Assembly: GCA_035620555.1 (NCBI GenBank)
Contig: DASPGQ010000226.1
Location: forward strand, 1 to 61,605
Length of the DNA: 61,605 nucleotides
From: Vicinamibacteria bacterium
Lineage (GTDB): Bacteria; Acidobacteriota; Vicinamibacteria; Marinacidobacterales; SMYC01
Reading direction: 5' to 3'
The translations under genes were made by a program, and so were the position numbers. Shown here in pieces: positions 1-61,605 of this stretch. The notes beneath the pieces were generated by a model. That model ran no database searches. It saw only the letters and a program-made list of their open reading frames with translations, and had not been told where the DNA came from. How positions within the stretch are numbered: position 1 is the stretch's first letter; each line of letters opens with the position of its first letter.

Positions 1-716
1 ACCCCTTCCTTTCCGAACCGCTCCTCGATGAACTCGAAGATCGACGAGCCGAAGCTGTAGGCGGCCCGGGCGAAGCCGACGTCGAGGGCCTCGAAGCTCG
101 GGACCTGGTCGGTCACCGCGGCATCCCGCACTACCATCATGTCCAGCGGATCCCACTCGTCCTCCATGTAAGTGGCCATGCCCTCGTCGATCCAGACCGG
201 AACCGAGCGCCGCACGAGGGATCGGGGAATGATGTCGAACTGGAAGATGTGGGTGAGCTCGTGGATGAAGAGCTCCTGGAGCTCGTCCGGCGGATAGTCG
301 ATGGGAAGGACCATCCGGTCGCGCGAAGGCTCGGCGAAGGCGCCGACCCCTTCGGGCACCTCGATGGGGAAGAGGTTCGTCTGAGCGAACTCCGAGAACG
401 TCTTATAGAGGATGAGCGGGATGGGAAAGGAGATCTCGTGTTTCAGGTCGTTCGAGACCTGCTCGTAGGCGCTCTCCGCGTAGCTGACGAGGCGGCCGAG
501 CTCCTGCTCGAACTCGGGATAGTAGTAGATCTCGAAATGGGGCGAACGGTAGACCTGCCACCGGTGCTTGTCGTACTTGACCTTGTTCTTTCCGTAGAAA
601 GGAGCGAAGGAAGCCTGGCCGAAAGCCGTCGCCGCCGCGCCCAGTGACGCCAGAAGGATGATAGACGCGATCCTCGCCCGTGGCGCCGAAGAAGATTGCA
701 TGGTGGTGAACCTCAT
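1..716 (-). CDS. Peptidase MA-like zinc metalloprotease, N-terminal part (gene continues beyond the left edge)
   Basis: Absent from the ORF track because it runs off the window. My reverse-strand translation from ATG 716 gives MRFTTMQSSSAPRARIASIILLASLGAAATAFG (signal peptide), then FIHELTHIFQFD (HExxH, encoded around 249-263), then WIDEGMATYMEDEW. A GAGG Shine-Dalgarno lies about 7 nt upstream. The + ORF 249..647 is its antisense shadow. Confidence 0.7.
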   Translation of the reverse strand, partial: MRFTTMQSSSAPRARIASIILLASLGAAATAFGQASFAPFYGKNKVKYDKHRWQVYRSPHFEIYYYPEFEQELGRLVSYAESAYEQVSNDLKHEISFPIPLILYKTFSEFAQTNLFPIEVPEGVGAFAEPSRDRMVLPIDYPPDELQELFIHELTHIFQFDIIPRSLVRRSVPVWIDEGMATYMEDEWDPLDMMVVRDAAVTDQVPSFEALDVGFARAAYSFGSSIFEFIEERFGKEG

Positions 717-795
717 GAGATACCTCGTATCGTTTTGCCCGGACGACGCGAAAAGCTCGGCGGCGAGAAGCCTAGCGCTCGTGGGTCTCGGTCGC

Positions 796-1611
796 TCACT
801 TCAAGAGCACCCTCGTTCCCCGGAACGTCTGGGGCGACAGGATGCTGAGAAAATTCGGAATCAGCCGATCCATCAGCTCGAAATACGAGGAGAGGGCCGA
901 GGTCTGCTCATCACGGCCGTAGATGACCTCCTCGGTAAAACGTTCGCGATGGATCGTCTGGCCGGTCTCACCGTCGATGAAATAAAACTCGGCGTTGAGG
1001 GTGAAGCCAGTGCGCTCTTCGAACACGTTCGAACGGACGAGGGTGGGCCGGTTGAACGAATCTCTCACGTAGCGGTCGCTCGTCGAGAAGCCCGACCGCG
1101 ACTCCGATCCGAAGGCCAGCTTTCCCGTCACGATCAACGGATTCTGGTATTCCTCTCCAACTCCTTGCCAGTACTCGGAGTCCTCGAGGAGCTTGTCCTG
1201 CTCGAGATCGATCCATTCCTGCCGGGAGATCTCTTCTTCGCCGGCGGAGCGAGCCTGCTCCTCGATCTTCTCGAACTCCGCGAGCATGCCGGTCTGCTCG
1301 AGCGTCTGTTCGGAGAAATCTCCGAGCGGCTCGATGTCGGCATCGAGGACCATGAGGTTCGATCGCATGCGAAGCTGGTTGCGAAGCAGCCGTACCGTCT
1401 CGGCGTCGAGGTCGATGCCCTCGTTGGACTGGGTAGTAAAGCTCGCAACCAGAATCCGATTGTATTTCTCCACGTCGAGCTTGGCCGAGATCGGAACCTC
1501 GATGGGGACCTCGTAATAGCTCGTACAGGCCAACGTCGACGCGAGCACCAACCCGACTGTGAGCCGGCCGACAGGCATCGACCCCCGGCGGCTCGATTTG
1601 CTACGACTCAT
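796..1611 (-). CDS. Hypothetical exported protein, possibly a lipoprotein
   Basis: ORF 796..1872 trimmed to ATG 1611 (MSRSKSSRRGSMPVGRLTVGLVLASTLACTSYY, a signal peptide ending at Cys). The longer 5' extension runs into the upstream TPR gene. No family recognised. Confidence 0.55.
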   Translation of the reverse strand: MSRSKSSRRGSMPVGRLTVGLVLASTLACTSYYEVPIEVPISAKLDVEKYNRILVASFTTQSNEGIDLDAETVRLLRNQLRMRSNLMVLDADIEPLGDFSEQTLEQTGMLAEFEKIEEQARSAGEEEISRQEWIDLEQDKLLEDSEYWQGVGEEYQNPLIVTGKLAFGSESRSGFSTSDRYVRDSFNRPTLVRSNVFEERTGFTLNAEFYFIDGETGQTIHRERFTEEVIYGRDEQTSALSSYFELMDRLIPNFLSILSPQTFRGTRVLLK

Positions 1612-1684
1612 TTGCTTGGCCAAACTCACCTCGTCGCACCCCCAGCAAACCGCCGTCATCCCTCCCGAAACGAGCGGGAACGGG

Positions 1685-2071
1685 CTAGTTCGTCCCCGAT
1701 CTCTGATCCGTCCTTTTCTTTCGCTCATACGCTTCCCTGAAGAGCTCGTAGTTCTGGCGGATGTAGAGGTTGTTCGGATCGATCTCCAGGGCCCGCTCGT
1801 ATTCGACATTGGCCTCGTCGAACTGCCCCGCCTGCTCGTAAGCCACGGCGAGATTGTTTCGGGCGCTCGCATTGCGAGGGTCGAGCTCTACCGCTTTCTC
1901 CCAACGGTAGATGGCTTCGCGCCACAAGCCTCGCTGCGCGACTTCGATGCCGAAGTAGACTTGCTTCTTGGCTTCGTTCTCGCGCTCGTCGGCAACGGCA
2001 TCGAGCGCGAGAGGCGCGGCGAGCAACGCTAGCACCAAGAGCGTGGTCAGTGGGCGGACGCTCGAGGACAA
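1685..2071 (-). CDS. Small secreted TPR-repeat protein
   Basis: 128 aa with a TTG start. Signal peptide LTTLLVLALLAAPLALDA. TPR-like repeats (AIYRWEKAVELDPRNASARNNLAVAYEQAGQFDEANVEYERALEIDPNN). Confidence 0.75.
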   Translation of the reverse strand: MSSSVRPLTTLLVLALLAAPLALDAVADERENEAKKQVYFGIEVAQRGLWREAIYRWEKAVELDPRNASARNNLAVAYEQAGQFDEANVEYERALEIDPNNLYIRQNYELFREAYERKKRTDQRSGTN

Positions 2072-2233
2072 CTCTACCTCGCTCCCAACAGAATCTTTGA
2101 GGTTCGCATCACAATTACGTGATGGCGACGGCAGAGGTATCGTAGCCCAGCTGGCAGGGACGGTGCAAGCAACTTCGTCGCCCTTCCGGGAGGGGCTTCG
2201 TCCCCGATTCCGTCTTCAGGAAAAGAGACGACC

Positions 2234-3310
2234 ATGGACTCCGACGAAGAGCGGCTCGCGGCCTGGGTCCTGTCGCGAGCCCGGTTGCCGCGGACAGCCG
2301 ACCCCTGGGACGCGATCGAATCGGCGGGAAGCTGCGCCGGCGCGCTACAGGGTCTTGCTCCCGTCGTGCCGATCGGGGTGCGCGACGCCGCGGCGCGTTC
2401 CTTCGAAAGAGCGGAAAAGGAGGGCTATCGCATCGTGGCGCTGACCGAACCGAGCTATCCGCGGCTCTTGAGGCAGATCTTCGATCCTCCGATCGCTCTA
2501 TCGGTCTGGGGCACGCTTCGGCCGGAAGATGCGCTCGGCATCTCGATCGTCGGCTCGAGGCGACCGACATCCTACGGGCTTGCCGCGAGCCGCCGGCTTT
2601 CGCGGGATCTGGCTCGTGCGGGACTCGCGATCACAAGCGGGCTCGCGCGGGGCATCGACGCTTCGGCCCATCGAGGAGCCCTCGAAGAAGGCGGGCGCAC
2701 GCTGGCCGTGCTCGGCTCCGGCCTCTGCAGTCTCTATCCGCGCGAGCACCGGCGGCTCGCCGAGGAGATCGCGACATCTGGAGCCGTCCTTTCGGAGTTC
2801 GATTTGAACGAGCCTCCTCTCGGTCGGAATTTCCCCCGGCGAAACCGGGTCATTTCCGGCCTCACCCTGGGGACGATCGTCGTCGAGGCGGCGACCAAGA
2901 GCGGCTCGCTCGTCTCGGCGCGCCTCGCCGCCGACCAGAACCGCGATGTTTTCGCCGTGCCCGGACCCATCGACTCGACCACGAGCGAAGGAGCCCACGA
3001 GCTGATCCGAGACGGTGCACGCCTCGTCGGCCGAGCCGAGCACGTTCTCGAGGAGCTTCGCGAGGACGTTCGAGAGGCTCTGAGAATCAAGGCCTCTCCC
3101 CGGACGGCCCCGACGGCGCCCGAGCTCGACGAGGACGAGAACGCCGTCGTGAGGGCTCTGCGGCAGTCCCTCACGCGACCGCTCGACGTGGACGAGCTTC
3201 TCGAAGCGGTCGCGCTTCCGACCGAGCGCACGCTCGCGGCGCTTTCCCGGCTCGAGGTGGCGAGACGCGTCCGGCGCCACCCCGACGGGCGCTACCGGCC
3301 GGAAATTTGA
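2234..3310 (+). CDS. dprA: DNA processing protein DprA (Smf)
   Basis: Motifs GSRRPTSYG, GLARGIDASAHRGALEEGGRTLAVLGSGL, NFPRRNRVISGL, KSGSLVSARLAADQNRDVFAVPG, and a C-terminal winged-helix-like tail. Confidence 0.9.
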   Translation: MDSDEERLAAWVLSRARLPRTADPWDAIESAGSCAGALQGLAPVVPIGVRDAAARSFERAEKEGYRIVALTEPSYPRLLRQIFDPPIALSVWGTLRPEDALGISIVGSRRPTSYGLAASRRLSRDLARAGLAITSGLARGIDASAHRGALEEGGRTLAVLGSGLCSLYPREHRRLAEEIATSGAVLSEFDLNEPPLGRNFPRRNRVISGLTLGTIVVEAATKSGSLVSARLAADQNRDVFAVPGPIDSTTSEGAHELIRDGARLVGRAEHVLEELREDVREALRIKASPRTAPTAPELDEDENAVVRALRQSLTRPLDVDELLEAVALPTERTLAALSRLEVARRVRRHPDGRYRPEI

Positions 3311-3353
3311 CGCGATGCCGGGTCGCGTGCCACCATATCGCTACACGATTCCC

Positions 3354-5849
3354 ATGACGAAGTCACTCGTGATCGTCGAATCGCCGGCGAAGGCGAAGAC
3401 CATCAACAAGTTTCTCGGACGCAACTACGTCGTACGAGCCTCGATGGGCCATGTCCGCGACCTCCCCAAGAGCAAGCTCGGCGTCGACGTCGAGCACGGA
3501 TTCCAGCCGGACTACGTGGTCATTCCCAAGAAGAAGAAGGTGCTCTCCGAGCTCAAGGAGGAAGCGAAGAAGGCGACTGCCATCTACCTCGCTCCCGACC
3601 CCGACCGCGAAGGTGAGGCCATCAGCTTCCACCTGGCCGAGGAGCTCCAGGCCAAGAACGGCGCCGTCCACCGGGTCCTGTTCAACGAGATCACGAAGAA
3701 GGCGGTGGAAGAGGCCATCCGCAATCCCAAGAGAATCGACCGGGACAAGGTCGACGCGCAGCAGGCGCGCCGAGTCCTCGACCGGCTCGTGGGCTACCAG
3801 ATTTCTCCTCTGCTCTGGGAGAAGGTCCGGCGGGGGCTCTCCGCCGGTAGGGTGCAATCGGTGGCGCTGCGCATCGTCTGCGAGCGCGAGCGGGACATCC
3901 AGGCGTTCCAGTCCGAGGAGTACTGGTCGATCCACGCCGACCTGGAGGCAAAGACTCCCCCAGGCTTCATCGCGAAGCTCACCCGGATCGACGGCAACGC
4001 CGCCGAGCTGAAGGACGAGGCGACGACGCGGGCGATCGCCGACGAGCTCTCCCATCTCGATTTCACCGTCAAGACGGTCACCGCGAAGGAGCGGCGCCGC
4101 AAGCCGGTGCCTCCCTTCATCACCAGCAAGCTTCAGCAGGAGGGGGCGCGCAAGCTCGGCTTCACCGCGAAGCGGACGATGATCGTCGCCCAGCGTCTCT
4201 ACGAGGGAATCGAGCTCGGGAGCGAAGGACCGGTCGGTCTCATCACTTACATGCGCACCGACTCGACCCGCATCGCCAACGAGGCTCTCGACGAGGCCCG
4301 TCAATTCGTCGAAGAGAAATATGGCCGGGATCTGCTTCCCGACAAACCGAACATCTACAAGAGCAAGAAGGGCGCCCAGGACGCCCACGAGGCGATTCGG
4401 CCCACCTCGGTTTATCGAGACCCCGACTCCATAGCGCCCTATCTCGACCGCGACGAGCTCAAGCTCTATCGGCTCATCTGGAACCGGTTCGTGGCCTCTC
4501 AGATGGCGCCCGCTTTGTTCGACGAGACCATCGCCGAGATCGAGGCGGGACGATACATCCTGCGGGCGCGGGGGTCGGTGCTCAAGTTCAAGGGCTTCCT
4601 CGCGGTCTACGAGGAGGGGAAGGACGAAGACACTTCCCCGAAGGCCACCGCGGAGGAAAGAGAGGAAGAAGAGTCCAGAGAAGACGGCAAGGACAAGAAG
4701 CTCCCGCCGCTTTCGGAGGGCGAGCTCTTGAAGCTGCTCGGAGTCCAGCCGGAGCAGCATTTCACCCAGCCGCCGCCTCGATTCACCGAGGCGTCGCTCG
4801 TGAAAGAGCTGGAGGAAAAAGGCATCGGCCGGCCGAGCACCTACGCCAGCATCCTCTCGGTTCTCCAGGATCGACAATACGTACAGAAGATCGAACGGAA
4901 GTTCGTTCCCACCGAGCTCGGATTCCTCGTCACCGATCTGCTGATGGGAAGCTTCGCCGACATCATGGAGATCGAGTACACCGCCAAGCTCGAAGGGATG
5001 CTCGACGAGATCGAGGAGGGTCGGGCCAACTACCTCACGACGATCGACGGCTTCTACCAGAAGTTCAGCAAGGACCTGACCGAAGCCAAGAAGCACATGA
5101 CCAACGTCAAGGCCATGGAGATTGCCACCGAAGAGAAGTGCGACAAATGCGGCAAGCCCATGGTCATCAAATGGGGGCGATTCGGTCACTTTCTGGCCTG
5201 TTCCGGTTATCCCGAGTGCCGCAACACCCGCGAGATCCAGAATTACCAGGACAAAGAATCCGCCGACCCCGACGCGTTCTCCGAAGAGACCTGCGAAAAA
5301 TGCGACAGGCCCATGGTGCTGAAGAAAGGCCGCTATGGCCAGTTCCTCGCCTGCTCCGGCTACCCCGAGTGCAAGAACACCCGGAAGATCTTCAAGGGCA
5401 AGGACGGCTCGCTCGAGACGAAGCGCGACCAGCTGCTCGACGAGACCTGCCCGAAGTGCGGCTCCCGGCTCGTCGTGAAGCATGGACGCTACGGCGAGTT
5501 CACCGCCTGCAGCTCCTATCCCGACTGCAAGTACATCAAGCAGAAAGAGGTCGGCGTCGCCTGCCCCAGGGAAGACTGCCCCGGGCAGGTGGTCGAGCGT
5601 CGTTCGAGGCGCGGCAAGCTCTTCTTCGGGTGCTCGCAGTACCCCGATTGCGATTTCACCAGCTGGCACAAGCCCGTGGCCGAACCCTGCCCCGAGTGCG
5701 GCTATCCCGTCCTGTTCGAGAAATCGACCAAGCGCGACGGGGCCCACTACGCCTGCACCGAGGAAGGCTGCGGATACAAGCGAAGCATCGACGGCGGAGC
5801 CCCGGACGCCGTGAAGGAGCCAGACCCCGAAGAGGTCGCCGCGAAGTAA
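3354..5849 (+). CDS. topA: DNA topoisomerase I with five C-terminal Zn-ribbon repeats
   Basis: MTKSLVIVESPAKAKTINKFLG Toprim start, then GYITYMRTDS-type active-site region (LITYMRTDSTRI). Five CxxC...C..C modules (for example CDKCGKPMVIKWGRFGHFLACSGYPEC). The track ORF starts at 3315; ATG 3354 matches the usual family N-terminus, and either start is possible. Confidence 0.93.
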   Translation: MTKSLVIVESPAKAKTINKFLGRNYVVRASMGHVRDLPKSKLGVDVEHGFQPDYVVIPKKKKVLSELKEEAKKATAIYLAPDPDREGEAISFHLAEELQAKNGAVHRVLFNEITKKAVEEAIRNPKRIDRDKVDAQQARRVLDRLVGYQISPLLWEKVRRGLSAGRVQSVALRIVCERERDIQAFQSEEYWSIHADLEAKTPPGFIAKLTRIDGNAAELKDEATTRAIADELSHLDFTVKTVTAKERRRKPVPPFITSKLQQEGARKLGFTAKRTMIVAQRLYEGIELGSEGPVGLITYMRTDSTRIANEALDEARQFVEEKYGRDLLPDKPNIYKSKKGAQDAHEAIRPTSVYRDPDSIAPYLDRDELKLYRLIWNRFVASQMAPALFDETIAEIEAGRYILRARGSVLKFKGFLAVYEEGKDEDTSPKATAEEREEEESREDGKDKKLPPLSEGELLKLLGVQPEQHFTQPPPRFTEASLVKELEEKGIGRPSTYASILSVLQDRQYVQKIERKFVPTELGFLVTDLLMGSFADIMEIEYTAKLEGMLDEIEEGRANYLTTIDGFYQKFSKDLTEAKKHMTNVKAMEIATEEKCDKCGKPMVIKWGRFGHFLACSGYPECRNTREIQNYQDKESADPDAFSEETCEKCDRPMVLKKGRYGQFLACSGYPECKNTRKIFKGKDGSLETKRDQLLDETCPKCGSRLVVKHGRYGEFTACSSYPDCKYIKQKEVGVACPREDCPGQVVERRSRRGKLFFGCSQYPDCDFTSWHKPVAEPCPECGYPVLFEKSTKRDGAHYACTEEGCGYKRSIDGGAPDAVKEPDPEEVAAK

Positions 5850-5855
5850 AGGCGC

Positions 5856-7172
5856 TTGAGCTCGAGCGAAGTTGCCGTGGTGGGCGCCGGTCTCGCCGGC
5901 TCGGAGGCGGCCTGGCAGCTCGCCAAGCGAGGCATTCCCGTACGCCTCTACGAGATGCGGCCTTTGGTCACGACGCCCGTTCACCGCACCGAGGGTTTCG
6001 CCGAGCTCGTCTGCAGCAACTCCCTGCGCTCCGATTCTTTGAATAGCGCACACGGGCTTCTCAAAGAAGAAATGCGCCGGCTCGGATCGCTCGTCATGGA
6101 AGCGGCCGAGCTCGCCCGCGTACCCGCGGGGCAGGCGCTCGCCGTCGATCGCGATCGGTTCTCCGAACACGTGACCCGGGCCGTACGGTCCGTTTCGGGG
6201 ATCACGTTCTTGCGGGAGGAAGTGCGCGCCGTTTCCGACGGCGGGCTCGTGATACTCGCGACCGGACCGCTCACTTCGGAGACCCTGGCGAGCTCGATCC
6301 GTACATTCACCGGTCGCGACTCCCTGTACTTCTACGACGCGGTGAGCCCGGTGGTTGAAGTGGAGAGCATCGACTTCAGCAAAGCCTTCCGCGCATCGCG
6401 TTACGGGAAGGGTGGAGACGACTACGTCAATTGTCCCATGGACCGGGTCGAGTACCTCCGTTTTCACGAGGCCTTGTCTGCCGCGGCGCGGGTCGATCTC
6501 CACGCCATCGACCAGGCACTCTACTTCGAGGGTTGCCTCCCCATCGAGGTCATGGCCCAGCGCGGGATCGACACCCTGCGGTACGGACCGATGAAACCCG
6601 TCGGCTTGATCGATCCCCGAACGGGAAAAAGACCTTACGCCGCGGTGCAGCTTCGACAAGACAACCTGGCGGCGACGCTCTACAACATCGTCGGTTTCCA
6701 AAACCAGTTGAAGTGGGGCGAGCAGAAGCGGATTCTGCGGATGATTCCCGGCCTCGAGCGCGCCGAGTTCTCCCGCTACGGAATGATTCATCGCAACACC
6801 TACGTCAACGCGCCCACTCTGCTCCGGCCGACTTTTCAGACACGCACGAGAGATTCGCTCTTTTTCGCGGGACAGATCTCGGGCGTCGAGGGCTATACGG
6901 AATCGGCCGCATCCGGGCTTCTCGCCGGCATCAATGCGGCGCGGTTGTCGCGGGGACTCGTTCCGGTCGTGCCACCGAGAACCACGGCTCTCGGCTCGCT
7001 TTGCCACTACATCTCGGAGGCCGATCCCGAGAATTACCAGCCGACGAACATCGCCTTCGGGCTTCTGCCGCCGCTCGAGACCCGCGTCAAGAGCCGGAGA
7101 GAACGCAAAGAAGCGCTGGTCGCACGCGCTCTCGCCGCCATGGACCGCTTCGTCGAAACGGCCGCAGCATGA
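5856..7172 (+). CDS. trmFO: Methylenetetrahydrofolate--tRNA-(uracil-5-)-methyltransferase TrmFO (Gid)
   Basis: TTG start. VAVVGAGLAGSEAAWQLAKRG FAD-binding fold, then TEGFAELVCSNSLRS, then FAGQISGVEGYTESAASGLLAG. Confidence 0.9.
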   Translation: MSSSEVAVVGAGLAGSEAAWQLAKRGIPVRLYEMRPLVTTPVHRTEGFAELVCSNSLRSDSLNSAHGLLKEEMRRLGSLVMEAAELARVPAGQALAVDRDRFSEHVTRAVRSVSGITFLREEVRAVSDGGLVILATGPLTSETLASSIRTFTGRDSLYFYDAVSPVVEVESIDFSKAFRASRYGKGGDDYVNCPMDRVEYLRFHEALSAAARVDLHAIDQALYFEGCLPIEVMAQRGIDTLRYGPMKPVGLIDPRTGKRPYAAVQLRQDNLAATLYNIVGFQNQLKWGEQKRILRMIPGLERAEFSRYGMIHRNTYVNAPTLLRPTFQTRTRDSLFFAGQISGVEGYTESAASGLLAGINAARLSRGLVPVVPPRTTALGSLCHYISEADPENYQPTNIAFGLLPPLETRVKSRRERKEALVARALAAMDRFVETAAA

Positions 7173-8059
7173 GGCGCGACATCGACGCTTTCGCGGAGGA
7201 TCTGCGATACCGCCGTGGTCTCTCCGTGCACACCGTCGCGAGCTATCGCTCGGATCTCGAGCAGCTCGAAGTCTTTCTCGCCGAAGCGCTTACGGTCACC
7301 CGGGTCGAGGACGTGGACGTTCTCGCCCTCCGAGCCTTCCTCGCGCATTTGCACCAAGCGGGCGCCGCTCGCTCCTCGGTCGCGCGCAAGCTCGCCGCCA
7401 TACGAACGTTCTTCCGCTACCTGAATCGAGAAGGGCGGCTCACGAAGAACCCCGCTCGGCTCGTGGGAACGCCCCGGCTCGACAAGAAGATCCCGATGCG
7501 AATCGAGGAGGCCGAGGTAGAGCGTCTGCTCGATGCTCCCGATTCATCGACCCCCTTGGGACGCCGCGACCGTGCACTGCTCGAGCTTCTTTATGCAACC
7601 GGCCTCCGGGTGGGTGAGCTCGTTTCGCTCGACCTCGCGGAGGTCGATCTCGAATCACGTCTTGTCCGCGTCGTCGGAAAGGGCGGCAAGGAGCGCATCG
7701 TGCCGTTCGGTGAGCCCGCCGCGGAGGCGGTCCGGCATTACTTGCCCGACCGCCAGAAGCTCGTCCGCCTCGGCCGCGGCACCGACGCGTTGATCCTCAA
7801 CGCCCGGGGAGGGCGACTGACGGCCCGTAGCGTACGTCGTTTGGTCGACCGGTACCTCAGGCTGACGGCCCTCCGAAAGGGGCTCTCGCCTCACAGCCTC
7901 CGTCATGCCTTCGCAACCCATCTTCTCGAGCGGGGTTGCGATCTCCGCTCCATTCAGGAGCTTCTCGGTCACCAGAGCCTCTCGACCACGCAGAAGTACA
8001 CGACCCTATCGGCCCAGCGGTTGCTCGACGTCTACGAAAAGGCGCATCCCAAGGCTTGA
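7169..8059 (+). CDS. xerC: Tyrosine recombinase XerC/XerD family
   Basis: Track ORF 6431..8059 trimmed to ATG 7169, which overlaps the trmFO stop (ATGA). N-terminal SAM-like domain (LSVHTVASYRSDLEQL). Catalytic signature ATGLRVGELVSL, HSLRHAFATHLLERGCDLRSIQELLGHQSLSTTQKYT. Confidence 0.9.
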   Translation: MRRDIDAFAEDLRYRRGLSVHTVASYRSDLEQLEVFLAEALTVTRVEDVDVLALRAFLAHLHQAGAARSSVARKLAAIRTFFRYLNREGRLTKNPARLVGTPRLDKKIPMRIEEAEVERLLDAPDSSTPLGRRDRALLELLYATGLRVGELVSLDLAEVDLESRLVRVVGKGGKERIVPFGEPAAEAVRHYLPDRQKLVRLGRGTDALILNARGGRLTARSVRRLVDRYLRLTALRKGLSPHSLRHAFATHLLERGCDLRSIQELLGHQSLSTTQKYTTLSAQRLLDVYEKAHPKA

Positions 8060-8072
8060 AAGGCCCGAGGAC

Positions 8073-9425
8073 CTATTGGGTCTGCTCGAGGATGTCCTCG
8101 GCTCCCAGGATCACCAGGCATGGAATGGCCACACCATTCAACTGCGCCGGCGTGAACTTGGCACGAATCACCGACATCAGAACGACGGGAGCCCAGCTCT
8201 CAGCGGCTCTCGTGAGGTGAGCGGCCACGACGCGTCCCTGGTGGTCGATCAAAATCGCGAATCCTCCGCTCGAACCGCGCCGCGATCGCATCGTGCTCGG
8301 CGGTTTGACGATACCACTGATGGCTTCGGGAGGCTCGTAACGCCCGGTGGCCGCCTTGAGGGCGAGAGCGTAGGGCATCAAGTCGTGGAGCAGGTAGTCG
8401 AAGTTCGACTCGAAGGCCGATTCGAAGGCGGCGGCGGCGAGCCCGGCCTCGCCGGCAAGAGCATGATGGTAGCCGATGTGCAAGCTCGCCTCGGCGTCGT
8501 TGGGCACCGCCTCGGCAAGGGCCCGATAAAGGCCGACGGCGTCGGCCGCGTTGCCGTTCTGAGCGTGAGCCCGCGCGAGAAGCCGCAGGGCCCGCCAGTT
8601 CTCGGGGTCTCCCAGCAATACTTCCCCCAGCTCCCGGATGGCCGCAGGATATTGTCGGTCACCGAGGAAGGCCTCGCCGATCAGAAGACGAAAGGTCGAG
8701 CGCTCGTCGTCCGTCGTGGGGAGCTGAGTCTGGAGCCAGGCGATCGCCTGTCGGAACTTACCTTCGGCAATGTAGTCCCGTGCCCGATCGATCGGATCGT
8801 CGAGGGCGGCCGTCAGGGCAGGACTGCCCGATCTCGGCTTGAGGAAGAAATAACGCTCGGGCGCGACGCCCTCTTCAACGAGGCTCGCGACGAGCCGCGG
8901 ATGGGTAAATCTCATGTGCTCCCATGCGTCGACGAACTCGTCGATGATCTCGAGCTCGTGCCCCTCGTAGACGATCCCGCTCCTTCCGACGCTCGAGCGG
9001 AGCGTTCCCAGATACAACGGCATCTCGGTGACGACGGGAAAAGTGGGAAACCCGTCGTCGGCAGACGGCTTGAGGGCATAGCGCTGCTTCACCGGCGGGT
9101 AGCGGTCGGGCTTCATCGGTCGGATCGGCGCAATGTAGACGGCCTCGATCGCCAGGATCTCGTAGGTGCCGGTGGGGAGGGCCGCCCGGAAATAGCCGAG
9201 CCCTTGATCCACGTCGATGACGTGCTCTTCGTTCGTCGTCTCCCGCCGCACGCGGAGCTTCCGCCCACGATAGTCCGGCCCGTCGAAGCGTCCTTCCAGC
9301 CGGCCGAACACGAACGAGCTTCCGGCGGCACGAAGGGATGCCCAGGTGGTCTCGACCTCGAGCTCGTCCGAGAGAACCGAGGAAGCCAGAGACAGAGCCA
9401 GGCTCGTCAGGAGAGCGCTCCGCAT
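8073..9425 (-). CDS. Secreted TPR protein with a tentative TonB-C-like C-terminal domain
   Basis: ORF 8073..9530 trimmed to ATG 9425 (MRSALLTSLALSLASSVLS signal peptide). Central TPR-like helices (AIRELGEVLLGDPENWRALRLLARAHAQNGNAADAVGLYRALAEA). The tail GGFAILIDHQGRVVAAHL...KFTPAQLNGVAIP resembles TonB_C. Confidence 0.6.
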   Translation of the reverse strand: MRSALLTSLALSLASSVLSDELEVETTWASLRAAGSSFVFGRLEGRFDGPDYRGRKLRVRRETTNEEHVIDVDQGLGYFRAALPTGTYEILAIEAVYIAPIRPMKPDRYPPVKQRYALKPSADDGFPTFPVVTEMPLYLGTLRSSVGRSGIVYEGHELEIIDEFVDAWEHMRFTHPRLVASLVEEGVAPERYFFLKPRSGSPALTAALDDPIDRARDYIAEGKFRQAIAWLQTQLPTTDDERSTFRLLIGEAFLGDRQYPAAIRELGEVLLGDPENWRALRLLARAHAQNGNAADAVGLYRALAEAVPNDAEASLHIGYHHALAGEAGLAAAAFESAFESNFDYLLHDLMPYALALKAATGRYEPPEAISGIVKPPSTMRSRRGSSGGFAILIDHQGRVVAAHLTRAAESWAPVVLMSVIRAKFTPAQLNGVAIPCLVILGAEDILEQTQ

Positions 9426-9535
9426 CGTCACCAAGAATATCATGCCGGGTGGAGGCCGAATCCGGGTGCAATTTCGCTTACACTTGCGGGCTGATAAACA
9501 AGTCAGGAGACCAAGCGTCGGGAGAGGCAACCATC

Positions 9536-12019
9536 ATGATCGAGATCCTCTGGCAAGACGTTCGTTACGGTTATCGCATGCTTCGCGCCGCTCCGGTCGT
9601 GGCGCTGACGGCGATTTCGTCGCTCGCGCTGGGAATCGGTGCGAACAGCTCGATGTTTGCCGTCGTGCACGCGGCGCTCTTTCGCCCGCTTCCCGTCGAC
9701 TCACCGGAGGAGCTCTGGTTCCTCTTCACCGGGACGGAAGAAAGCCCGTACGATTCGATCTCCTATCCCGATTATCTCGACTACCGCGACCGCACCGAAG
9801 TGTTTCAGAGCCTGTCCGCCTTTGGAGAGATCGCCGTGAGCCTCGGGGGAGACTCCGCCCCCGAGATATGCCGCGGGCTCATCGTCACCGGCAACTTCTT
9901 CGAGACTCTCGGCCTGCGTCCCCAGCAGGGAAGGCTCCTCACACCCGAAGACGACCGCGTTCCCGGCGAGCATCCGGTCGCGGTGCTCGGCGACGGCCTG
10001 TGGCGGCGCCGCTTCGGTGCGGAGGTTTCGGTCGTGGGACGGATCATCACCCTCAACGGCCGGACGTACCACGTCGTGGGCGTGGCTCCGCGGGGATTTC
10101 GAGGGCCCGATGTGCTCGAGAGCTATGACATTTACGTGCCGATGATGATGCAAGCTTACCTCCGTCCGCCGCGCGGGGGCTTTTCCGGCGAGATGGATCC
10201 CGATCTGCTCGATCGTCGCAACGCGAGCTGGCTCCGCGTCGTAGGACGCCTGCGCTCCGATCGCTCACCCGACGAAGCGGCCATCGCGGTCGGAACCCTC
10301 GCCCGGCAGCTCGAGCGGGTCTATCCCGACACGAACGAGGGAGAATCTGCCACGGTGTTTCCCGTGGAGAAAGTCGACCCCCGGGCATGGCCGTGGCTTT
10401 CGTCGGTTTCCGTCCTTCTCATGGCCGTGGTCGGACTCGTGCTCCTCGTGGCCACGGCCAACGTGACCAGCTTGTTGCTCGCCCGTGCCGTATCGAGGAG
10501 ACGCGAAATCGCCCTGAGGCTCGCTCTCGGCGGCGCCAAGGCTCGCCTGGTGCGTCAGCTCCTCACCGAGAGCCTGCTGCTCAGCGTTCTCGGAGGGGCG
10601 CTGGGCCTTCTCCTCGCGAGTTGGGCCCTGCACGGATTTACCCGGCTCGTACCGGAGGCGGGGATCTTCTCGTTCACTCTCGATTTCCGTGTCGACCTCG
10701 AGGTCGTTCTGTTTACATTTCTCGTGTCCGTCGTCACGGCGGCGCTCGTGGGTCTCGCCCCTGCCCTCCGTTCCTGTCGCGGTGAGCTGGCGAAGACCCT
10801 CAAGCACACCGACGGTGCGGAAGGTCTTCGCGGGCGCTTCGCCGGCCGAAAGGCCCTGGTGCTCGCCCAGCTGGCTCTGTCCATCGTATTGCTCGTGGTG
10901 GCGGGATTGTTCTCGAAGAGCTTCTGGAACTCCCGCGCCGCGGCCCCTGGATTCCGGGCCCACGAAGTCCTCACGGCTCCGCTCCGCATCGACCTGTTGC
11001 GCTACACCAAGACCGACGGCCGGAATCTTTATCGGGACGTCCTGGAGCGCGCCCGGGTGTTGCCCGGCGTCGTGTCCGCCAGTCTGGCACGCGTCGTCCC
11101 CCTCGAGGGCGGAGGCCGAACGACGACCTTTAGGCTCGAGGGCTCGCCGGAGATCGGCCCCGAATGGGACGCCGAACGTCTACCGGTGGTCGGGACCAAC
11201 GTAATCGCGGTCGACTACTTTCGAACGATGGGAATCTCGCTTCTCGAAGGAAGGGACTTTTCCGATCGAGACATCGAGGATGCCCCGTTCGTGGTGGTCA
11301 TCAATGAAACCTTCGCCAAACGCTTCTTCCCCGCCGTCGATGCCCTCGGAAAACGCATTCGACTCGGGGGCGACGAGAGCTCGCGCACCATCGTGGGCGT
11401 CGTGAGCGATTCGAAATACCGTACCGTCGGTGAACCGGCCACCCCGCACGTCTACCAGCCGCTCGCGCAGGTGCACGAAACGGGGATGAGGCTCCTCATG
11501 AGAACCGCCGTTTCTCCCGAGGCTCTCGTTCCCCCATTGCGCAACCTGCTGCTCTCCCTCGAGCCCAACTTGCCGGTGTCGGACATCGTTCCCCTGGAAA
11601 GGCTCGTTCGCAGTGCATTGTTTCCCGCGCGCATGGCGGCAGGGTTGATGACCGTCTTTGCGGTGCTCGCCTCGAGTCTCGCCGCCTTCGGCCTCTACGG
11701 ACTGATGTCGTTCGCCGTCGCCCAACGAAGCCGGGAGATGGGAATCCGGGTGGCGCTCGGCGCGAGTCCGGCGCAGCTCGTGAGACTCGTCGTGGGAGAC
11801 GGTCTGTGGCTCGTGACCGTCGGCGTGGTGCTGGGCTGGGCGGGCGCGGCCGCCATGTCGAGGTTCCTCGCTGGCTTCCTCTATGGCGTGAGCCCGATCG
11901 ACCCGATCACCTTTGGATCCGTTGCCCTTCTCCTCTCGCTGGTCATGCTGACGGCTGCTTACGTACCCGCCCTGCGTGCGGGCCGATCCGACCCCCTGAT
12001 TGCGCTCCGGTACGAATAG
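9536..12019 (+). CDS. ADOP-family duplicated FtsX/MacB-type ABC permease (orphan, no adjacent ATPase)
   Basis: ORF 9338..12019 trimmed to ATG 9536, with a GGAGAGG Shine-Dalgarno 9 nt upstream. Family-typical N-terminus MIEILWQDVRYGYRMLRAAPVVALTAISSLALGIGANSSMFAVV. Two FtsX-type 4-TM modules, each preceded by a large periplasmic domain. Confidence 0.85.
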   Translation: MIEILWQDVRYGYRMLRAAPVVALTAISSLALGIGANSSMFAVVHAALFRPLPVDSPEELWFLFTGTEESPYDSISYPDYLDYRDRTEVFQSLSAFGEIAVSLGGDSAPEICRGLIVTGNFFETLGLRPQQGRLLTPEDDRVPGEHPVAVLGDGLWRRRFGAEVSVVGRIITLNGRTYHVVGVAPRGFRGPDVLESYDIYVPMMMQAYLRPPRGGFSGEMDPDLLDRRNASWLRVVGRLRSDRSPDEAAIAVGTLARQLERVYPDTNEGESATVFPVEKVDPRAWPWLSSVSVLLMAVVGLVLLVATANVTSLLLARAVSRRREIALRLALGGAKARLVRQLLTESLLLSVLGGALGLLLASWALHGFTRLVPEAGIFSFTLDFRVDLEVVLFTFLVSVVTAALVGLAPALRSCRGELAKTLKHTDGAEGLRGRFAGRKALVLAQLALSIVLLVVAGLFSKSFWNSRAAAPGFRAHEVLTAPLRIDLLRYTKTDGRNLYRDVLERARVLPGVVSASLARVVPLEGGGRTTTFRLEGSPEIGPEWDAERLPVVGTNVIAVDYFRTMGISLLEGRDFSDRDIEDAPFVVVINETFAKRFFPAVDALGKRIRLGGDESSRTIVGVVSDSKYRTVGEPATPHVYQPLAQVHETGMRLLMRTAVSPEALVPPLRNLLLSLEPNLPVSDIVPLERLVRSALFPARMAAGLMTVFAVLASSLAAFGLYGLMSFAVAQRSREMGIRVALGASPAQLVRLVVGDGLWLVTVGVVLGWAGAAAMSRFLAGFLYGVSPIDPITFGSVALLLSLVMLTAAYVPALRAGRSDPLIALRYE

Positions 12020-12025
12020 CAGTTG

Positions 12026-13984
12026 TTAGTCGGAAAGCGCGTCGAGCGCTTCGAGGTCGAGCCACTCACGGGACTGCACCGCGGGAAGCTGCAGAGCCCG
12101 TTCGCGGTCGAGGTCCAGGTTTCCCAGGTGCACCGACTGGGGCGCCTGCACCCACTTGAAGATCGATCCGATGAAAAGGCCGCAGAACCGCTTCACCCAA
12201 TCCTTGAGCATGCCCGGTCGATAATCGGGCCGCATCCGCTTCAGCTCTTCGTCGGTCCAGGTCGCGCGCAGCGCCGAGTAGAGCTCCACCGGCATGAGCT
12301 TCTCACCGGCGAAAAGAGCGAAGCAGGCGTCGAGCACGGGAAACGGCATGAGATCCTTCTCGTCTTCCTGATTCTCCGCGAGCTCGGCCGAGGCTTTCGT
12401 TTCGAGAAGCTCGTCGAGAACCTCGATGTCGTGCTTCTTGCGAAGGTAGCCGAGCAGACGGATGACGATCGTCTTGGGAAGGTTCCCCAGGAGTGAATAG
12501 GCTCCCATGAGGTCCCCCCCGATGGTCGTGTAGCCGACCGCCTTCTCGCTCATGTTGCCCGTCTGAATCCAGAGAGCCCGGGTCGCGTTCGCCCAGTTCC
12601 ACATGCGCTGGGCGCGGATGCGAGCTTGAATGTTCTGTCGCGTCAGGGCGGGGAGCTCTTCAGATGGGCCGAGCATCGCCTGCGCCGCCTCGACCTCGCG
12701 CTCGAAAGCATCCTCGATCGGGACTTCCCGGAAGCTGACCCCGAGTGCGGCACAGAGCTTCGTCGAGATCGCTCGGGTCGTCGGTGAATTGAACCGGGTG
12801 GGCATCGAAAAACAGCAGATGAAGTCCCGGATTCGGGCTCGCCGTTCCTTCTCCGGCAGGTCGCGAAACCGCTCGCGGGCGTAGAGCCAGGCGATGACGA
12901 GCGTGAGTGAAGAGTCCTTGCCGCCCGACACAGCGATGCCCAGCTTGTCGAAAGCGCCCGTTTTCCGAAAGTAGCCGTCGAGTCCGGTTCGCATCGCGGC
13001 AACGAGATCTTCGTACCATTGCTTCTCGGGTGGTAGCTTTGGCCCGGGCTCGGGAACGAAGAAGTTCTTGCTCGGGGAAATCTCGGGTCGGAGCTCCGAA
13101 TCGGGAATGTCGACCTCGACGATCCTGACGGGCGGATGCGTTCTCAGATAGGCCTCGGCGCTCGCTCGCCACGTGGTGCTCTCGAAGCGAAGCCGCCGCG
13201 TGCGGTCGAGATCGACCACGAACGAGGACCACCCCTCGCGCCAGCGCTCGGCTTCGTGGAGCAACCGGCCGTTCTGGTTGACATAGGCCCCGCCGTCGAA
13301 CACGAGCGAGTCCTGCCCCCCGACCTGGTTCACGTAGACGAAGGTCACCTGATTGTCCGAAGCCCGCGTGGCAATGAGCTCCCTTCTCGTCTCGGCGATG
13401 CCGGTGCGCCAGGGCGAAGCCGAGAGGTTCAGTACCAGCTCGGCGCCGGAAGCCGAACGGCGCAACAAGGGACCATCGGCGACCCACATGTCCTCGCAGA
13501 CTTCGACCGTGAAGACGCCGAACGGGGCACGGAACAGTAGATCGCCGAACGGGGCTCCGAGCACCGTCCGCGTCTCACCGGGAATGCCTCGCGCGAAGAC
13601 GCGGCTTTCGTAGAACACGCCGTAGGTCGGAAGGTGCTCCTTGGGCACCAAGCCGACGATTTGTCCGGCGGCGACGACCGCAACCGCGTTGTAGACGAAT
13701 CCACGGTCGGCGACCGACAGGCCGAGGGCGAAGATCGTGGGATGGGTGAGCGCTCCCGTGGCCTCGGCGAAACGCTCCAGGGCCCGACCCTGCTGCTCCA
13801 CGAACCCGCGCCACTGGACGAGATCTTCGGTGGGGTATCCCGGGATGACCTGCTCGGTGAATACGCCGATGGCGCATCGATTCGCCGACATCTCGGCGGC
13901 CATCTCGATCAACCGCTCGAGGTTCGAGGGAATCGCCCCGACGGTCGGGTCGAGATTAGCGAGCCCAATCTTTACCGGCTGCAT
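12026..13984 (-). CDS. nadE: Glutamine-dependent NAD+ synthetase
   Basis: N-terminal CN-hydrolase domain (FTVEVCEDMW) plus a C-terminal NAD synthetase with the PP-loop GIAVSGGKDSSLT. The start ATG shares one base with the pncB stop (TGATG). Confidence 0.9.
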   Translation of the reverse strand: MQPVKIGLANLDPTVGAIPSNLERLIEMAAEMSANRCAIGVFTEQVIPGYPTEDLVQWRGFVEQQGRALERFAEATGALTHPTIFALGLSVADRGFVYNAVAVVAAGQIVGLVPKEHLPTYGVFYESRVFARGIPGETRTVLGAPFGDLLFRAPFGVFTVEVCEDMWVADGPLLRRSASGAELVLNLSASPWRTGIAETRRELIATRASDNQVTFVYVNQVGGQDSLVFDGGAYVNQNGRLLHEAERWREGWSSFVVDLDRTRRLRFESTTWRASAEAYLRTHPPVRIVEVDIPDSELRPEISPSKNFFVPEPGPKLPPEKQWYEDLVAAMRTGLDGYFRKTGAFDKLGIAVSGGKDSSLTLVIAWLYARERFRDLPEKERRARIRDFICCFSMPTRFNSPTTRAISTKLCAALGVSFREVPIEDAFEREVEAAQAMLGPSEELPALTRQNIQARIRAQRMWNWANATRALWIQTGNMSEKAVGYTTIGGDLMGAYSLLGNLPKTIVIRLLGYLRKKHDIEVLDELLETKASAELAENQEDEKDLMPFPVLDACFALFAGEKLMPVELYSALRATWTDEELKRMRPDYRPGMLKDWVKRFCGLFIGSIFKWVQAPQSVHLGNLDLDRERALQLPAVQSREWLDLEALDALSD

Positions 13985-15213
13985 CAGTAGCGAACGGCCC
14001 GGGCGTGCTCGTGCTGGTGTCCGAAGATGCGCCGGAAACGCTCGATGTCCTCCTTCGTGCCGGTGGACTTGGCCAGGTTGTCACTGAGCTTCACGGTGCG
14101 GTGGCCGTTCGCCTCGACGGCCTTCACGACGATCGAGATGGGCTCGAAGCCGAGGTCGTTCGTCAGATTCGTTCCCCAGCCGAAGCTCAGCTTGATTCGG
14201 CCATGAAACCGCTGGGACAGCGCGAGGATGGTCTCGAGCTCGAGACCATCGCTGAAAATGAGGAGCTTCTCCCTCGGGTCGATGCCGATGTCCCGGTAGA
14301 AACGGATCGCCTTCTCGCCAAACTCGAACGGATCTCCCGAGTCATGCCGAAGCCCCTTCCAGGCACGTGCCTGCGCCTCGGTCATGTCCCGAAAGAAGAA
14401 GTCGGCGCCATAGGTATCGGTGAGGGCAATGGACAACCCCCAGCCGTACAGATCCCACCAGTCCTCGAGCACCCGATTGTGGGAATCGTGTATCCGATCG
14501 TCGGACTCGTGCATGATGCCGGACATCACCATATAGAGCTCGTGCGCCGACGTCCCCATGGGTACGAGCCCGTGGAGCATTGCGGACTCGGTCGAGGAGG
14601 TCCCGAGAAACTGTGCCGGCATCTCTTCGGCCAGCGTCCGGTCCACGTAGTGCTGCCAGCTCCGGCTGAAGCGACGTCTCGTCCCGAAATCGACGAACTT
14701 GACCTCGGGGTGCTCCCTGAGGACCTCGATCTTCCGTGACAGACGGAGCTTCCCGCGAGCGTCGACCAGATCTTTCTCGAAGCGACTCATGTCCTTCATG
14801 AGGTTTCGATAGTAGAGCTCGTTCACGATGGCGAGGCCGATGGTCTCCCAGTAGATCGTCTCCGACCACCTGCCGCGGAACCGGAGGCGAAAGCTTCCGT
14901 CCACGACCTCGAGCTCGTACTCCGGGAGTTTGAAGTCGCGAAGGAACTCGAGGTAGTCCTCGGCGAACATGCGATCGCCGTACTCGTTCGTTCCCCGGAG
15001 GTAGTGGAGCTCGCTGTTGTTGAAGCGAAGGCTCCTCACGTGATCGAGCTCCTCGCGTAGCTCGGCGCGGTCGACGATCTCCGCGAGGCGAACTCGACGG
15101 GTCCGATTCGTCAAGGAGTAAGTCACCGGCACGTCGCGGTAGCGGAGGAAGACGAGCTGGCCCATCGTGAACTTGTAGAAATCGACATCGAGAAGAGATT
15201 GCACCACCGGCAT
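13984..15213 (-). CDS. pncB: Nicotinate phosphoribosyltransferase
   Basis: ORF 13984..15363 trimmed to ATG 15213. MPVVQSLLDVDFYKFTMGQLVF is the typical PncB N-terminus, followed by FVDFGTRRRFS and MGTSAHE. Confidence 0.9.
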   Translation of the reverse strand: MPVVQSLLDVDFYKFTMGQLVFLRYRDVPVTYSLTNRTRRVRLAEIVDRAELREELDHVRSLRFNNSELHYLRGTNEYGDRMFAEDYLEFLRDFKLPEYELEVVDGSFRLRFRGRWSETIYWETIGLAIVNELYYRNLMKDMSRFEKDLVDARGKLRLSRKIEVLREHPEVKFVDFGTRRRFSRSWQHYVDRTLAEEMPAQFLGTSSTESAMLHGLVPMGTSAHELYMVMSGIMHESDDRIHDSHNRVLEDWWDLYGWGLSIALTDTYGADFFFRDMTEAQARAWKGLRHDSGDPFEFGEKAIRFYRDIGIDPREKLLIFSDGLELETILALSQRFHGRIKLSFGWGTNLTNDLGFEPISIVVKAVEANGHRTVKLSDNLAKSTGTKEDIERFRRIFGHQHEHARAVRY

Positions 15214-15215
15214 CG

Positions 15216-16238
15216 TCAGCCTCGCTTTTCCATGGCCGCTCCCCACTCGCTCATGGGTGTGGACGCGAGCACCCGATGTATTCCCGCGCGCTCGAACTCC
15301 CGAAACATCGCATCGGCCTTTTCGGTGAAGTCCACTCCGGGCGCGACCACCGGTGACGTGCAATCCTCGAGGAGGTACACCTTCTGCGCCAGGGCCGGGT
15401 CACGCTCCCCGATCTCCTCGAGAAGGTCCGAGATGGTGAAGCTCACGCAGTGGCTCTTGGCCTGTCCGGCGACGATCAAGGCATCGTAGCCCAGCAGGGT
15501 GTCCGTGAGAGCGTGGTTCTTTCGCGCGATGATGCCCTCGGGTCCCTCGAGCACCTCGGGGCGGAGAACGGAGTAGTTCTCGGTCAGTGGGTTTTCGCCC
15601 TTCACCTCGAACGAGGCCTGGCTCGAGCGCGCCACGGTGTGGAAGAAAACGGCTTCCTCGATGGCGGAAACGAGCGCGTGACCGATCCCGCCGAGCATCG
15701 CATGGTAGGGCCAGACCATCATTTGGTACTTCCCGTCCCGACTCAGGCGCCGGCAATAATGAACCAGATGCTGCTGCAGCGACTCGCGGTCGCCCCGAGC
15801 AATGGAATCGGCGACGAGGGGGTTCACCCGGTAGCGGCCCGATTCCACGTCTTCGAGGGAGATCGCGGTCATCGGCGCCGGGTGATCTCCTTTCTCGTCC
15901 ACGAGGAAGACCTCGTGGAAGATCTGCATGGCCGTATGGGTGTCGAGCGTGACATGAATGCGGGTGATGTGCTGCAAGTTGCGATAGATGAACTCGGCAA
16001 GGCGCCGGTTGTCTCTCACCGCCCCGTCGCCCGACCGTCCGGCGACGAATAGCTCGAACCCGGGTATGCAGAACGTGTTCTGCACGTCGACGAGGAGGAG
16101 TCCCACGCGACGCTCATCGGTGCGCGCCGGGCGAATGTCGTGCCTCGCCGCGAACGACCGTGCCTCGGCGGCGAGCTCCTGATAGGAAACGCGGTAGATC
16201 TCTCCCACGCGGCCCGGATCGAAGTGCTCGGGGATCAA
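15216..16238 (-). CDS. pncA: Isochorismatase-family hydrolase, probable nicotinamidase (long form, 340 aa)
   Basis: ORF 15216..16787 has no ATG near the domain start. I propose TTG 16238, with GGAGG 4 nt upstream, overlapping the nrtR stop (TTGA). Motifs LLLVDVQNTFC (Asp) and IVAGQAKSHCVSFT (Cys nucleophile). Lies between nrtR and pncB. Confidence 0.75.
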   Translation of the reverse strand: MIPEHFDPGRVGEIYRVSYQELAAEARSFAARHDIRPARTDERRVGLLLVDVQNTFCIPGFELFVAGRSGDGAVRDNRRLAEFIYRNLQHITRIHVTLDTHTAMQIFHEVFLVDEKGDHPAPMTAISLEDVESGRYRVNPLVADSIARGDRESLQQHLVHYCRRLSRDGKYQMMVWPYHAMLGGIGHALVSAIEEAVFFHTVARSSQASFEVKGENPLTENYSVLRPEVLEGPEGIIARKNHALTDTLLGYDALIVAGQAKSHCVSFTISDLLEEIGERDPALAQKVYLLEDCTSPVVAPGVDFTEKADAMFREFERAGIHRVLASTPMSEWGAAMEKRG

Positions 16239-16912
16239 AAGACCTCCACGATCTCCGGCTGCATCTTCTCGAAACGATAGAGCATGGCGGGCCGGTGGCG
16301 CCCACCCGTCGCCCGCTCTCCCGAGGCCTCGACGAGACCGAGCGAGAGTACCTTCTTGCGAAAGTTTCGCTTGTCGAGAGAGCGCTTCAACACGGTCTCG
16401 TAAGCACTCTGGAGCTGTGACAGGGTGAACTTCGACGGAAGAAGCGAGAACATCACATTCGTGTACTGCACCTTCGACTGAAGACGTTTCTGGGCATAGG
16501 CGAGGATCTCTTCGTGATCGTAGGCGAGCGGCCGAGGGCGCCGGTCCAAGTCCCAGAATCGCACCGCTCGGTACTTCTCCGTCGTCTGCAGCGCCACGCC
16601 TCCGGGCGGTACCAGAGAGAAATAAGCGACCGAGACCACCCGGTTGGAAGGATCGCGCTTTCGATCGTCGAAGGTGTAGAGCTGTTCGAGGTATACGTGA
16701 CTGACGCCGGTCTGCTCTCTGAGGATACGCGCCGCCGCCGCGTCGAGGGCTTCTCCGTCCTCGACGAGGCCTCCGGGGAAGGCCCACCGGTCCTCGAACG
16801 GCCTTCGTTTCATCTGGATGAGAAGAACCTGCAGGCTGCCTTCGAGGACGGTGAAGATGCAGTTGTCGACGGCGACACCGATGTTTTGGCGGAGCCTCCC
16901 GTGGTCGGGCAC
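16235..16912 (-). CDS. nrtR: Nudix-related transcriptional regulator NrtR (NAD metabolism repressor)
   Basis: Degenerate Nudix domain (WAFPGGLVEDGEALDAAAARILREQTGV) plus a C-terminal winged HTH (FTLSQLQSAYETVLKRSLDKRNFRKKV). GTG start. First gene of the nrtR-pncA-pncB-nadE operon. Confidence 0.85.
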   Translation of the reverse strand: MPDHGRLRQNIGVAVDNCIFTVLEGSLQVLLIQMKRRPFEDRWAFPGGLVEDGEALDAAAARILREQTGVSHVYLEQLYTFDDRKRDPSNRVVSVAYFSLVPPGGVALQTTEKYRAVRFWDLDRRPRPLAYDHEEILAYAQKRLQSKVQYTNVMFSLLPSKFTLSQLQSAYETVLKRSLDKRNFRKKVLSLGLVEASGERATGGRHRPAMLYRFEKMQPEIVEVF

Positions 16913-16916
16913 GAAA

Positions 16917-16937
16917 TTAGTGTACTCTATACACTAA
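16917..16937 (-). promoter_or_regulatory. Candidate NrtR operator (21-bp palindrome)
   Basis: TTAGTGTACTCTATACACTAA has 8+8 perfectly complementary arms around a 5-nt centre and contains GT-N7-AC. It lies 4 nt upstream of the nrtR GTG, in the 39-bp gap after galU. Confidence 0.55.
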
Positions 16938-16951
16938 CAAAGCGCAAGTCG

Positions 16952-17815
16952 CTAGAGCTTTAGTCCTTTCAAGTAGTTCCGGAAGGCGTTGCCCAGATCG
17001 GGCCGTCTCAGCGCATACTCGACCGTTGCAGTGAGGAAACCCAGCTTGTTCCCGCAGTCGTGTCGAACGCCCCGGAACTCGAACCCATAGACCGGCGTCT
17101 CCGACAACAAAGACTGGAGAGCGTTCGTGAGCTGGATCTCGCCTCTTTGATCGCGGTCGGTCTCGCGAATGTGCCGGAAGATGGATGGAGTCAATATGTA
17201 GCGTCCGATGATCGCGAGATCGGAGGGGGCCTCGTGCTTCGGCGGCTTTTCCACCAGGCCGCTTACCCGATGGAGCCGTTCGCCCTCGGGGGCCGCGGCG
17301 ATGACGCCGTAGCTCGAGATTTCCTCTGGCCTCACGCGCATCACGGCGAGGACCGGGGCCCTCACTCGCTCGAAGACCTCGATCATCTGGGCGATGCAAG
17401 GGACGTCACTGACGACGAGGTCGTCGCCGAGAAGGACGGCGAAAGGCTGGTCGCCGACGATCGGCTCGGAAACCAGCACGGCGTGCCCGAGTCCGAGCGC
17501 CTCCTTCTGGCGAACGTACGAGACGTTGACGAGATCGGAGATGGACCTCACGATGGCGAGCTCCTCGGGCTTGTGCTTCTCCTCGAGGAAGCGCTCGAGC
17601 TCGAAGGAGACGTCGAAGTGGTCTTCGATCGCCGTCTTGCCCCGCCCGGTCACGATGACCACGTCGCTGATTCCGGCTTCGACCGATTCTTCCACGACGT
17701 ACTGAATGAGAGGTTTGTCTACGAGGGGGAGCATCTCTTTCGGTTGCGCCTTCGTCGCCGGGAGGAAGCGGGTGCCGAGTCCTGCAGCCGGAAGAACTGC
17801 TTTGCGAATCATCAT
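16952..17815 (-). CDS. galU: UTP--glucose-1-phosphate uridylyltransferase
   Basis: ORF trimmed to ATG 17815. MMIRKAVLPAAGLGTRFLPATKAQPKEMLPLVDKPLIQYVVEE is the canonical GalU N-terminus. Confidence 0.92.
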   Translation of the reverse strand: MMIRKAVLPAAGLGTRFLPATKAQPKEMLPLVDKPLIQYVVEESVEAGISDVVIVTGRGKTAIEDHFDVSFELERFLEEKHKPEELAIVRSISDLVNVSYVRQKEALGLGHAVLVSEPIVGDQPFAVLLGDDLVVSDVPCIAQMIEVFERVRAPVLAVMRVRPEEISSYGVIAAAPEGERLHRVSGLVEKPPKHEAPSDLAIIGRYILTPSIFRHIRETDRDQRGEIQLTNALQSLLSETPVYGFEFRGVRHDCGNKLGFLTATVEYALRRPDLGNAFRNYLKGLKL

Positions 17816-17965
17816 GTAAGAGTTTCCTTGTCGATTCTTGGAGTTGGGAGTACAAAGCGAGCGATTGCAATAGGTTAGCATGCTCCATCTTCCACGCGCA
17901 AGAGACGGCTCGAGAAGGGGGGCGGCAGTCGGAGGTTTCTCGTTTCAGGGTTAAAATGCGCTTCG

Positions 17966-19252
17966 ATGCTCGATCTGAACTTCGCAACCCAGAACATCGA
18001 CTTCGTCCGTGCGCGCGTGCGCGAGCGCGGCGTCGACGTCGATCTCGACGAGCTCGTCCGCCTGAACGACGAGAGGAAGCGCCTCCAGACCGAGGTCAGC
18101 ACTCTGCGACACGACCATTCGGAGTCCTCCAAACAGATTGGCGCCCTGTTCAAACAGGGGAAGAAGGAAGAAGCCGAGGCACTTCGCGGCGAGCTTCGCG
18201 CCGCGTCCGATCGAATCAAGGAAAAGGAGGAGCGCCAGAGCGAGGCCGAAGAGCAGTGCGAGAGGCTCTTGGCAACGCTTCCCAATCTGGCTCACGAGAG
18301 CGTGCCCGTGGGCGCCGACGCCTCGTCGAACGTCGAAGTGCGAAGGGTCGGCGAGCCAAGGAATTTCCCCTTCGATCCCCGGCCGCACTGGGAGCTCGGA
18401 GAATCGCTCGGCATCCTCGACTTCGACCGCGCGGGGAAGATATCGGGCGCCCGCTTCGCGGTGCTCAGCGGCATGGGCGCGAAGCTCGAGCGCGCTCTCA
18501 TCAATTTCATGCTCGACATACACACCCGCGAGCACGGCTATCGGGAGATTCTTCCGCCGTTTCTGGTGGGCGCCCAGGCGCTCTTCGGAACGGGGCAGCT
18601 TCCCAAACTGGAGGCGGACCTCTTCAAGGTGCGCGAGCGGGATTTGTACCTGGTGCCGACCGCGGAAGTGCCGCTCACGAACCTTCATCGGGAAGAGATT
18701 CTGGAGGCGGACGAGCTTCCCAAACGCTACACCGCCTACACGCCCTGTTTCCGCAGCGAGGCCGGCTCCTACGGAAAGGACGTCCGTGGTCTCATCCGCC
18801 AGCACCAGTTCGACAAGGTGGAGCTGGTGAAGATCACTGAGCCGGAAAGCTCCTACGACGAGCTCGAGAGCCTGACGGCGAACGCCGCCGCGATCCTGGA
18901 GCGGCTCGAGCTCCCCTATCGCCAGGTCACGCTTTCGTCGGGTGACATGGGATTCTCGGCGGCGAAGACCTACGATCTGGAGGTATGGCTACCCTCGCAG
19001 CACACCTATCGCGAGATCAGCTCGTGCAGCAATTGTACGGATTTCCAGGCGAGGCGCGCGGGCATCCGCTATCGGCCATCCCCAAGGGCGAAGCCGCGCT
19101 ACTGCCATACTCTGAACGGTTCGGGCCTCGCGGTGGGGCGCACCTGGCTTGCCATTCTCGAGAACTTCCAGGACGAGGACGGCTCGGTCACGATACCGGA
19201 AGCTCTGCAACCCTACCTCGACGACAACGAGCGGCTGTCTCGAGCACGGTAG
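17966..19252 (+). CDS. serS: Seryl-tRNA synthetase
   Basis: N-terminal coiled-coil arm, then class II motifs ([60 protein letters not shown]). Confidence 0.95.
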
Positions 19253-19267
19253 AATGACATCGGTTCC

Positions 19268-19353
19268 GGAGGGATGGCCGAGTGGTCGAAGGCGGCGGTC
19301 TTGAAAACCGCAGACCGAGAGGTCCGGGGGTTCGAATCCCTCTCCCTCCGCCA
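19268..19353 (+). tRNA. tRNA-Ser (anticodon UGA), CCA encoded
   Basis: Hand-folded. Acceptor GGAGGGA/TCCCTCC, anticodon stem GCGGT/ACCGC with loop CTTGAAA, long variable arm, T-loop TTCGAAT, then G and CCA. Confidence 0.9.
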
Positions 19354-19380
19354 GCCGGCCCCGAACAAAGCTGTACGGAG

Positions 19381-20616
19381 CTATTCGGTCTCGTGGAAGT
19401 GGATGGCGCCGAACGTCACCACGGAGCCGGCGTCGATGTTCCACTGCTCGTAGTGGCGTAGCGAGCCCTCGAGTCCGAGCACCGGCGCCACGGCGTGGAG
19501 AAACGCGTAGAGCGGCGAATAACCGCACCAGTTCAGCTCGTCACCCCCGCGGCTCACGAGATCGAAAAAGCCCTCGGCGTCGCCATCGCATACCATCGCG
19601 AGCCTCTCTCGATCTCTGTCGGCGACTTCGACCATCTCGCCCTCACCGGCACGCGCCGGCATCGGCCCCCCGTAGCGGCGACCGACGTGCGCCATGTCCA
19701 CTCCGAGGACCCAGAAGAGATTCGGGTTCTCCTCCGCCAGCTCGGAGAGGGCGTCGAAGCAACGGCGGTTCGAGTCGAGCGTCTCGGGCCGTTTTCCCGT
19801 TACCAAACTGTCTGCGAAGGCACCGACGAGGATGGGGACGATGCGAAACGGTCGCCGCAGCCGGTGCTGCAGAAAAACGACTTGAAACTCGATGGAGTGC
19901 TCCGGGACGTGGCTATAGTCTTCATCGATGACGGCGTCACCGCCGCGCTCGAGGAGGCGTTCGACGAGCTCGATCGCAACCGGGACTTCCCCGAGGGGAG
20001 AGCGAAAAGGCTTGCGCGTCACCCCGATATGCTCCGGCTCACCGTAGTGCGACGTGCCCAGGACGACGATGTCGAGCTCGCTTCCATCGCGAGCCCCGTC
20101 GAGCTGATAGGCAGCGCGGTAGGACGCTCTTCCTCCGCCCGGCGAGACGTGAGGTGCGGCAATCGCGCGGGGGGTGGGACCGCCCGCTTCGGGACTTCCG
20201 TCAGCGAGGAAAGCATCGATGAAGGTCTCGAGCTCGGCTCTCTCCCCCGGATAAGCGGTTCCGGCGTGGGACGGGACTCGGACCGGCGACGCGCGAAACG
20301 CCTCGTGACGGCGTCTCTTCATCGCCCCGAGCCCCTCGGTCTCGAGAAATCCCGCCGTCTCCAAGGTGTCGACGAACTCGCGCACGTCTTCGCTCGCCAC
20401 GAGCCGGCCACCCTGAAACCGGGTCAACGCGGCCTGGGCATCGAGCTCGGTGTGAAAGCCGTCGAGAAACAACAACAAGCGATCCCAAGGAGGCGCGATG
20501 ACGAGCATGGTCTCGGTATAGCCCATCGGATCCCGAATGAGAACACCGGGCGCATCCGGCAGGGGCGAGGGCATGACGTCGAGGTCGGGTCGAAGCCTGG
20601 GAAGAAGCTCGCTCAA
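19381..20616 (-). CDS. Memo-like protein (AmmeMemoRadiSam system protein B family) with an N-terminal extension of about 130 aa
   Basis: Memo motifs: IAAPHVSPGGG, VVLGTSHYG, EHSIEFQVVFLQ, VLGVDMAHVG, NWCGYSPL. The first 24 codons of track ORF 19381..20688 have low GC3 and overlap a tRNA promoter. I prefer TTG 20616 (GAGGG 4 nt upstream); ATG 20574 is an alternative. Confidence 0.75.
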   Translation of the reverse strand: MSELLPRLRPDLDVMPSPLPDAPGVLIRDPMGYTETMLVIAPPWDRLLLFLDGFHTELDAQAALTRFQGGRLVASEDVREFVDTLETAGFLETEGLGAMKRRRHEAFRASPVRVPSHAGTAYPGERAELETFIDAFLADGSPEAGGPTPRAIAAPHVSPGGGRASYRAAYQLDGARDGSELDIVVLGTSHYGEPEHIGVTRKPFRSPLGEVPVAIELVERLLERGGDAVIDEDYSHVPEHSIEFQVVFLQHRLRRPFRIVPILVGAFADSLVTGKRPETLDSNRRCFDALSELAEENPNLFWVLGVDMAHVGRRYGGPMPARAGEGEMVEVADRDRERLAMVCDGDAEGFFDLVSRGGDELNWCGYSPLYAFLHAVAPVLGLEGSLRHYEQWNIDAGSVVTFGAIHFHETE

Positions 20617-20666
20617 ACCGCCCTCAGTTTGGCGAGCTCGAGCGAGTACGTGAATCGATCGACGCT

Positions 20667-20696
20667 TTGACGCATGAAGATTCAACATTGTAGTAT
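20667..20696 (+). promoter_or_regulatory. Candidate sigma-70 promoter for tRNA-Ser(GCU)
   Basis: TTGACG (20667-20672), an 18-nt spacer, then TAGTAT (20691-20696). The tRNA starts at 20724. Confidence 0.45.
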
Positions 20697-20723
20697 GAAC
20701 GAGCCCTCACCCCACCCCGAAAC

Positions 20724-20818
20724 GGAGAGGTGCTGGAGTGGCTGAACAGGGCTGCCTGCTAAGCAGTTACACGGGTGTTGAGCCTGTGTCGAGGGTTCGA
20801 ATCCCTCCCTCTCCGCCA
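20724..20818 (+). tRNA. tRNA-Ser (anticodon GCU), CCA encoded
   Basis: Hand-folded. Acceptor GGAGAGG/CCTCTCC, anticodon loop CTGCTAA, long variable arm, T-arm GAGGG-TTCGAAT-CCCTC. Confidence 0.9.
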
Positions 20819-20850
20819 CCCGACGCCAGTTCTCGATTGGTTGCCCCTTT

Positions 20851-20879
20851 TTGACAAACCAGCGTCGGACAAGTACTCT
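20851..20879 (+). promoter_or_regulatory. Candidate sigma-70 promoter for tRNA-Gln
   Basis: Perfect TTGACA (20851-20856), a 17-nt spacer, then TACTCT (20874-20879). The tRNA starts at 20901. Confidence 0.4.
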
Positions 20880-20900
20880 GACCTTGCCTTGCGAGCCCGC

Positions 20901-20974
20901 TGGGAAGTCGTCCAACGGTAGGACACGCGGCTCTGGACCGTGGAATCGGGGTTCGAATCCCTGCTTCCCAGCCA
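20901..20974 (+). tRNA. tRNA-Gln (anticodon CUG), CCA encoded
   Basis: Hand-folded, 74 nt. Acceptor TGGGAAG/CTTCCCA, D-arm GTCC/GGAC, anticodon loop CTCTGGA, T-arm CGGGG-TTCGAAT-CCCTG. Confidence 0.88.
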
Positions 20975-20988
20975 ATCGCTCCCGCCGC

Positions 20989-22347
20989 TCACCGACCGGT
21001 CGCGATTCTGAGAGCGCATTCTCGGGCGCTTGCGATCGAGTCGGGAATGCCCACGCCGTCGAGTCCGTTCGCCAGAACGTAAAGACCGGGCCGAGCGGCC
21101 AGCTCTCGATCCCGCGACGACAGGATGGCGCCATGGCCGATCTGGATCTGCGGGGTCCGCAGATCCCACCGGACGACGTGCGAGAACAGAGGATCCCCGA
21201 TTCGACCGATTGCCTGCCTCAGCTCGCCGAGAGAGAGCTCGGCAATCTCGGAGTCTTCGAGCCTCAGGACATCGGGATCCCGAGTGCCCCCGAGAAAAGT
21301 TCTCAACAGCACGTGATCTTTCGCGGCACGGTGGGGGAACTTCGTGGTGACGAAGGTGGCGGCGAGCAAGCGGTTCTCCTCACCGGAAGGGACGACGAAT
21401 CCATAACCGTCGAGTGGATGATCGACGTCGGCCTTTCGAAAACCGTGAAAGACGACCGCCGTCGAAGCCAATGGGATGCGGGCGAGGGATCGGGACAACC
21501 CCGTCGAGACGACTTCGACCAGCCGAGCCGCCGCGGATAGAGGGAGCGCAAGCAGCACCGTACGAGAGCGAATCGACTCACCGGACTCGAGAGCGGTCAC
21601 GAAGCCTCCCGACTCCGACCGAAGCGCGCTCACTCCAGTCCCGAGCCGAAACCCATCGGACGGCAAAGCATCGCCGAGTCGTTCCACGAGCCGGCCCATC
21701 CCGCGCTGAAGCGAGAGAAAGGTAGACCCCTCGGGCTTCGACGTCCTCAGCATCCCCCGCGTCACGCTTCCGTAGTCCTTCTCGAGGGCGACCAATCGAG
21801 GAAAGAGGAAATCCATCGAAAGCTTCTCCGGGTCCCCGCAGTGGATGCCGGCAAGCAATGGCTCGCCCACACGCTCGAGCGCCTCGCGGCCGAAGCGCCG
21901 AGAGACGAACGATGCAATGGACTCTTCGGCCTCTCCGCGCCGGGGCACGAAAGGTTCCACCAGCAGGCGAAGTTTCCCACCGAAGGAGAAGAGGCTCGAG
22001 AACAAAAGAGGGGCGATGCGGGTCGGCGCCGTGAGGCGCATGCCCTCGGGAAGAGGATGAAGCTTGCCGCGATGGAGCACGTAGACGTTCTTCTCGTCGG
22101 GGTTCGTTCCGACGAGCTCTTCGGACAGACCGAGCTCGTCGCACAGGGCCTTCGCATGCGGCTTCGATGCGAGAAAGGCGTCGGGGCCGCAGTCCATCAC
22201 GAAGTCGTCCCGGACTTTGGTGAAGATGAGCCCGCCGATCCGGTTTTCCTTCTCGACGACGAGGCAATCGACACCGCGTCTCGAAAGCTCGTAGGCCGCG
22301 GTGAGACCCGCGATGCCGCCCCCGGCGATGACGACGTCGCAGTTCAC
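20989..22347 (-). CDS. hemY: Protoporphyrinogen/coproporphyrinogen III oxidase (HemY/CgoX family, FAD-dependent)
   Basis: ORF 20989..22773 trimmed to GTG 22347, which overlaps the hemE stop (GTGA). VNCDVVIAGGGIAGLTAAYELSRRGVDCLVVEKENRIGG dinucleotide fold. C-terminal GLYVLANGLDGVGIPDSI. Confidence 0.85.
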   Translation of the reverse strand: MNCDVVIAGGGIAGLTAAYELSRRGVDCLVVEKENRIGGLIFTKVRDDFVMDCGPDAFLASKPHAKALCDELGLSEELVGTNPDEKNVYVLHRGKLHPLPEGMRLTAPTRIAPLLFSSLFSFGGKLRLLVEPFVPRRGEAEESIASFVSRRFGREALERVGEPLLAGIHCGDPEKLSMDFLFPRLVALEKDYGSVTRGMLRTSKPEGSTFLSLQRGMGRLVERLGDALPSDGFRLGTGVSALRSESGGFVTALESGESIRSRTVLLALPLSAAARLVEVVSTGLSRSLARIPLASTAVVFHGFRKADVDHPLDGYGFVVPSGEENRLLAATFVTTKFPHRAAKDHVLLRTFLGGTRDPDVLRLEDSEIAELSLGELRQAIGRIGDPLFSHVVRWDLRTPQIQIGHGAILSSRDRELAARPGLYVLANGLDGVGIPDSIASARECALRIATGR

Positions 22348-23384
22348 TCGCCCGATTCGCGGCTCGAGGCGCGATGAACGTGCTCCACGAGCAGCGATAC
22401 GTTGTCCACCGGCGTGTGAGGCAAGACGCCATGGCCCAGATTGAAAACGTGGCCCGTGCGTCCACCCGCCTGCTGCAGGATCGATTCGATTCGGGAAACG
22501 AGAATCTCGCGGGGCGCGCACAACACGGCCGGATCGAGATTGCCCTGGACCGCGGTTCGCTCGCCCACGGCCCGCCAACCACGCTCGAGGTCGATACGCC
22601 AGTCGAGACCCAGCACGTCCGCCCCGCAAGCCGCCATCTCGGAAAGCAGTCCAGCGGTGCCGGTGCCAAAGAGGATGCGGGGAACGTCGTATCTCGAAAG
22701 GGCAGCGAAGATGGATCGCACGTGCGGAAACACGAGCTCGCGATAGTCGATGGGTGCCAGAGCGCCGACCCACGAATCGAAGAGCTGTACCGCCTGGACC
22801 CCCGCCTCGATCTGAGCCTCGAGGTAGCCGGTAACGGTGGCCGCGAGCCTTTCCGCCAAACGATGCCAGGTGCTCGGCTCCTGGAACATGAGCGCCTTGG
22901 TCTTCTCGAAGCTCTTCGAGGGTCCCCCCTCGATCGCATAGGAGGCGAGCGTGAACGGAGCCCCGGCGAACCCGACGAGAGGGACTTCGAGCTCTTTCCT
23001 CAGGAGTCGAATCGCCTCCAGGGTGAAATCCAACTCTTCGCGGGGATCGAAGTCTCGGAGACGCTCGACGTCCGCCGCACCGTCGATGGGAGATTCGATC
23101 CTCGGACCTTCTCCCCGCACGAACGAGAATGGAATCCCGAGAGGCTCGAGGGGGATCAGGAGATCGGAGAACAGAATGGCGGCGTCGAGCTCGAACCTGC
23201 GAAGAGGCTGCAGCGTGACTTCGACGGCGAGCTCGGGCCGCCGACAGATCTCGAGGAGGCCGTAGCGCTCGCGGACGCTGCGGTACTCGGGGAGGTAGCG
23301 TCCCGCCTGGCGCATGAGCCAGACGGGCGTCGCGTCGACGCTTTCTCGGCGGCAGGCCCGGATGAAACGATCCGGTCTGCTCAA
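22344..23384 (-). CDS. hemE: Uroporphyrinogen decarboxylase
   Basis: ORF 22344..23630 trimmed to TTG 23384, which overlaps the upstream stop (TTGA). SRPDRFIRACRRESVDATPVWLMRQAGRYLPEYR is the canonical HemE N-terminus. Confidence 0.9.
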   Translation of the reverse strand: MSRPDRFIRACRRESVDATPVWLMRQAGRYLPEYRSVRERYGLLEICRRPELAVEVTLQPLRRFELDAAILFSDLLIPLEPLGIPFSFVRGEGPRIESPIDGAADVERLRDFDPREELDFTLEAIRLLRKELEVPLVGFAGAPFTLASYAIEGGPSKSFEKTKALMFQEPSTWHRLAERLAATVTGYLEAQIEAGVQAVQLFDSWVGALAPIDYRELVFPHVRSIFAALSRYDVPRILFGTGTAGLLSEMAACGADVLGLDWRIDLERGWRAVGERTAVQGNLDPAVLCAPREILVSRIESILQQAGGRTGHVFNLGHGVLPHTPVDNVSLLVEHVHRASSRESGE

Positions 23385-23959
23385 TGAGCAGGTTCCGTCA
23401 GACGGATCAGCTTGCCGATGATCAAAGGATAGAGAAGGCGGCAGACGTGGAACTCGGACAGGTTCGCCTCCCGTGCAACCTCCCTCAAGCTGCGTTTGCC
23501 GTCGATCTTCGACAACACCATCCATTCGCTGGTGTTGAGATTGATCTGTCTTCCCGACTGCGAGTCCTCGGGTAGGACGAATTCCGGGACGAACCGGGTA
23601 TCGGGGATGTGCTCGGCGAGAACGCTCCACTCGTCGCTGCGGCGGGCGCTCTCGATGAGAAGAACCGGGCTTCGCTCGCGAACGGTCTTCTTGTCGGCCA
23701 CCTCGTCAGGCCGAAAAATGAACCCGCCGTCGCTCCATCGCATGAGGTCGAAGAAGGCATCCTCGCCCTCGCTCACTCCCACCTCGGCATGAACGACGGT
23801 ACCCGATTCGAAGTAGATGGCCCCCGCCCGGCCCGAGTCCCCTTCGATCAGGCCGAGCTTACCCGTCCTCGCCGAGGAGCTCAGCAGCTGAACGACGTCG
23901 GAAAGAGTGAACTTTGCCAGAGAGCCCTGAAGCTCCACCGTTCGACTCGCTGATGTCAC
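23381..23959 (-). CDS. DUF4388 domain protein with a C-terminal winged-helix-like segment
   Basis: ORF 23381..24085 trimmed to GTG 23959 (GGAGA 7 nt upstream). LQGSLAKFTLSDVVQLLSSSARTGKLGL...GAIYFESGTVVHAE...GEDAFFDLMRWSDGGFIF matches the DUF4388 pattern as I recall it. Confidence 0.65.
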   Translation of the reverse strand: MTSASRTVELQGSLAKFTLSDVVQLLSSSARTGKLGLIEGDSGRAGAIYFESGTVVHAEVGVSEGEDAFFDLMRWSDGGFIFRPDEVADKKTVRERSPVLLIESARRSDEWSVLAEHIPDTRFVPEFVLPEDSQSGRQINLNTSEWMVLSKIDGKRSLREVAREANLSEFHVCRLLYPLIIGKLIRLTEPAH

Positions 23960-24083
23960 GATGAATTCTCCGTTTTTCGCCGCGAGCCTATCACAAACGA
24001 TGCCGTGGGTCGATATACCTCGGCCGCCTCGTAGACTATAATGGCGGCGATTCGGGGCCGCGCAGCCCCGGGGGAGAAGTGCC

Positions 24084-24998
24084 ATGCATCGAAGGCAATT
24101 CGCGACCTTGCTTTCTTGCGCCGTGCTCGGTTGTGCCGTTTCCGCCTCGGCTCAGATGGGGACGGGACGAGTGACGGGCTCGGTCCACGATGTGGAGGGG
24201 AAACCCATCGAAGGCGCCACCATCACCGCAACGAGCCCCGAGAGCGAGCGGACGCTCGAGGTCACATCGGACAAGGACGGAAAATGGGCTCTGCTCGGTT
24301 TCCGTTCGGGAACGTACGAGTTTACGTTCAGCGCCCCGGGGTTCAAGCCTCAGGCCTACAAACAGGCCATCAAACAGATGGGGAGGAATCCCTCGATGGA
24401 TGTCGTGATGGAGCCGCTGGGGCAGGGACAGAGCGGTGGCGCGATGGGCGGGCTGCTCGAAGAGGCAAATACCCTGTTCGAGCAGAAAGACTACGCGGGC
24501 GCGATCGCGAAGTACGAGGCGATCCTGGCGGACGAGCCCACGCTCTACCAGGTTCATTACAATATCGGAAGCGCCCGGCGGGAGATGGGACAGCTCGACG
24601 AAGCCAAGGCGTCGTACGAAAAGGTCCTGGCGCAGGACCCGATGAATACCGCCGCTCTGGTGAGCGTCGGCGACATCCTGGTACAGCAAGGCGACCTCGA
24701 CAAGGCGGTGGAGTATTTCGAGAAGGCGATCGACCAGACTCAGGACGAGATCGTGCCCTTCAACGTGGCGGAGATCTACATGAGCCAGGGCAACGCCGCC
24801 AAGGCGCTCGAGTTCTACCAGCTGTCGTCCTCGCGCAAGCCCGACTGGCCCGAAGCGCATCTCAAGATTGCCTACGCCCAGGTGAATCTTGGCGACCTCG
24901 CCGCGGCGCGGGCATCCTTCGAAAAAGTCGTCGCCATCGCACCGGACAGTCCTCAAGCGCAGGTAGCCGAGCAGATGCTCGCGTCGTTACCGCAGTAA
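24084..24998 (+). CDS. Secreted CarboxypepD_reg-like domain plus TPR protein
   Basis: Signal peptide MHRRQFATLLSCAVLGCAVSASA. GRVTGSVHDVEGKPIEGATITATS...DKDGKWALLGFRSGTYEFTFSAPGF (carboxypeptidase regulatory-like fold), followed by TPR repeats. Confidence 0.8.
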   Translation: MHRRQFATLLSCAVLGCAVSASAQMGTGRVTGSVHDVEGKPIEGATITATSPESERTLEVTSDKDGKWALLGFRSGTYEFTFSAPGFKPQAYKQAIKQMGRNPSMDVVMEPLGQGQSGGAMGGLLEEANTLFEQKDYAGAIAKYEAILADEPTLYQVHYNIGSARREMGQLDEAKASYEKVLAQDPMNTAALVSVGDILVQQGDLDKAVEYFEKAIDQTQDEIVPFNVAEIYMSQGNAAKALEFYQLSSSRKPDWPEAHLKIAYAQVNLGDLAAARASFEKVVAIAPDSPQAQVAEQMLASLPQ

Positions 24999-25111
24999 CC
25001 CAGATCTCACCCCGAGGCGAAATGATTTGGGGGCGGATGTGTCGACGAGAGGGATCGGCTAGCCGCCCCGCGCGAAATCTCGACCCGGATCGCCCCCGAC
25101 AGAGGAGGCCC

Positions 25112-25912
25112 ATGGATACCCGTCTATTCGCTCTCGTGCTGACGACCTCTCTCGCAACCGTCTCACCGGCTTCGGCGCAGAGTCCGGTGCTCGATCGCAT
25201 CCTCGAGTCGCGCGAGCTGAGGGTCGCGACCTCCGGCACCCAGCCACCGTTCAATGCCGTCAGCAGGGACCAGGAGTTGATCGGGCTCGAAGTCGACTTG
25301 GCCCGGATGCTGGCGGACGCCATGAACGTGAATCTGACCTTGACGTCCATGCCGTTTCCCGATCTCCTTCCCGCGTTGAAGGATGGAAAAGTAGACATGG
25401 TTCTGTCGGGACTGGCGATCACCCCGGCGAGAATCCGCGAGGTCGCCTTCGTGGGCCCCTACCTGCTCTCGGGAAAATCCGTTCTGACCGATGGCCGGCG
25501 GCTCACCTCGATGAAAGGACCGCGTGATCTCGACATTCCCGAACTAACGCTCGTGGCGCTCGCAGACTCGACCAGCGTCGACTACGTGAAACGCGTGGCG
25601 CCGAAAGCGAAACTCGTAACCACCCCGAACTACGAGGCCGCGGTGCAAATGATTCTGAGCGACACCGCCGATGCGATGATCGCCGACATGCCCGTCTGCA
25701 TCCTGACGGTGCTGAGGAATCCCAACAGGGATCTCGCCACTCCGTCCCGACCGTTTACGGTGGAGCCCGTCGGCATTGCCCTGCCCACGAGCGACGAGCG
25801 ATTCCGGAATCTCGTGGAGGCCTACGTCGACGCTTTCGAAAAGACCGGCGCTCTCGAAGAGCTTCGCGCGAGGTGGCTTTCGGGCGGCGAGTGGATCGCA
25901 CAGCTTCCCTGA
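25112..25912 (+). CDS. Family-3 (amino-acid type) ABC substrate-binding protein, orphan
   Basis: ORF 24041..25912 trimmed to ATG 25112 (GAGGAGG upstream). Signal peptide, then LRVATSGTQPPFNAVS...GLEVDLARMLA...DMVLSGLAITPAR. No permease or ATPase is adjacent. Confidence 0.8.
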   Translation: MDTRLFALVLTTSLATVSPASAQSPVLDRILESRELRVATSGTQPPFNAVSRDQELIGLEVDLARMLADAMNVNLTLTSMPFPDLLPALKDGKVDMVLSGLAITPARIREVAFVGPYLLSGKSVLTDGRRLTSMKGPRDLDIPELTLVALADSTSVDYVKRVAPKAKLVTTPNYEAAVQMILSDTADAMIADMPVCILTVLRNPNRDLATPSRPFTVEPVGIALPTSDERFRNLVEAYVDAFEKTGALEELRARWLSGGEWIAQLP

Positions 25913-25930
25913 GGAGGCGACGCGGAGGGC

Positions 25931-26019
25931 TTCTTGTGCTCAGTGCCGTGGCGGGACCCGTGGTCGATCGTCCGCCACGGCTCAAGCTGCTTGCGGCGCG
26001 GCCAGCGCGCCGAGCTCGC
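25931..26019. repeat. Dispersed double-hairpin intergenic repeat, copy 1
   Basis: The core 25931-25981 matches 39361-39411 at 45 of 51 positions. Hairpin 1 is GCCGTGGCGG (25945-25954) paired with CCGCCACGGC (25972-25981). Hairpin 2 is GGCGCG (25995-26000) paired with CGCGCC (26006-26011). A degenerate partial copy lies at 26072-26095; it shares GGGACCCGTGGTCG with 25953-25966. Confidence 0.8.
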
Positions 26020-26117
26020 TCCGCTCGCGCAGGGTGGGCTGAATTTTCGTCCACCCTGCTCGTGGTCGGACGGGACCCGTGGTCGTCCCCCCCGGTAGCT
26101 TTCGATCCGCCAATGAC

Positions 26118-27521
26118 ATGCCCTTCGTCGTTCTAGTCATTGGCATCGCCATCGTCATGACGGCGATCATCGCTTTCGAAGTCCACCCGTTCCTCGCCCT
26201 CGTCCTCGCGACGATGATCGTGGGCATCCTTTCGCCCAAGCCGCTCGAGCCGGGAGGCGCTGACCTGCAGGCGGTCCGAGCCGTCGAGCTCACCGCCCAG
26301 GGGTTCGGTGTCACCGCGGGGGGTATCGGCATCGTCATCGTTCTCGCCGCCATCATCGGTCAATGTCTGCTCGAGAGCGGAGCGGCCGATCGGATCGTTC
26401 GCAGCTTTCTCGAGCTTTTGGGGGACAAGCGGGCGGGGTTGGCGTTGATGGGAAGCGGCTACGTGCTGTCGATTCCGGTCTTCTTCGACACGGTCTTCTT
26501 TCTTCTCGTACCCCTGGCTCGCTCGCTCCGTTTGCGAACGGGCAGGTGCTACGCGCTCTACGTCTCCGCCATCTGTGCCGGAGCGCTGGTCACCCACTCG
26601 CTCGTGCCTCCGACACCCGGGCCGCTGTTCATGGCCGAAACGTTCGAGCTTCCGCTGGGAACCGCCATCCTCGGGGGCGCGCTACTGGGGCTCGCGCCGG
26701 CCTTCTTCGGTCTCGCAGTCTCCGGCTGGATCGACCGCCGTCTCGACGTTCCCCTTCGAGACGTCCCGGGGACGGAGAGAAAGGAGCTCGAGGCCATCGC
26801 TCGCCGGGATGCATCGGAGCTCCCCGGTCTGTTCGTTTCGCTCCTGCCAGTCGCGGTTCCCGTCGGGCTCATCTCGATCCACAGCATTCTCGAGGCTTCC
26901 CTGCGGTCGGCGGGGCGGCCCGCGCTTCAGGCGCTGCTCGATTGGAGCGGATTCTTCGGCGACAAGAACATGGCGCTTCTCGCCGGCTCGTTCATCGCGG
27001 CGTGGCTCCTGAGGCGTACCCAGTCGCTGAGCGTAAAGCAGCTGGGGCTAAGGCTCGAGCCTGCCGTTGCCAGCGCCGGTGTGATCATACTCATCACGAG
27101 TGCCGGGGGGGCGTTCGGTCAGATGCTCTCTCGCATCGGTATAGACGAGAGCTTGAGCCAGATCTCCTGGATGGGCGGAGGAAAGGGCATGCTGGTTCTC
27201 GCCTGGGCGATCGCCGCGGTAATGAAGATCGCGCAGGGCTCCGGCACCGTCGCCATGATCACCGCGTCGGCGATCGTGGCGGCGATGATCCCCGACCACA
27301 CCGCTCTGGATTTTCACGTCATCTATCTCTTCGCCGCGATCGGCTTCGGGTCGGCGGTCTTTTCCTGGATGAACGACAGTGGCTTCTGGGTGGTATCCAA
27401 GATGGGAGGTCTCACGGAACCGGAGACACTGCGAGTTTGGACCTTCGTCGTGGCTTCGGTCGGAGTGTTCGGACTCATCGAGGTGCTGGCCCTGGCGTCG
27501 CTGTTTCCTTTAGCAGGCTGA
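26118..27521 (+). CDS. GntP-family permease (gluconate/organic-acid:H+ symporter family)
   Basis: ORF trimmed to ATG 26118. Polytopic membrane protein. MPFVVLVIGIAIVMTAIIAFEVHPFLALVLATMIVGI...GYVLSIPVFFDTVFFLLVPLARSL is typical of GntP. Confidence 0.8.
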   Translation: MPFVVLVIGIAIVMTAIIAFEVHPFLALVLATMIVGILSPKPLEPGGADLQAVRAVELTAQGFGVTAGGIGIVIVLAAIIGQCLLESGAADRIVRSFLELLGDKRAGLALMGSGYVLSIPVFFDTVFFLLVPLARSLRLRTGRCYALYVSAICAGALVTHSLVPPTPGPLFMAETFELPLGTAILGGALLGLAPAFFGLAVSGWIDRRLDVPLRDVPGTERKELEAIARRDASELPGLFVSLLPVAVPVGLISIHSILEASLRSAGRPALQALLDWSGFFGDKNMALLAGSFIAAWLLRRTQSLSVKQLGLRLEPAVASAGVIILITSAGGAFGQMLSRIGIDESLSQISWMGGGKGMLVLAWAIAAVMKIAQGSGTVAMITASAIVAAMIPDHTALDFHVIYLFAAIGFGSAVFSWMNDSGFWVVSKMGGLTEPETLRVWTFVVASVGVFGLIEVLALASLFPLAG

Positions 27522-27588
27522 CGAAAGATGAAATCGAGGGGTTGCTCTTGACTCGAAGCGACGATGAGGCTAGCTTTCGGTCTTGACG

Positions 27589-28587
27589 ATGCAATTCGGA
27601 ATCTGTTTCAAAGGCGATCTCGATCCCGGACGGACGAAGTCGATCTGTCGCCAGGCGGAGCTCGCCGGATTCGAGTACGCCTGGTTCTACGATTCACACA
27701 TTTTGTGGCGCGATCCCTATCCGGTCATGGCGATGTGCATGGAGCACACTCGGAACATGCGCTTCGGCCCCTGTGTGACCAATCCGGACGTCCGCGACTG
27801 GTCGGTGGCGGCGAGCCTCTTCGGCAGCCTTGCGGTGCAGAGTGACGGTCGGATCGACATCTGCGTGGGCCGAGGTGACAGCTCGCGGCGCATGATGGGT
27901 TTCAAGCCTGCGAGCATCAGCCGAATGAACGATTTCATTGCCGCGGTGAAGGCGATGTGCCGGGGCGAGCGCGTCGTTTACGACGGCTGCCCCTCGGGCG
28001 CGCAGTTGACCTGGAGCCAGTTCGACCTGCCTGTCTGGATCGCGGCCTACGGACCCAAGGCTCTTGCCGCCGCGGGAGAGCACGGAGATGGACTGGTCCT
28101 CCAGCTCGGTGAGCCCGGCCTTTGCCGGTGGTTCGTCTCCCAAGCCCTCGAGGCGGGGAAGAAGGCGGGACGGGACATGTCGACTTACCGGGTCATGGCG
28201 GCCGCGCCCGCGTGGATCGGGCCCATGGAGAGCTGCATCGCACAGACCCGGTGGTTTCCCGCCATGGTGGGAAACCACGTGGCCGACATCGTCGAAAAGT
28301 ATGGCCGGGACTCGAACCTCGTTCCCGCAAGCTTCACCGAGTACATCGAACGGCGCAAGGGTTACGACTACCATGAACACGCCAAGAAGGACGCAAGTCA
28401 TCTCGACTTTGTCACCGACGACGTCGTCGAGAGCTTCTCGGTCCTGGGCCCTGCCGAAAACCATGTCGGGAAACTCAAGGAGCTGGAAGCCGCGGGGATC
28501 ACCCAGTTCACCATCTACCTGATGAACACCGAAGAAGAGCGGATCGTGGCCGAGTACGGCGACAAGGTGATCCCGCACTTTGTCTAG
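27589..28587 (+). CDS. Luciferase-like (LLM class) oxidoreductase, probably F420-dependent subgroup
   Basis: MQFGICF...GFEYAWFYDSHILWRDPY...FGPCVTNPDVRDWSVAASLFGSLA...VGRGDSSRRMMG resembles the Mer/F420-type LLM family. The track start TTG 27583 is an alternative. Confidence 0.7.
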   Translation: MQFGICFKGDLDPGRTKSICRQAELAGFEYAWFYDSHILWRDPYPVMAMCMEHTRNMRFGPCVTNPDVRDWSVAASLFGSLAVQSDGRIDICVGRGDSSRRMMGFKPASISRMNDFIAAVKAMCRGERVVYDGCPSGAQLTWSQFDLPVWIAAYGPKALAAAGEHGDGLVLQLGEPGLCRWFVSQALEAGKKAGRDMSTYRVMAAAPAWIGPMESCIAQTRWFPAMVGNHVADIVEKYGRDSNLVPASFTEYIERRKGYDYHEHAKKDASHLDFVTDDVVESFSVLGPAENHVGKLKELEAAGITQFTIYLMNTEEERIVAEYGDKVIPHFV

Positions 28588-28590
28588 CTG

Positions 28591-29007
28591 CTAGCCGGAA
28601 AGGAAGCGCTCGAAGATCGCGCGGAGCTCGTCGTCGAGCGCAACCGGCTCGAAGCTGTCCAGATCGACGAGAACCGTAGTGATGTCGGCGTGGAACGTGA
28701 GCGTGCCATCGCGTTTTCGGCGAATGTCGTAGGCGAAGGTCACCGACGAGCGACCGATCCGGCGAACGACGAGCTCCACGATCGCGACGTCCCCGTAGGC
28801 GAGAGGAGCCTTGAACTCGCTCGTGATCGCGACGGTGGGAAACCCCAGTCTCCTTTCGGCCACCAGGGAAGGGTAAGAGAGCGGCGCCGCCGTGTCGAAA
28901 AAGTCCTCGAAGGCCGCGTGACAGATATGGAAGAACTGGGGGTAATAGACGATTCCTGCCCCATCGACGTCGTCGAAGCGAATTTTCTGTACGCTGACGA
29001 AGGCCAG
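28591..29007 (-). CDS. 4HBT/YbgC-type acyl-CoA thioesterase (hotdog fold) with a non-canonical start
   Basis: The track lists only 28591..28863 (GTG). The same frame stays open upstream and encodes the essential N-terminal part of the fold: ELAFVSVQKIRFDDVDGAGIVYYPQFFHICHAAFEDFF. No ATG, GTG or TTG is available there. CTG 29007 sits 1 nt after the GWxTD stop. Confidence 0.6.
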   Translation of the reverse strand: MAFVSVQKIRFDDVDGAGIVYYPQFFHICHAAFEDFFDTAAPLSYPSLVAERRLGFPTVAITSEFKAPLAYGDVAIVELVVRRIGRSSVTFAYDIRRKRDGTLTFHADITTVLVDLDSFEPVALDDELRAIFERFLSG

Positions 29008-29008
29008 C

Positions 29009-31093
29009 TCAGGAGCCTTTCGACTGACCGAGAGAAGAGAGTCGCTCTTTCACGGTCGCCTGCTCGGGATCGAGCTCGAGCGAGCGTTCGAAGGCTTCCC
29101 GGGCGCGATCGAGATCGCCGAGCCGCAGATGGCTATCCCCGAGTGTATTGAGGAGCATGGTATCGGCAGGGCGGATCTGCCGGGCGCGATCGAGGTAGGA
29201 AGCCGCCTTCGAGAAGTCTCCCTTGAGGTAAAAAGCGAAACCCAGCCCGGAAACGACATCGTACTGGCCGGGAAACGGCTCTTCGAGGGGAAGGAGCAGG
29301 CCGAGCGCTTCGTCGGGCTTTTCCTCGCGAAGATAGGCATGGGCGAGCTTCCAGCGAGCATCGGGCAACCGGGGGTTTCCGGTGGCGACCGCCTTTTCGA
29401 GCGCCGCTTTGGCCTCGTCGAAACGACCCAGGTTCCAGAGCTGTTCTCCCCTGATGAAGTCGAGCAGTCCTGGCACCCGGGTGTTGAAACCTCTGCGGTA
29501 TACGAACGCCGGCCGACTCGCGGCGGAGCGCGGCGAGATGGTCACCGGCACGCTCTTCTCGGAGACGACGCCGCCGTCTCCGGAGAGGAGCCGGGCGGTC
29601 AGCTCGTAATTGCCGCCGACCATCTCGTCGAGCCGGATGTGGTCCAGGACCATTCCGCCGGCGCCGACGCTCGCGTCCAGGGATTTGGCAACCTCCTCCC
29701 CGTTCGCGAGCTCCAAGCGAACCTTCTGACCCGGGCCGGCGCCAAAAGCCTGAACGATGACGTGGACCGTATCGCCGATCACGAAAAGGTTGTCGCTCGC
29801 CGGAAGAAAGCGGGTGGGGCCGACTTGAAACGTGCGAATCTCGTCGTCGGCGATGTCCTTCGCGTCCACGAGCTGGGTATCGAACGCGAGCACGACGTCG
29901 CCCACGAATGCCGGGCTCGCTTCGGGGTCACGAATGCTCAGCTCCCTCTCCGCCACGGTGTACTGATGAATGACGCGGTTTCTCACGACGACGGTCACGG
30001 TGTAGTCGCCGGGAACTAGCGGGAACCCGTCCTGGTAGGCAAAGGGAAAGGCCTTGATCTGATCGACCTGACTCGGGGTGAGCTCGACGTAGGCCTCCTT
30101 GTCGTTTGCGACGACCAGGGATCCCTCTTTGGTCCGTGCTTCGATGGTGACGTCGAGCGTCGTGTAGTACTTGGACTGATTCTCGTCGGTCTCCAAGGTG
30201 AAATTCTGCGGATCGATCTCGACGCTGAACTGCACGACCGGGGTCCCACCCGGCTCGTACAGCACGGCGAAGCTGGAGCGCGACGGAACGAAGTTGAACG
30301 AGTACTCCGCCGAGACGCGATTCCCGTAGCGGAGCCAGGCATCGGCGTAGTCGGTGCGAATCGCTCTCTTGGGCGAGTCCTCGATCCGGGCGAGCATCAT
30401 CTCGGTGCCAAGCGAGGGACGTCCGGTGGTGAAGTCCGGCGGCTCGCTCGTGTCGAACGACAACGAGGCCGCCGCCAGCTCCGGGGATATCTGGCGGAGC
30501 GCTTCGACCGCGGGAGCGTTCTCGGAGCCCGGGGTGAACTGGCTTCCGGTCATCAGAGCCTGAGGACCGTCGACGATAGGATGATAGAGACGATACTCTC
30601 CGATGTCGTTCCTCTTGAAGAACATCAGATAGAAGAAGGAAGGAACACCCAGCAGCGGGTCCCCTTGATAGAACCACAGCTCGGTCGACACGATCTCGGA
30701 ATAGCCTTCGTAACGCTGTGTCTCCCGGGGCTCGCCGAGCAGGATGTAGTAACGACCGCGGTCCGTCCGCCAGCCTTCGCGGAAAGTCTCGCGGCCGAGA
30801 TAAGTATTGGCGTGATCGATGCGTCGGTAGTGCTCGTCCCTGTATTCGTTCGCCGGTGTCGCGGGGTTGGGATCGCGCTTGCGCCAGAAGGCCTCGATGA
30901 ACCGCTCGCGCTCCTCCTCGGTCTCGAGAGACAAAAAGACGTCGCGCTCTCGCTCGGTGATGATGTAGACGACGTCGCGCTCCAGCCAGGAGCGGTGAGC
31001 TTCCGAGAGTCGATCGACGCGGTCGTCCGCCCCGAGGACCGGGGCGATCAGAACGAGCGCGACGAGAAATGCCGGGGCGTTGAAGCTTACCAT
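29009..31093 (-). CDS. GWxTD domain protein with C-terminal TPR repeats (secreted)
   Basis: Signal peptide MVSFNAPAFLVALVLIAPVLGA. FIEAFWRKRDP...REGWRTDRGRYYILLGEP is the GWxTD signature. TPR repeats at the C-terminus. Confidence 0.85.
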   Translation of the reverse strand: MVSFNAPAFLVALVLIAPVLGADDRVDRLSEAHRSWLERDVVYIITERERDVFLSLETEEERERFIEAFWRKRDPNPATPANEYRDEHYRRIDHANTYLGRETFREGWRTDRGRYYILLGEPRETQRYEGYSEIVSTELWFYQGDPLLGVPSFFYLMFFKRNDIGEYRLYHPIVDGPQALMTGSQFTPGSENAPAVEALRQISPELAAASLSFDTSEPPDFTTGRPSLGTEMMLARIEDSPKRAIRTDYADAWLRYGNRVSAEYSFNFVPSRSSFAVLYEPGGTPVVQFSVEIDPQNFTLETDENQSKYYTTLDVTIEARTKEGSLVVANDKEAYVELTPSQVDQIKAFPFAYQDGFPLVPGDYTVTVVVRNRVIHQYTVAERELSIRDPEASPAFVGDVVLAFDTQLVDAKDIADDEIRTFQVGPTRFLPASDNLFVIGDTVHVIVQAFGAGPGQKVRLELANGEEVAKSLDASVGAGGMVLDHIRLDEMVGGNYELTARLLSGDGGVVSEKSVPVTISPRSAASRPAFVYRRGFNTRVPGLLDFIRGEQLWNLGRFDEAKAALEKAVATGNPRLPDARWKLAHAYLREEKPDEALGLLLPLEEPFPGQYDVVSGLGFAFYLKGDFSKAASYLDRARQIRPADTMLLNTLGDSHLRLGDLDRAREAFERSLELDPEQATVKERLSSLGQSKGS

Positions 31094-31100
31094 CTCGAGC

Positions 31101-32504
31101 TCAGCGTGTGGAGGACGGTTCCTTCCTCTCGAGCGAGATATTATAGCGCTTGATCATCTCGTTCAGCGTGGTGGGCTTGAGTCCCAGCAGCTCGGCGGCC
31201 TTTTTCTGCACTCCGCCCGAGGTTTCCAGGCTCGACTCGATGAGGCGTTTCTCCACGGCGTGGATGACATCGCGAAAATCGATTCCCTCTTCGGGAACCA
31301 CGACATTGGGCAATCGGAATGTCGGGCCCGAGCGCACGTGTTCGGGAATCAGGCGCCGATCGATCACCGATCCCTCGGCGAGAACCACGGCCCGCTCGAT
31401 GACGTTCTCGAGCTCCCTCACGTTGCCGGGCCAATCGTAGTCCAGCAGCGATTGAATCGCTTCGCTGGACAGCTCGAGGAGCGGACGGCCGTTCTCCTCA
31501 CCGTACTTCTTCAAGAAGTGCTGAGCGAGGATCGGGATATCTTCCCGCCGCTGGCGCAGGGCGGGGAGCAGTACATTGATGACGTTGAGACGGTAATAGA
31601 GGTCCTCGCGAAACCTGCCCGCGTCGACCAGGGACTTGAGGTCGCTGTTGGTCGCGGCGATGACCCGGACGTCCACTCGGATCGTGTCGACCCCACCGAG
31701 CCTCATGAACTCGCGCTCCTGAATGACTCGCAGGAGCTTCGCCTGAGTCTCGAGTGGCACCGTGCCAATCTCGTCGAGGAAAATGCTCCCCCCGTCCGCA
31801 ACCTCGAAGAGGCCCTTCTTTGGACTGACCGCCCCGGTGAAAGCGCCCTTCACGTGACCGAAGAGATTGCTTTCGAGGAGATCGGGGGGCAGGTTCCCCG
31901 AGTTCACCGGTACGAACTGCTTGGCTCGGCGAGCACTGTGATTGTGTATGGCTTTCGCCACCAGCTCCTTTCCGGTACCGCTCTCACCGGTAATGAGCAC
32001 GGTGCTCTTGGAAGGGGCGATCTGCTGGATCAGGGAATATACGTCCTGCATTCGCGGCGACTTGCCGACGAGCACGTCGAATCGCTGCCGGTCGGAGAGC
32101 GCCTGCCTCAACGAGCGGTTCTCGTCGACCAGCCGGCGCTGTCCCACTCCTTTGGAAACGACGACGCGGACTTCCTCGTTCTTGAACGGTTTGGTGACGT
32201 AATCGAACGCACCACGTTTCATCGCTTCGATGGCGGTCTCGACCGATGCATAGGCGGTGATCATCACCACGACGAGCTCGGGGTCGGCCTTCTTCAGCTC
32301 GTCGAGCACCTCGATGCCGGAACGGTCGGGCAGCATGACGTCGACGATTGCCAGGTCAACCGGCTCCCGGTTGGCGATGGAAAGGCCCTCCCCGCCCGTC
32401 GAAGCGAGCTTGACGCGATAACCTTCCTGAGTCAGCAGCGAGCCCAGGATCTCCCGCATCACGTCCTCGTCGTCGACGACGAGGATGGTTCCCGCGTCAG
32501 ACAT
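31101..32504 (-). CDS. Sigma-54-dependent response regulator (NtrC family: REC + AAA+ + Fis-type HTH)
   Basis: ORF trimmed to ATG 32504, which overlaps the kinase stop (ATGTCTGA). ILVVDDEDVMREIL...DLAIVDVMLPD (REC), GESGTGKE (Walker A), GAFTGA (sigma-54 contact loop), C-terminal AAELLGLKPTTLNEMIKRYNI. Confidence 0.92.
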   Translation of the reverse strand: MSDAGTILVVDDEDVMREILGSLLTQEGYRVKLASTGGEGLSIANREPVDLAIVDVMLPDRSGIEVLDELKKADPELVVVMITAYASVETAIEAMKRGAFDYVTKPFKNEEVRVVVSKGVGQRRLVDENRSLRQALSDRQRFDVLVGKSPRMQDVYSLIQQIAPSKSTVLITGESGTGKELVAKAIHNHSARRAKQFVPVNSGNLPPDLLESNLFGHVKGAFTGAVSPKKGLFEVADGGSIFLDEIGTVPLETQAKLLRVIQEREFMRLGGVDTIRVDVRVIAATNSDLKSLVDAGRFREDLYYRLNVINVLLPALRQRREDIPILAQHFLKKYGEENGRPLLELSSEAIQSLLDYDWPGNVRELENVIERAVVLAEGSVIDRRLIPEHVRSGPTFRLPNVVVPEEGIDFRDVIHAVEKRLIESSLETSGGVQKKAAELLGLKPTTLNEMIKRYNISLERKEPSSTR

Positions 32505-35400
32505 GCTTCGACACGCCGGCCGTGCGGTTCGCCCGCACGAGGTCATCGGCACCGGGAGCCCGGACTCGGTTGTGAGTCGGGAGAAGCAAACGGAAGCTCG
32601 TTCCCTGGTCGACGGCGCTCTCCACTGCGATCTGCCCCGAATGCTCCTGGATGATCCCGTAAGTGATGGAGAGTCCGAGACCGGTCCCACTCGCCCCGGC
32701 CCGCTTCGTCGTGAAGAACGGATCGTAGATCCGCTTGACATCCTCCTGGCGGATTCCGAGACCGGTATCCGATACGGACACCGACACATTGTCCCCTTCG
32801 GTCGCGGTTCGAATGCTCAGCCACCCCCCGGATGGCATGGCATCCTGAGCATTCAAGATCAGGTTCAGGAAGACTTGTTGAAGTTTGTTCTCGTCTCCGA
32901 GCACGTCGGCGAGATCCTCGCCGAGATCCAGCCGGACCTTGATCCGCGCTCGAGTGAGCTGGTGCTCCAGCAGCGACAGAACGTCGCGCACCACGTCGTT
33001 CAGCTTGACGGGGACGAGACTGGATCGGCCCTGCCGCGCGAAATTGAGCAGATTGTTGACGATCTTCGAGGCGCGCTCCGTTTGGCGCTCGATCTTGTGA
33101 AGAAGCTCGGACCGGGGATCGGACTCGGTCGTCTGGTCCCGGAGCATTTGAGTGAAGCTGCTGATTCCCGTGAGGGGGGTGTTGATCTCGTGGGCGACAC
33201 CGGCGGCGAGGAGACCGAGAGAAGCCATCTTCTCGCGAAGTTGCAGCTGGGTCTCGAGCTCGACCCTCAGGGTGATGTCTTCGAAAATGACGATCGTTCC
33301 TTCCGGCCGTTCGTCGCTGGTGAGGAAGGGAGCTACCTGTAGCTTGACGACCTTCTTCTCCTGGCGCATGTTCTGCAGGTTGAGACGCGCGATGCCGCTC
33401 GTCTCCGCCGTCTTCCACCAATCCGCGCCCATCGAAGATCTCAACGCCTCGCGCAGCGGCTCGGGGAAGATGTCGTTGAAGCTCCTCCCGAGCGCCCGAT
33501 CCCGCGGCAGTCCGTAGAATTTCTCCAGCGCGCGGTTCCAGCGAACCACGGTGCCCTCGAGATCGACCACGAGGATTCCGGTCTCCAGAGACTCGATGGT
33601 GTTCTCGCTATGCTCCTTCAGGGCCTCGAACTCGCTCGCTTTACGCTGGAGCGAGCGATACAAACTCGCGTTCTCGAGCGCGGTGGCGGCCTGCGCCGAA
33701 AGCATGACGAGCAGATCCATGTCCTCGCTCGTGAGCGAGCTCTCGTCCCACCTCCGACCCAGCAGGATCACGCCGACCACCTTGCCGTGCGAGCAGCAGG
33801 GAATCGCGTAGGAAAGTCCGGAGATATCGAGGCTCTCGAAGGCTCCGTTCGCCGTGCCCAGCTCCGTCTCGCCCGAATAGACCGCTTCGCCCTCCGACAG
33901 CCGCCGGTAGAGCGAAGACCCTTCCGAAAGCCTCGTGCTCCGCCACTCGCTCTCGCTGAGCCCCCGTCCCGCTTGAACCGCGAGGCCCTCTTCGGAAGAC
34001 GCCGCGAGAAGCGCCACCTTGTCCACCTCGAAAGTGTCTCCGATGCGATCGACGAGCCTCGAGGAGAGCCGATCGAGGTCGAGGTGGGAGTTGAGGTCTC
34101 TCGAGAGCGCCATGAGCGCGCGCCGGTAGTCGTAGCGCTCCCGATAGAAGAGCCGGTCGATACCGACCTGAATTCGGCTCTTGATTGGCGTGAACACCAG
34201 AACCACGATGAGCGCCGCGAGTACCGCCAAGATCGTGGAGTGCTCGTCGCCCACCATGTAGTGGGCGCCCGCGAGGAAGATCGCCAGATAGAGACTGCCC
34301 ACGGCCGCGGTCGCGAGGGTGAAGACCATGCCGCGTTTGAACAGCACCTCCACGTCCATCAGGCGGTACTTGACGATGGCATAGGCGAAGGAAAGCGGGA
34401 TGAGCGCCAGGGGGACGACCGAAAGTTGCATCGTGAGCCCGGGCGCCACTCCGAGGAGATAGGGAATCGCGTAGAACAGGGCGAAGGGAAGCACTCCCAG
34501 GGCGGTGCCCCACACGATCCATTTAGTCTGCTTCTTTACCGTGATGCGTGTCGCATTGCGCTGGGTGTCGACGAACGCGATCAGAGCCGAGACCGACATG
34601 ACCGCGACGAAGGTGGGCAGGATCCGATCGAGGAAGTCGTGGGCATCGATGAGGAACCGATCCCCCCAGGCGAGCGGAGAGAAGAACGCAACCCCCGCGG
34701 CCAGGCTCAAATAGAGCAGGATCGCCGACGGCGCATAGATTGCCCAGAGGATCCATGGGTGCCTGATTACGAGAGTCTTCTTGTCGGGAAAGCACAGAGC
34801 GAAATGCAGAAAGATGGGCGGGAAGAACAACAATCCCGAAAGCTCCATCGAGAAGAACGCGCGGTCCCACCCGTCGAGCTCGCCGGTGAAGGAGAACCCG
34901 TAGGCGAGAAACCAGAACAGGCAGAGCATGTAGAAGTGGGCGGTCGCCGCTTCGCCCCTCCGGCGAACGTAGACGACCGTCCCCACCGCCAGACAGAAGA
35001 TCCCCACCGCGGCGAGGAAGTAGTACGCGGGGACGTTTCCCGTGGGAAGAGGGGTGACGGTCAAGGCCAGCGCCTCGCGGGTATCCTCCCTCAGAATCTG
35101 GTACCGGAGCAGCTGACCCGCACGGGAAGCGTCGAGAGCTTCTCGGACGGCGGCGGCTCGCTCGACCGGCTCGTCTTCGATCAGAACGAGAATGTCGCCT
35201 GGTTGCAGGCCCGCTCGATCCCCCGGACCGTTGGGATCGATGCGTTTGGCGTACACGCGGCCCGCCTGCTCGTCCCAGAAAACGCCGTCGTCGAGGAGCT
35301 CGAAGCGGTTCTTTTCGCGAATGTTATGGAGCGCGCAGGCAAGCAGAAGAGTGCTCGTGATGATCACGAGGCCGATCTTCCACGAACCGAAACGCTCCAT
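32497..35400 (-). CDS. Sensor histidine kinase: TM - periplasmic PDZ - polytopic membrane domain - GAF - PAS - HisKA - HATPase
   Basis: ORF trimmed to ATG 35400. PDZ-like segment GRVYAKRIDPNGPGDRAGLQPGDILVLIEDEPV between TM1 and a block of about 8-10 TM helices. H-box AAGVAHEINTPLTGI. N and G boxes LNLILNAQDAM, DTGLGI, GTGLGLS. Confidence 0.88.
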   Translation of the reverse strand: MERFGSWKIGLVIITSTLLLACALHNIREKNRFELLDDGVFWDEQAGRVYAKRIDPNGPGDRAGLQPGDILVLIEDEPVERAAAVREALDASRAGQLLRYQILREDTREALALTVTPLPTGNVPAYYFLAAVGIFCLAVGTVVYVRRRGEAATAHFYMLCLFWFLAYGFSFTGELDGWDRAFFSMELSGLLFFPPIFLHFALCFPDKKTLVIRHPWILWAIYAPSAILLYLSLAAGVAFFSPLAWGDRFLIDAHDFLDRILPTFVAVMSVSALIAFVDTQRNATRITVKKQTKWIVWGTALGVLPFALFYAIPYLLGVAPGLTMQLSVVPLALIPLSFAYAIVKYRLMDVEVLFKRGMVFTLATAAVGSLYLAIFLAGAHYMVGDEHSTILAVLAALIVVLVFTPIKSRIQVGIDRLFYRERYDYRRALMALSRDLNSHLDLDRLSSRLVDRIGDTFEVDKVALLAASSEEGLAVQAGRGLSESEWRSTRLSEGSSLYRRLSEGEAVYSGETELGTANGAFESLDISGLSYAIPCCSHGKVVGVILLGRRWDESSLTSEDMDLLVMLSAQAATALENASLYRSLQRKASEFEALKEHSENTIESLETGILVVDLEGTVVRWNRALEKFYGLPRDRALGRSFNDIFPEPLREALRSSMGADWWKTAETSGIARLNLQNMRQEKKVVKLQVAPFLTSDERPEGTIVIFEDITLRVELETQLQLREKMASLGLLAAGVAHEINTPLTGISSFTQMLRDQTTESDPRSELLHKIERQTERASKIVNNLLNFARQGRSSLVPVKLNDVVRDVLSLLEHQLTRARIKVRLDLGEDLADVLGDENKLQQVFLNLILNAQDAMPSGGWLSIRTATEGDNVSVSVSDTGLGIRQEDVKRIYDPFFTTKRAGASGTGLGLSITYGIIQEHSGQIAVESAVDQGTSFRLLLPTHNRVRAPGADDLVRANRTAGVSKHV

Positions 35401-35486
35401 TACCGTTCGATCTCTACTCTTTGGGGTACGCCTCGCGGGCGACACGCACCCAGGCGACGAACCGATATCCGCATACGCCAACTCCT

Positions 35487-35502
35487 AGCAATTCTCGTTC
35501 CT
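35487..35502 (-). promoter_or_regulatory. Candidate sigma-54 (-24/-12) promoter upstream of the kinase-regulator operon
   Basis: The minus strand reads AGGAACGAGAATTGCT, against the consensus TGGCACG-N4-TTGCW. GG and GC have the correct spacing, and 10 of 12 specified positions match. It lies 87 nt upstream of ATG 35400. Confidence 0.45.
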
Positions 35503-35644
35503 CCTCATACCCCGATACGAGGTGGATAAGCTATTCTAGCAAAGGGAGTTAATACTTGGTACCTGTCGCACCCCCAATCAAGTGTCCACATATTTGGATC
35601 CAGCATCCAAAAAGCAGGATCCGGGTTTGGGGGAAGAATCGACG

Positions 35645-37396
35645 TCAGAAACGAACGGTGACGCCCCCGAGAACGCGCCGGGGGGCGTCGATGACTGCGA
35701 ACTCGTCCAGCAGGGACGACTTCTCCAGGTCTTCGTAGAAAAGATTGCGCACCGCGACCATGAGCTCCCAACGCGTTCCGTTCCACCCGACGAACGGCAG
35801 CAGCTGGTAGACCTGGACGCTGAAACGGGTATCCAGCTCGCGTCCCGGTGTGAAACCTTTCCGGAGCGTCGCGATCTTGGGGTGGGCGATGACCCGGTAC
35901 GCCGCGTGCAGTCGCGTCCGCGTGCGCTCGATCGAAGTCGCCAGGGTGGTCGTCACGTCGTGGATGTCCTCTCCCGAAGCGAAGCCAAAGGCCTCGTCGC
36001 CGGGAAGGGTCGACAGACTCTGCGCGCGTCCGAACGTGTAACCGACGGTCCCTTCCATCTCGCCCAGATTCTGAAACAAGGACACGCCGATGCCCCGGGT
36101 CTGGAAGTCACCCCGATTCGAGACTCGAAAGTGACCTCCGCCGGACCCCGCTCCACTCTCCGTAAACGTCTTGACGAGCTGAGCTTCCGCGTCCTCTTCG
36201 AAGAGCCTCACGGCGACACGTGTGCGCTCCGAGAGCTGCTGCTCGAGGCCGACCTCGAAGCGAGCCGTCCTTTCCGCGCGAAGGCCCCGATTCGCCGGCA
36301 CCGGCCCATACACGTCGGAGTACGCCACCTGGGACAGGAGGCCGATGTCCTCGCCTCCCGGTGCTTGGATGTGATAATCCACCTTGCCGCGAAGCACGGT
36401 CGTCTCGCCCAGGATGGGCCGGGTGACTTCGATCCGCGGCGACCAGTAGCCAGAGGTATCCAGATAATCGAAATGCTGGTAGGAAAGATTCGTCGACACC
36501 GAGGTCGAGCCCAGGAGAAAGGTATCCGATGCGTAGAGGCTGCCGAACCACTCGGTCGTGCCGGTTGTCGAAACCCCTTTGATGAGGCCGGCCTCCGGCG
36601 GACGAAACCCCTGCACATCGCCGTAGAGATAGTTGCCATAGCTCACGCCACCGGCGACGCGGTGCCCGGAGAGCTCTCCCGTTACGTACTCCGCCCGGCC
36701 CGCCCAGGAGGAAAGTGCCGATTCGAGGAGTTGGGCGCTGACGAACCAGTGCCCGTCCCCTCCGGTGGGAATGAACAGCCGTGCGTACGCGAGCCGTGCA
36801 TCCAGCCCAGCCCCGGCCCCGGGAAACTCGGAGAGTCCCTGTTCGAAATCGGCGGCTCGCACGCCGAGCTCACCGCTGAAGGAAAACGCCGGTTCGTACG
36901 AGTCGCCCCGCGTCTCCAATGTGGTGACGGGAATCCACCGATCCTCTTCCCTGAGGATGTTCCGATCAGCGTGCTGAAGGATCCACTTGAGTTCCGCCAA
37001 GGTGCGCTCTTCGTTCGCTTCGACGTGAACCGTTGGCTCGTCCTGGGTCGACGAAAGACTCATCAGGATCGAGCCCACCTCCTCCGCGCCTTCCTCGACC
37101 ACCACTTTCGTAAACGGCGAAGGGAAGAACCCCTGGAGGTAAGCTCGCAGGCGATAGAGCCCAGGTGGAATGCCAGCGAGAGAGAACCGCCCCTCCTCGT
37201 CCGTAATCGCGGTGCGGGCACCGAGAACGAGATTGTGGCCGAACAACGAGACGATCGCCCCGACGAGGGGCTGGCCCTGCTCGTCGCCGACGAAGCCGGC
37301 AAGCTCGGTGACAGGCGACTCGGTCTCGGCGAGCGCGGTTGCGCTCAGAGCGAGCCCGATCAAGGAAGCCATCAGGACCTTCCGGGCTGCGGTCAT
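35645..37396 (-). CDS. Outer-membrane beta-barrel protein with an N-terminal CarboxypepD_reg-like domain (TonB-dependent-receptor-like, no obvious plug)
   Basis: ORF trimmed to ATG 37396. Signal peptide MTAARKVLMASLIGLALSATALA. GFVGDEQGQPLVGAIVSLFG...DEEGRFSLAGIPPGLYRLRAY. Alternating beta-strand pattern. The terminal ...LGGVTVRF ends in an aromatic residue, typical of OMPs. Confidence 0.75.
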   Translation of the reverse strand: MTAARKVLMASLIGLALSATALAETESPVTELAGFVGDEQGQPLVGAIVSLFGHNLVLGARTAITDEEGRFSLAGIPPGLYRLRAYLQGFFPSPFTKVVVEEGAEEVGSILMSLSSTQDEPTVHVEANEERTLAELKWILQHADRNILREEDRWIPVTTLETRGDSYEPAFSFSGELGVRAADFEQGLSEFPGAGAGLDARLAYARLFIPTGGDGHWFVSAQLLESALSSWAGRAEYVTGELSGHRVAGGVSYGNYLYGDVQGFRPPEAGLIKGVSTTGTTEWFGSLYASDTFLLGSTSVSTNLSYQHFDYLDTSGYWSPRIEVTRPILGETTVLRGKVDYHIQAPGGEDIGLLSQVAYSDVYGPVPANRGLRAERTARFEVGLEQQLSERTRVAVRLFEEDAEAQLVKTFTESGAGSGGGHFRVSNRGDFQTRGIGVSLFQNLGEMEGTVGYTFGRAQSLSTLPGDEAFGFASGEDIHDVTTTLATSIERTRTRLHAAYRVIAHPKIATLRKGFTPGRELDTRFSVQVYQLLPFVGWNGTRWELMVAVRNLFYEDLEKSSLLDEFAVIDAPRRVLGGVTVRF

Positions 37397-37626
37397 CGAG
37401 ATCGCCCCTCTTCCGAGTGCGTTTCGACGTGAAAAGCGATCGACCCGGCCTTCTGTCGACCGTGAGCGTGGGCTCCTGACGCCACACTCATCCCCGGAAA
37501 CCCCTGTCCGATCCGTCGAGAGATGCATGGCGTTAGTGCAGCTAGAGAGACTCCCCTACCATCGACTAGAATATAGCCGAATCGTAACCGACTTTGTTAC
37601 CACAGGCTCGGGAGCGTGTCAATTGA

Positions 37627-39313
<1,687 letters not shown>

Positions 39314-39360
39314 ACTCCTGAGGAAATCTTAGCAAACGCACCCAGGCCCGACAACCAGAC

Positions 39361-39443
39361 TTCTAGTGCTCAATGCCGTGGCGGGACCTGTGTTCGACCG
39401 GCCGCCACGGCTCGGCCTTTGCGGCGCTTGGCGCCGATCTCGC
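39361..39443. repeat. Dispersed double-hairpin intergenic repeat, copy 2
   Basis: Same element as 25931-26019. Hairpin 1 is GCCGTGGCGG (39375-39384) paired with CCGCCACGGC (39402-39411). Hairpin 2 is GGCGC (39423-39427) paired with GCGCC (39431-39435). It lies between two minus-strand genes. Confidence 0.8.
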
Positions 39444-39495
39444 GGCAGACGTTTTGGCCACCGCTCGGCAGGCTGAGTTGTCCTTTTTCATCAGC

Positions 39496-39861
39496 CTAGT
39501 AGGTCAGCGCTTCCACACGGTCCCGAACGTTCCACACGTAGATTTGATTCGGCCAGAAGTTGATGTGCAGCTGGTAGGCGACGTCGATGGAAGTGCGTTT
39601 CGTTTTCGCGTTCCGATCGACGCGGACTTTCTCCGCGAGCAAGGTGATCCCATAACCCTCCGCCAGCTCGACCACACGGCTTCGAATCGTCTCGGAGCTG
39701 TCCTGGACGGGTGCGTTCGCCGCGACGTTGAGATCGCCGAGAAACTTCAGGCGCACGACCACTGCGGGGGTGACCTGGGCGACGAAATAGGCGAGCACGA
39801 AAAGGAAGACCACTTCCAGAAGGGTCCGGACCCGAATCGCCCCCATGTGTCCAGATTTCAT
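39496..39861 (-). CDS. Hypothetical small membrane-anchored protein (DUF4845-like, tentative)
   Basis: 121 aa with one N-terminal TM (LLEVVFLFVLAYFVAQV) followed by a soluble domain of about 85 aa. The family call is from memory of DUF4845 architecture only. Confidence 0.55.
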   Translation of the reverse strand: MKSGHMGAIRVRTLLEVVFLFVLAYFVAQVTPAVVVRLKFLGDLNVAANAPVQDSSETIRSRVVELAEGYGITLLAEKVRVDRNAKTKRTSIDVAYQLHINFWPNQIYVWNVRDRVEALTY

Positions 39862-39949
39862 CAGCCAATTAGTTTCGAAGGCAGAGCCTCGCTAGAATGT
39901 CGCCGGGAACTCCGAATCTCGACTCGACGTTACGTCCATTCGTAAACCC

Positions 39950-40876
39950 ATGTCAATCGTCAAAGCCAGTGCTCTCACGGTTCGCTACGGAAGACACGAA
40001 GCGCTCTCCCATCTGGAACTGGAGATCCCCCGAGGCGTAACCGGTCTTTTGGGCCCGAACGGCGCGGGGAAGAGCACGCTGCTCAAGACACTTCTCGGCT
40101 TCTTGCGACCGAGCGCGGGAACGCTGTCGGTGCTGGGCGTGCCGGCACCAGAGGCAAGGAGCGCCGAGCTCCGGACGCGCCTCGGTTACTTTCCCGAGCG
40201 TTCGGTGTTGGTACCCGGCATGAGCGCCGTCGACACCGTCGCCCTCGCGGGAGAGCTCGGAGGCCTCAGGCGCACGGACGCACTCGAGAGGGCCCACGAA
40301 GCGCTCTGGTTCACCGGGCTCGGCGACGCACGCTATCGCCTGGTGGAGGAGTTCTCCACGGGTATGAAGCAGCGAACGAAGCTGGCCTGTGCTCTGGTTC
40401 ACGATCCCGACCTTCTGCTTCTCGACGAGCCGACCAGCGGGCTCGACCCTTCCGGCCGACGGCAGATGCTCGAGCTGGTTCGCGTCATCGGCGGCGCCGG
40501 TATCTCGGTGATCTTGTCGACGCATTTGTTGAACGACGTGGAGCAGGTCTCCGACGGGGTCGTCTTGCTCGACCGCGGTCGTCTGGTGCTCGAGGGACAG
40601 CTTTCTAGCCTGCGACAACCGACCGGGTGGGTCTTCGACCTCCGCGTGAGGGAAACCCGGCCTGGGGCGTTCAGCGAACGGCTGCGAGAGCACGGAATCC
40701 AGAGTACCGAGGATCGTGACGGCCTCCTTCGCGTGGAGCTGAACGGCGCCGCCACGCGGCCGCTATTCGAGCTCGCCCACCTGGCCGGAGCCGAGATCCG
40801 TCATCTGAAACGACACGAACGCAATCTGAAGGACACCCTCACCACCGCTCTCGACCAGAGCACCCACGCGGGCTGA
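39950..40876 (+). CDS. ABC transporter ATP-binding protein (ABC-2 subfamily), pair 1
   Basis: Walker A GPNGAGKST, signature FSTGMKQR, Walker B LLLLDEPTSGLD, H-loop STHLL. C-terminal accessory domain. Confidence 0.9.
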   Translation: MSIVKASALTVRYGRHEALSHLELEIPRGVTGLLGPNGAGKSTLLKTLLGFLRPSAGTLSVLGVPAPEARSAELRTRLGYFPERSVLVPGMSAVDTVALAGELGGLRRTDALERAHEALWFTGLGDARYRLVEEFSTGMKQRTKLACALVHDPDLLLLDEPTSGLDPSGRRQMLELVRVIGGAGISVILSTHLLNDVEQVSDGVVLLDRGRLVLEGQLSSLRQPTGWVFDLRVRETRPGAFSERLREHGIQSTEDRDGLLRVELNGAATRPLFELAHLAGAEIRHLKRHERNLKDTLTTALDQSTHAG

Positions 40877-41718
40877 TGCCACTTTACGATCGTTCCTACC
40901 AGAGAGTCTCGCGAACGCGCACGGCGCGGCCATCACGCGTGATCGCACTGGCTCGCGAGACGGTGAAGATGCTCCTGCGGCGGCGGGGACTTCTCGCGTT
41001 GCTTGCTTTCTCTTGGATACCGGCGCTCGTACGCGCCGTTCAGATCTATGCGAGTCATCAATTCCCTCAGGCTGCCGACTTCTTCTCGGTGAGCGCGGCG
41101 ACGTGGCAGGAGTTTCTCGGTCAACAAGTACGTTTGTTACCCGTCGTGCTCGTGAGCCTCTATGTGGGTGCCGGCGCCATCTCGTCGGACTTCGCCTCGG
41201 GCGCCTACGTGCTCTACCTCTCGAAACCCATTTCTCAACTCGACTACCTCGCCGGGCGGGCGCTTCCAGTGTTTGGGGCGATCTCCTTCGTGACGCTCGT
41301 GCCCGGGCTCGCTCTTCTGGCACTCGAGCTGACGATTGCGGGAGACGCCTCCATTCTTCGCGAGGGGCCTTGGCTCCCGGTTTCCATTGCCGCTTACAGC
41401 CTATGGCTCGGCCTCTACTTCACGATGCTCGTCCTCTCCATCTCGAGCCTCTCGCGAAGCGGCCGCGTCGCCGGGGCCGGTTTCGCCGCTCTCGTTCTCG
41501 GCACCGAAGTGGTACTTCGAGGCGCAGTCCAGAGATCCACGAGCACCGACCTGCCTTTCAGCCTGGGCATCGTGAGTGCGGCCGTCGACGCCGGGCATGT
41601 CTTCTTCCGAAGCGATTCCCGCTCGTCTTGGAGCTCGATTCTCGTCATGGCGCTTTCGATGGTCGTCTGTGCGCTCGTCCTGAGGCGGCGTCTGGCTTCT
41701 TCGGAGGTCGTCCAGTGA
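40876..41718 (+). CDS. ABC-2-type transporter permease, pair 1
   Basis: About 6 TM helices. The start shares a base with the upstream stop (TGATG). Composition typical of ABC-2 membrane proteins. Confidence 0.75.
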   Translation: MPLYDRSYQRVSRTRTARPSRVIALARETVKMLLRRRGLLALLAFSWIPALVRAVQIYASHQFPQAADFFSVSAATWQEFLGQQVRLLPVVLVSLYVGAGAISSDFASGAYVLYLSKPISQLDYLAGRALPVFGAISFVTLVPGLALLALELTIAGDASILREGPWLPVSIAAYSLWLGLYFTMLVLSISSLSRSGRVAGAGFAALVLGTEVVLRGAVQRSTSTDLPFSLGIVSAAVDAGHVFFRSDSRSSWSSILVMALSMVVCALVLRRRLASSEVVQ

Positions 41719-42644
41719 GCGTCATCGAGCTTCGTCGGGTCTCGCGCTGGTATGGAAGTGCCCTCGGACTGAGGCGAGTCGACCTCGATTTCGATCCGGG
41801 GGTAACCGCTCTGCTGGGCCCGAACGGCGCGGGCAAGTCGACGCTGATCCGAATCGTGGCCGGGCTTCTTCGGCCGAGCTCGGGCGCGGTCTCGGTGGCC
41901 GGAGAAGCACCTTTCGCGAACTCGCGAGTGTTCGAACGGCTCGGCGTCGTTCTCGAGGAGGGAGAGCTGCGACCGCAAGCCCGAATCAGCGTCTCGGATT
42001 GGCTCGTCTTTCTCCTGAGGCTCAACGGCTTCGCCGAAGCCCGGGCCCGAGAGCTCGCGACGAGCCGCCTCTCCGAGCTCGGCTTGCTCGAGGCGCAAGA
42101 TCGCAGCGTGACCACCCTCAGCCGGGGAATGAAGCAGAGGCTGCGGCTCGCGCAGGCCGCCGCCCACGATCCCGATCTGCTCTTGCTCGACGAGCCCTTG
42201 AGCGGCCTCGACCCCCTGGGCCGGCACGAGGTGATCGAGTGGCTGAGAGCTCAGGGCGAAAGAGGAAAGACAATCGTGGTCTCGAGCCACATCCTCCATG
42301 AGGTCGAGCTCATGACCCAGAACGTCGTGCTCATGGCCGAAGGCACCGTGCTCGCGAGCGGGAACCTCCGTGAGATCCGAGCGCTGATCGATTCCCACCC
42401 CCACCGCATCGCGATCCGGACACCGTCCCCCCGCGCGCTTGCACGGCGGCTGCTCGAGGCACCGGCGGTGCTATCGATCGAGTTCTCCGAGCAGCTCGGA
42501 CGGCTCGAGCTCGAGACCAACGATCCCGAGAGCTTCTACGCTTTCGTCTCCGCCCTCGTCCTCGAGGAGAACGCCGTGGTCGACGAGATCCAGTCGGCCG
42601 ACGACGATCTGGAATCCGTGTTTCGCTACCTGGTTGGCCCGTGA
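41715..42644 (+). CDS. ABC transporter ATP-binding protein (ABC-2 subfamily), pair 2
   Basis: ORF 41013..42644 trimmed to GTG 41715, which overlaps the permease stop (GTGA). Walker A GPNGAGKST, signature LSRGMKQR, Walker B LLLLDEPLSGLD, H-loop SSHIL. Confidence 0.88.
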   Translation: MSVIELRRVSRWYGSALGLRRVDLDFDPGVTALLGPNGAGKSTLIRIVAGLLRPSSGAVSVAGEAPFANSRVFERLGVVLEEGELRPQARISVSDWLVFLLRLNGFAEARARELATSRLSELGLLEAQDRSVTTLSRGMKQRLRLAQAAAHDPDLLLLDEPLSGLDPLGRHEVIEWLRAQGERGKTIVVSSHILHEVELMTQNVVLMAEGTVLASGNLREIRALIDSHPHRIAIRTPSPRALARRLLEAPAVLSIEFSEQLGRLELETNDPESFYAFVSALVLEENAVVDEIQSADDDLESVFRYLVGP

Positions 42645-43411
42645 GACTGGCTCCGGTCGCGCTCGTGGCGAAGTTCTCGTTCGAGCAGCTCCTATGGTCT
42701 CCTCGCACGCTCGCCGCTCTGCTCGTCGCCGCGGCGCCAGCGGGTCTCGCGAGTGCCTATCGAGTGGCTCTGTCGCTCGGTTACTCGGAAGCGCCCACGG
42801 CCTTTGAAACGTTCTCCGTGGTCACGGCAGCCGTCGGCTTTCAGTTCGTCGCACCGATGCTCGCCCTGTTCTATGCCAGCGGTGTCATCCTGGACGATCT
42901 CGAGGCGGGAACGTTGCCCTACCTCGCGACTCGGCCGCTGACGCGGACCGAGCTCCTCTCGGGAAAGATGCTCGGAAGCCTCACTCTGTGCCTCGTACTG
43001 TTCCTCCCCTCGATCGTTCTGGCATATTACGTCGCCCTTTCGGCAGAAGGTCTCGACGCAATCGGAGCTCGATTTGGAAGTCTCGTCCTCGATCTCCTGG
43101 CGGGAGTGTTGGGAATCGCGGCCTACCACGGACTTTTCGCGATGCTCGGCACTCTGGTCTCGAGGCCTCTCCTGGTGGGGCTGTTCTTCGTATTCGGATG
43201 GCAGGCGGGCGCCACCTTCGTGCCCGGCTCGGCTCGCTACCTGACGATTACCCATTATCTCTATGCGCTCGTATCTCAGGAGAACCTGTCGGCCGCGAGT
43301 CGGGTCTTCGGACAGCGTCCGGGTGTCGGCCTCGCCCTTTTGGCGTTGATGGCCATTATCGCGGTCACTCACGGAGTCTCCCTCTGGCGATTCGGCCACA
43401 GGGAGCTGTGA
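42641..43411 (+). CDS. ABC-2-type transporter permease, pair 2
   Basis: GTG start overlapping the upstream stop (GTGA). About 6 TM helices. Confidence 0.75.
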   Translation: MRLAPVALVAKFSFEQLLWSPRTLAALLVAAAPAGLASAYRVALSLGYSEAPTAFETFSVVTAAVGFQFVAPMLALFYASGVILDDLEAGTLPYLATRPLTRTELLSGKMLGSLTLCLVLFLPSIVLAYYVALSAEGLDAIGARFGSLVLDLLAGVLGIAAYHGLFAMLGTLVSRPLLVGLFFVFGWQAGATFVPGSARYLTITHYLYALVSQENLSAASRVFGQRPGVGLALLALMAIIAVTHGVSLWRFGHREL

Positions 43412-43481
43412 GTCCTCCTCGGTTGCGGCATAATGGAACTTGGGGTTTCGAGCTTACGTCTTGGGGGCGGAGGGTTTTTCG

Positions 43482-44504
43482 ATGAACCGAACGAAGAAAA
43501 CGCGCTGGATACTCACCATCGCGGCAACCACGCTGGTCTCGGGGCTTTGTATCGGAGCGCTGGCGCACGTGGCGCGCCGGAGCGAAAGCCAGGAGAGCCT
43601 GCCCCTGACCGAGTCCCACCTGAAGTGGGTTCCCAGCTCGGCCACGCTCGCGGGCCATGTGAACCTTCGAGCCCTCGCCGAGAGTCCTCTGTTCGAGGCA
43701 TGGCGTCTTCGCGAAGAGGCCAGGACCGGGCTCGAGGCATTGAGCGAGTTGAGGCGACGGACGGGAATCGATCCGCTGACGGACCTCGACACCGCAACCT
43801 TCTCCGTGGTCGAGTCAGCACAGGCATCGCCGAATTCCCCGCCCGAGCATTGGGGCGTTTCCGTTCGGGGGGCGATCGATGGCACGCACCTGCTGCGGGA
43901 GCTTCGCAAACACGGTGAGGTCGTCTCCGGCGAGTACGAAGGCATTGCGGTGCACGAATTCACCGACCGACGCGGACGTGAGCTGGCCTTCGCGGTGGCA
44001 AGCGCCGATACACTCCTCGTGGGAGGGCCCGATTACCTGCGTCAAATGCTCGATGCCGGAGCCGGCAAAGAGCCGAGCGTGGGCCTCGAGACTCTCCTCG
44101 AAGGCATCGACGGACCGAGCCTCAGAAACGAGACTTTCTGGGTGGTTGGCAAAGCCTCGAAGACGATCGGAAGCCTCCTTTCGACTGGCCCCGGGTCCGA
44201 TCTGCCGTCGATTCGGTCGTTTGCGCTCTCGGGTCGAATCGCCCGCGACCTCCAGCTGAAGGCTCAGGGGAAAGCATCCGACGCCGTCGCGGCGCAGCAG
44301 CTTGCCGACGTGGCCCGAGGAATGGCGGCTCTTGGTCGACTCCGAGAGGGTATGGACCCCACGTTCCTCAGCGTCCTCGAATCGGTCTCGATCGCACAGC
44401 TCGACGATCGGATCGAGATATCCGTGACGGTGCCGAATGCGGCGATGGAGCGTCTTCTGGAGAGCAATCTCGAGAAAGCCCACCCCGATGGTAATTTACG
44501 CTAA
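43482..44504 (+). CDS. Hypothetical membrane-anchored periplasmic protein
   Basis: ORF trimmed to ATG 43482 (GGCGGAGGG upstream). MNRTKKTRWILTIAATTLVSGLCIGALA signal-anchor. No family recognised. Last gene of the ABC cluster. Confidence 0.6.
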   Translation: MNRTKKTRWILTIAATTLVSGLCIGALAHVARRSESQESLPLTESHLKWVPSSATLAGHVNLRALAESPLFEAWRLREEARTGLEALSELRRRTGIDPLTDLDTATFSVVESAQASPNSPPEHWGVSVRGAIDGTHLLRELRKHGEVVSGEYEGIAVHEFTDRRGRELAFAVASADTLLVGGPDYLRQMLDAGAGKEPSVGLETLLEGIDGPSLRNETFWVVGKASKTIGSLLSTGPGSDLPSIRSFALSGRIARDLQLKAQGKASDAVAAQQLADVARGMAALGRLREGMDPTFLSVLESVSIAQLDDRIEISVTVPNAAMERLLESNLEKAHPDGNLR

Positions 44505-45844
44505 TCGACGATGAGGCCCGGTACCTCGGGGATCGTTTGGTGCCCCAAGCTCGGCTCGACGAGACGCTCCTGGGGCCGGGCAAAGAGGTAACCCTGCCCG
44601 TAGGGAATCCCGAGCTCGAGGAGCGTGTGGAGCTCTTCGACTCGCTCGACTCCCTCGGCGATGACATCGGCACCAATATTGGTCGAGAGTGCTTGGATCG
44701 CTTTTAGCATTTCGCGCTTCACGAAGCTGGTATGGATGTCGCGCACCATCATCAAGTCGAACTTCAGGTACCGGGGGTTGAGGCGGACGATCTTCTCCAG
44801 GCCTGAGTAGCCGGCACCCATGTCGTCGATGGCGATGGAGAATCCCATGTCGGTGAACGTCTTCATCGCGTCGAGAAACAGGTCGTAGTTCTCGATCGCC
44901 AGCCGCTCGGTAATCTCCAGTACGATTCCTGAAGGGGAGAGCCCCTTCTGGTCGAGCAACCCGACGATCCGCTCTCCCTGGAACTCGGGGTCGCGAAGGG
45001 TCGTCGGTAACAGATTCACGAAGAGCTTGTGCCCTTGTTTGAGACGCGAGGCATTGCTGAAGGCGCGGCGGCGGCAGAGTCGGTCCAGCTCGAACTGTAG
45101 ATTCGCATCGCTGGCCAGGTCGAACATGACCTGAGGGCTCTCGTAGCGCGCGGCCCGGGGGCCGCGCGTCAGCGCCTCGAAACCGATCGTTTCGAGAGAC
45201 GTCAAGTCCAGAATCGGCTGGAAGACCGTGCGGACGTCCTCGTTGAGGATAATCCTCTGAAGGAGCTCCTTGCTCTTGGCCGCGAGGCGGTATTCCTGGT
45301 ATCTTGACATCGTTCGTGCCTCGTCGATGAGCTGGAGCACGAGTCGTTCCTCGTTGATGAGCGGATTGTGTAGCACCAGGCCGTAGCCGACCGCGACCTT
45401 GAACTTCCCCTTCAGATAGGGGCTGGTCATCCGCGACAGGTGCCGCGTCAAGTCGGCGTGAATCCGCTCGGCCATCGCCTCGAGCTCCGCCGCGCCCGAC
45501 AAGAACACGAGAAACGTATCCCCCCCGGGCTCGCTGACGGTGACGAGATCGTCGCGACGGAATTCGGAGGGCTTGTTGAGCATGAGGTTGGTGAGGAGAC
45601 TTCGGACCTGGTCGTGAATGAGATCTCCGTAGTCGTGCTCGATCTGGGCGAGATTGGATGCCTCGACGTAGAGAAGGGCGAGGCATCGATTCTCGGCGAG
45701 CATCTCGTGAATTTCGTCGGCATGCTCCCGGTAACACCGAATGGGCTCTCGCGCGGCGCGTACGCTTACGGACTCTGCGGAAGACTGCGCGCGTTCCGCC
45801 GCCTCGAAGACATTGCCGATCACGGCGGGCCTGGCAAGGCTCAC
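44501..45844 (-). CDS. Degenerate-GGDEF plus EAL domain protein (c-di-GMP phosphodiesterase type)
   Basis: EAL domain: FQPILDL...IGFEALTRG...VNLLP...VLEITER...AIDDMGAGYSGL...KFD...VIAEGVE...GQGYLFARP. Upstream domain carries GGDTF in place of GGDEF. The track ORF reaches TTG 46033, but codons 45845-46033 have reduced GC3. I prefer GTG 45844, preceded by GGGGAAG. Confidence 0.8.
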   Translation of the reverse strand: MSLARPAVIGNVFEAAERAQSSAESVSVRAAREPIRCYREHADEIHEMLAENRCLALLYVEASNLAQIEHDYGDLIHDQVRSLLTNLMLNKPSEFRRDDLVTVSEPGGDTFLVFLSGAAELEAMAERIHADLTRHLSRMTSPYLKGKFKVAVGYGLVLHNPLINEERLVLQLIDEARTMSRYQEYRLAAKSKELLQRIILNEDVRTVFQPILDLTSLETIGFEALTRGPRAARYESPQVMFDLASDANLQFELDRLCRRRAFSNASRLKQGHKLFVNLLPTTLRDPEFQGERIVGLLDQKGLSPSGIVLEITERLAIENYDLFLDAMKTFTDMGFSIAIDDMGAGYSGLEKIVRLNPRYLKFDLMMVRDIHTSFVKREMLKAIQALSTNIGADVIAEGVERVEELHTLLELGIPYGQGYLFARPQERLVEPSLGHQTIPEVPGLIVD

Positions 45845-46047
45845 GAGGTCTTCCCCTGGATCATGCCGCGATTCGACTCCCGGGCGACAACCTAGCAAGG
45901 CCCGTGCCCACGAGTTCCCGCCGGTGCGGGGATCGTGGATGGTATTGATTCCGTGGAGGTTGACCTCAGCGCCTGGCGGGAGTCGCGAAGGCGCCCTCGT
46001 ACCCAGGTGTGGTGTATGTCCCACGAATCCCAACGCCCTTATGCCGT

Positions 46048-46053
46048 TATAAT
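46048..46053 (+). promoter_or_regulatory. Perfect -10 hexamer TATAAT upstream of the cNMP-binding gene
   Basis: TATAAT at 46048-46053, GGGAAGG Shine-Dalgarno at 46066-46072, ATG at 46081. No convincing -35. Confidence 0.4.
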
Positions 46054-46080
46054 GTGTCCCCCCAGCGGGAAGGTTAGTCG

Positions 46081-46587
46081 ATGCTGTCCTTGATGGAGAT
46101 CATCCTCGCGCTCAAGAGGACTCCAATGTTCCAGGGAGTGCCCGGTGAGGGATTGAAGCGATTGTCCGATTTCATCCAGGAGAAGACCGTCCGGGCCGGC
46201 GAAGTGATTTTCCGGGAGGACGAGCTCGGCGAGGAGATGTACATCGTGCGGTCCGGCCGGGTCAGCGTACATCAGGAGGTAAAGGGGGGACGCGTGTCGT
46301 TGCTCGTAGTGGAGACGGGAGGCTACTTCGGCGAAATGGCGATCATCGACGACCTTCCACGCTCCGCCTCGGCGACGGCCGAAGTCGACACCAGCCTGTT
46401 CGTTCTTCACAAGACCGACTTCCGCTCGGCCGTCCAGGACTACCCGGACATCGCCTTCGAGATCCTGCGTGAGTTCAGCAGACGGTTGCGGCACGCCGAC
46501 CGCCGGCACCGCGAGCTGATGGACGAAGCCAATGCCGTTTCGACGATTCGAGCCAAAGAGGACCGTTCGGGAAAATCCGAGCCCTGA
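46081..46587 (+). CDS. Stand-alone cyclic-nucleotide-binding domain protein (no DNA-binding domain)
   Basis: LKRTPMFQGVPGEGLKRLSDF...GEVIFREDELGEEMYIVRSGRV...GGYFGEMAIIDDLPRSASATA is the canonical cNMP-binding beta-roll with its phosphate-binding cassette. The C-terminus has no HTH. Confidence 0.88.
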   Translation: MLSLMEIILALKRTPMFQGVPGEGLKRLSDFIQEKTVRAGEVIFREDELGEEMYIVRSGRVSVHQEVKGGRVSLLVVETGGYFGEMAIIDDLPRSASATAEVDTSLFVLHKTDFRSAVQDYPDIAFEILREFSRRLRHADRRHRELMDEANAVSTIRAKEDRSGKSEP

Positions 46588-46644
46588 CGGCGGAACCGGA
46601 GCTGGACTTCCGGTCGAACGGGAGCCGCACGAGGCGTCAGGGCT

Positions 46645-49257
46645 TTGAAACTCGCGAGAACCCTCGGCATCCTCGAAGCCGAGGTCGAATTGACGCTCCT
46701 GCTCGGGCTCACCCACTTCCTCGTGGCGGGGGCGCACTCTCTGTTCGACATCGGCGCGACGGCCCTTCTGATCGGCAACCTTGGACCGGATGCTTTGCCC
46801 CAGGTCTATTCGGCCAGCGCGATCGTATTGATCTTTGCGGGCCTCTTCGTGACTCCCCTCGTCGATCGCCTCGACCGTTCCCTGTTTTTCAGCCTGTTGC
46901 TCGCCGGTTCCGCGGCTCTAGTGCTCCTCACCTCGCAGGGCTCCGCCTACCGCGCTCTATACGTCGCGAGCTACCTGATGAAAGGGCTCTTCTTCCTTCA
47001 GTACTGGCTATTCGCGGGAGATCTTCTGGATCTGCGCCAGGCGAAGAGAGTATTCCCGGTGTTGCTCGGCTTCAGTCTCACCGGTGGCCTGGTGGCGAGT
47101 ATGGCCGCGGCGCAGATCCCACGATTTCTTCCCTCGGAGAGCCTGCTCGCTTTCTCCGGAGCCCTGATGGTTGCGGCGATCGTTCCCGTTCAATGGATAT
47201 CCCATCGCTGGCGCCGGCGCTTGCGTTACGCCGGAACGAGATCCCAGAGAGTCCCCTCCCTGGTTCACCGGATCAAGTCCGACATCGATGTCTCGTTCCA
47301 ATCGCCGCTGGTCAGAGCGCTTTCGCTCTACGTGTTTCTTCTCGCGCTGCTCGCTCAGATCCTCGATTTTCTGCTGGGCAAGGCCGCTCACGCCGCCTTC
47401 GCCGCGCCGAGTGGATCCGTTGCCGTCGAGGGACTCGCGAGCTTCTACGCTCTGCTGAACGCCGTGGTCATCGGCGTGGGAGCCCTCGTCCAGTTCTTCA
47501 TCGCCAACCGTCTCATCAACTCCGCGGGCGTCACCCGGGCTCAACTTCTCGCACCCATCACTTTTTTCGTCGTCTTCGCCAGCGCCAGCGTCGTGTGGCT
47601 CGCGGGCGGTGCTTTCTTCTTCACCGTCGTCGCCGCGAGAGCGATCCAGAGAGCATTTCGCATCTCGCTCGTTCGAACGTCGACCGACTTGATCTACAAC
47701 GCGATCCCGGGCGAGCGTCGCGGCCGCGCCAAGGCTTTCAAGGAGACACTCCTCGAGCCACTGGGCGTGCTCGCCGGCGGCCTGTTGCTCATGGCCAGCT
47801 CCGAGCTCCCACTTCAGTACGTTCTCGGCGGGGCGACGGGACTCTCGATCGTTCTCTTCGCCGCCACCGGCAAGCTCAAGGAACACTACATCGCGAGCCT
47901 GGTCCTGGTGCTCAAGGAGAGAAGTCGTTATCGATTCGCTTTTCCTTCGTTCGTCTCGCGGCAGGCCAGAACGCCTGCGGGGAAGACCGGCGTGAGTGGA
48001 CTGCGACGAGCTCTCGATGACGACGAGGCGTCGATCCGGCTCCTGGCCGTGGAAGTCGCCTCGGAGCTCAGAGAGCCGGAGGCCGCAACTCTGCTCGTCG
48101 ACCGGGTTCGCGACGAGCCCGATCCCCAGGTGCGCTCGCGAATGGTCTCGGCACTCGGAAGGATGGTTCGCAACCGCGGAGATCGCGCCGAGAGCGGATC
48201 CGCTACCGAAGTCGACCCCGCGGTGCGCGCCAGCGCCATGGAAACGCTGGCCCGGGACACGCTTCTTGCCGAGATGGGCAGGGAGACAAACGTGTCGCAG
48301 CCTAGCCGGGATAGCGCGCCTCGACGAGTCCTGGAGAACGGTGCGACGAGGAAACGCGCGCTCTTCGCGCTCGCGCGGAGCCAGGAAGAGGGGGCGCTCG
48401 AAAGGCTCGTTCATTACCTCGAGGAAGGCGACGGAGCGACACGACACGTCGCGGCGCGAGCGCTCGAGGGCTGCGGCGAGGCCGCGGTCGGCGTTCTCAC
48501 GCTCGCGCTCTGGAGCTCCGACGTCGAGGCACGCCGTTACGTCATCCGCGCCCTCGATCGAATCGGGACATCGAGCGCGCGCCAAGCGCTCCTGCCGGTT
48601 CTATCTCTGGAGGCGGAAGAGGCCTATTACGAGCTGCTGCGGCTCCAGGCGATTCAACATCTGCCGAGCAACCCCGCACTGGGCCTCCTCGAGGACTCCA
48701 TCGCCCAGAGAGTCCAGCTCGCTCGGGGAAACGCCCACCAGGTACTCAGAGCGGTGTTCATGGGTGAGCCGGGGATGCGTCTGATCCTCAGCAACTTGAA
48801 TCATCCCGACCGCTTCATTCGATCGAGCGCCCTCGAGGCGCTCGAGGTCCGCGTCGACACCGCCCTTCTCGGTGGGGTCTTGCCGCTATTCGAGCACGAC
48901 AGCCCGCGAGCGGTCGCCGAGCAAGGCGCCGAGCTCTTCGATTTCCCTTCGCGCTCCCCTCTCGATGCCCTTCTCGAGCTCACGCGCCATCGCTCGGCCT
49001 GGATTCGAGCGTGCGCCGTCTACGCCGTCGGCCATATGGGAACTCTCGCGTGCCTCGAACGACTCGAACAGCTTACGAGAGACGATTACGAGCTCACGAG
49101 GCTCAACGCCGTCGAAGCGATCGGACGGCTGGGAGACGAAACCAGCCTCCGGTTGCTCGGTCGCCTCGAGACCGGCGGGGACGAGACGATGAAAGCCTAC
49201 ACGCTCGAGGCCATCGAGGCGATCCGTCGCCGGCAGTCGGCACGGTCGGCGGGATAG
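46645..49257 (+). CDS. TLC/Npt-like (ATP:ADP-antiporter-family MFS) membrane domain fused to C-terminal HEAT repeats, paralog 1
   Basis: TTG start. Polytopic N-terminal half with YWLFAGDLLDLRQAKRVFPVLLGFSLTGGLVAS (compare TLC family LFWxFANxxxxxxEAKRxY...G). C-terminal HEAT-like repeats (DPQVRSRMVSALGRM, DVEARRYVIRALDRIG, SAWIRACAVYAVGHMG, TRLNAVEAIGRLGD). Confidence 0.75.
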   Translation: MKLARTLGILEAEVELTLLLGLTHFLVAGAHSLFDIGATALLIGNLGPDALPQVYSASAIVLIFAGLFVTPLVDRLDRSLFFSLLLAGSAALVLLTSQGSAYRALYVASYLMKGLFFLQYWLFAGDLLDLRQAKRVFPVLLGFSLTGGLVASMAAAQIPRFLPSESLLAFSGALMVAAIVPVQWISHRWRRRLRYAGTRSQRVPSLVHRIKSDIDVSFQSPLVRALSLYVFLLALLAQILDFLLGKAAHAAFAAPSGSVAVEGLASFYALLNAVVIGVGALVQFFIANRLINSAGVTRAQLLAPITFFVVFASASVVWLAGGAFFFTVVAARAIQRAFRISLVRTSTDLIYNAIPGERRGRAKAFKETLLEPLGVLAGGLLLMASSELPLQYVLGGATGLSIVLFAATGKLKEHYIASLVLVLKERSRYRFAFPSFVSRQARTPAGKTGVSGLRRALDDDEASIRLLAVEVASELREPEAATLLVDRVRDEPDPQVRSRMVSALGRMVRNRGDRAESGSATEVDPAVRASAMETLARDTLLAEMGRETNVSQPSRDSAPRRVLENGATRKRALFALARSQEEGALERLVHYLEEGDGATRHVAARALEGCGEAAVGVLTLALWSSDVEARRYVIRALDRIGTSSARQALLPVLSLEAEEAYYELLRLQAIQHLPSNPALGLLEDSIAQRVQLARGNAHQVLRAVFMGEPGMRLILSNLNHPDRFIRSSALEALEVRVDTALLGGVLPLFEHDSPRAVAEQGAELFDFPSRSPLDALLELTRHRSAWIRACAVYAVGHMGTLACLERLEQLTRDDYELTRLNAVEAIGRLGDETSLRLLGRLETGGDETMKAYTLEAIEAIRRRQSARSAG

Positions 49258-49261
49258 TTGG

Positions 49262-50008
49262 TTAGGTCTCCTCGAGCTGTCCGGCGACCGCCCTCGCCGC
49301 CTCCGACACCTTCTCGGGATCGCCCAGGTAGTAATGTCGGATCGGCACCAGATCGTCGTTCAGCTCGTATACCAGGGGAACTCCCGTCGGGATGTTCAAC
49401 TCGGCGATCTCGTCATCGGGGACGTGATCGAGGTACTTCACCAGAGCTCTGAGACTGTTGCCGTGAGCCGCGATCAGGACTCTTCGTCCCGATGCGACTT
49501 CGGGGGCGATCGATTTTCGCCAGCACGGGAGGAAGCGCTCGACCGTTTCCTTGAGACTCTCCCCCAGAGGTACCTCGGCGGGCGCCAGAGAGGCATAGCG
49601 AGGGTCGCGGCGGGGATTTCGCGGATCGGACGGATCGAGCGGGGGAGGCGGCGTATCATAGCCTCGCCGCCAGGTCTGGACCTGTTCCAAACCATAGCGC
49701 TTCGCGGTCTCTGCCTTGTTCAAACCCTGGAGAGCTCCGTAGTGGCGCTCGTTCAAACGCCAGCTTCGGTGGACGGGAATCCACATGAGGTCCATCTCGT
49801 CGAGAACGAGCCAGAGCGTCCGTATCGCTCGTTTGAGCACCGAAGTGAACGCCACGTCGAAGAAATAGTCCTGAGCGGCCAGGGTTCGGCCCGCCTCGCG
49901 AGCCTCGGTGACGCCTTTGTCGGTCAGGTCCACATCGGTCCATCCGGTGAAGCGATTGGCTTTGTTCCAGAGACTCTCGCCGTGACGAAGGAGCACGAGT
50001 TTCTTCAT
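49262..50008 (-). CDS. gpmA: 2,3-bisphosphoglycerate-dependent phosphoglycerate mutase
   Basis: ORF trimmed to ATG 50008. [29 protein letters not shown]...[17 protein letters not shown]...[10 protein letters not shown]. Confidence 0.95.
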
Positions 50009-50018
50009 GGCGGCTCGT

Positions 50019-51623
50019 TCATGCCGTCGCCGGCGCGGCGGCACGCACGTCGTCGTCGACGTCCCCGGCAAATCGCTCGAAGTTCTTGTCGAACATGCCC
50101 GCGAGCTTTCTGCCCTGGGCATCGTAGGCATCGGGATCCGACCAGGTCGAGCGGGGATCGAGGATTCCCGGAGGTACATCGGGACAGGATTGCGGGACTT
50201 GGAACCCGAAGATAGGATCGGTGGTGGTCGGGACGGCGTCGAGGGCCCCGCTCAACGCGGCGCGAACGATGGCCCGGGTGTGCGACAGCTTCATTCGGTG
50301 ACCGGAGCCGTAAGCGCCTCCCGTCCAACCGGTGTTCACGAGCCAGGTCACGAGCCGGTGCCGACTCAACCGCTCGCCGAGCATCTTGGAGTAGACCGCG
50401 GGCTTGCGCGACATGAAGGGGGCACCGAAGCAGGCGCTGAAGGTGGCTTGAGGCTCGTCGATACCCCGCTCGGTGCCGGCGACCTTCGCCGTGTAGCCCG
50501 AGAGGAAATGATACATGGCCTGTTGGGGATTGAGCTTCGCGACCGGTGGGAGCACGCCGAACGCGTCGGCTGCCAGCATGAGAACGGTTTTTGGATGCCC
50601 GGCCCAGCCGGTTCTGGAGACGTTGGGAATGTGAGAAACGGGATAGGACGCACGCGTGTTCTCGGTGAAACTGTCGGAGTCGAGGTCGAGCCGCCGGGTC
50701 TTGGTATCGATGACGACGTTCTCGAGGATGGTTCCGAACATTCGGGTGGTGGCGTAGATTTCCGGCTCGCCCTCGGAAGACAGCCGAATGACCTTGGCAT
50801 AGCAACCGCCCTCGAAGTTGAAGACCCCCTGGTCGCTCCATCCATGCTCGTCGTCACCGATGAGGACACGGTCGGGATCGGCGGATAGCGTCGTCTTCCC
50901 CGTCCCCGACAGGCCGAAGAAGATGGCCACGTCGTCCTCGTCCTTGCCGAAGTTGGCGGAACAGTGCATCGGCAGCACGCCGTCGGGAGGGAGCAAGTAG
51001 GTCATGACGGTCAGGATCGACTTCTTGATCTCCCCGGCATAGTCGGTGCCTCCGATGATGACTTCCTTGCGTGCGAAGTTGAGCATGACGAACACTTCCG
51101 AGCGGGTCCCGTCCTCCTCGGGAACGGCCTGGAACCGGGGAGCGCAGATCACGGTGAACTCGGGGACGTGAGACGCGAGCTTGTCGGGGTTCTTCTCGCG
51201 AACGAACATGTTCCTGGCAAACAGGTTGTGCCACGCTCGCGTGTTGATGATCCGAATCGGAATCTTGTAGTCGGGGTGCGTTCCGACATAGCAGTCCTGG
51301 ACGTAGAGATCGCGACCCCTGAGGTACGCGGTCAGCCTGGCTCGCAGTCTGTCGTACTGCGACGTCTCGCAAGGCTTCGCGACGTCCCACCAGATGTGTT
51401 TTTCGCTCCGCGGCTCGCGAACGATGTATTTGTCGTTGGGTGAGCGGCCCGTATATTGGCCGGTATGAACGACGAGAGGGCCCCGGTGAGCGATGAAGCC
51501 CTCGCGGCGCTGAATGGCATGCTCGTAGAGGGCTGCGCTCGAGAGGTTCCACCAGACGGTGGCGTCGAAGATTCCGTGGTTATCGAGTCCGAAACGGCTG
51601 CGAAAAGCTCCCTGTTCCTCCAT
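50019..51623 (-). CDS. pckA: Phosphoenolpyruvate carboxykinase (ATP)
   Basis: [15 protein letters not shown]...[13 protein letters not shown]...LIGDDEHGW...[10 protein letters not shown]. Confidence 0.95.
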
Positions 51624-51703
51624 CCCTTCCGATACTCCTCGTATAAGGCACCGTTTTCCAATCTAACATCAATCGCCGGGGCCGACCACCGGGGATCCGG
51701 CTC

Positions 51704-54349
51704 TCATGACGAGGGGGGCACCCGTCGCTCGAGCTCGGAGAACCAGTCGACGACCACGTGAAGCCGCGTGGCCTCGCTCCCCCGATCCGTTTGTACCATG
51801 ATGAACCCGGTGCCGTCTCGCGTTTTGTCGTAGCCCGCATAGGGAGCACCGGCTTCGTCGAAGGGCGCTTCGAACAGCGGGCGTGGCTTTCCCGCCCGAA
51901 ACTCGGGCTCGGTCTCGATCGAAACCACCATCATGGAGTCCTCGTCGCGGTAGAAGAGCTCCTCGCCGTCGCGGCCCCAGACCGGCTCGTGGCCGCCCTC
52001 GGTCGAGATCGGCCCACTACCTTTCAGCTCCCCGGAAGGAAATTCACGCACGTAGATCTCGTCCCTGATGCCGTTCTCGTCGGATACGTATGCCAGGTAC
52101 CGGCCGTCGGGAGAGAACATGGCGGCGCTTTCGTTGAACGGTGTCGCGAGAAAAGGCTCGGTGCGGCCGTTCACCCAAAGGACGACGTCGAACTGAGTGT
52201 CCGGAGACAACTCGGTAAACGCCAGGTGGCGCCCGTCCGGCGACCAGGAATTGGGGAACTGAGGATTGGGACTGGTCGTGAGGCGAACCGCCGGGGACGA
52301 TCCATCGATGGCCTTAGTAAAAAGGTTCACGATCCCATCTGACTCCCGACCGAACGTCATCTCGCGACCGTCGGGCTTCCAGATCGCCCCGCCGCTGTTT
52401 CCTTCGAACGTGACGCGTCTCATCGACCCGCGATGGGTGTCCAAGAGGAAGATATCGGTCGATTCCCCTTCGGTAACCGTCACGAGGAGCTGATCGCCCG
52501 ACGGAGAGAGTCGGGGCACCTGATAGCCGCGCGAGGTGCGGGTCAGGAGGCTGGCGCCGCCGTTGCGATCGATGAGAAGCAGCCGGCCCGAAGCCTCGTT
52601 CGCCCCATCCCCCCCCTCGGGGACGTAGACGAGCGTGCCATCGCTCGCCAAATCGTAGAAAGATGCACCGGTCAGATCGTCGAATCCCACGCCCGAGAGC
52701 ATCTCGATGGCCGCGCCGCGGATCTCGAGTGCCCGCGAATCGAATCGAGCCGCCATCAGGCTCGTCCCCCGGGCGAATACCAGGTGGCCCCTGGGCGAGT
52801 AGCGCGCGTAGGATCCGTCCTCCACGACGACGCGAGTCTCGGTCTCGCCTGACGCCACGACCTCGATTCGAAACCGTCCACCCGGCATGAGGCTGGTAAA
52901 GAGCACGTGTCCATCGGGCAATACGGTGGGCCATCGATGGCTTCGGGTTTCATCCCCGAGGGTGGTAAGACCGACCATTGCGGGATTGCCGGTCCCCATC
53001 GCCGACAACCCCCCCATCGTGAGGGGAGCGAGAACGATCATACTCGAGCCCCAGTTCGCTCCCCGCGGACTCGGAGCGTCGACCAGCGATTCGACCGCGA
53101 ACCCCGAAAGCGACATGCGTTGCAGCTTCCCTTCGGAGAAAAAGCCCAGCGAGTCTCCGTCGGGAGAAAAAAAAGGGCTCGAGGCACCGGTTGTTCCCGG
53201 AAGCGGAGTCGGATCGAGGCGGTCCATCGCCCGCAGGCGCAGCTCGGTCGTCTCGCCACGGCGGGCGGTGTAGACGAGCCGCGTGCCGTCAGGGGACAGC
53301 GCGAGAGGAGAGCCCGCCTCGAGCGCGACGGGCTCGGTCGGCGGAACGTCGATGGTGAAGACGCGCCCGCTTTTCAGCGACCGGACCTGTCCATCCCAGA
53401 CGCGTCCCACTACGAAACCGACGAGCAGACCGGCCGCCGCGAGAGCGAGCGCGGCCCAGATGGGCATTTCGTGCTTGGGGGGCTCGAGCGGGCCTTCGAG
53501 TGCCTCTTCGATCTCGAGCCGTGCGTCTTCGATGTCGTGGAGCCGCCGGTGCAGCTCCTTGCGAAGGCAACGCTGCAGGAGATGGCGAATGTTGCGCGGC
53601 ACCCATGCGGGAAGCGCCCCGAAGTCGGGCTCGGTGGAGATGACCGCGGCGAGAATGTCGGAGCTCGTTTTCCCCTCGAACGGATGCCGCCCCGAAAGAG
53701 CTTCGAAAAAGCATACCCCGAAGGACCAGATATCGGTGCGCTTGTCGAGACTCTGCCCCCGTGCCTGTTCCGGGCTCATGTAAGCGAGCGTTCCGAGAAT
53801 GTCTCCTTCCATCGTCATCCGGTCCGGCGCTGTCACGGTCTTCCCGCTCGGACCGAGCGGGGTCTCGGCCAGAAGCTCTTTGGCCAGGCCGAAATCCAGA
53901 ACTTTCACGAGGCCCTGCGGCGTCACCTTGACATTGGCCGGCTTCAGGTCGCGGTGGATGATTCCTCTCTCGTGCGCGGCGCCCAGCCCGGCGGCTATCT
54001 GGCGAAACAAATCGAGAGCTTCCCGAAGCGGAAGAGGCCCTTGCTGCATCTTCTCGGCGAGAGTCAACCCTTTGACGAGATCGAGGACGAGAAAAAGCAC
54101 ATCGCCGTCCCTCTCGAGTCCGTGGAGAGTACCGATATTGGGATGACTCAGCGAGGCGAGAAGCACCGCCTCACGTTCGAAGCGCGCGACGCGCTGAGGG
54201 TCCCGGGCAAGATCGTCGGGGAGGACCTTGATGGCCACTTCCCGCTTGAGGTGAGTGTCCCGGGCGAGGTAGACCTCGCCCATTCCGCCCGCGCCGAGTG
54301 TATCGAGGATCTCGAACCCGCCGAGACGACTCTTAGGCTCGAGGGGCAC
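51704..54349 (-). CDS. Ser/Thr protein kinase with one TM and a C-terminal TolB-like beta-propeller region
   Basis: GAGGMGEVYLARD...VAIKVL...IIHRDLKPANV...DFGLAK...YMSPEQ. A TM segment (IWAALALAAAGLLVGFVV), then repeated SPDG...F motifs typical of TolB/WD40-like propellers. Confidence 0.9.
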   Translation of the reverse strand: MPLEPKSRLGGFEILDTLGAGGMGEVYLARDTHLKREVAIKVLPDDLARDPQRVARFEREAVLLASLSHPNIGTLHGLERDGDVLFLVLDLVKGLTLAEKMQQGPLPLREALDLFRQIAAGLGAAHERGIIHRDLKPANVKVTPQGLVKVLDFGLAKELLAETPLGPSGKTVTAPDRMTMEGDILGTLAYMSPEQARGQSLDKRTDIWSFGVCFFEALSGRHPFEGKTSSDILAAVISTEPDFGALPAWVPRNIRHLLQRCLRKELHRRLHDIEDARLEIEEALEGPLEPPKHEMPIWAALALAAAGLLVGFVVGRVWDGQVRSLKSGRVFTIDVPPTEPVALEAGSPLALSPDGTRLVYTARRGETTELRLRAMDRLDPTPLPGTTGASSPFFSPDGDSLGFFSEGKLQRMSLSGFAVESLVDAPSPRGANWGSSMIVLAPLTMGGLSAMGTGNPAMVGLTTLGDETRSHRWPTVLPDGHVLFTSLMPGGRFRIEVVASGETETRVVVEDGSYARYSPRGHLVFARGTSLMAARFDSRALEIRGAAIEMLSGVGFDDLTGASFYDLASDGTLVYVPEGGDGANEASGRLLLIDRNGGASLLTRTSRGYQVPRLSPSGDQLLVTVTEGESTDIFLLDTHRGSMRRVTFEGNSGGAIWKPDGREMTFGRESDGIVNLFTKAIDGSSPAVRLTTSPNPQFPNSWSPDGRHLAFTELSPDTQFDVVLWVNGRTEPFLATPFNESAAMFSPDGRYLAYVSDENGIRDEIYVREFPSGELKGSGPISTEGGHEPVWGRDGEELFYRDEDSMMVVSIETEPEFRAGKPRPLFEAPFDEAGAPYAGYDKTRDGTGFIMVQTDRGSEATRLHVVVDWFSELERRVPPSS

Positions 54350-54514
54350 TTGGGATCACTCTCTATGGGTCATGGCGACGTCGGTCGGAACGTTTCGCGT
54401 GCGCTGCACCGGGCTCGACGTGCTCGGGGCGTGGAGACGCATGTCTCCGAGCAGGCCTACCACGCAAGCGAAGGAAGACTAGCACATTTGGCGATACAAT
54501 AGGCGCGGAGCGAC

Positions 54515-55012
54515 GTGATGCGATACTCTCGATTCGTCGTGGCGTTCACGCTCATCGGAGCGACCACGGCCACTGCTCAGACGGTTCGGGTCCGCTGGGA
54601 GCGGACCGTCGACTTCAGTCGATACCAAAGCTATATGTGGATCGAGGGCGCGCGGGCACTCGACGATCAGGCCCATCGCCTCGTCGTCGACAGCACCGAC
54701 GCGACGCTCGCGGTGGCGGGTATCTTCAAGGACGAGTTCGAGCCCGATCTCTACGTCACCTACTACGCTTCCGTGGACGAGAGCTTCCAGATCAGCGGAG
54801 GTTACCGGCGCGACTGGAACGACGCGCGCGCGGTGACGGTCGAGACCCACGCCGCGGGAACGCTCGTCATCGATTTGGTGGATGCCGCCGAGAACCAGCT
54901 CGTCTGGCAGGCTTCCGCCACCGCGGCTCTCACCAATGACATGAAGAAGAACCGCGACAAGGTTCGCGAAGCTTTGAGCAAGATGTTCGCCGACTTTCCC
55001 CCGTCGAACTAA
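54515..55012 (+). CDS. DUF4136 domain exported protein
   Basis: Signal peptide MMRYSRFVVAFTLIGATTATA. ...AAGTLVIDLVDAAENQLVWQASATAAL... matches the DUF4136 pattern as I recall it. Confidence 0.7.
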   Translation: MMRYSRFVVAFTLIGATTATAQTVRVRWERTVDFSRYQSYMWIEGARALDDQAHRLVVDSTDATLAVAGIFKDEFEPDLYVTYYASVDESFQISGGYRRDWNDARAVTVETHAAGTLVIDLVDAAENQLVWQASATAALTNDMKKNRDKVREALSKMFADFPPSN

Positions 55013-55019
55013 CTCGGCC

Positions 55020-56684
55020 TCATTCCATGGGGAATGACGAAGGCTCGGGGCTCTCTCGGTCGATGCCGACGATCGCGTAGCCCGAGCCTTCCGGTCTCAG
55101 ATACACCTGAGCGCTTCGGGCCCAGTGTGGATTGTCGGAGTTGTGAGAGCGAATCGTCGCCACGAGGAAAAGGTCGGGAGAGGAAATCGAAGGAATGGCG
55201 AGGCGGGTGGACGTCTGACGCTCCGGCTCCACCAGGGTTCGGCTCGCGCCGGTTGCGTTGTCGTAGGATGACCAGTCCACTTCGTAGATCGTCTCCGTCT
55301 GCACGAAGCCGTACTTCTCCGACAGATTCGTGAAGGCGAGCCCATCGCCGTCGATGCGAAACTCGTCCAGCGGGTTCAAGGCGTTGATGCCGAATCTGCC
55401 GCACTCGAGCTGCCGCTCGACGAGGACCTCGAGAAAGTAAGCGGCGTCCTCGGGGCGGCTGTACTCTCCGGTCTCGACGATGGCGGAAAGCTCGTCGCGC
55501 GTGAGCTTCATCAGGATCTTTGCGGCCCAGAAGGCGTCCCGGGCAGTCATCCGGACGAAGGCGGGATTGGGGTAGTCGTTGCGCCACTTCACCGGGTCGA
55601 AAAGCTCGGACTCCCAGCGCCCCACCGCCTCGTACTCGGGGAAGGGTGGCCACTTGGCCTTTCGGTACTCGGGAACGTGAAATCCGAAGCCCAACAAGTT
55701 CTTCTTGGCGAGGCGCAGGTCGAGGGAATAGTGGAAGCTCAGGTGGGCATATTGCATATCCACCGAACCGCTTCCGAACGTCGAGCCGAAATCGAGCAGA
55801 AAGTGTCTCACGTAGTGCGTGCCGTCGTCCTCGACGTAACTATCCTGGGTATTGTGGGCGCGGGTGTCGTCGTGGTTGAGCCAGGCGGCAAAGAGGCGGA
55901 GTCCTCGAAGCTCGCGCCGGTCCTCGTGCGGGATAACGTCGTTGGGGTCGTCGCTGCGCATGCCGTAGTAGCGGAATGGCCCGATCGGCTGTCCGGGAAT
56001 GTATTTGCTCGCCAGGACCCGCATCGTCCCGTCGGCAAGCCGCGGCACCCTGCGGATCATGCGGCGAAAACGAAATTCGGTGAGAGCCATCTTGTCACCG
56101 AAGCGGTCCTCGACCTCGGTCCCCGGCGCGATTTTGAAACGGTCAGGATGGACGCGAACGATGTAGTTCTCGGGCACGTTGTAGCCGAGCGCGTGGAAGA
56201 GCTTGGAAGCGATGACTTCCGCCGCGGAGGCGATCTCGGGTACGTCCACCGGGTCGAGCTTGATCACGTAGCGATCGCCGGCACCGTCGCTGATTTCGAA
56301 CCCCGGAGTCAAGCCCTGGCTCTTGCTCCGAAACACGGTCCAGGTCTCTTGGGGATCGGGACCGTTCCCCTGATTGGCTCCCCGCGACAGCTCTTCGACG
56401 CTCAATCGTCTCTCGCCGAGGCGGTTCGTGAACCAGCTGCTGTTCGGCAGCTCGTCGAGCACGTTTACGTTCGCGGCCTCGGATCCGATCGGTGATTCAC
56501 CCCAATCCTTGAACATGTGTCCGAAGCGATCGTACAAATCCGAGAGCGCGATCGCCTCCGGCTGGGTAGGCACGTCGAGCCGATCGTTGTCCACGACCAG
56601 GGGATCGTCGGGAAAGAACTTGGGCTCATGGGCCTCGCCGCGCACCGGCCCGAGGAGAGCGAGAATCAGAACGAGCTCGTTCAT
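55020..56684 (-). CDS. Hypothetical, probably exported protein with a protein-kinase-like (PKL) motif set
   Basis: ORF 55020..56897 trimmed to ATG 56684, 2 nt after the upstream stop. N-terminus MNELVLILALLGPVRGEA. Motifs in kinase order: GDRYVIKLD (beta3 Lys), AAEVIASKLFHALGY (alphaC Glu), LNHDDTRAHN (HxDxxxxN catalytic loop), FLLDFGSTFGSG (DFG). No family name recalled. Confidence 0.6.
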   Translation of the reverse strand: MNELVLILALLGPVRGEAHEPKFFPDDPLVVDNDRLDVPTQPEAIALSDLYDRFGHMFKDWGESPIGSEAANVNVLDELPNSSWFTNRLGERRLSVEELSRGANQGNGPDPQETWTVFRSKSQGLTPGFEISDGAGDRYVIKLDPVDVPEIASAAEVIASKLFHALGYNVPENYIVRVHPDRFKIAPGTEVEDRFGDKMALTEFRFRRMIRRVPRLADGTMRVLASKYIPGQPIGPFRYYGMRSDDPNDVIPHEDRRELRGLRLFAAWLNHDDTRAHNTQDSYVEDDGTHYVRHFLLDFGSTFGSGSVDMQYAHLSFHYSLDLRLAKKNLLGFGFHVPEYRKAKWPPFPEYEAVGRWESELFDPVKWRNDYPNPAFVRMTARDAFWAAKILMKLTRDELSAIVETGEYSRPEDAAYFLEVLVERQLECGRFGINALNPLDEFRIDGDGLAFTNLSEKYGFVQTETIYEVDWSSYDNATGASRTLVEPERQTSTRLAIPSISSPDLFLVATIRSHNSDNPHWARSAQVYLRPEGSGYAIVGIDRESPEPSSFPME

Positions 56685-56686
56685 CG

Positions 56687-57934
56687 TCAGAAACTGGGCC
56701 CGCCGCCTATATGGAAGCGGAACCCCTCCAGGCTGTGGGCGAGGTCGAATCTCAGGACGAATCCCGCTGGGGCGTGGGCTCTGAGACCGAATCCGTAGCC
56801 CGTGTGCATCTTGTCGAAGTTGAAGTCGTCGCTGTCGCGGAAGACTTTGCCGGCGTCGAAGAACAACGTGCAATCGACATAAGGCAAGACCTCCCATCGA
56901 TACTCGGCGCTAACCAGGAGGTTTCGGGTATCTCGGAAACGGTACTCGCGAAAGCCGCGAACGGTCGCGGCACCTCCCATCGTCTCCATGAGATAGAAGG
57001 GCACGCTCTTGCCGCCCGCAGGGAGTGAGTGCGACGAATAGACGCGGAGAGCCAGGATCCGATTGCGATGGCCAAGGGGAACGTAGCCCTTGATGTCGCC
57101 GATCACGCGAGTGAAGTCGTACAGACTCAAACCCGTGTCCTCGTAGTGGAGCCCCGTGACCCGGGCGACGATTCCCACTGGTGGGGACCCCCATTTCTCG
57201 CGGATGTCGAACTCGACCCACCCGCCGGTAACGGAGTACTGAGTTCTCGGATCGCCGAAACCGGGCACTCCCGCGGGGTCGAAGACCTCCTCGAGGGATC
57301 GATCGGCATCGCCCGAGTCGGTTCGCGTCTGGAAGTAGCCCGCCTGAGCCCCGAAGGACAGGAGACCCCGAGGGTTGAGCCAGACATAGGCCGTGCCACC
57401 CTGATCGTTGAGAAGGTAGGTCGAGCGATCGTCCACGCTCGAGTCGTTGCCGAGACCGTAGAACCGAAGGGATGTGAAATCCCGGTACTCGGCGCGGAAC
57501 TTGAGCTCGATGCGTCTGCCCACGTGAGGAGGTGGGACGACGACCTCGGCGTCCGCCATCGTGAAACCCCTCGTCGAGTAGCGCCCGTTGAGCTGGAACT
57601 GGAAGTACTGGTTCTCGAGTCCGTGAACGTAACCGCCTCCGAGGACGAAGCCGGACCCCGAGGGCATGCCTCCGATGACGGGGCGAAAACCTTGCCATCC
57701 CTTGACAAAGATATTCTGGGGGAACTTCGCCTTCTCGAGACCACGCACCCGGGCTTCCAGGGGGGAGATCCGATAGGGCTCGAGCTCTCGCGCCTTCTCC
57801 CGACGCTTCTCGAGGAGTATCTCCTGGCGGCTCTGGGCGGACGACGTGGAAGGAGCAAGGCCGACGACCGAAACCGCACATCCGACCAAGAGAAACAGAC
57901 GCGAAAAGGCACTCGAACCGGCACGGGGGACCAT
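56687..57934 (-). CDS. Omp85/BamA-family outer-membrane beta-barrel without POTRA domains
   Basis: Signal peptide ...LFLLVGCAVSVVGLAPSTSSA. Short helical N-terminal region, then a barrel with the typical tail: GGAATVRGFREYRFRD...LFFDAGKVF...GYGFGLRAHAPAGFVLRFDLAHS...GGGPSF (terminal Phe). Confidence 0.75.
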   Translation of the reverse strand: MVPRAGSSAFSRLFLLVGCAVSVVGLAPSTSSAQSRQEILLEKRREKARELEPYRISPLEARVRGLEKAKFPQNIFVKGWQGFRPVIGGMPSGSGFVLGGGYVHGLENQYFQFQLNGRYSTRGFTMADAEVVVPPPHVGRRIELKFRAEYRDFTSLRFYGLGNDSSVDDRSTYLLNDQGGTAYVWLNPRGLLSFGAQAGYFQTRTDSGDADRSLEEVFDPAGVPGFGDPRTQYSVTGGWVEFDIREKWGSPPVGIVARVTGLHYEDTGLSLYDFTRVIGDIKGYVPLGHRNRILALRVYSSHSLPAGGKSVPFYLMETMGGAATVRGFREYRFRDTRNLLVSAEYRWEVLPYVDCTLFFDAGKVFRDSDDFNFDKMHTGYGFGLRAHAPAGFVLRFDLAHSLEGFRFHIGGGPSF

Positions 57935-57997
57935 AAGGGCGGGGGATCATAACATGCCTGGAAGTCTCATCGAGAACCTGATAACAAGAAGCGCTTC

Positions 57998-60766
57998 ATG
58001 CCTTTCTTGCGACTCGTGAACGTCCACCCCGGTGAGGGTCGTCGTGTCTTCGGGATGTTTGCCCTTCTCGGGCTCATCATCGCCACGAGCTACATCTTGA
58101 AGCCGGTTCGGAGCTCTGTTTTTCTGAGCCAGTTCGGCGCCGAGAGACTTCCCTACGTCTATCTCCTGGTAGCCCTGGTGCTCGGATTCGTCGCCGCGGG
58201 GTTCGCCAGGCTTTCCTCGCGCACGAACGTGGTTCGGCTCTTCGTCGGTGCCGCGGCGTTGTTCGCTTCCCACATCGTCCTGTTCTGGATCGCCCTCGTG
58301 ATGGATTGGATTTGGACGGGATTCGTCTTCTACGTCTGGGTGAGCATCTTTACGGCGCTCATGCCGTCACTGTTTTGGCTCCTCGCGAACTACGTCTTCT
58401 ACTCCAACGAGGGCCGACGCCTGTTTCCGGTGGTCATGGCGGGAGGGCTGCTCGGTTCCATTGCCGGCGGGGCGCTCACGTCGCTCCTCGTACCCGTCGT
58501 GGGAACATCCGGATTACTTCTTTCCGCGGCCGGTCTCCTGATCCTCGTCGCGTTCCTCGTTCGCTGGAACGTGGCCCGAGAGGCGGAGCGCATCACCGAG
58601 CGTCGCTTCGACCTCGCTCGGAGCGAGCGAAGCCACGCCGTCTCGGATGAATCGAGTCCCCTGGCGCTCGTCGCCCGGTCGCGCTACCTCAGACTCCTCG
58701 CCGCCCTCATCGTGCTTGCGACTCTGGTCTCCACGCTGGTCGACTACCAGTTCAACGTTGCCGCCGAGGACAGCTTCCCGACCCGAGACGCGCTCACTCG
58801 GTTCTTCGGAACGTTCTTCGCAGGGATCAACGTCGTGGCTTTCGCACTCCAGCTGCTCGTGGCAGGACGACTGCTCGGGCGGTTCGGGGTCGCCGCCGGT
58901 CTCGTTCTGCTACCCGCGGCTCTGCTCGGGAGCTCCTTGTTTCTTTTCGCCATGCCGTCGCTTGTGAGTGCCGCGCTCGTCAAGGCCTCCGATGACGGTC
59001 TCAGCAACTCGGTGAATCGGGCAAGTGTGGAGATCTTGTATCTGCCCGTCTCCCTGGCGTTGAAGAATCGGCTCAAGGCGTGGCTCGACATGTTCGTCGA
59101 GCGCGTCAGCCGCGGCCTGGGTGGCCTCACCTTGCTGGCCGCGACGACCCTGCTGTCGATGCCGCCAACTCAGATCGGGCTCCTCGTCGCTTTCCTGACC
59201 GTTCCCTGGCTCGTTCTCGTCGTGTGGTTGAACCGCGAGTACGTGAACACCTTTCGTGACTCCATCGCGCGACGAGACATCACCGACCTCACGGCGCACC
59301 TGACCGACCCCGCGAGTCTGTCCGTTTTCCAACAGGTCCTCGCGGGCGACGATACCCGGGAGATCCTGTACGCTCTCGAGCTTCTCGCCGGAACCGAGGA
59401 TGAGCTGCTGCTGCGACAGGCGGCGAGCTTGACGGATCATCCGAGCGCGGAAATCCGAAGAGCCGCATTCCGGCTGCTGCGCGGGGCGGCGGCTTCGCCG
59501 ATCGACCAGCTGGAACGCCGCGTCCTGGACGAAGAGCCACGGGTGGCGGCCGAGGCATTTGCGCTCTTCCTTCGCGTCGATCCCGACGGCGCCAATCGTA
59601 CGCTCGACTTCGTGATCGAGCGAAACGACGTCGAGAGAATCCGGGCAGTACTCGATTGTCTCGAGCAGTCGGAGACGACCCTTTCCGACCTCGTGCTCGA
59701 GCGCATCGTTCGCGACCGCGTGTACGATGAGACGGCCGGGGCGCGAATGCTGGCAGCACAAGCCCTCGGATTCTTGACGACGCCGCCCGACGCGCTCCCG
59801 AGCTGGCTGGTGAGATTACTGGGCGACCCGGACATCGAAGTCGCGCGCCGCGCCGCCCGCAGCGCCGGCCGGTTGCGCGTCACCGAGGCTTTCCCTGCAC
59901 TGGTCGAGCAGCTTCGCCGGCCTCCGCTCCGGGTCGAGGCGCGACGGGCTCTCGCTAGGTACGGGCCCGAGGCTCTCGACGGGCTCTCGGGTTTGCTTCG
60001 GGACGACACTCAGGAAATCGATCTTCGCCGGGCCATTCCTCAGGCGGTCGCGGAGATCGACGGGCAGGACGGAGTCGAGGTGCTGTTCGACATCCTCCCT
60101 CAGGACGATCAGCGCCTCCATTATCAAGCCATCAAAGGACTTTCCAAGCTTCGATCGCGCAATCCCACCTTGCGCTTCCCCCGTACCGAGGTCGAGCGCC
60201 TCGTCGAGCACGAGCGGGCCGCGCTCCTCGATCTCGCGCGCCTCACGGCGTCGATTCGCCGTTACCCGCCCGAAGAGGGCACGAGCCATGCGCTCCTGCT
60301 CCTCGTCCTCGACGAGCGCATCGAGTTCACCCGAGAACGGATCTTTCGCCTCCTCGGTCTTCAGTATGCCCAAGGCGAGATCGCGAGCGTCTTCAACCGC
60401 CTGGCGCACGCGCGACCGGCGATCCGCTCCGCCGCGCTCGAGTACCTCGCCAATCTGCTGTCGAAGAGCCATCGACGCAGCCTGTTGCCTCTGCTCGAGG
60501 CGGAGAGCTCACCTTCGATCTACCGGCACGGCCTCGAGCTCACGGGGGTTCGTGCTCCCGCGTTTGCCGAAGCATTGGGGCGACTCGCGCTCTCCACCGA
60601 CGACTGGCTCGCGGCATGCGCCATCACTGTGGCGGGTGACAAGGGCCTGGCGGCGAGCCTCCCCGGGCTCGAGGAGCTACGGGAGCACAAGTCGCCTCGG
60701 GTTCGCGAGGCGGTGAAGCATGCCGTGAAGCCCGCTTTGGGCTCACGCGGCCCGGGTCGGCCTTGA
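57998..60766 (+). CDS. TLC/Npt-like (ATP:ADP-antiporter-family MFS) membrane domain fused to C-terminal HEAT repeats, paralog 2
   Basis: FYVWVSIFTALMPSLFWLLANYVFYSNEGRRLFPVVMAGGLLGSIAGG (TLC-type signature region). About 11-12 TM helices. C-terminal HEAT-like repeats (SAEIRRAAFRLL, DIEVARRAARSAGRL, RPAIRSAALEYLANL, SPRVREAVKHAV). Confidence 0.75.
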   Translation: MPFLRLVNVHPGEGRRVFGMFALLGLIIATSYILKPVRSSVFLSQFGAERLPYVYLLVALVLGFVAAGFARLSSRTNVVRLFVGAAALFASHIVLFWIALVMDWIWTGFVFYVWVSIFTALMPSLFWLLANYVFYSNEGRRLFPVVMAGGLLGSIAGGALTSLLVPVVGTSGLLLSAAGLLILVAFLVRWNVAREAERITERRFDLARSERSHAVSDESSPLALVARSRYLRLLAALIVLATLVSTLVDYQFNVAAEDSFPTRDALTRFFGTFFAGINVVAFALQLLVAGRLLGRFGVAAGLVLLPAALLGSSLFLFAMPSLVSAALVKASDDGLSNSVNRASVEILYLPVSLALKNRLKAWLDMFVERVSRGLGGLTLLAATTLLSMPPTQIGLLVAFLTVPWLVLVVWLNREYVNTFRDSIARRDITDLTAHLTDPASLSVFQQVLAGDDTREILYALELLAGTEDELLLRQAASLTDHPSAEIRRAAFRLLRGAAASPIDQLERRVLDEEPRVAAEAFALFLRVDPDGANRTLDFVIERNDVERIRAVLDCLEQSETTLSDLVLERIVRDRVYDETAGARMLAAQALGFLTTPPDALPSWLVRLLGDPDIEVARRAARSAGRLRVTEAFPALVEQLRRPPLRVEARRALARYGPEALDGLSGLLRDDTQEIDLRRAIPQAVAEIDGQDGVEVLFDILPQDDQRLHYQAIKGLSKLRSRNPTLRFPRTEVERLVEHERAALLDLARLTASIRRYPPEEGTSHALLLLVLDERIEFTRERIFRLLGLQYAQGEIASVFNRLAHARPAIRSAALEYLANLLSKSHRRSLLPLLEAESSPSIYRHGLELTGVRAPAFAEALGRLALSTDDWLAACAITVAGDKGLAASLPGLEELREHKSPRVREAVKHAVKPALGSRGPGRP

Positions 60767-60809
60767 CAGGGCAAAACCGAGTGAGGTATCCGTCGCCTGG
60801 AGGTCGAAG

Positions 60810-61605
60810 ATGAGGTGCTGGATTGTTGCGGCGCTCATCGCCTTCACCGGCGGACTTCTCCGAGCGCAGGAGTCACACGTCGTCATCGTCTCGATCGAGG
60901 GTTTTGCCGCTGCTCGGCTCGAGGATTCGGAGCTGGAGCTTCCCAACCTGAGGGGAATCACGCGGTCGGGCGCCCGGGCCGAGGGCATGGAGACCGTCTA
61001 CCCCGCGACCGACCATCCCGCTCACGTCTCTCTCGTGACCGGTGTGCCGCCACGCCAGCATGGGGTCCTCGGCAACCGGCTCTTGAACCGCAGGACCGGA
61101 GAGTATTTTCACGTCACGAACCTGCCCCGGTCGAAAAGCATCCGGGTACCCACGCTGTTCGACGCCGCCAAGGCGAAGGGGCTGCGCACGGCATCGTTCT
61201 TCTGGCCGGGAACTCGCGACGACCCCGCCATCGACCACGCCATCCCCCTGGTCCTGACCGGCGAGGGAAAGGCAGATATCGCCGGGGCGAATCCGCAGTT
61301 TCTGGACGAGCTTCGCGAAAACGGAGTGCCCATCGATTTGTTCTACCAATGGTACGACGACCTCGCGCTGCAGCAGACGGCGGACAGGGTCTTGACGCGG
61401 GCAGCGATCTACGTGCTCACGACTTACCGGCCCCACCTCCTCCTGCTGCGCCTGCCGGCTCCGGACCGCTACCAACATCAGTACGGCCCGCAGCATTACC
61501 TGTCCAAGGCGGCGCTCACGGCGTCGGACTACAATGTCGGACTCGTCCGACGCGCCATCGAAGACTCGGGCCTCGCCAATCAGACGACACTCGTGGTGGT
61601 GTCCG
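60810..61605 (+). CDS. Exported alkaline-phosphatase-superfamily enzyme, nucleotide pyrophosphatase/phosphodiesterase (NPP) type; runs off the right edge
   Basis: Not in the track (no stop within the window). My translation from ATG 60810 (GGAGG 6 nt upstream): MRCWIVAALIAFTGGLLRAQESHVVIVSIEGFAAARL...METVYPATDHPAHVSLVTGVPPRQHGVLGN...ASFFWPG. The P-x-T-x-P-x-H...TG..P..HG..N pattern is typical of the type I phosphodiesterase/NPP family. Confidence 0.7.
   Translation, partial: MRCWIVAALIAFTGGLLRAQESHVVIVSIEGFAAARLEDSELELPNLRGITRSGARAEGMETVYPATDHPAHVSLVTGVPPRQHGVLGNRLLNRRTGEYFHVTNLPRSKSIRVPTLFDAAKAKGLRTASFFWPGTRDDPAIDHAIPLVLTGEGKADIAGANPQFLDELRENGVPIDLFYQWYDDLALQQTADRVLTRAAIYVLTTYRPHLLLLRLPAPDRYQHQYGPQHYLSKAALTASDYNVGLVRRAIEDSGLANQTTLVVVS

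Follow-up and report, generated by a model that had tools for sequence, protein, structure and literature searches.

The locus analysed here lies at the end of a 61,605-nucleotide stretch of Vicinamibacteria DNA (the window). An open reading frame for a 922-aa protein (57998-60766, + strand), which combines an NTT/TLC-type membrane domain with HEAT repeats (NTT-HEAT), is followed by an NPP-like gene and faces, across a short divergent region, the genes for an Omp85-like barrel and a protein-kinase-like (PKL) protein (Table 1). These are real genes and not chance open reading frames, as they have hundreds to thousands of homologs. The 63-bp divergent gap described in the initial annotation was recovered at 57935-57997; it is 97% identical to its counterpart in the related locus L001, and no sigma-70 consensus promoter was found in it. 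The divergent arrangement is kept in relatives with a PKL identity of 62-72%, where the gaps measure 103-297 bp. The PKL gene most likely starts with the ATG at 56684, giving a product that matches the deposited protein P0121 exactly, in length as well as in sequence; as this start lies 2 nt after the Omp85 stop codon, the two genes are tightly coupled and can be treated as one unit, as had been proposed.

Table 1. Genes, domains and intergenic features of the locus and of a related gene pair in the same window
Feature	Coordinates	Strand	Basis
Protein-kinase-like (PKL) protein, predicted exported, 554 aa	55020..56684	-	start matches deposited protein P0121
Omp85-superfamily outer-membrane barrel, 415 aa	56687..57934	-	PF01103
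Divergent intergenic region, 63 bp, Omp85-like gene / NTT-HEAT	57935..57997	.	
NTT/TLC-type 12-helix membrane domain of the 922-aa protein, residues 1-428	57998..59281	+	Pfam TLC
Cytoplasmic HEAT-repeat domain of the 922-aa protein, residues 438-910	59309..60727	+	HEAT_2, HEAT
NPP-like (alkaline-phosphatase superfamily) putatively exported protein, N-terminal 265 codons in window	60810..61605	+	PF01663
cNMP-binding gene (46081-46587), then second NTT-HEAT paralog (46645-49257, 870 aa)	46081..49257	+	PF00027, HEAT_2

The 922-aa protein is a member of the NTT-HEAT clade of the NTT/TLC nucleotide-transporter family. Its membrane half had been assigned to the TLC/Npt type, and this assignment holds: Pfam TLC (PF03219) matches residues 99-320 with 54.3 bits against a cutoff of 21, whereas MFS_1 scores 20.9 bits, under its cutoff of 33.4, and the signature motif PSLFWLLANYVFYSNEGRRLFPVVMAGG is present as quoted at residues ~124-150. 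A profile of the membrane domain searched against the PDB strongly matches NTT1 structures only (9j3n, E 1.8e-30; 9j3j, E 4.9e-22; next match 7.6e-5). Likewise, the five top Foldseek matches of the AF2 model (pLDDT 84.4) are five NTT1 entries (E 7e-9 to 2e-7, TMt 0.63-0.70), with generic MFS transporters ranking behind them at E 4e-5 or weaker. The C-terminal half consists of HEAT repeats, again as first annotated (HEAT_2 59.2 bits, HEAT 24.9 bits), modelled as all-helical repeats with pLDDT mostly 80-95 and matching alphaRep, CAND1 and PP2A-A in the PDB; with 12 transmembrane helices preceding it, it should be cytoplasmic. The protein is thus a predicted 12-helix inner-membrane carrier with a cytoplasmic HEAT platform of ~480 residues.

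The gene itself is not new, as the fusion has been in the literature since 2017 (Major, Embley & Williams 2017, Genome Biol Evol, PMC5381601) and NCBI has already named the protein; the NCBI and JGI names for such proteins are Npt1/Npt2 family or ATP:ADP antiporter. That article describes a clade with the same architecture, an N-terminal NTT/TLC domain and C-terminal HEAT repeats (PF13646, PF02985), widespread in free-living bacteria including Acidobacteria, with a cNMP-binding gene downstream or fused; it gives no function for these proteins, and the passages that a term search brought up do not name Omp85-like barrels, exported kinase-fold or PPDK_N proteins, or phosphoesterases as neighbours. 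The window locus differs from the published clade in that the NPP-like gene separates the carrier from the cNMP-binding gene, which sits past the window end, and in having a second, very divergent NTT-HEAT paralog 9 kb away (23% identity).

The fold is shared with the canonical NTT1/Npt1 proteins, Chlamydia pneumoniae NTT1 and Arabidopsis AtNTT1 (9j3n, 9j3j; Lin et al., Nature 2025), as are the motifs FW(L/G)(L/F)AN and EA(K/R)R(L/F) and the K...D pair in 'K(A)xxD(V)'. Identity to these proteins is only ~16-20%, the membrane domain is shorter (~425 aa versus ~500) and the HEAT domain is an addition. The TIGR00769 score of 49.7 bits, against a cutoff of 387, marks the protein as a distant NTT. 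Four charged residues are important in AtNTT1 (PMC4256464), and two of these are kept, conservatively only, as D249 (for E385) and R372 (for K527); E245 aligns with S116, and K155 with Y55 in a weakly aligned stretch, so that the equivalents of both are uncharged. With only two of the four retained, the substrate may be other than ATP/ADP. Another difference is the free-living host, in which the direction of transport would be export, not energy parasitism.

The Omp85-like protein carries a signal peptide, its N-terminus is short and helical, and it matches PF01103 with 52.7 bits and NF047779 with 80.9 bits, the latter under its cutoff. No POTRA domain was detected in it or in its longer homologs, and the NCBIfam models of BamA, TamA and TpsB score far under their cutoffs, so these identities were rejected. 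It resembles the POTRA-less members of the superfamily in its 16-strand-type Omp85 barrel domain (PF01103) and short N-terminus; what sets it apart is its invariant partner, the kinase-fold protein, whose gene it directly precedes in 39 of the 41 PKL-anchored loci with enough upstream DNA.

In the PKL protein, a signal peptide is followed by a kinase-like core (~residues 115-435) and a C-terminal beta-sandwich. Pfam/NCBIfam searches placed it in no family, giving just a weak HipA_2 match, and a sequence search of PDB chains found no match. The best PDB fold matches of its AF2 model (pLDDT 73.8) are all kinases, namely Fam20C (top), CtkA and PI4KIIalpha, at the weak level of TM 0.2-0.5 and E 3e-4, the fold matches as a whole lying at E ~1e-3 to 1e-4. 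Across 37 sequences drawn from many phyla, G124, G128, K142, D273, N278 and D298 never vary, E156 is kept in 34, and the catalytic core K/D-x4-N/D-F-G is invariant. The homologs carry Sec signal peptides preceding a conserved (K/R)FYPDDP, while the signal peptide in the window is short and without a basic n-region. Together, the Sec signals of the homologs, the invariant K142/D273/N278/D298 and the kinase fold matches suggest an exported protein that looks catalytically competent.

We surveyed 80 species-level loci anchored on NTT-HEAT, along with 80 metagenome loci anchored on PKL. The Omp85-like and PKL genes are both found within 10 kb of NTT-HEAT in 34 of the 80 loci (either one in 39), and in 21 of the 43 loci for which 8 kb or more was available on each side. 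Conversely, an NTT gene, in some cases encoding an NTT-HEAT-cNBD triple fusion, is present in 8 of the 11 PKL loci whose two flanks each reach 4 kb or more and in 27 of the 43 with one such flank. The neighbourhood, which appears to be unreported so far, spans at least nine phylum-level groups: Acidobacteriota, Latescibacterota, Zixibacteria, Nitrospirales, Krumholzibacteriia, KSB1, Ignavibacteriales, Rhodothermales and Bacteroidota. Its order and orientation vary, from divergent in the window to downstream in Nitrospirales and a co-directional operon, Omp85-PKL-x-NTT-HEAT-cNBD-PAP2, in locus L011. This conservation over many phyla in different gene orders supports the functional link between carrier and Omp85/kinase-fold pair that the initial annotation had offered as speculation. 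The genes might instead act independently, lying together because they descend from one ancestral envelope-gene region or were co-transferred. Linkage is indeed incomplete in either direction, with ~half of the NTT-HEAT loci having neither a PKL nor a PPDK_N protein within 10 kb and 3 of the 11 well-flanked PKL loci lacking an NTT gene, and Acidobacteriota often have other genes inserted in between, among them a multihaem cytochrome/TPR gene, DUF4136 and a TonB-dependent receptor. However, the adjacency outlives changes of order and strand at 24-40% protein identity, at which unselected synteny should have decayed, and in FCB-group loci they follow closely on one another along a single strand, just a few bases apart; we regard independent action of the genes as very improbable.

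Eight PKL-less loci have as neighbour a signal-peptide-bearing ~970-aa protein with a PPDK_N AMP/ATP-binding domain (78-91 bits versus a cutoff of 27), and in Bacteroidota loci this predicted exported ATP-binding enzyme takes the place of PKL. It counts as an independent second case for the reading that we favour, with a probability of roughly 45%, in which phosphotransferases outside the cytoplasm receive their ATP from a nucleotide exchanger under cNMP control. The carrier would move ATP out and ADP, possibly with phosphate, in, the direction being set by the gradients of a free-living cell. The exported ATP would serve as periplasmic phosphoryl donor for PKL, whose site or target of action would be the Omp85-like barrel or the outer membrane, or for the PPDK_N-type ATP-grasp enzyme that replaces it in Bacteroidota. 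The HEAT domain might dock the cNMP-binding protein, through which a cyclic nucleotide would gate export. Exported phosphoesterases of differing folds (the NPP-like protein in the window, lipoprotein metallophosphoesterases, PAP2) would be accessory, removing nucleotides or reversing phosphorylation. Several points count against ATP supply: free ATP would leak through porins, the carrier is a distant NTT with the AtNTT1 charged residues partly lost, the PKL fold matches are weak and its signal peptide in the window short, and the linkage is incomplete as noted above.

The NPP-like gene begins 43 nt past the NTT-HEAT stop codon. It had been described as encoding an exported NPP-family nucleotide pyrophosphatase; family and export stand (PF01663 Phosphodiest, 132 bits; an N-terminus, MRCWIVAALIAFTGGLLRAQ/E, resembling a Sec signal, as in its homologs), and it is 96% identical to a full-length 447-aa protein of L001. 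Its role as a nucleotide hydrolase is doubtful, as Asp stands in for the Thr nucleophile in the active-site motif YPATDHPAH; in SIEGF, Glu replaces the first metal-ligand Asp. It lies beside NTT-HEAT in close relatives only (1 of the 80 species-level loci and two metagenome contigs) and is a lineage-specific insertion between carrier and cNMP-binding gene. Hence the four-gene module is not supported in the form proposed. The two contigs (L161, L162) keep NTT-HEAT, NPP and cNBD without Omp85/PKL nearby, which also counts against ATP supply.

Every characterised NTT imports nucleotides (PMC5381601; PMC4256464), and NTT-HEAT could likewise import external nucleotides as the canonical NTTs of parasites do, with NPP-like proteins or metallophosphoesterases breaking down extracellular nucleic acids or dinucleotides into transportable nucleotides and the barrel aiding solute passage over the outer membrane. 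Exported phosphoesterases do recur: a lipoprotein metallophosphoesterase is encoded directly upstream of the NTT gene in 19 of the 80 loci, PAP2 in 4 loci, besides the NPP-like protein. Metallophosphoesterase-type nucleotidases, however, usually yield nucleosides, which are not known as NTT substrates, and the NPP-like protein is without the Thr nucleophile. An antiporter would, moreover, cost a free-living cell its cytosolic ATP, and scavenging does not account for the much closer association with an exported kinase-fold protein whose catalytic core is intact, or with an exported ATP-grasp enzyme; we consider it unlikely.

The most conserved neighbour is the cNMP-binding gene (60 of 80 loci), just downstream of the carrier and sometimes fused to it, as also described for some lineages (PMC5381601). 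Response-regulator and histidine-kinase genes usually come next (47 and 39 loci), and L001 has the order NTT-HEAT, NPP, cNBD, REC, REC-SpoIIE with an EAL gene nearby. The second paralog in the window (HEAT_2 83 bits; NTT-HEAT family HMM E 3e-47; membrane-domain HMM E 3.5e-31) is also preceded by a cNMP-binding gene (PF00027 77.9 bits) and an EAL gene, and the paralog and its cNMP-binding gene probably belong to the same system. Such neighbours, including PP2C genes, fit a signalling device as well as they fit ATP supply, against which they therefore count: NTT-HEAT would transport or sense cAMP, cGMP or a similar nucleotide, or be a transceptor, its HEAT domain and the cNMP-binding protein feeding the response regulators, histidine kinases, PP2C phosphatase and EAL proteins encoded alongside, with Omp85/PKL as envelope output or input and not an ATP consumer. 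That two of the four charged residues tied to ATP/ADP in canonical NTTs are lost would agree with this. Yet no NTT is known as a cyclic-nucleotide carrier or receptor, a gated ATP exporter is equally expected to have a regulatory cNMP-binding partner, and two unrelated exported ATP-binding enzymes beside the carrier are left unexplained, making signalling, too, a rather doubtful account.

Supply of ATP to the envelope would have a parallel, by analogy and not homology, in eukaryotes, where the Golgi casein kinase Fam20C and the ATP exporter ANKH with ENPP1 follow the same logic of a kinase-fold enzyme topologically outside the cytosol and ATP provided by a membrane carrier; the carriers are of unrelated families, PKL has no sequence relationship to Fam20C past the general kinase fold, and ANKH/ENPP1 is a precedent for processing of exported nucleotide by an NPP-family enzyme (PMC7371198). 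In bacteria, the periplasm is held to be ATP-free, and E. coli LpxT, which similarly transfers phosphoryl groups onto an envelope component on the periplasmic side, avoids ATP by using undecaprenyl pyrophosphate as donor (PMC2229476), whereas the proposed system would bring a nucleotide donor to the periplasm; as a further point in common, some NTT-HEAT clusters encode a PAP2-family protein. The recurrence across phyla of NTT-HEAT with a secreted kinase-like protein and a barrel suggests deliberate delivery of ATP outside the cytoplasm.

Re-reading of the window, a metagenome contig of Vicinamibacteria (Acidobacteriota), bore out the coordinates, lengths and quoted motif of the initial annotation (see table), and the deposited protein P0001 is identical to the 922-aa product, NTT-HEAT, which NCBI names 'Npt1/Npt2 family nucleotide transporter' and JGI labels 'ATP/ADP translocase/HEAT repeat protein'. 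Such fusions of a nucleotide-transporter (NTT) domain to HEAT repeats were described by Major, Embley and Williams in 2017 (PMC5381601), whose account presents them as monophyletic, common in free-living bacteria including Acidobacteria, uncharacterised, and often accompanied by a cNMP-binding domain, either encoded 3' or fused to them. The literature found with the term NTT-HEAT reports no function, and searches on periplasmic kinases, on ATP export and on a connection with Omp85 yielded nothing relevant. The gene itself is thus an ordinary member of a published family of blank function; what appears not to have been reported before is its conserved pairing with exported ATP-binding enzymes. 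Scans for promoters and terminators, run over the 63-bp divergent gap and over the whole 54.3-61.6 kb region, gave nothing over the shuffled background. An anti-phage defence system was ruled out, as PADLOC had no match for any of the four proteins encoded around this gap.

Features in the window and representative features of related loci
Sequence	Feature	Coordinates	Strand	Remarks
Window	GGDEF-like/EAL gene	44501-46033	-	divergent from the second-paralog unit (46081-49257, +)
Window	cNMP-binding gene	46081-46587	+	directly upstream of second NTT-HEAT paralog
Window	second NTT-HEAT paralog	46645-49257	+	870 aa
Window	histidine-phosphatase (phosphoglycerate-mutase-like) gene	49262-50179	-	between the two NTT-HEAT genes
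Window	PEP carboxykinase	50019-51623	-	between the two NTT-HEAT genes
Window	Ser/Thr kinase fused to PD40 beta-propeller region	51704-54349	-	between the two NTT-HEAT genes
Window	DUF4136 protein	54515-55012	+	between the two NTT-HEAT genes
Window	PKL gene	55020-56684	-	554 aa; begins 2 nt past Omp85-like stop codon
Window	Omp85-like gene	56687-57934	-	415 aa
Window	intergenic gap, Omp85-like / NTT-HEAT	57935-57997		63 bp; divergent
Window	NTT-HEAT gene	57998-60766	+	922 aa
Window	NPP-like gene	60810-61605	+	43 nt past NTT-HEAT stop; 265 codons to window end
L061	PPDK_N protein gene	14029-16935	-	also in L037, L045, L056, L060, L067, L069, L071
L035	stand-alone NTT/TLC gene	8516-9829		also in L013, L031, L034, L044, L048, L054, L059, L070, L075, L076
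L011	exported ~427-aa protein gene	8696-9979		also in L009, L015, L025, L029, L074

NTT proteins (TC 2.A.12) are known above all as carriers that take ATP across membranes. The initial annotation had placed the membrane half of the 922-aa protein in this TLC/Npt family, with a generic MFS identity as the alternative, and three lines of evidence favour the former. The Pfam TLC model (PF03219) scores 54.3 bits against a cutoff of 21, whereas MFS_1 stays at 20.9 bits, below its cutoff of 33.4. A membrane-domain profile built from 12 family members and run against PDB sequences recovers Chlamydia pneumoniae NTT1 (E 1.8e-30) and Arabidopsis NTT1 (4.9e-22), ahead of the next PDB sequence at 7.6e-5. 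Likewise, the AlphaFold2 model (pLDDT 84.4) places 12 membrane helices ahead of helical repeats that span about 480 residues, and its five best Foldseek matches are the NTT1 entries 9j3n, 9j3m, 9j3l, 9j3o and 9j3j (E 7e-9 to 2e-7, TMt 0.63-0.70), generic MFS structures beginning at 4.4e-5. With MFS_1 below its cutoff and NTT1 leading in both the profile and the structural search, a generic MFS identity is ruled out and the TLC assignment stands. The C-terminal HEAT fusion (PF13646, PF02985; HEAT_2 at 59.2 bits) is the architecture of the NTT-HEAT clade, homologs of about 900-930 aa being built alike. Given the 12 helices and the basic residues of the N-terminus and central loop, a cytoplasmic position is expected for the HEAT domain. 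The NCBIfam model for NTP/NDP exchange transporters, TIGR00769, gives only 49.7 bits against a cutoff of 387.2; by these profile scores the protein is a distant NTT branch and no canonical exchanger.

Four charged residues of the Arabidopsis carrier AtNTT1, K155, E245, E385 and K527, are reported to be important (PMC4256464). We mapped these positions, which come from older mutagenesis work, through the 9j3j alignment, using the spacing between residues to check the chain offset (84). K155 corresponds to Y55, in a weakly aligned region, and E245 to S116, with loss of the charge; E385 corresponds to D249, which 90% or more of the family share, and K527 to R372, a conservative change. Hence two of the four are kept, both as conservative changes. 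Three of the four are also absent from some functional microsporidian NTTs (PMC4256464), so that these losses do not exclude nucleotides as the substrate.

The initial annotation further linked the carrier to the divergent genes for an Omp85-like barrel and a predicted exported protein-kinase-like protein (PKL), and their neighbourhood proved to be conserved across many phyla and to be recovered in both search directions. We compared 80 species-level genome loci, with NTT-HEAT relatives at 26-91% identity, by tblastn and all-against-all ORF clustering. Of the 80, 34 have both partner genes and 39 have one or both; where at least 8 kb is available on each side, both are present in 21 of 43. The bearers belong to Acidobacteriota, Latescibacterota, Zixibacteria, Nitrospirales and Krumholzibacteriia, and further to KSB1, Ignavibacteriales, Rhodothermales and Bacteroidota. 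In the converse sample of 80 PKL-anchored metagenome loci, in which NTT genes were sought by the family HMM, an Omp85-like gene lies directly upstream of PKL in 39 of the 41 loci with enough DNA. Where both flanks reach 4 kb or more, 8 of 11 loci have an NTT(-HEAT) gene, and with one such flank 27 of 43 do. The arrangement differs between lineages: divergent in the window, the pair lies downstream of NTT-HEAT in Nitrospirales, while a Zixibacteria locus (L011) has a tight co-directional operon of Omp85, PKL, an exported 427-aa protein, NTT-HEAT, a cNMP-binding protein and PAP2. An association that holds both ways, and that persists in rearranged loci whose proteins are 24-40% identical, argues for functional coupling between NTT-HEAT and Omp85/PKL. 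The opposite reading, in which the two units are neighbours with no functional coupling, could draw on the incompleteness of the linkage, and we consider it improbable in view of this conservation.

Several variations on the carrier genes were also seen in these loci. Directly upstream of NTT-HEAT there is often a stand-alone NTT/TLC gene (about 440 aa, TLC 80-86 bits) that lacks HEAT repeats, so that many clusters encode two NTT-type carriers in tandem, and a triple fusion of NTT, HEAT and cNMP-binding domains of about 1,240 aa is convergent with PKL in L108, L109, L118, L144 and L151. The window itself holds a second, very divergent NTT-HEAT paralog (family HMM E 3e-47; 23% identity to the first), with a Pfam match to HEAT_2 and none to TLC, and a comparable second gene lies 3' of PKL in L081, L087, L095, L096, L103, L104 and L142. 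Of the genes between the two window paralogs, the pair for PEP carboxykinase and histidine phosphatase remains near NTT-HEAT in several Acidobacteriota relatives. Between PKL and NTT-HEAT, loci of Zixibacteria and Ignavibacteriales encode a family of exported proteins, each about 427 aa long, that no Pfam model matches; 19 other loci have a lipoprotein metallophosphoesterase in its slot.

PKL falls in no Pfam or NCBIfam family, HipA_2 remaining below threshold. An exhaustive profile search retrieved 3,949 representatives at 50% identity with E of 1e-3 or less, 2,844 at 1e-10 or less and 1,189 at 1e-30 or less. Among 37 PKL sequences from many phyla, at 24-40% identity, G124, G128, K142, D273, N278 and D298 never vary, and E156 is kept in 34. 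These residues correspond to the glycine loop, the beta3 lysine, the alphaC glutamate, the catalytic D-x4-N and the DFG element of protein-kinase-like enzymes. The AF2 model (pLDDT 73.8) retrieves only kinases as top Foldseek matches, namely Fam20C, Helicobacter pylori CtkA and PI4KIIalpha, though weakly (E 3e-4 to 1e-2, TM 0.2-0.5). A tie to known kinases at the sequence level was sought and rejected: the PKL profile had no match among PDB sequences even at E 10, and the HipA_2 hit was sub-threshold. The homologs have typical Sec signal peptides that end directly ahead of a conserved (K/R)FYPDDP motif, the signal peptide of the window protein being shorter; export is thus predicted from a heuristic reading of these leaders. 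With a predicted catalytic motif that is well supported and a modelled kinase fold that is moderately supported, PKL is probably an exported phosphotransferase and predicted to be active. Some members (P0382, P0439, P0481, P0434 and P0392) have C-terminal extensions of 200-600 residues. In the longer members (742-1158 aa) the extra regions have neither a Pfam domain nor similarity to any neighbourhood protein, which makes these fusions uninformative as Rosetta stones. The Omp85-like protein has the PF01103 barrel (52.7 bits, above the Pfam cutoff) and no Pfam match for POTRA; it scores about 30 bits with the BamA, TamA and TamL models, against cutoffs of 297-625.

A second kind of exported ATP-binding protein adjoins NTT-HEAT in eight loci that lack Omp85/PKL, six of them from Bacteroidota, one labelled Deferribacteres/KSB1 and one from Melioribacteraceae. 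The protein measures about 970 aa and combines a clear signal peptide with a cysteine-rich N-terminal region and a PPDK_N AMP/ATP-binding domain (78-91 bits against a Pfam cutoff of 27). The region in these loci is flanked by two exported class-A beta-lactamase-like proteins. Taken with the PKL-type loci, two unrelated exported ATP-binding folds thus occur beside one carrier family in 47 of the 80 loci.

The NPP-like gene downstream of NTT-HEAT, by contrast with the initial view of a conserved four-gene module, is restricted to close relatives. By tblastn its fragment was found in one of the 80 NTT-HEAT loci, that of the 91%-identity relative (L001), and in none of the 80 PKL loci, which rules out such a module with NPP as a member. 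Two metagenome contigs have orthologs at 63-67% identity, flanked by NTT-HEAT and the cNMP-binding gene, with Omp85/PKL absent within 7-10 kb; in other close relatives this position is taken by an unrelated SBP-SLT gene. In L001 the cNMP-binding gene comes after the NPP-like gene; the window ends earlier, within the latter. The product matches PF01663 (132 bits for the window fragment and 154 bits for the full-length L001 protein, above the Pfam cutoff) and has a plausible signal peptide, which upholds the initial call of an exported member of this family. Its role as a canonical nucleotide hydrolase is doubtful, since YPATDHPAH (within residues 62-76) aligns without gaps to ENPP1 YPTKTFPNH, with aspartate at the threonine-nucleophile site of P-x-x-T-x-P-x-H. 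Moreover, SIEGF (residues ~27-31) has glutamate in place of the first metal-ligand aspartate. The D..H and DH metal ligands are conserved in full-length L001, in a region that lies past the window end. The nucleophile position is D or E in the subclade at 57-68% identity and T in more distant homologs; acidic nucleophiles are not known from enzymes of the alkaline-phosphatase superfamily. The clusters do repeatedly encode exported phosphoesterases with other folds, a lipoprotein metallophosphoesterase in 19 of the 80 NTT-HEAT loci and PAP2 in 4, which lends some support to an extracytoplasmic phosphoesterase partner as a replaceable accessory, the NPP-like protein being no core member. Nucleotide scavenging, with the carrier importing what such enzymes would release, would fit their recurrence; we think it unlikely, since it does not account for the stronger link of the carrier to exported ATP-binding proteins and the NPP-like product lacks the threonine nucleophile.

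An exported kinase would need a phosphoryl donor. The periplasm is held to be without ATP, and E. coli LpxT accordingly draws on undecaprenyl pyrophosphate (PMC2229476). The sole transporter conserved in the clusters belongs to an ATP/ADP-exchange family, and together these points lead us to favour ATP supply. The carrier would bring ATP to the periplasm, the gradients of free-living cells driving the exchange of ATP outward and ADP back across the inner membrane. This ATP would fuel exported phosphotransferases, either PKL with its Omp85-like barrel or, in Bacteroidota, the PPDK_N-type ATP-grasp protein, and exported phosphoesterases would reverse the reaction or clean up after it. The cNMP-binding gene, present in 60 of the 80 NTT-HEAT loci and mostly directly downstream, would encode a protein that docks on the HEAT domain, making export cNMP-gated. 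We put such cNMP-gated supply of ATP to extracytoplasmic phosphotransferases at slightly below even odds (about 0.45). The main arguments against it are that two of the four canonical charged residues are lost, that PKL and NTT-HEAT are incompletely linked, that ATP would leak through porins and that the context is rich in signalling genes, 47 of the 80 NTT-HEAT loci having response regulators and 39 histidine kinases. That context would suit a cyclic-nucleotide signalling or transceptor role for NTT-HEAT, to which we give a low probability beside the recurrence of exported ATP-binding partners. More tentative than ATP supply itself is the wider proposal of a dedicated extracytoplasmic phosphorylation system in many diderm phyla, comprising a cNMP-gated ATP/ADP carrier, exported phosphotransferases and phosphoesterases.

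It is the context rather than the gene that matters here: in free-living bacteria of many phyla, a family that moves ATP recurs beside exported enzymes that should need it. If the coupling is real, it would offer the first functional handle on NTT-HEAT, which is also found in cyanobacteria, Chlamydia trachomatis and oomycetes, and on an exported kinase-like family of some 1,200-2,800 clusters at 50% identity that has no Pfam model. The view of an ATP-free periplasm would then become directly testable and, should the wider phosphorylation system prove real, the assumption that this compartment has none would be overturned.
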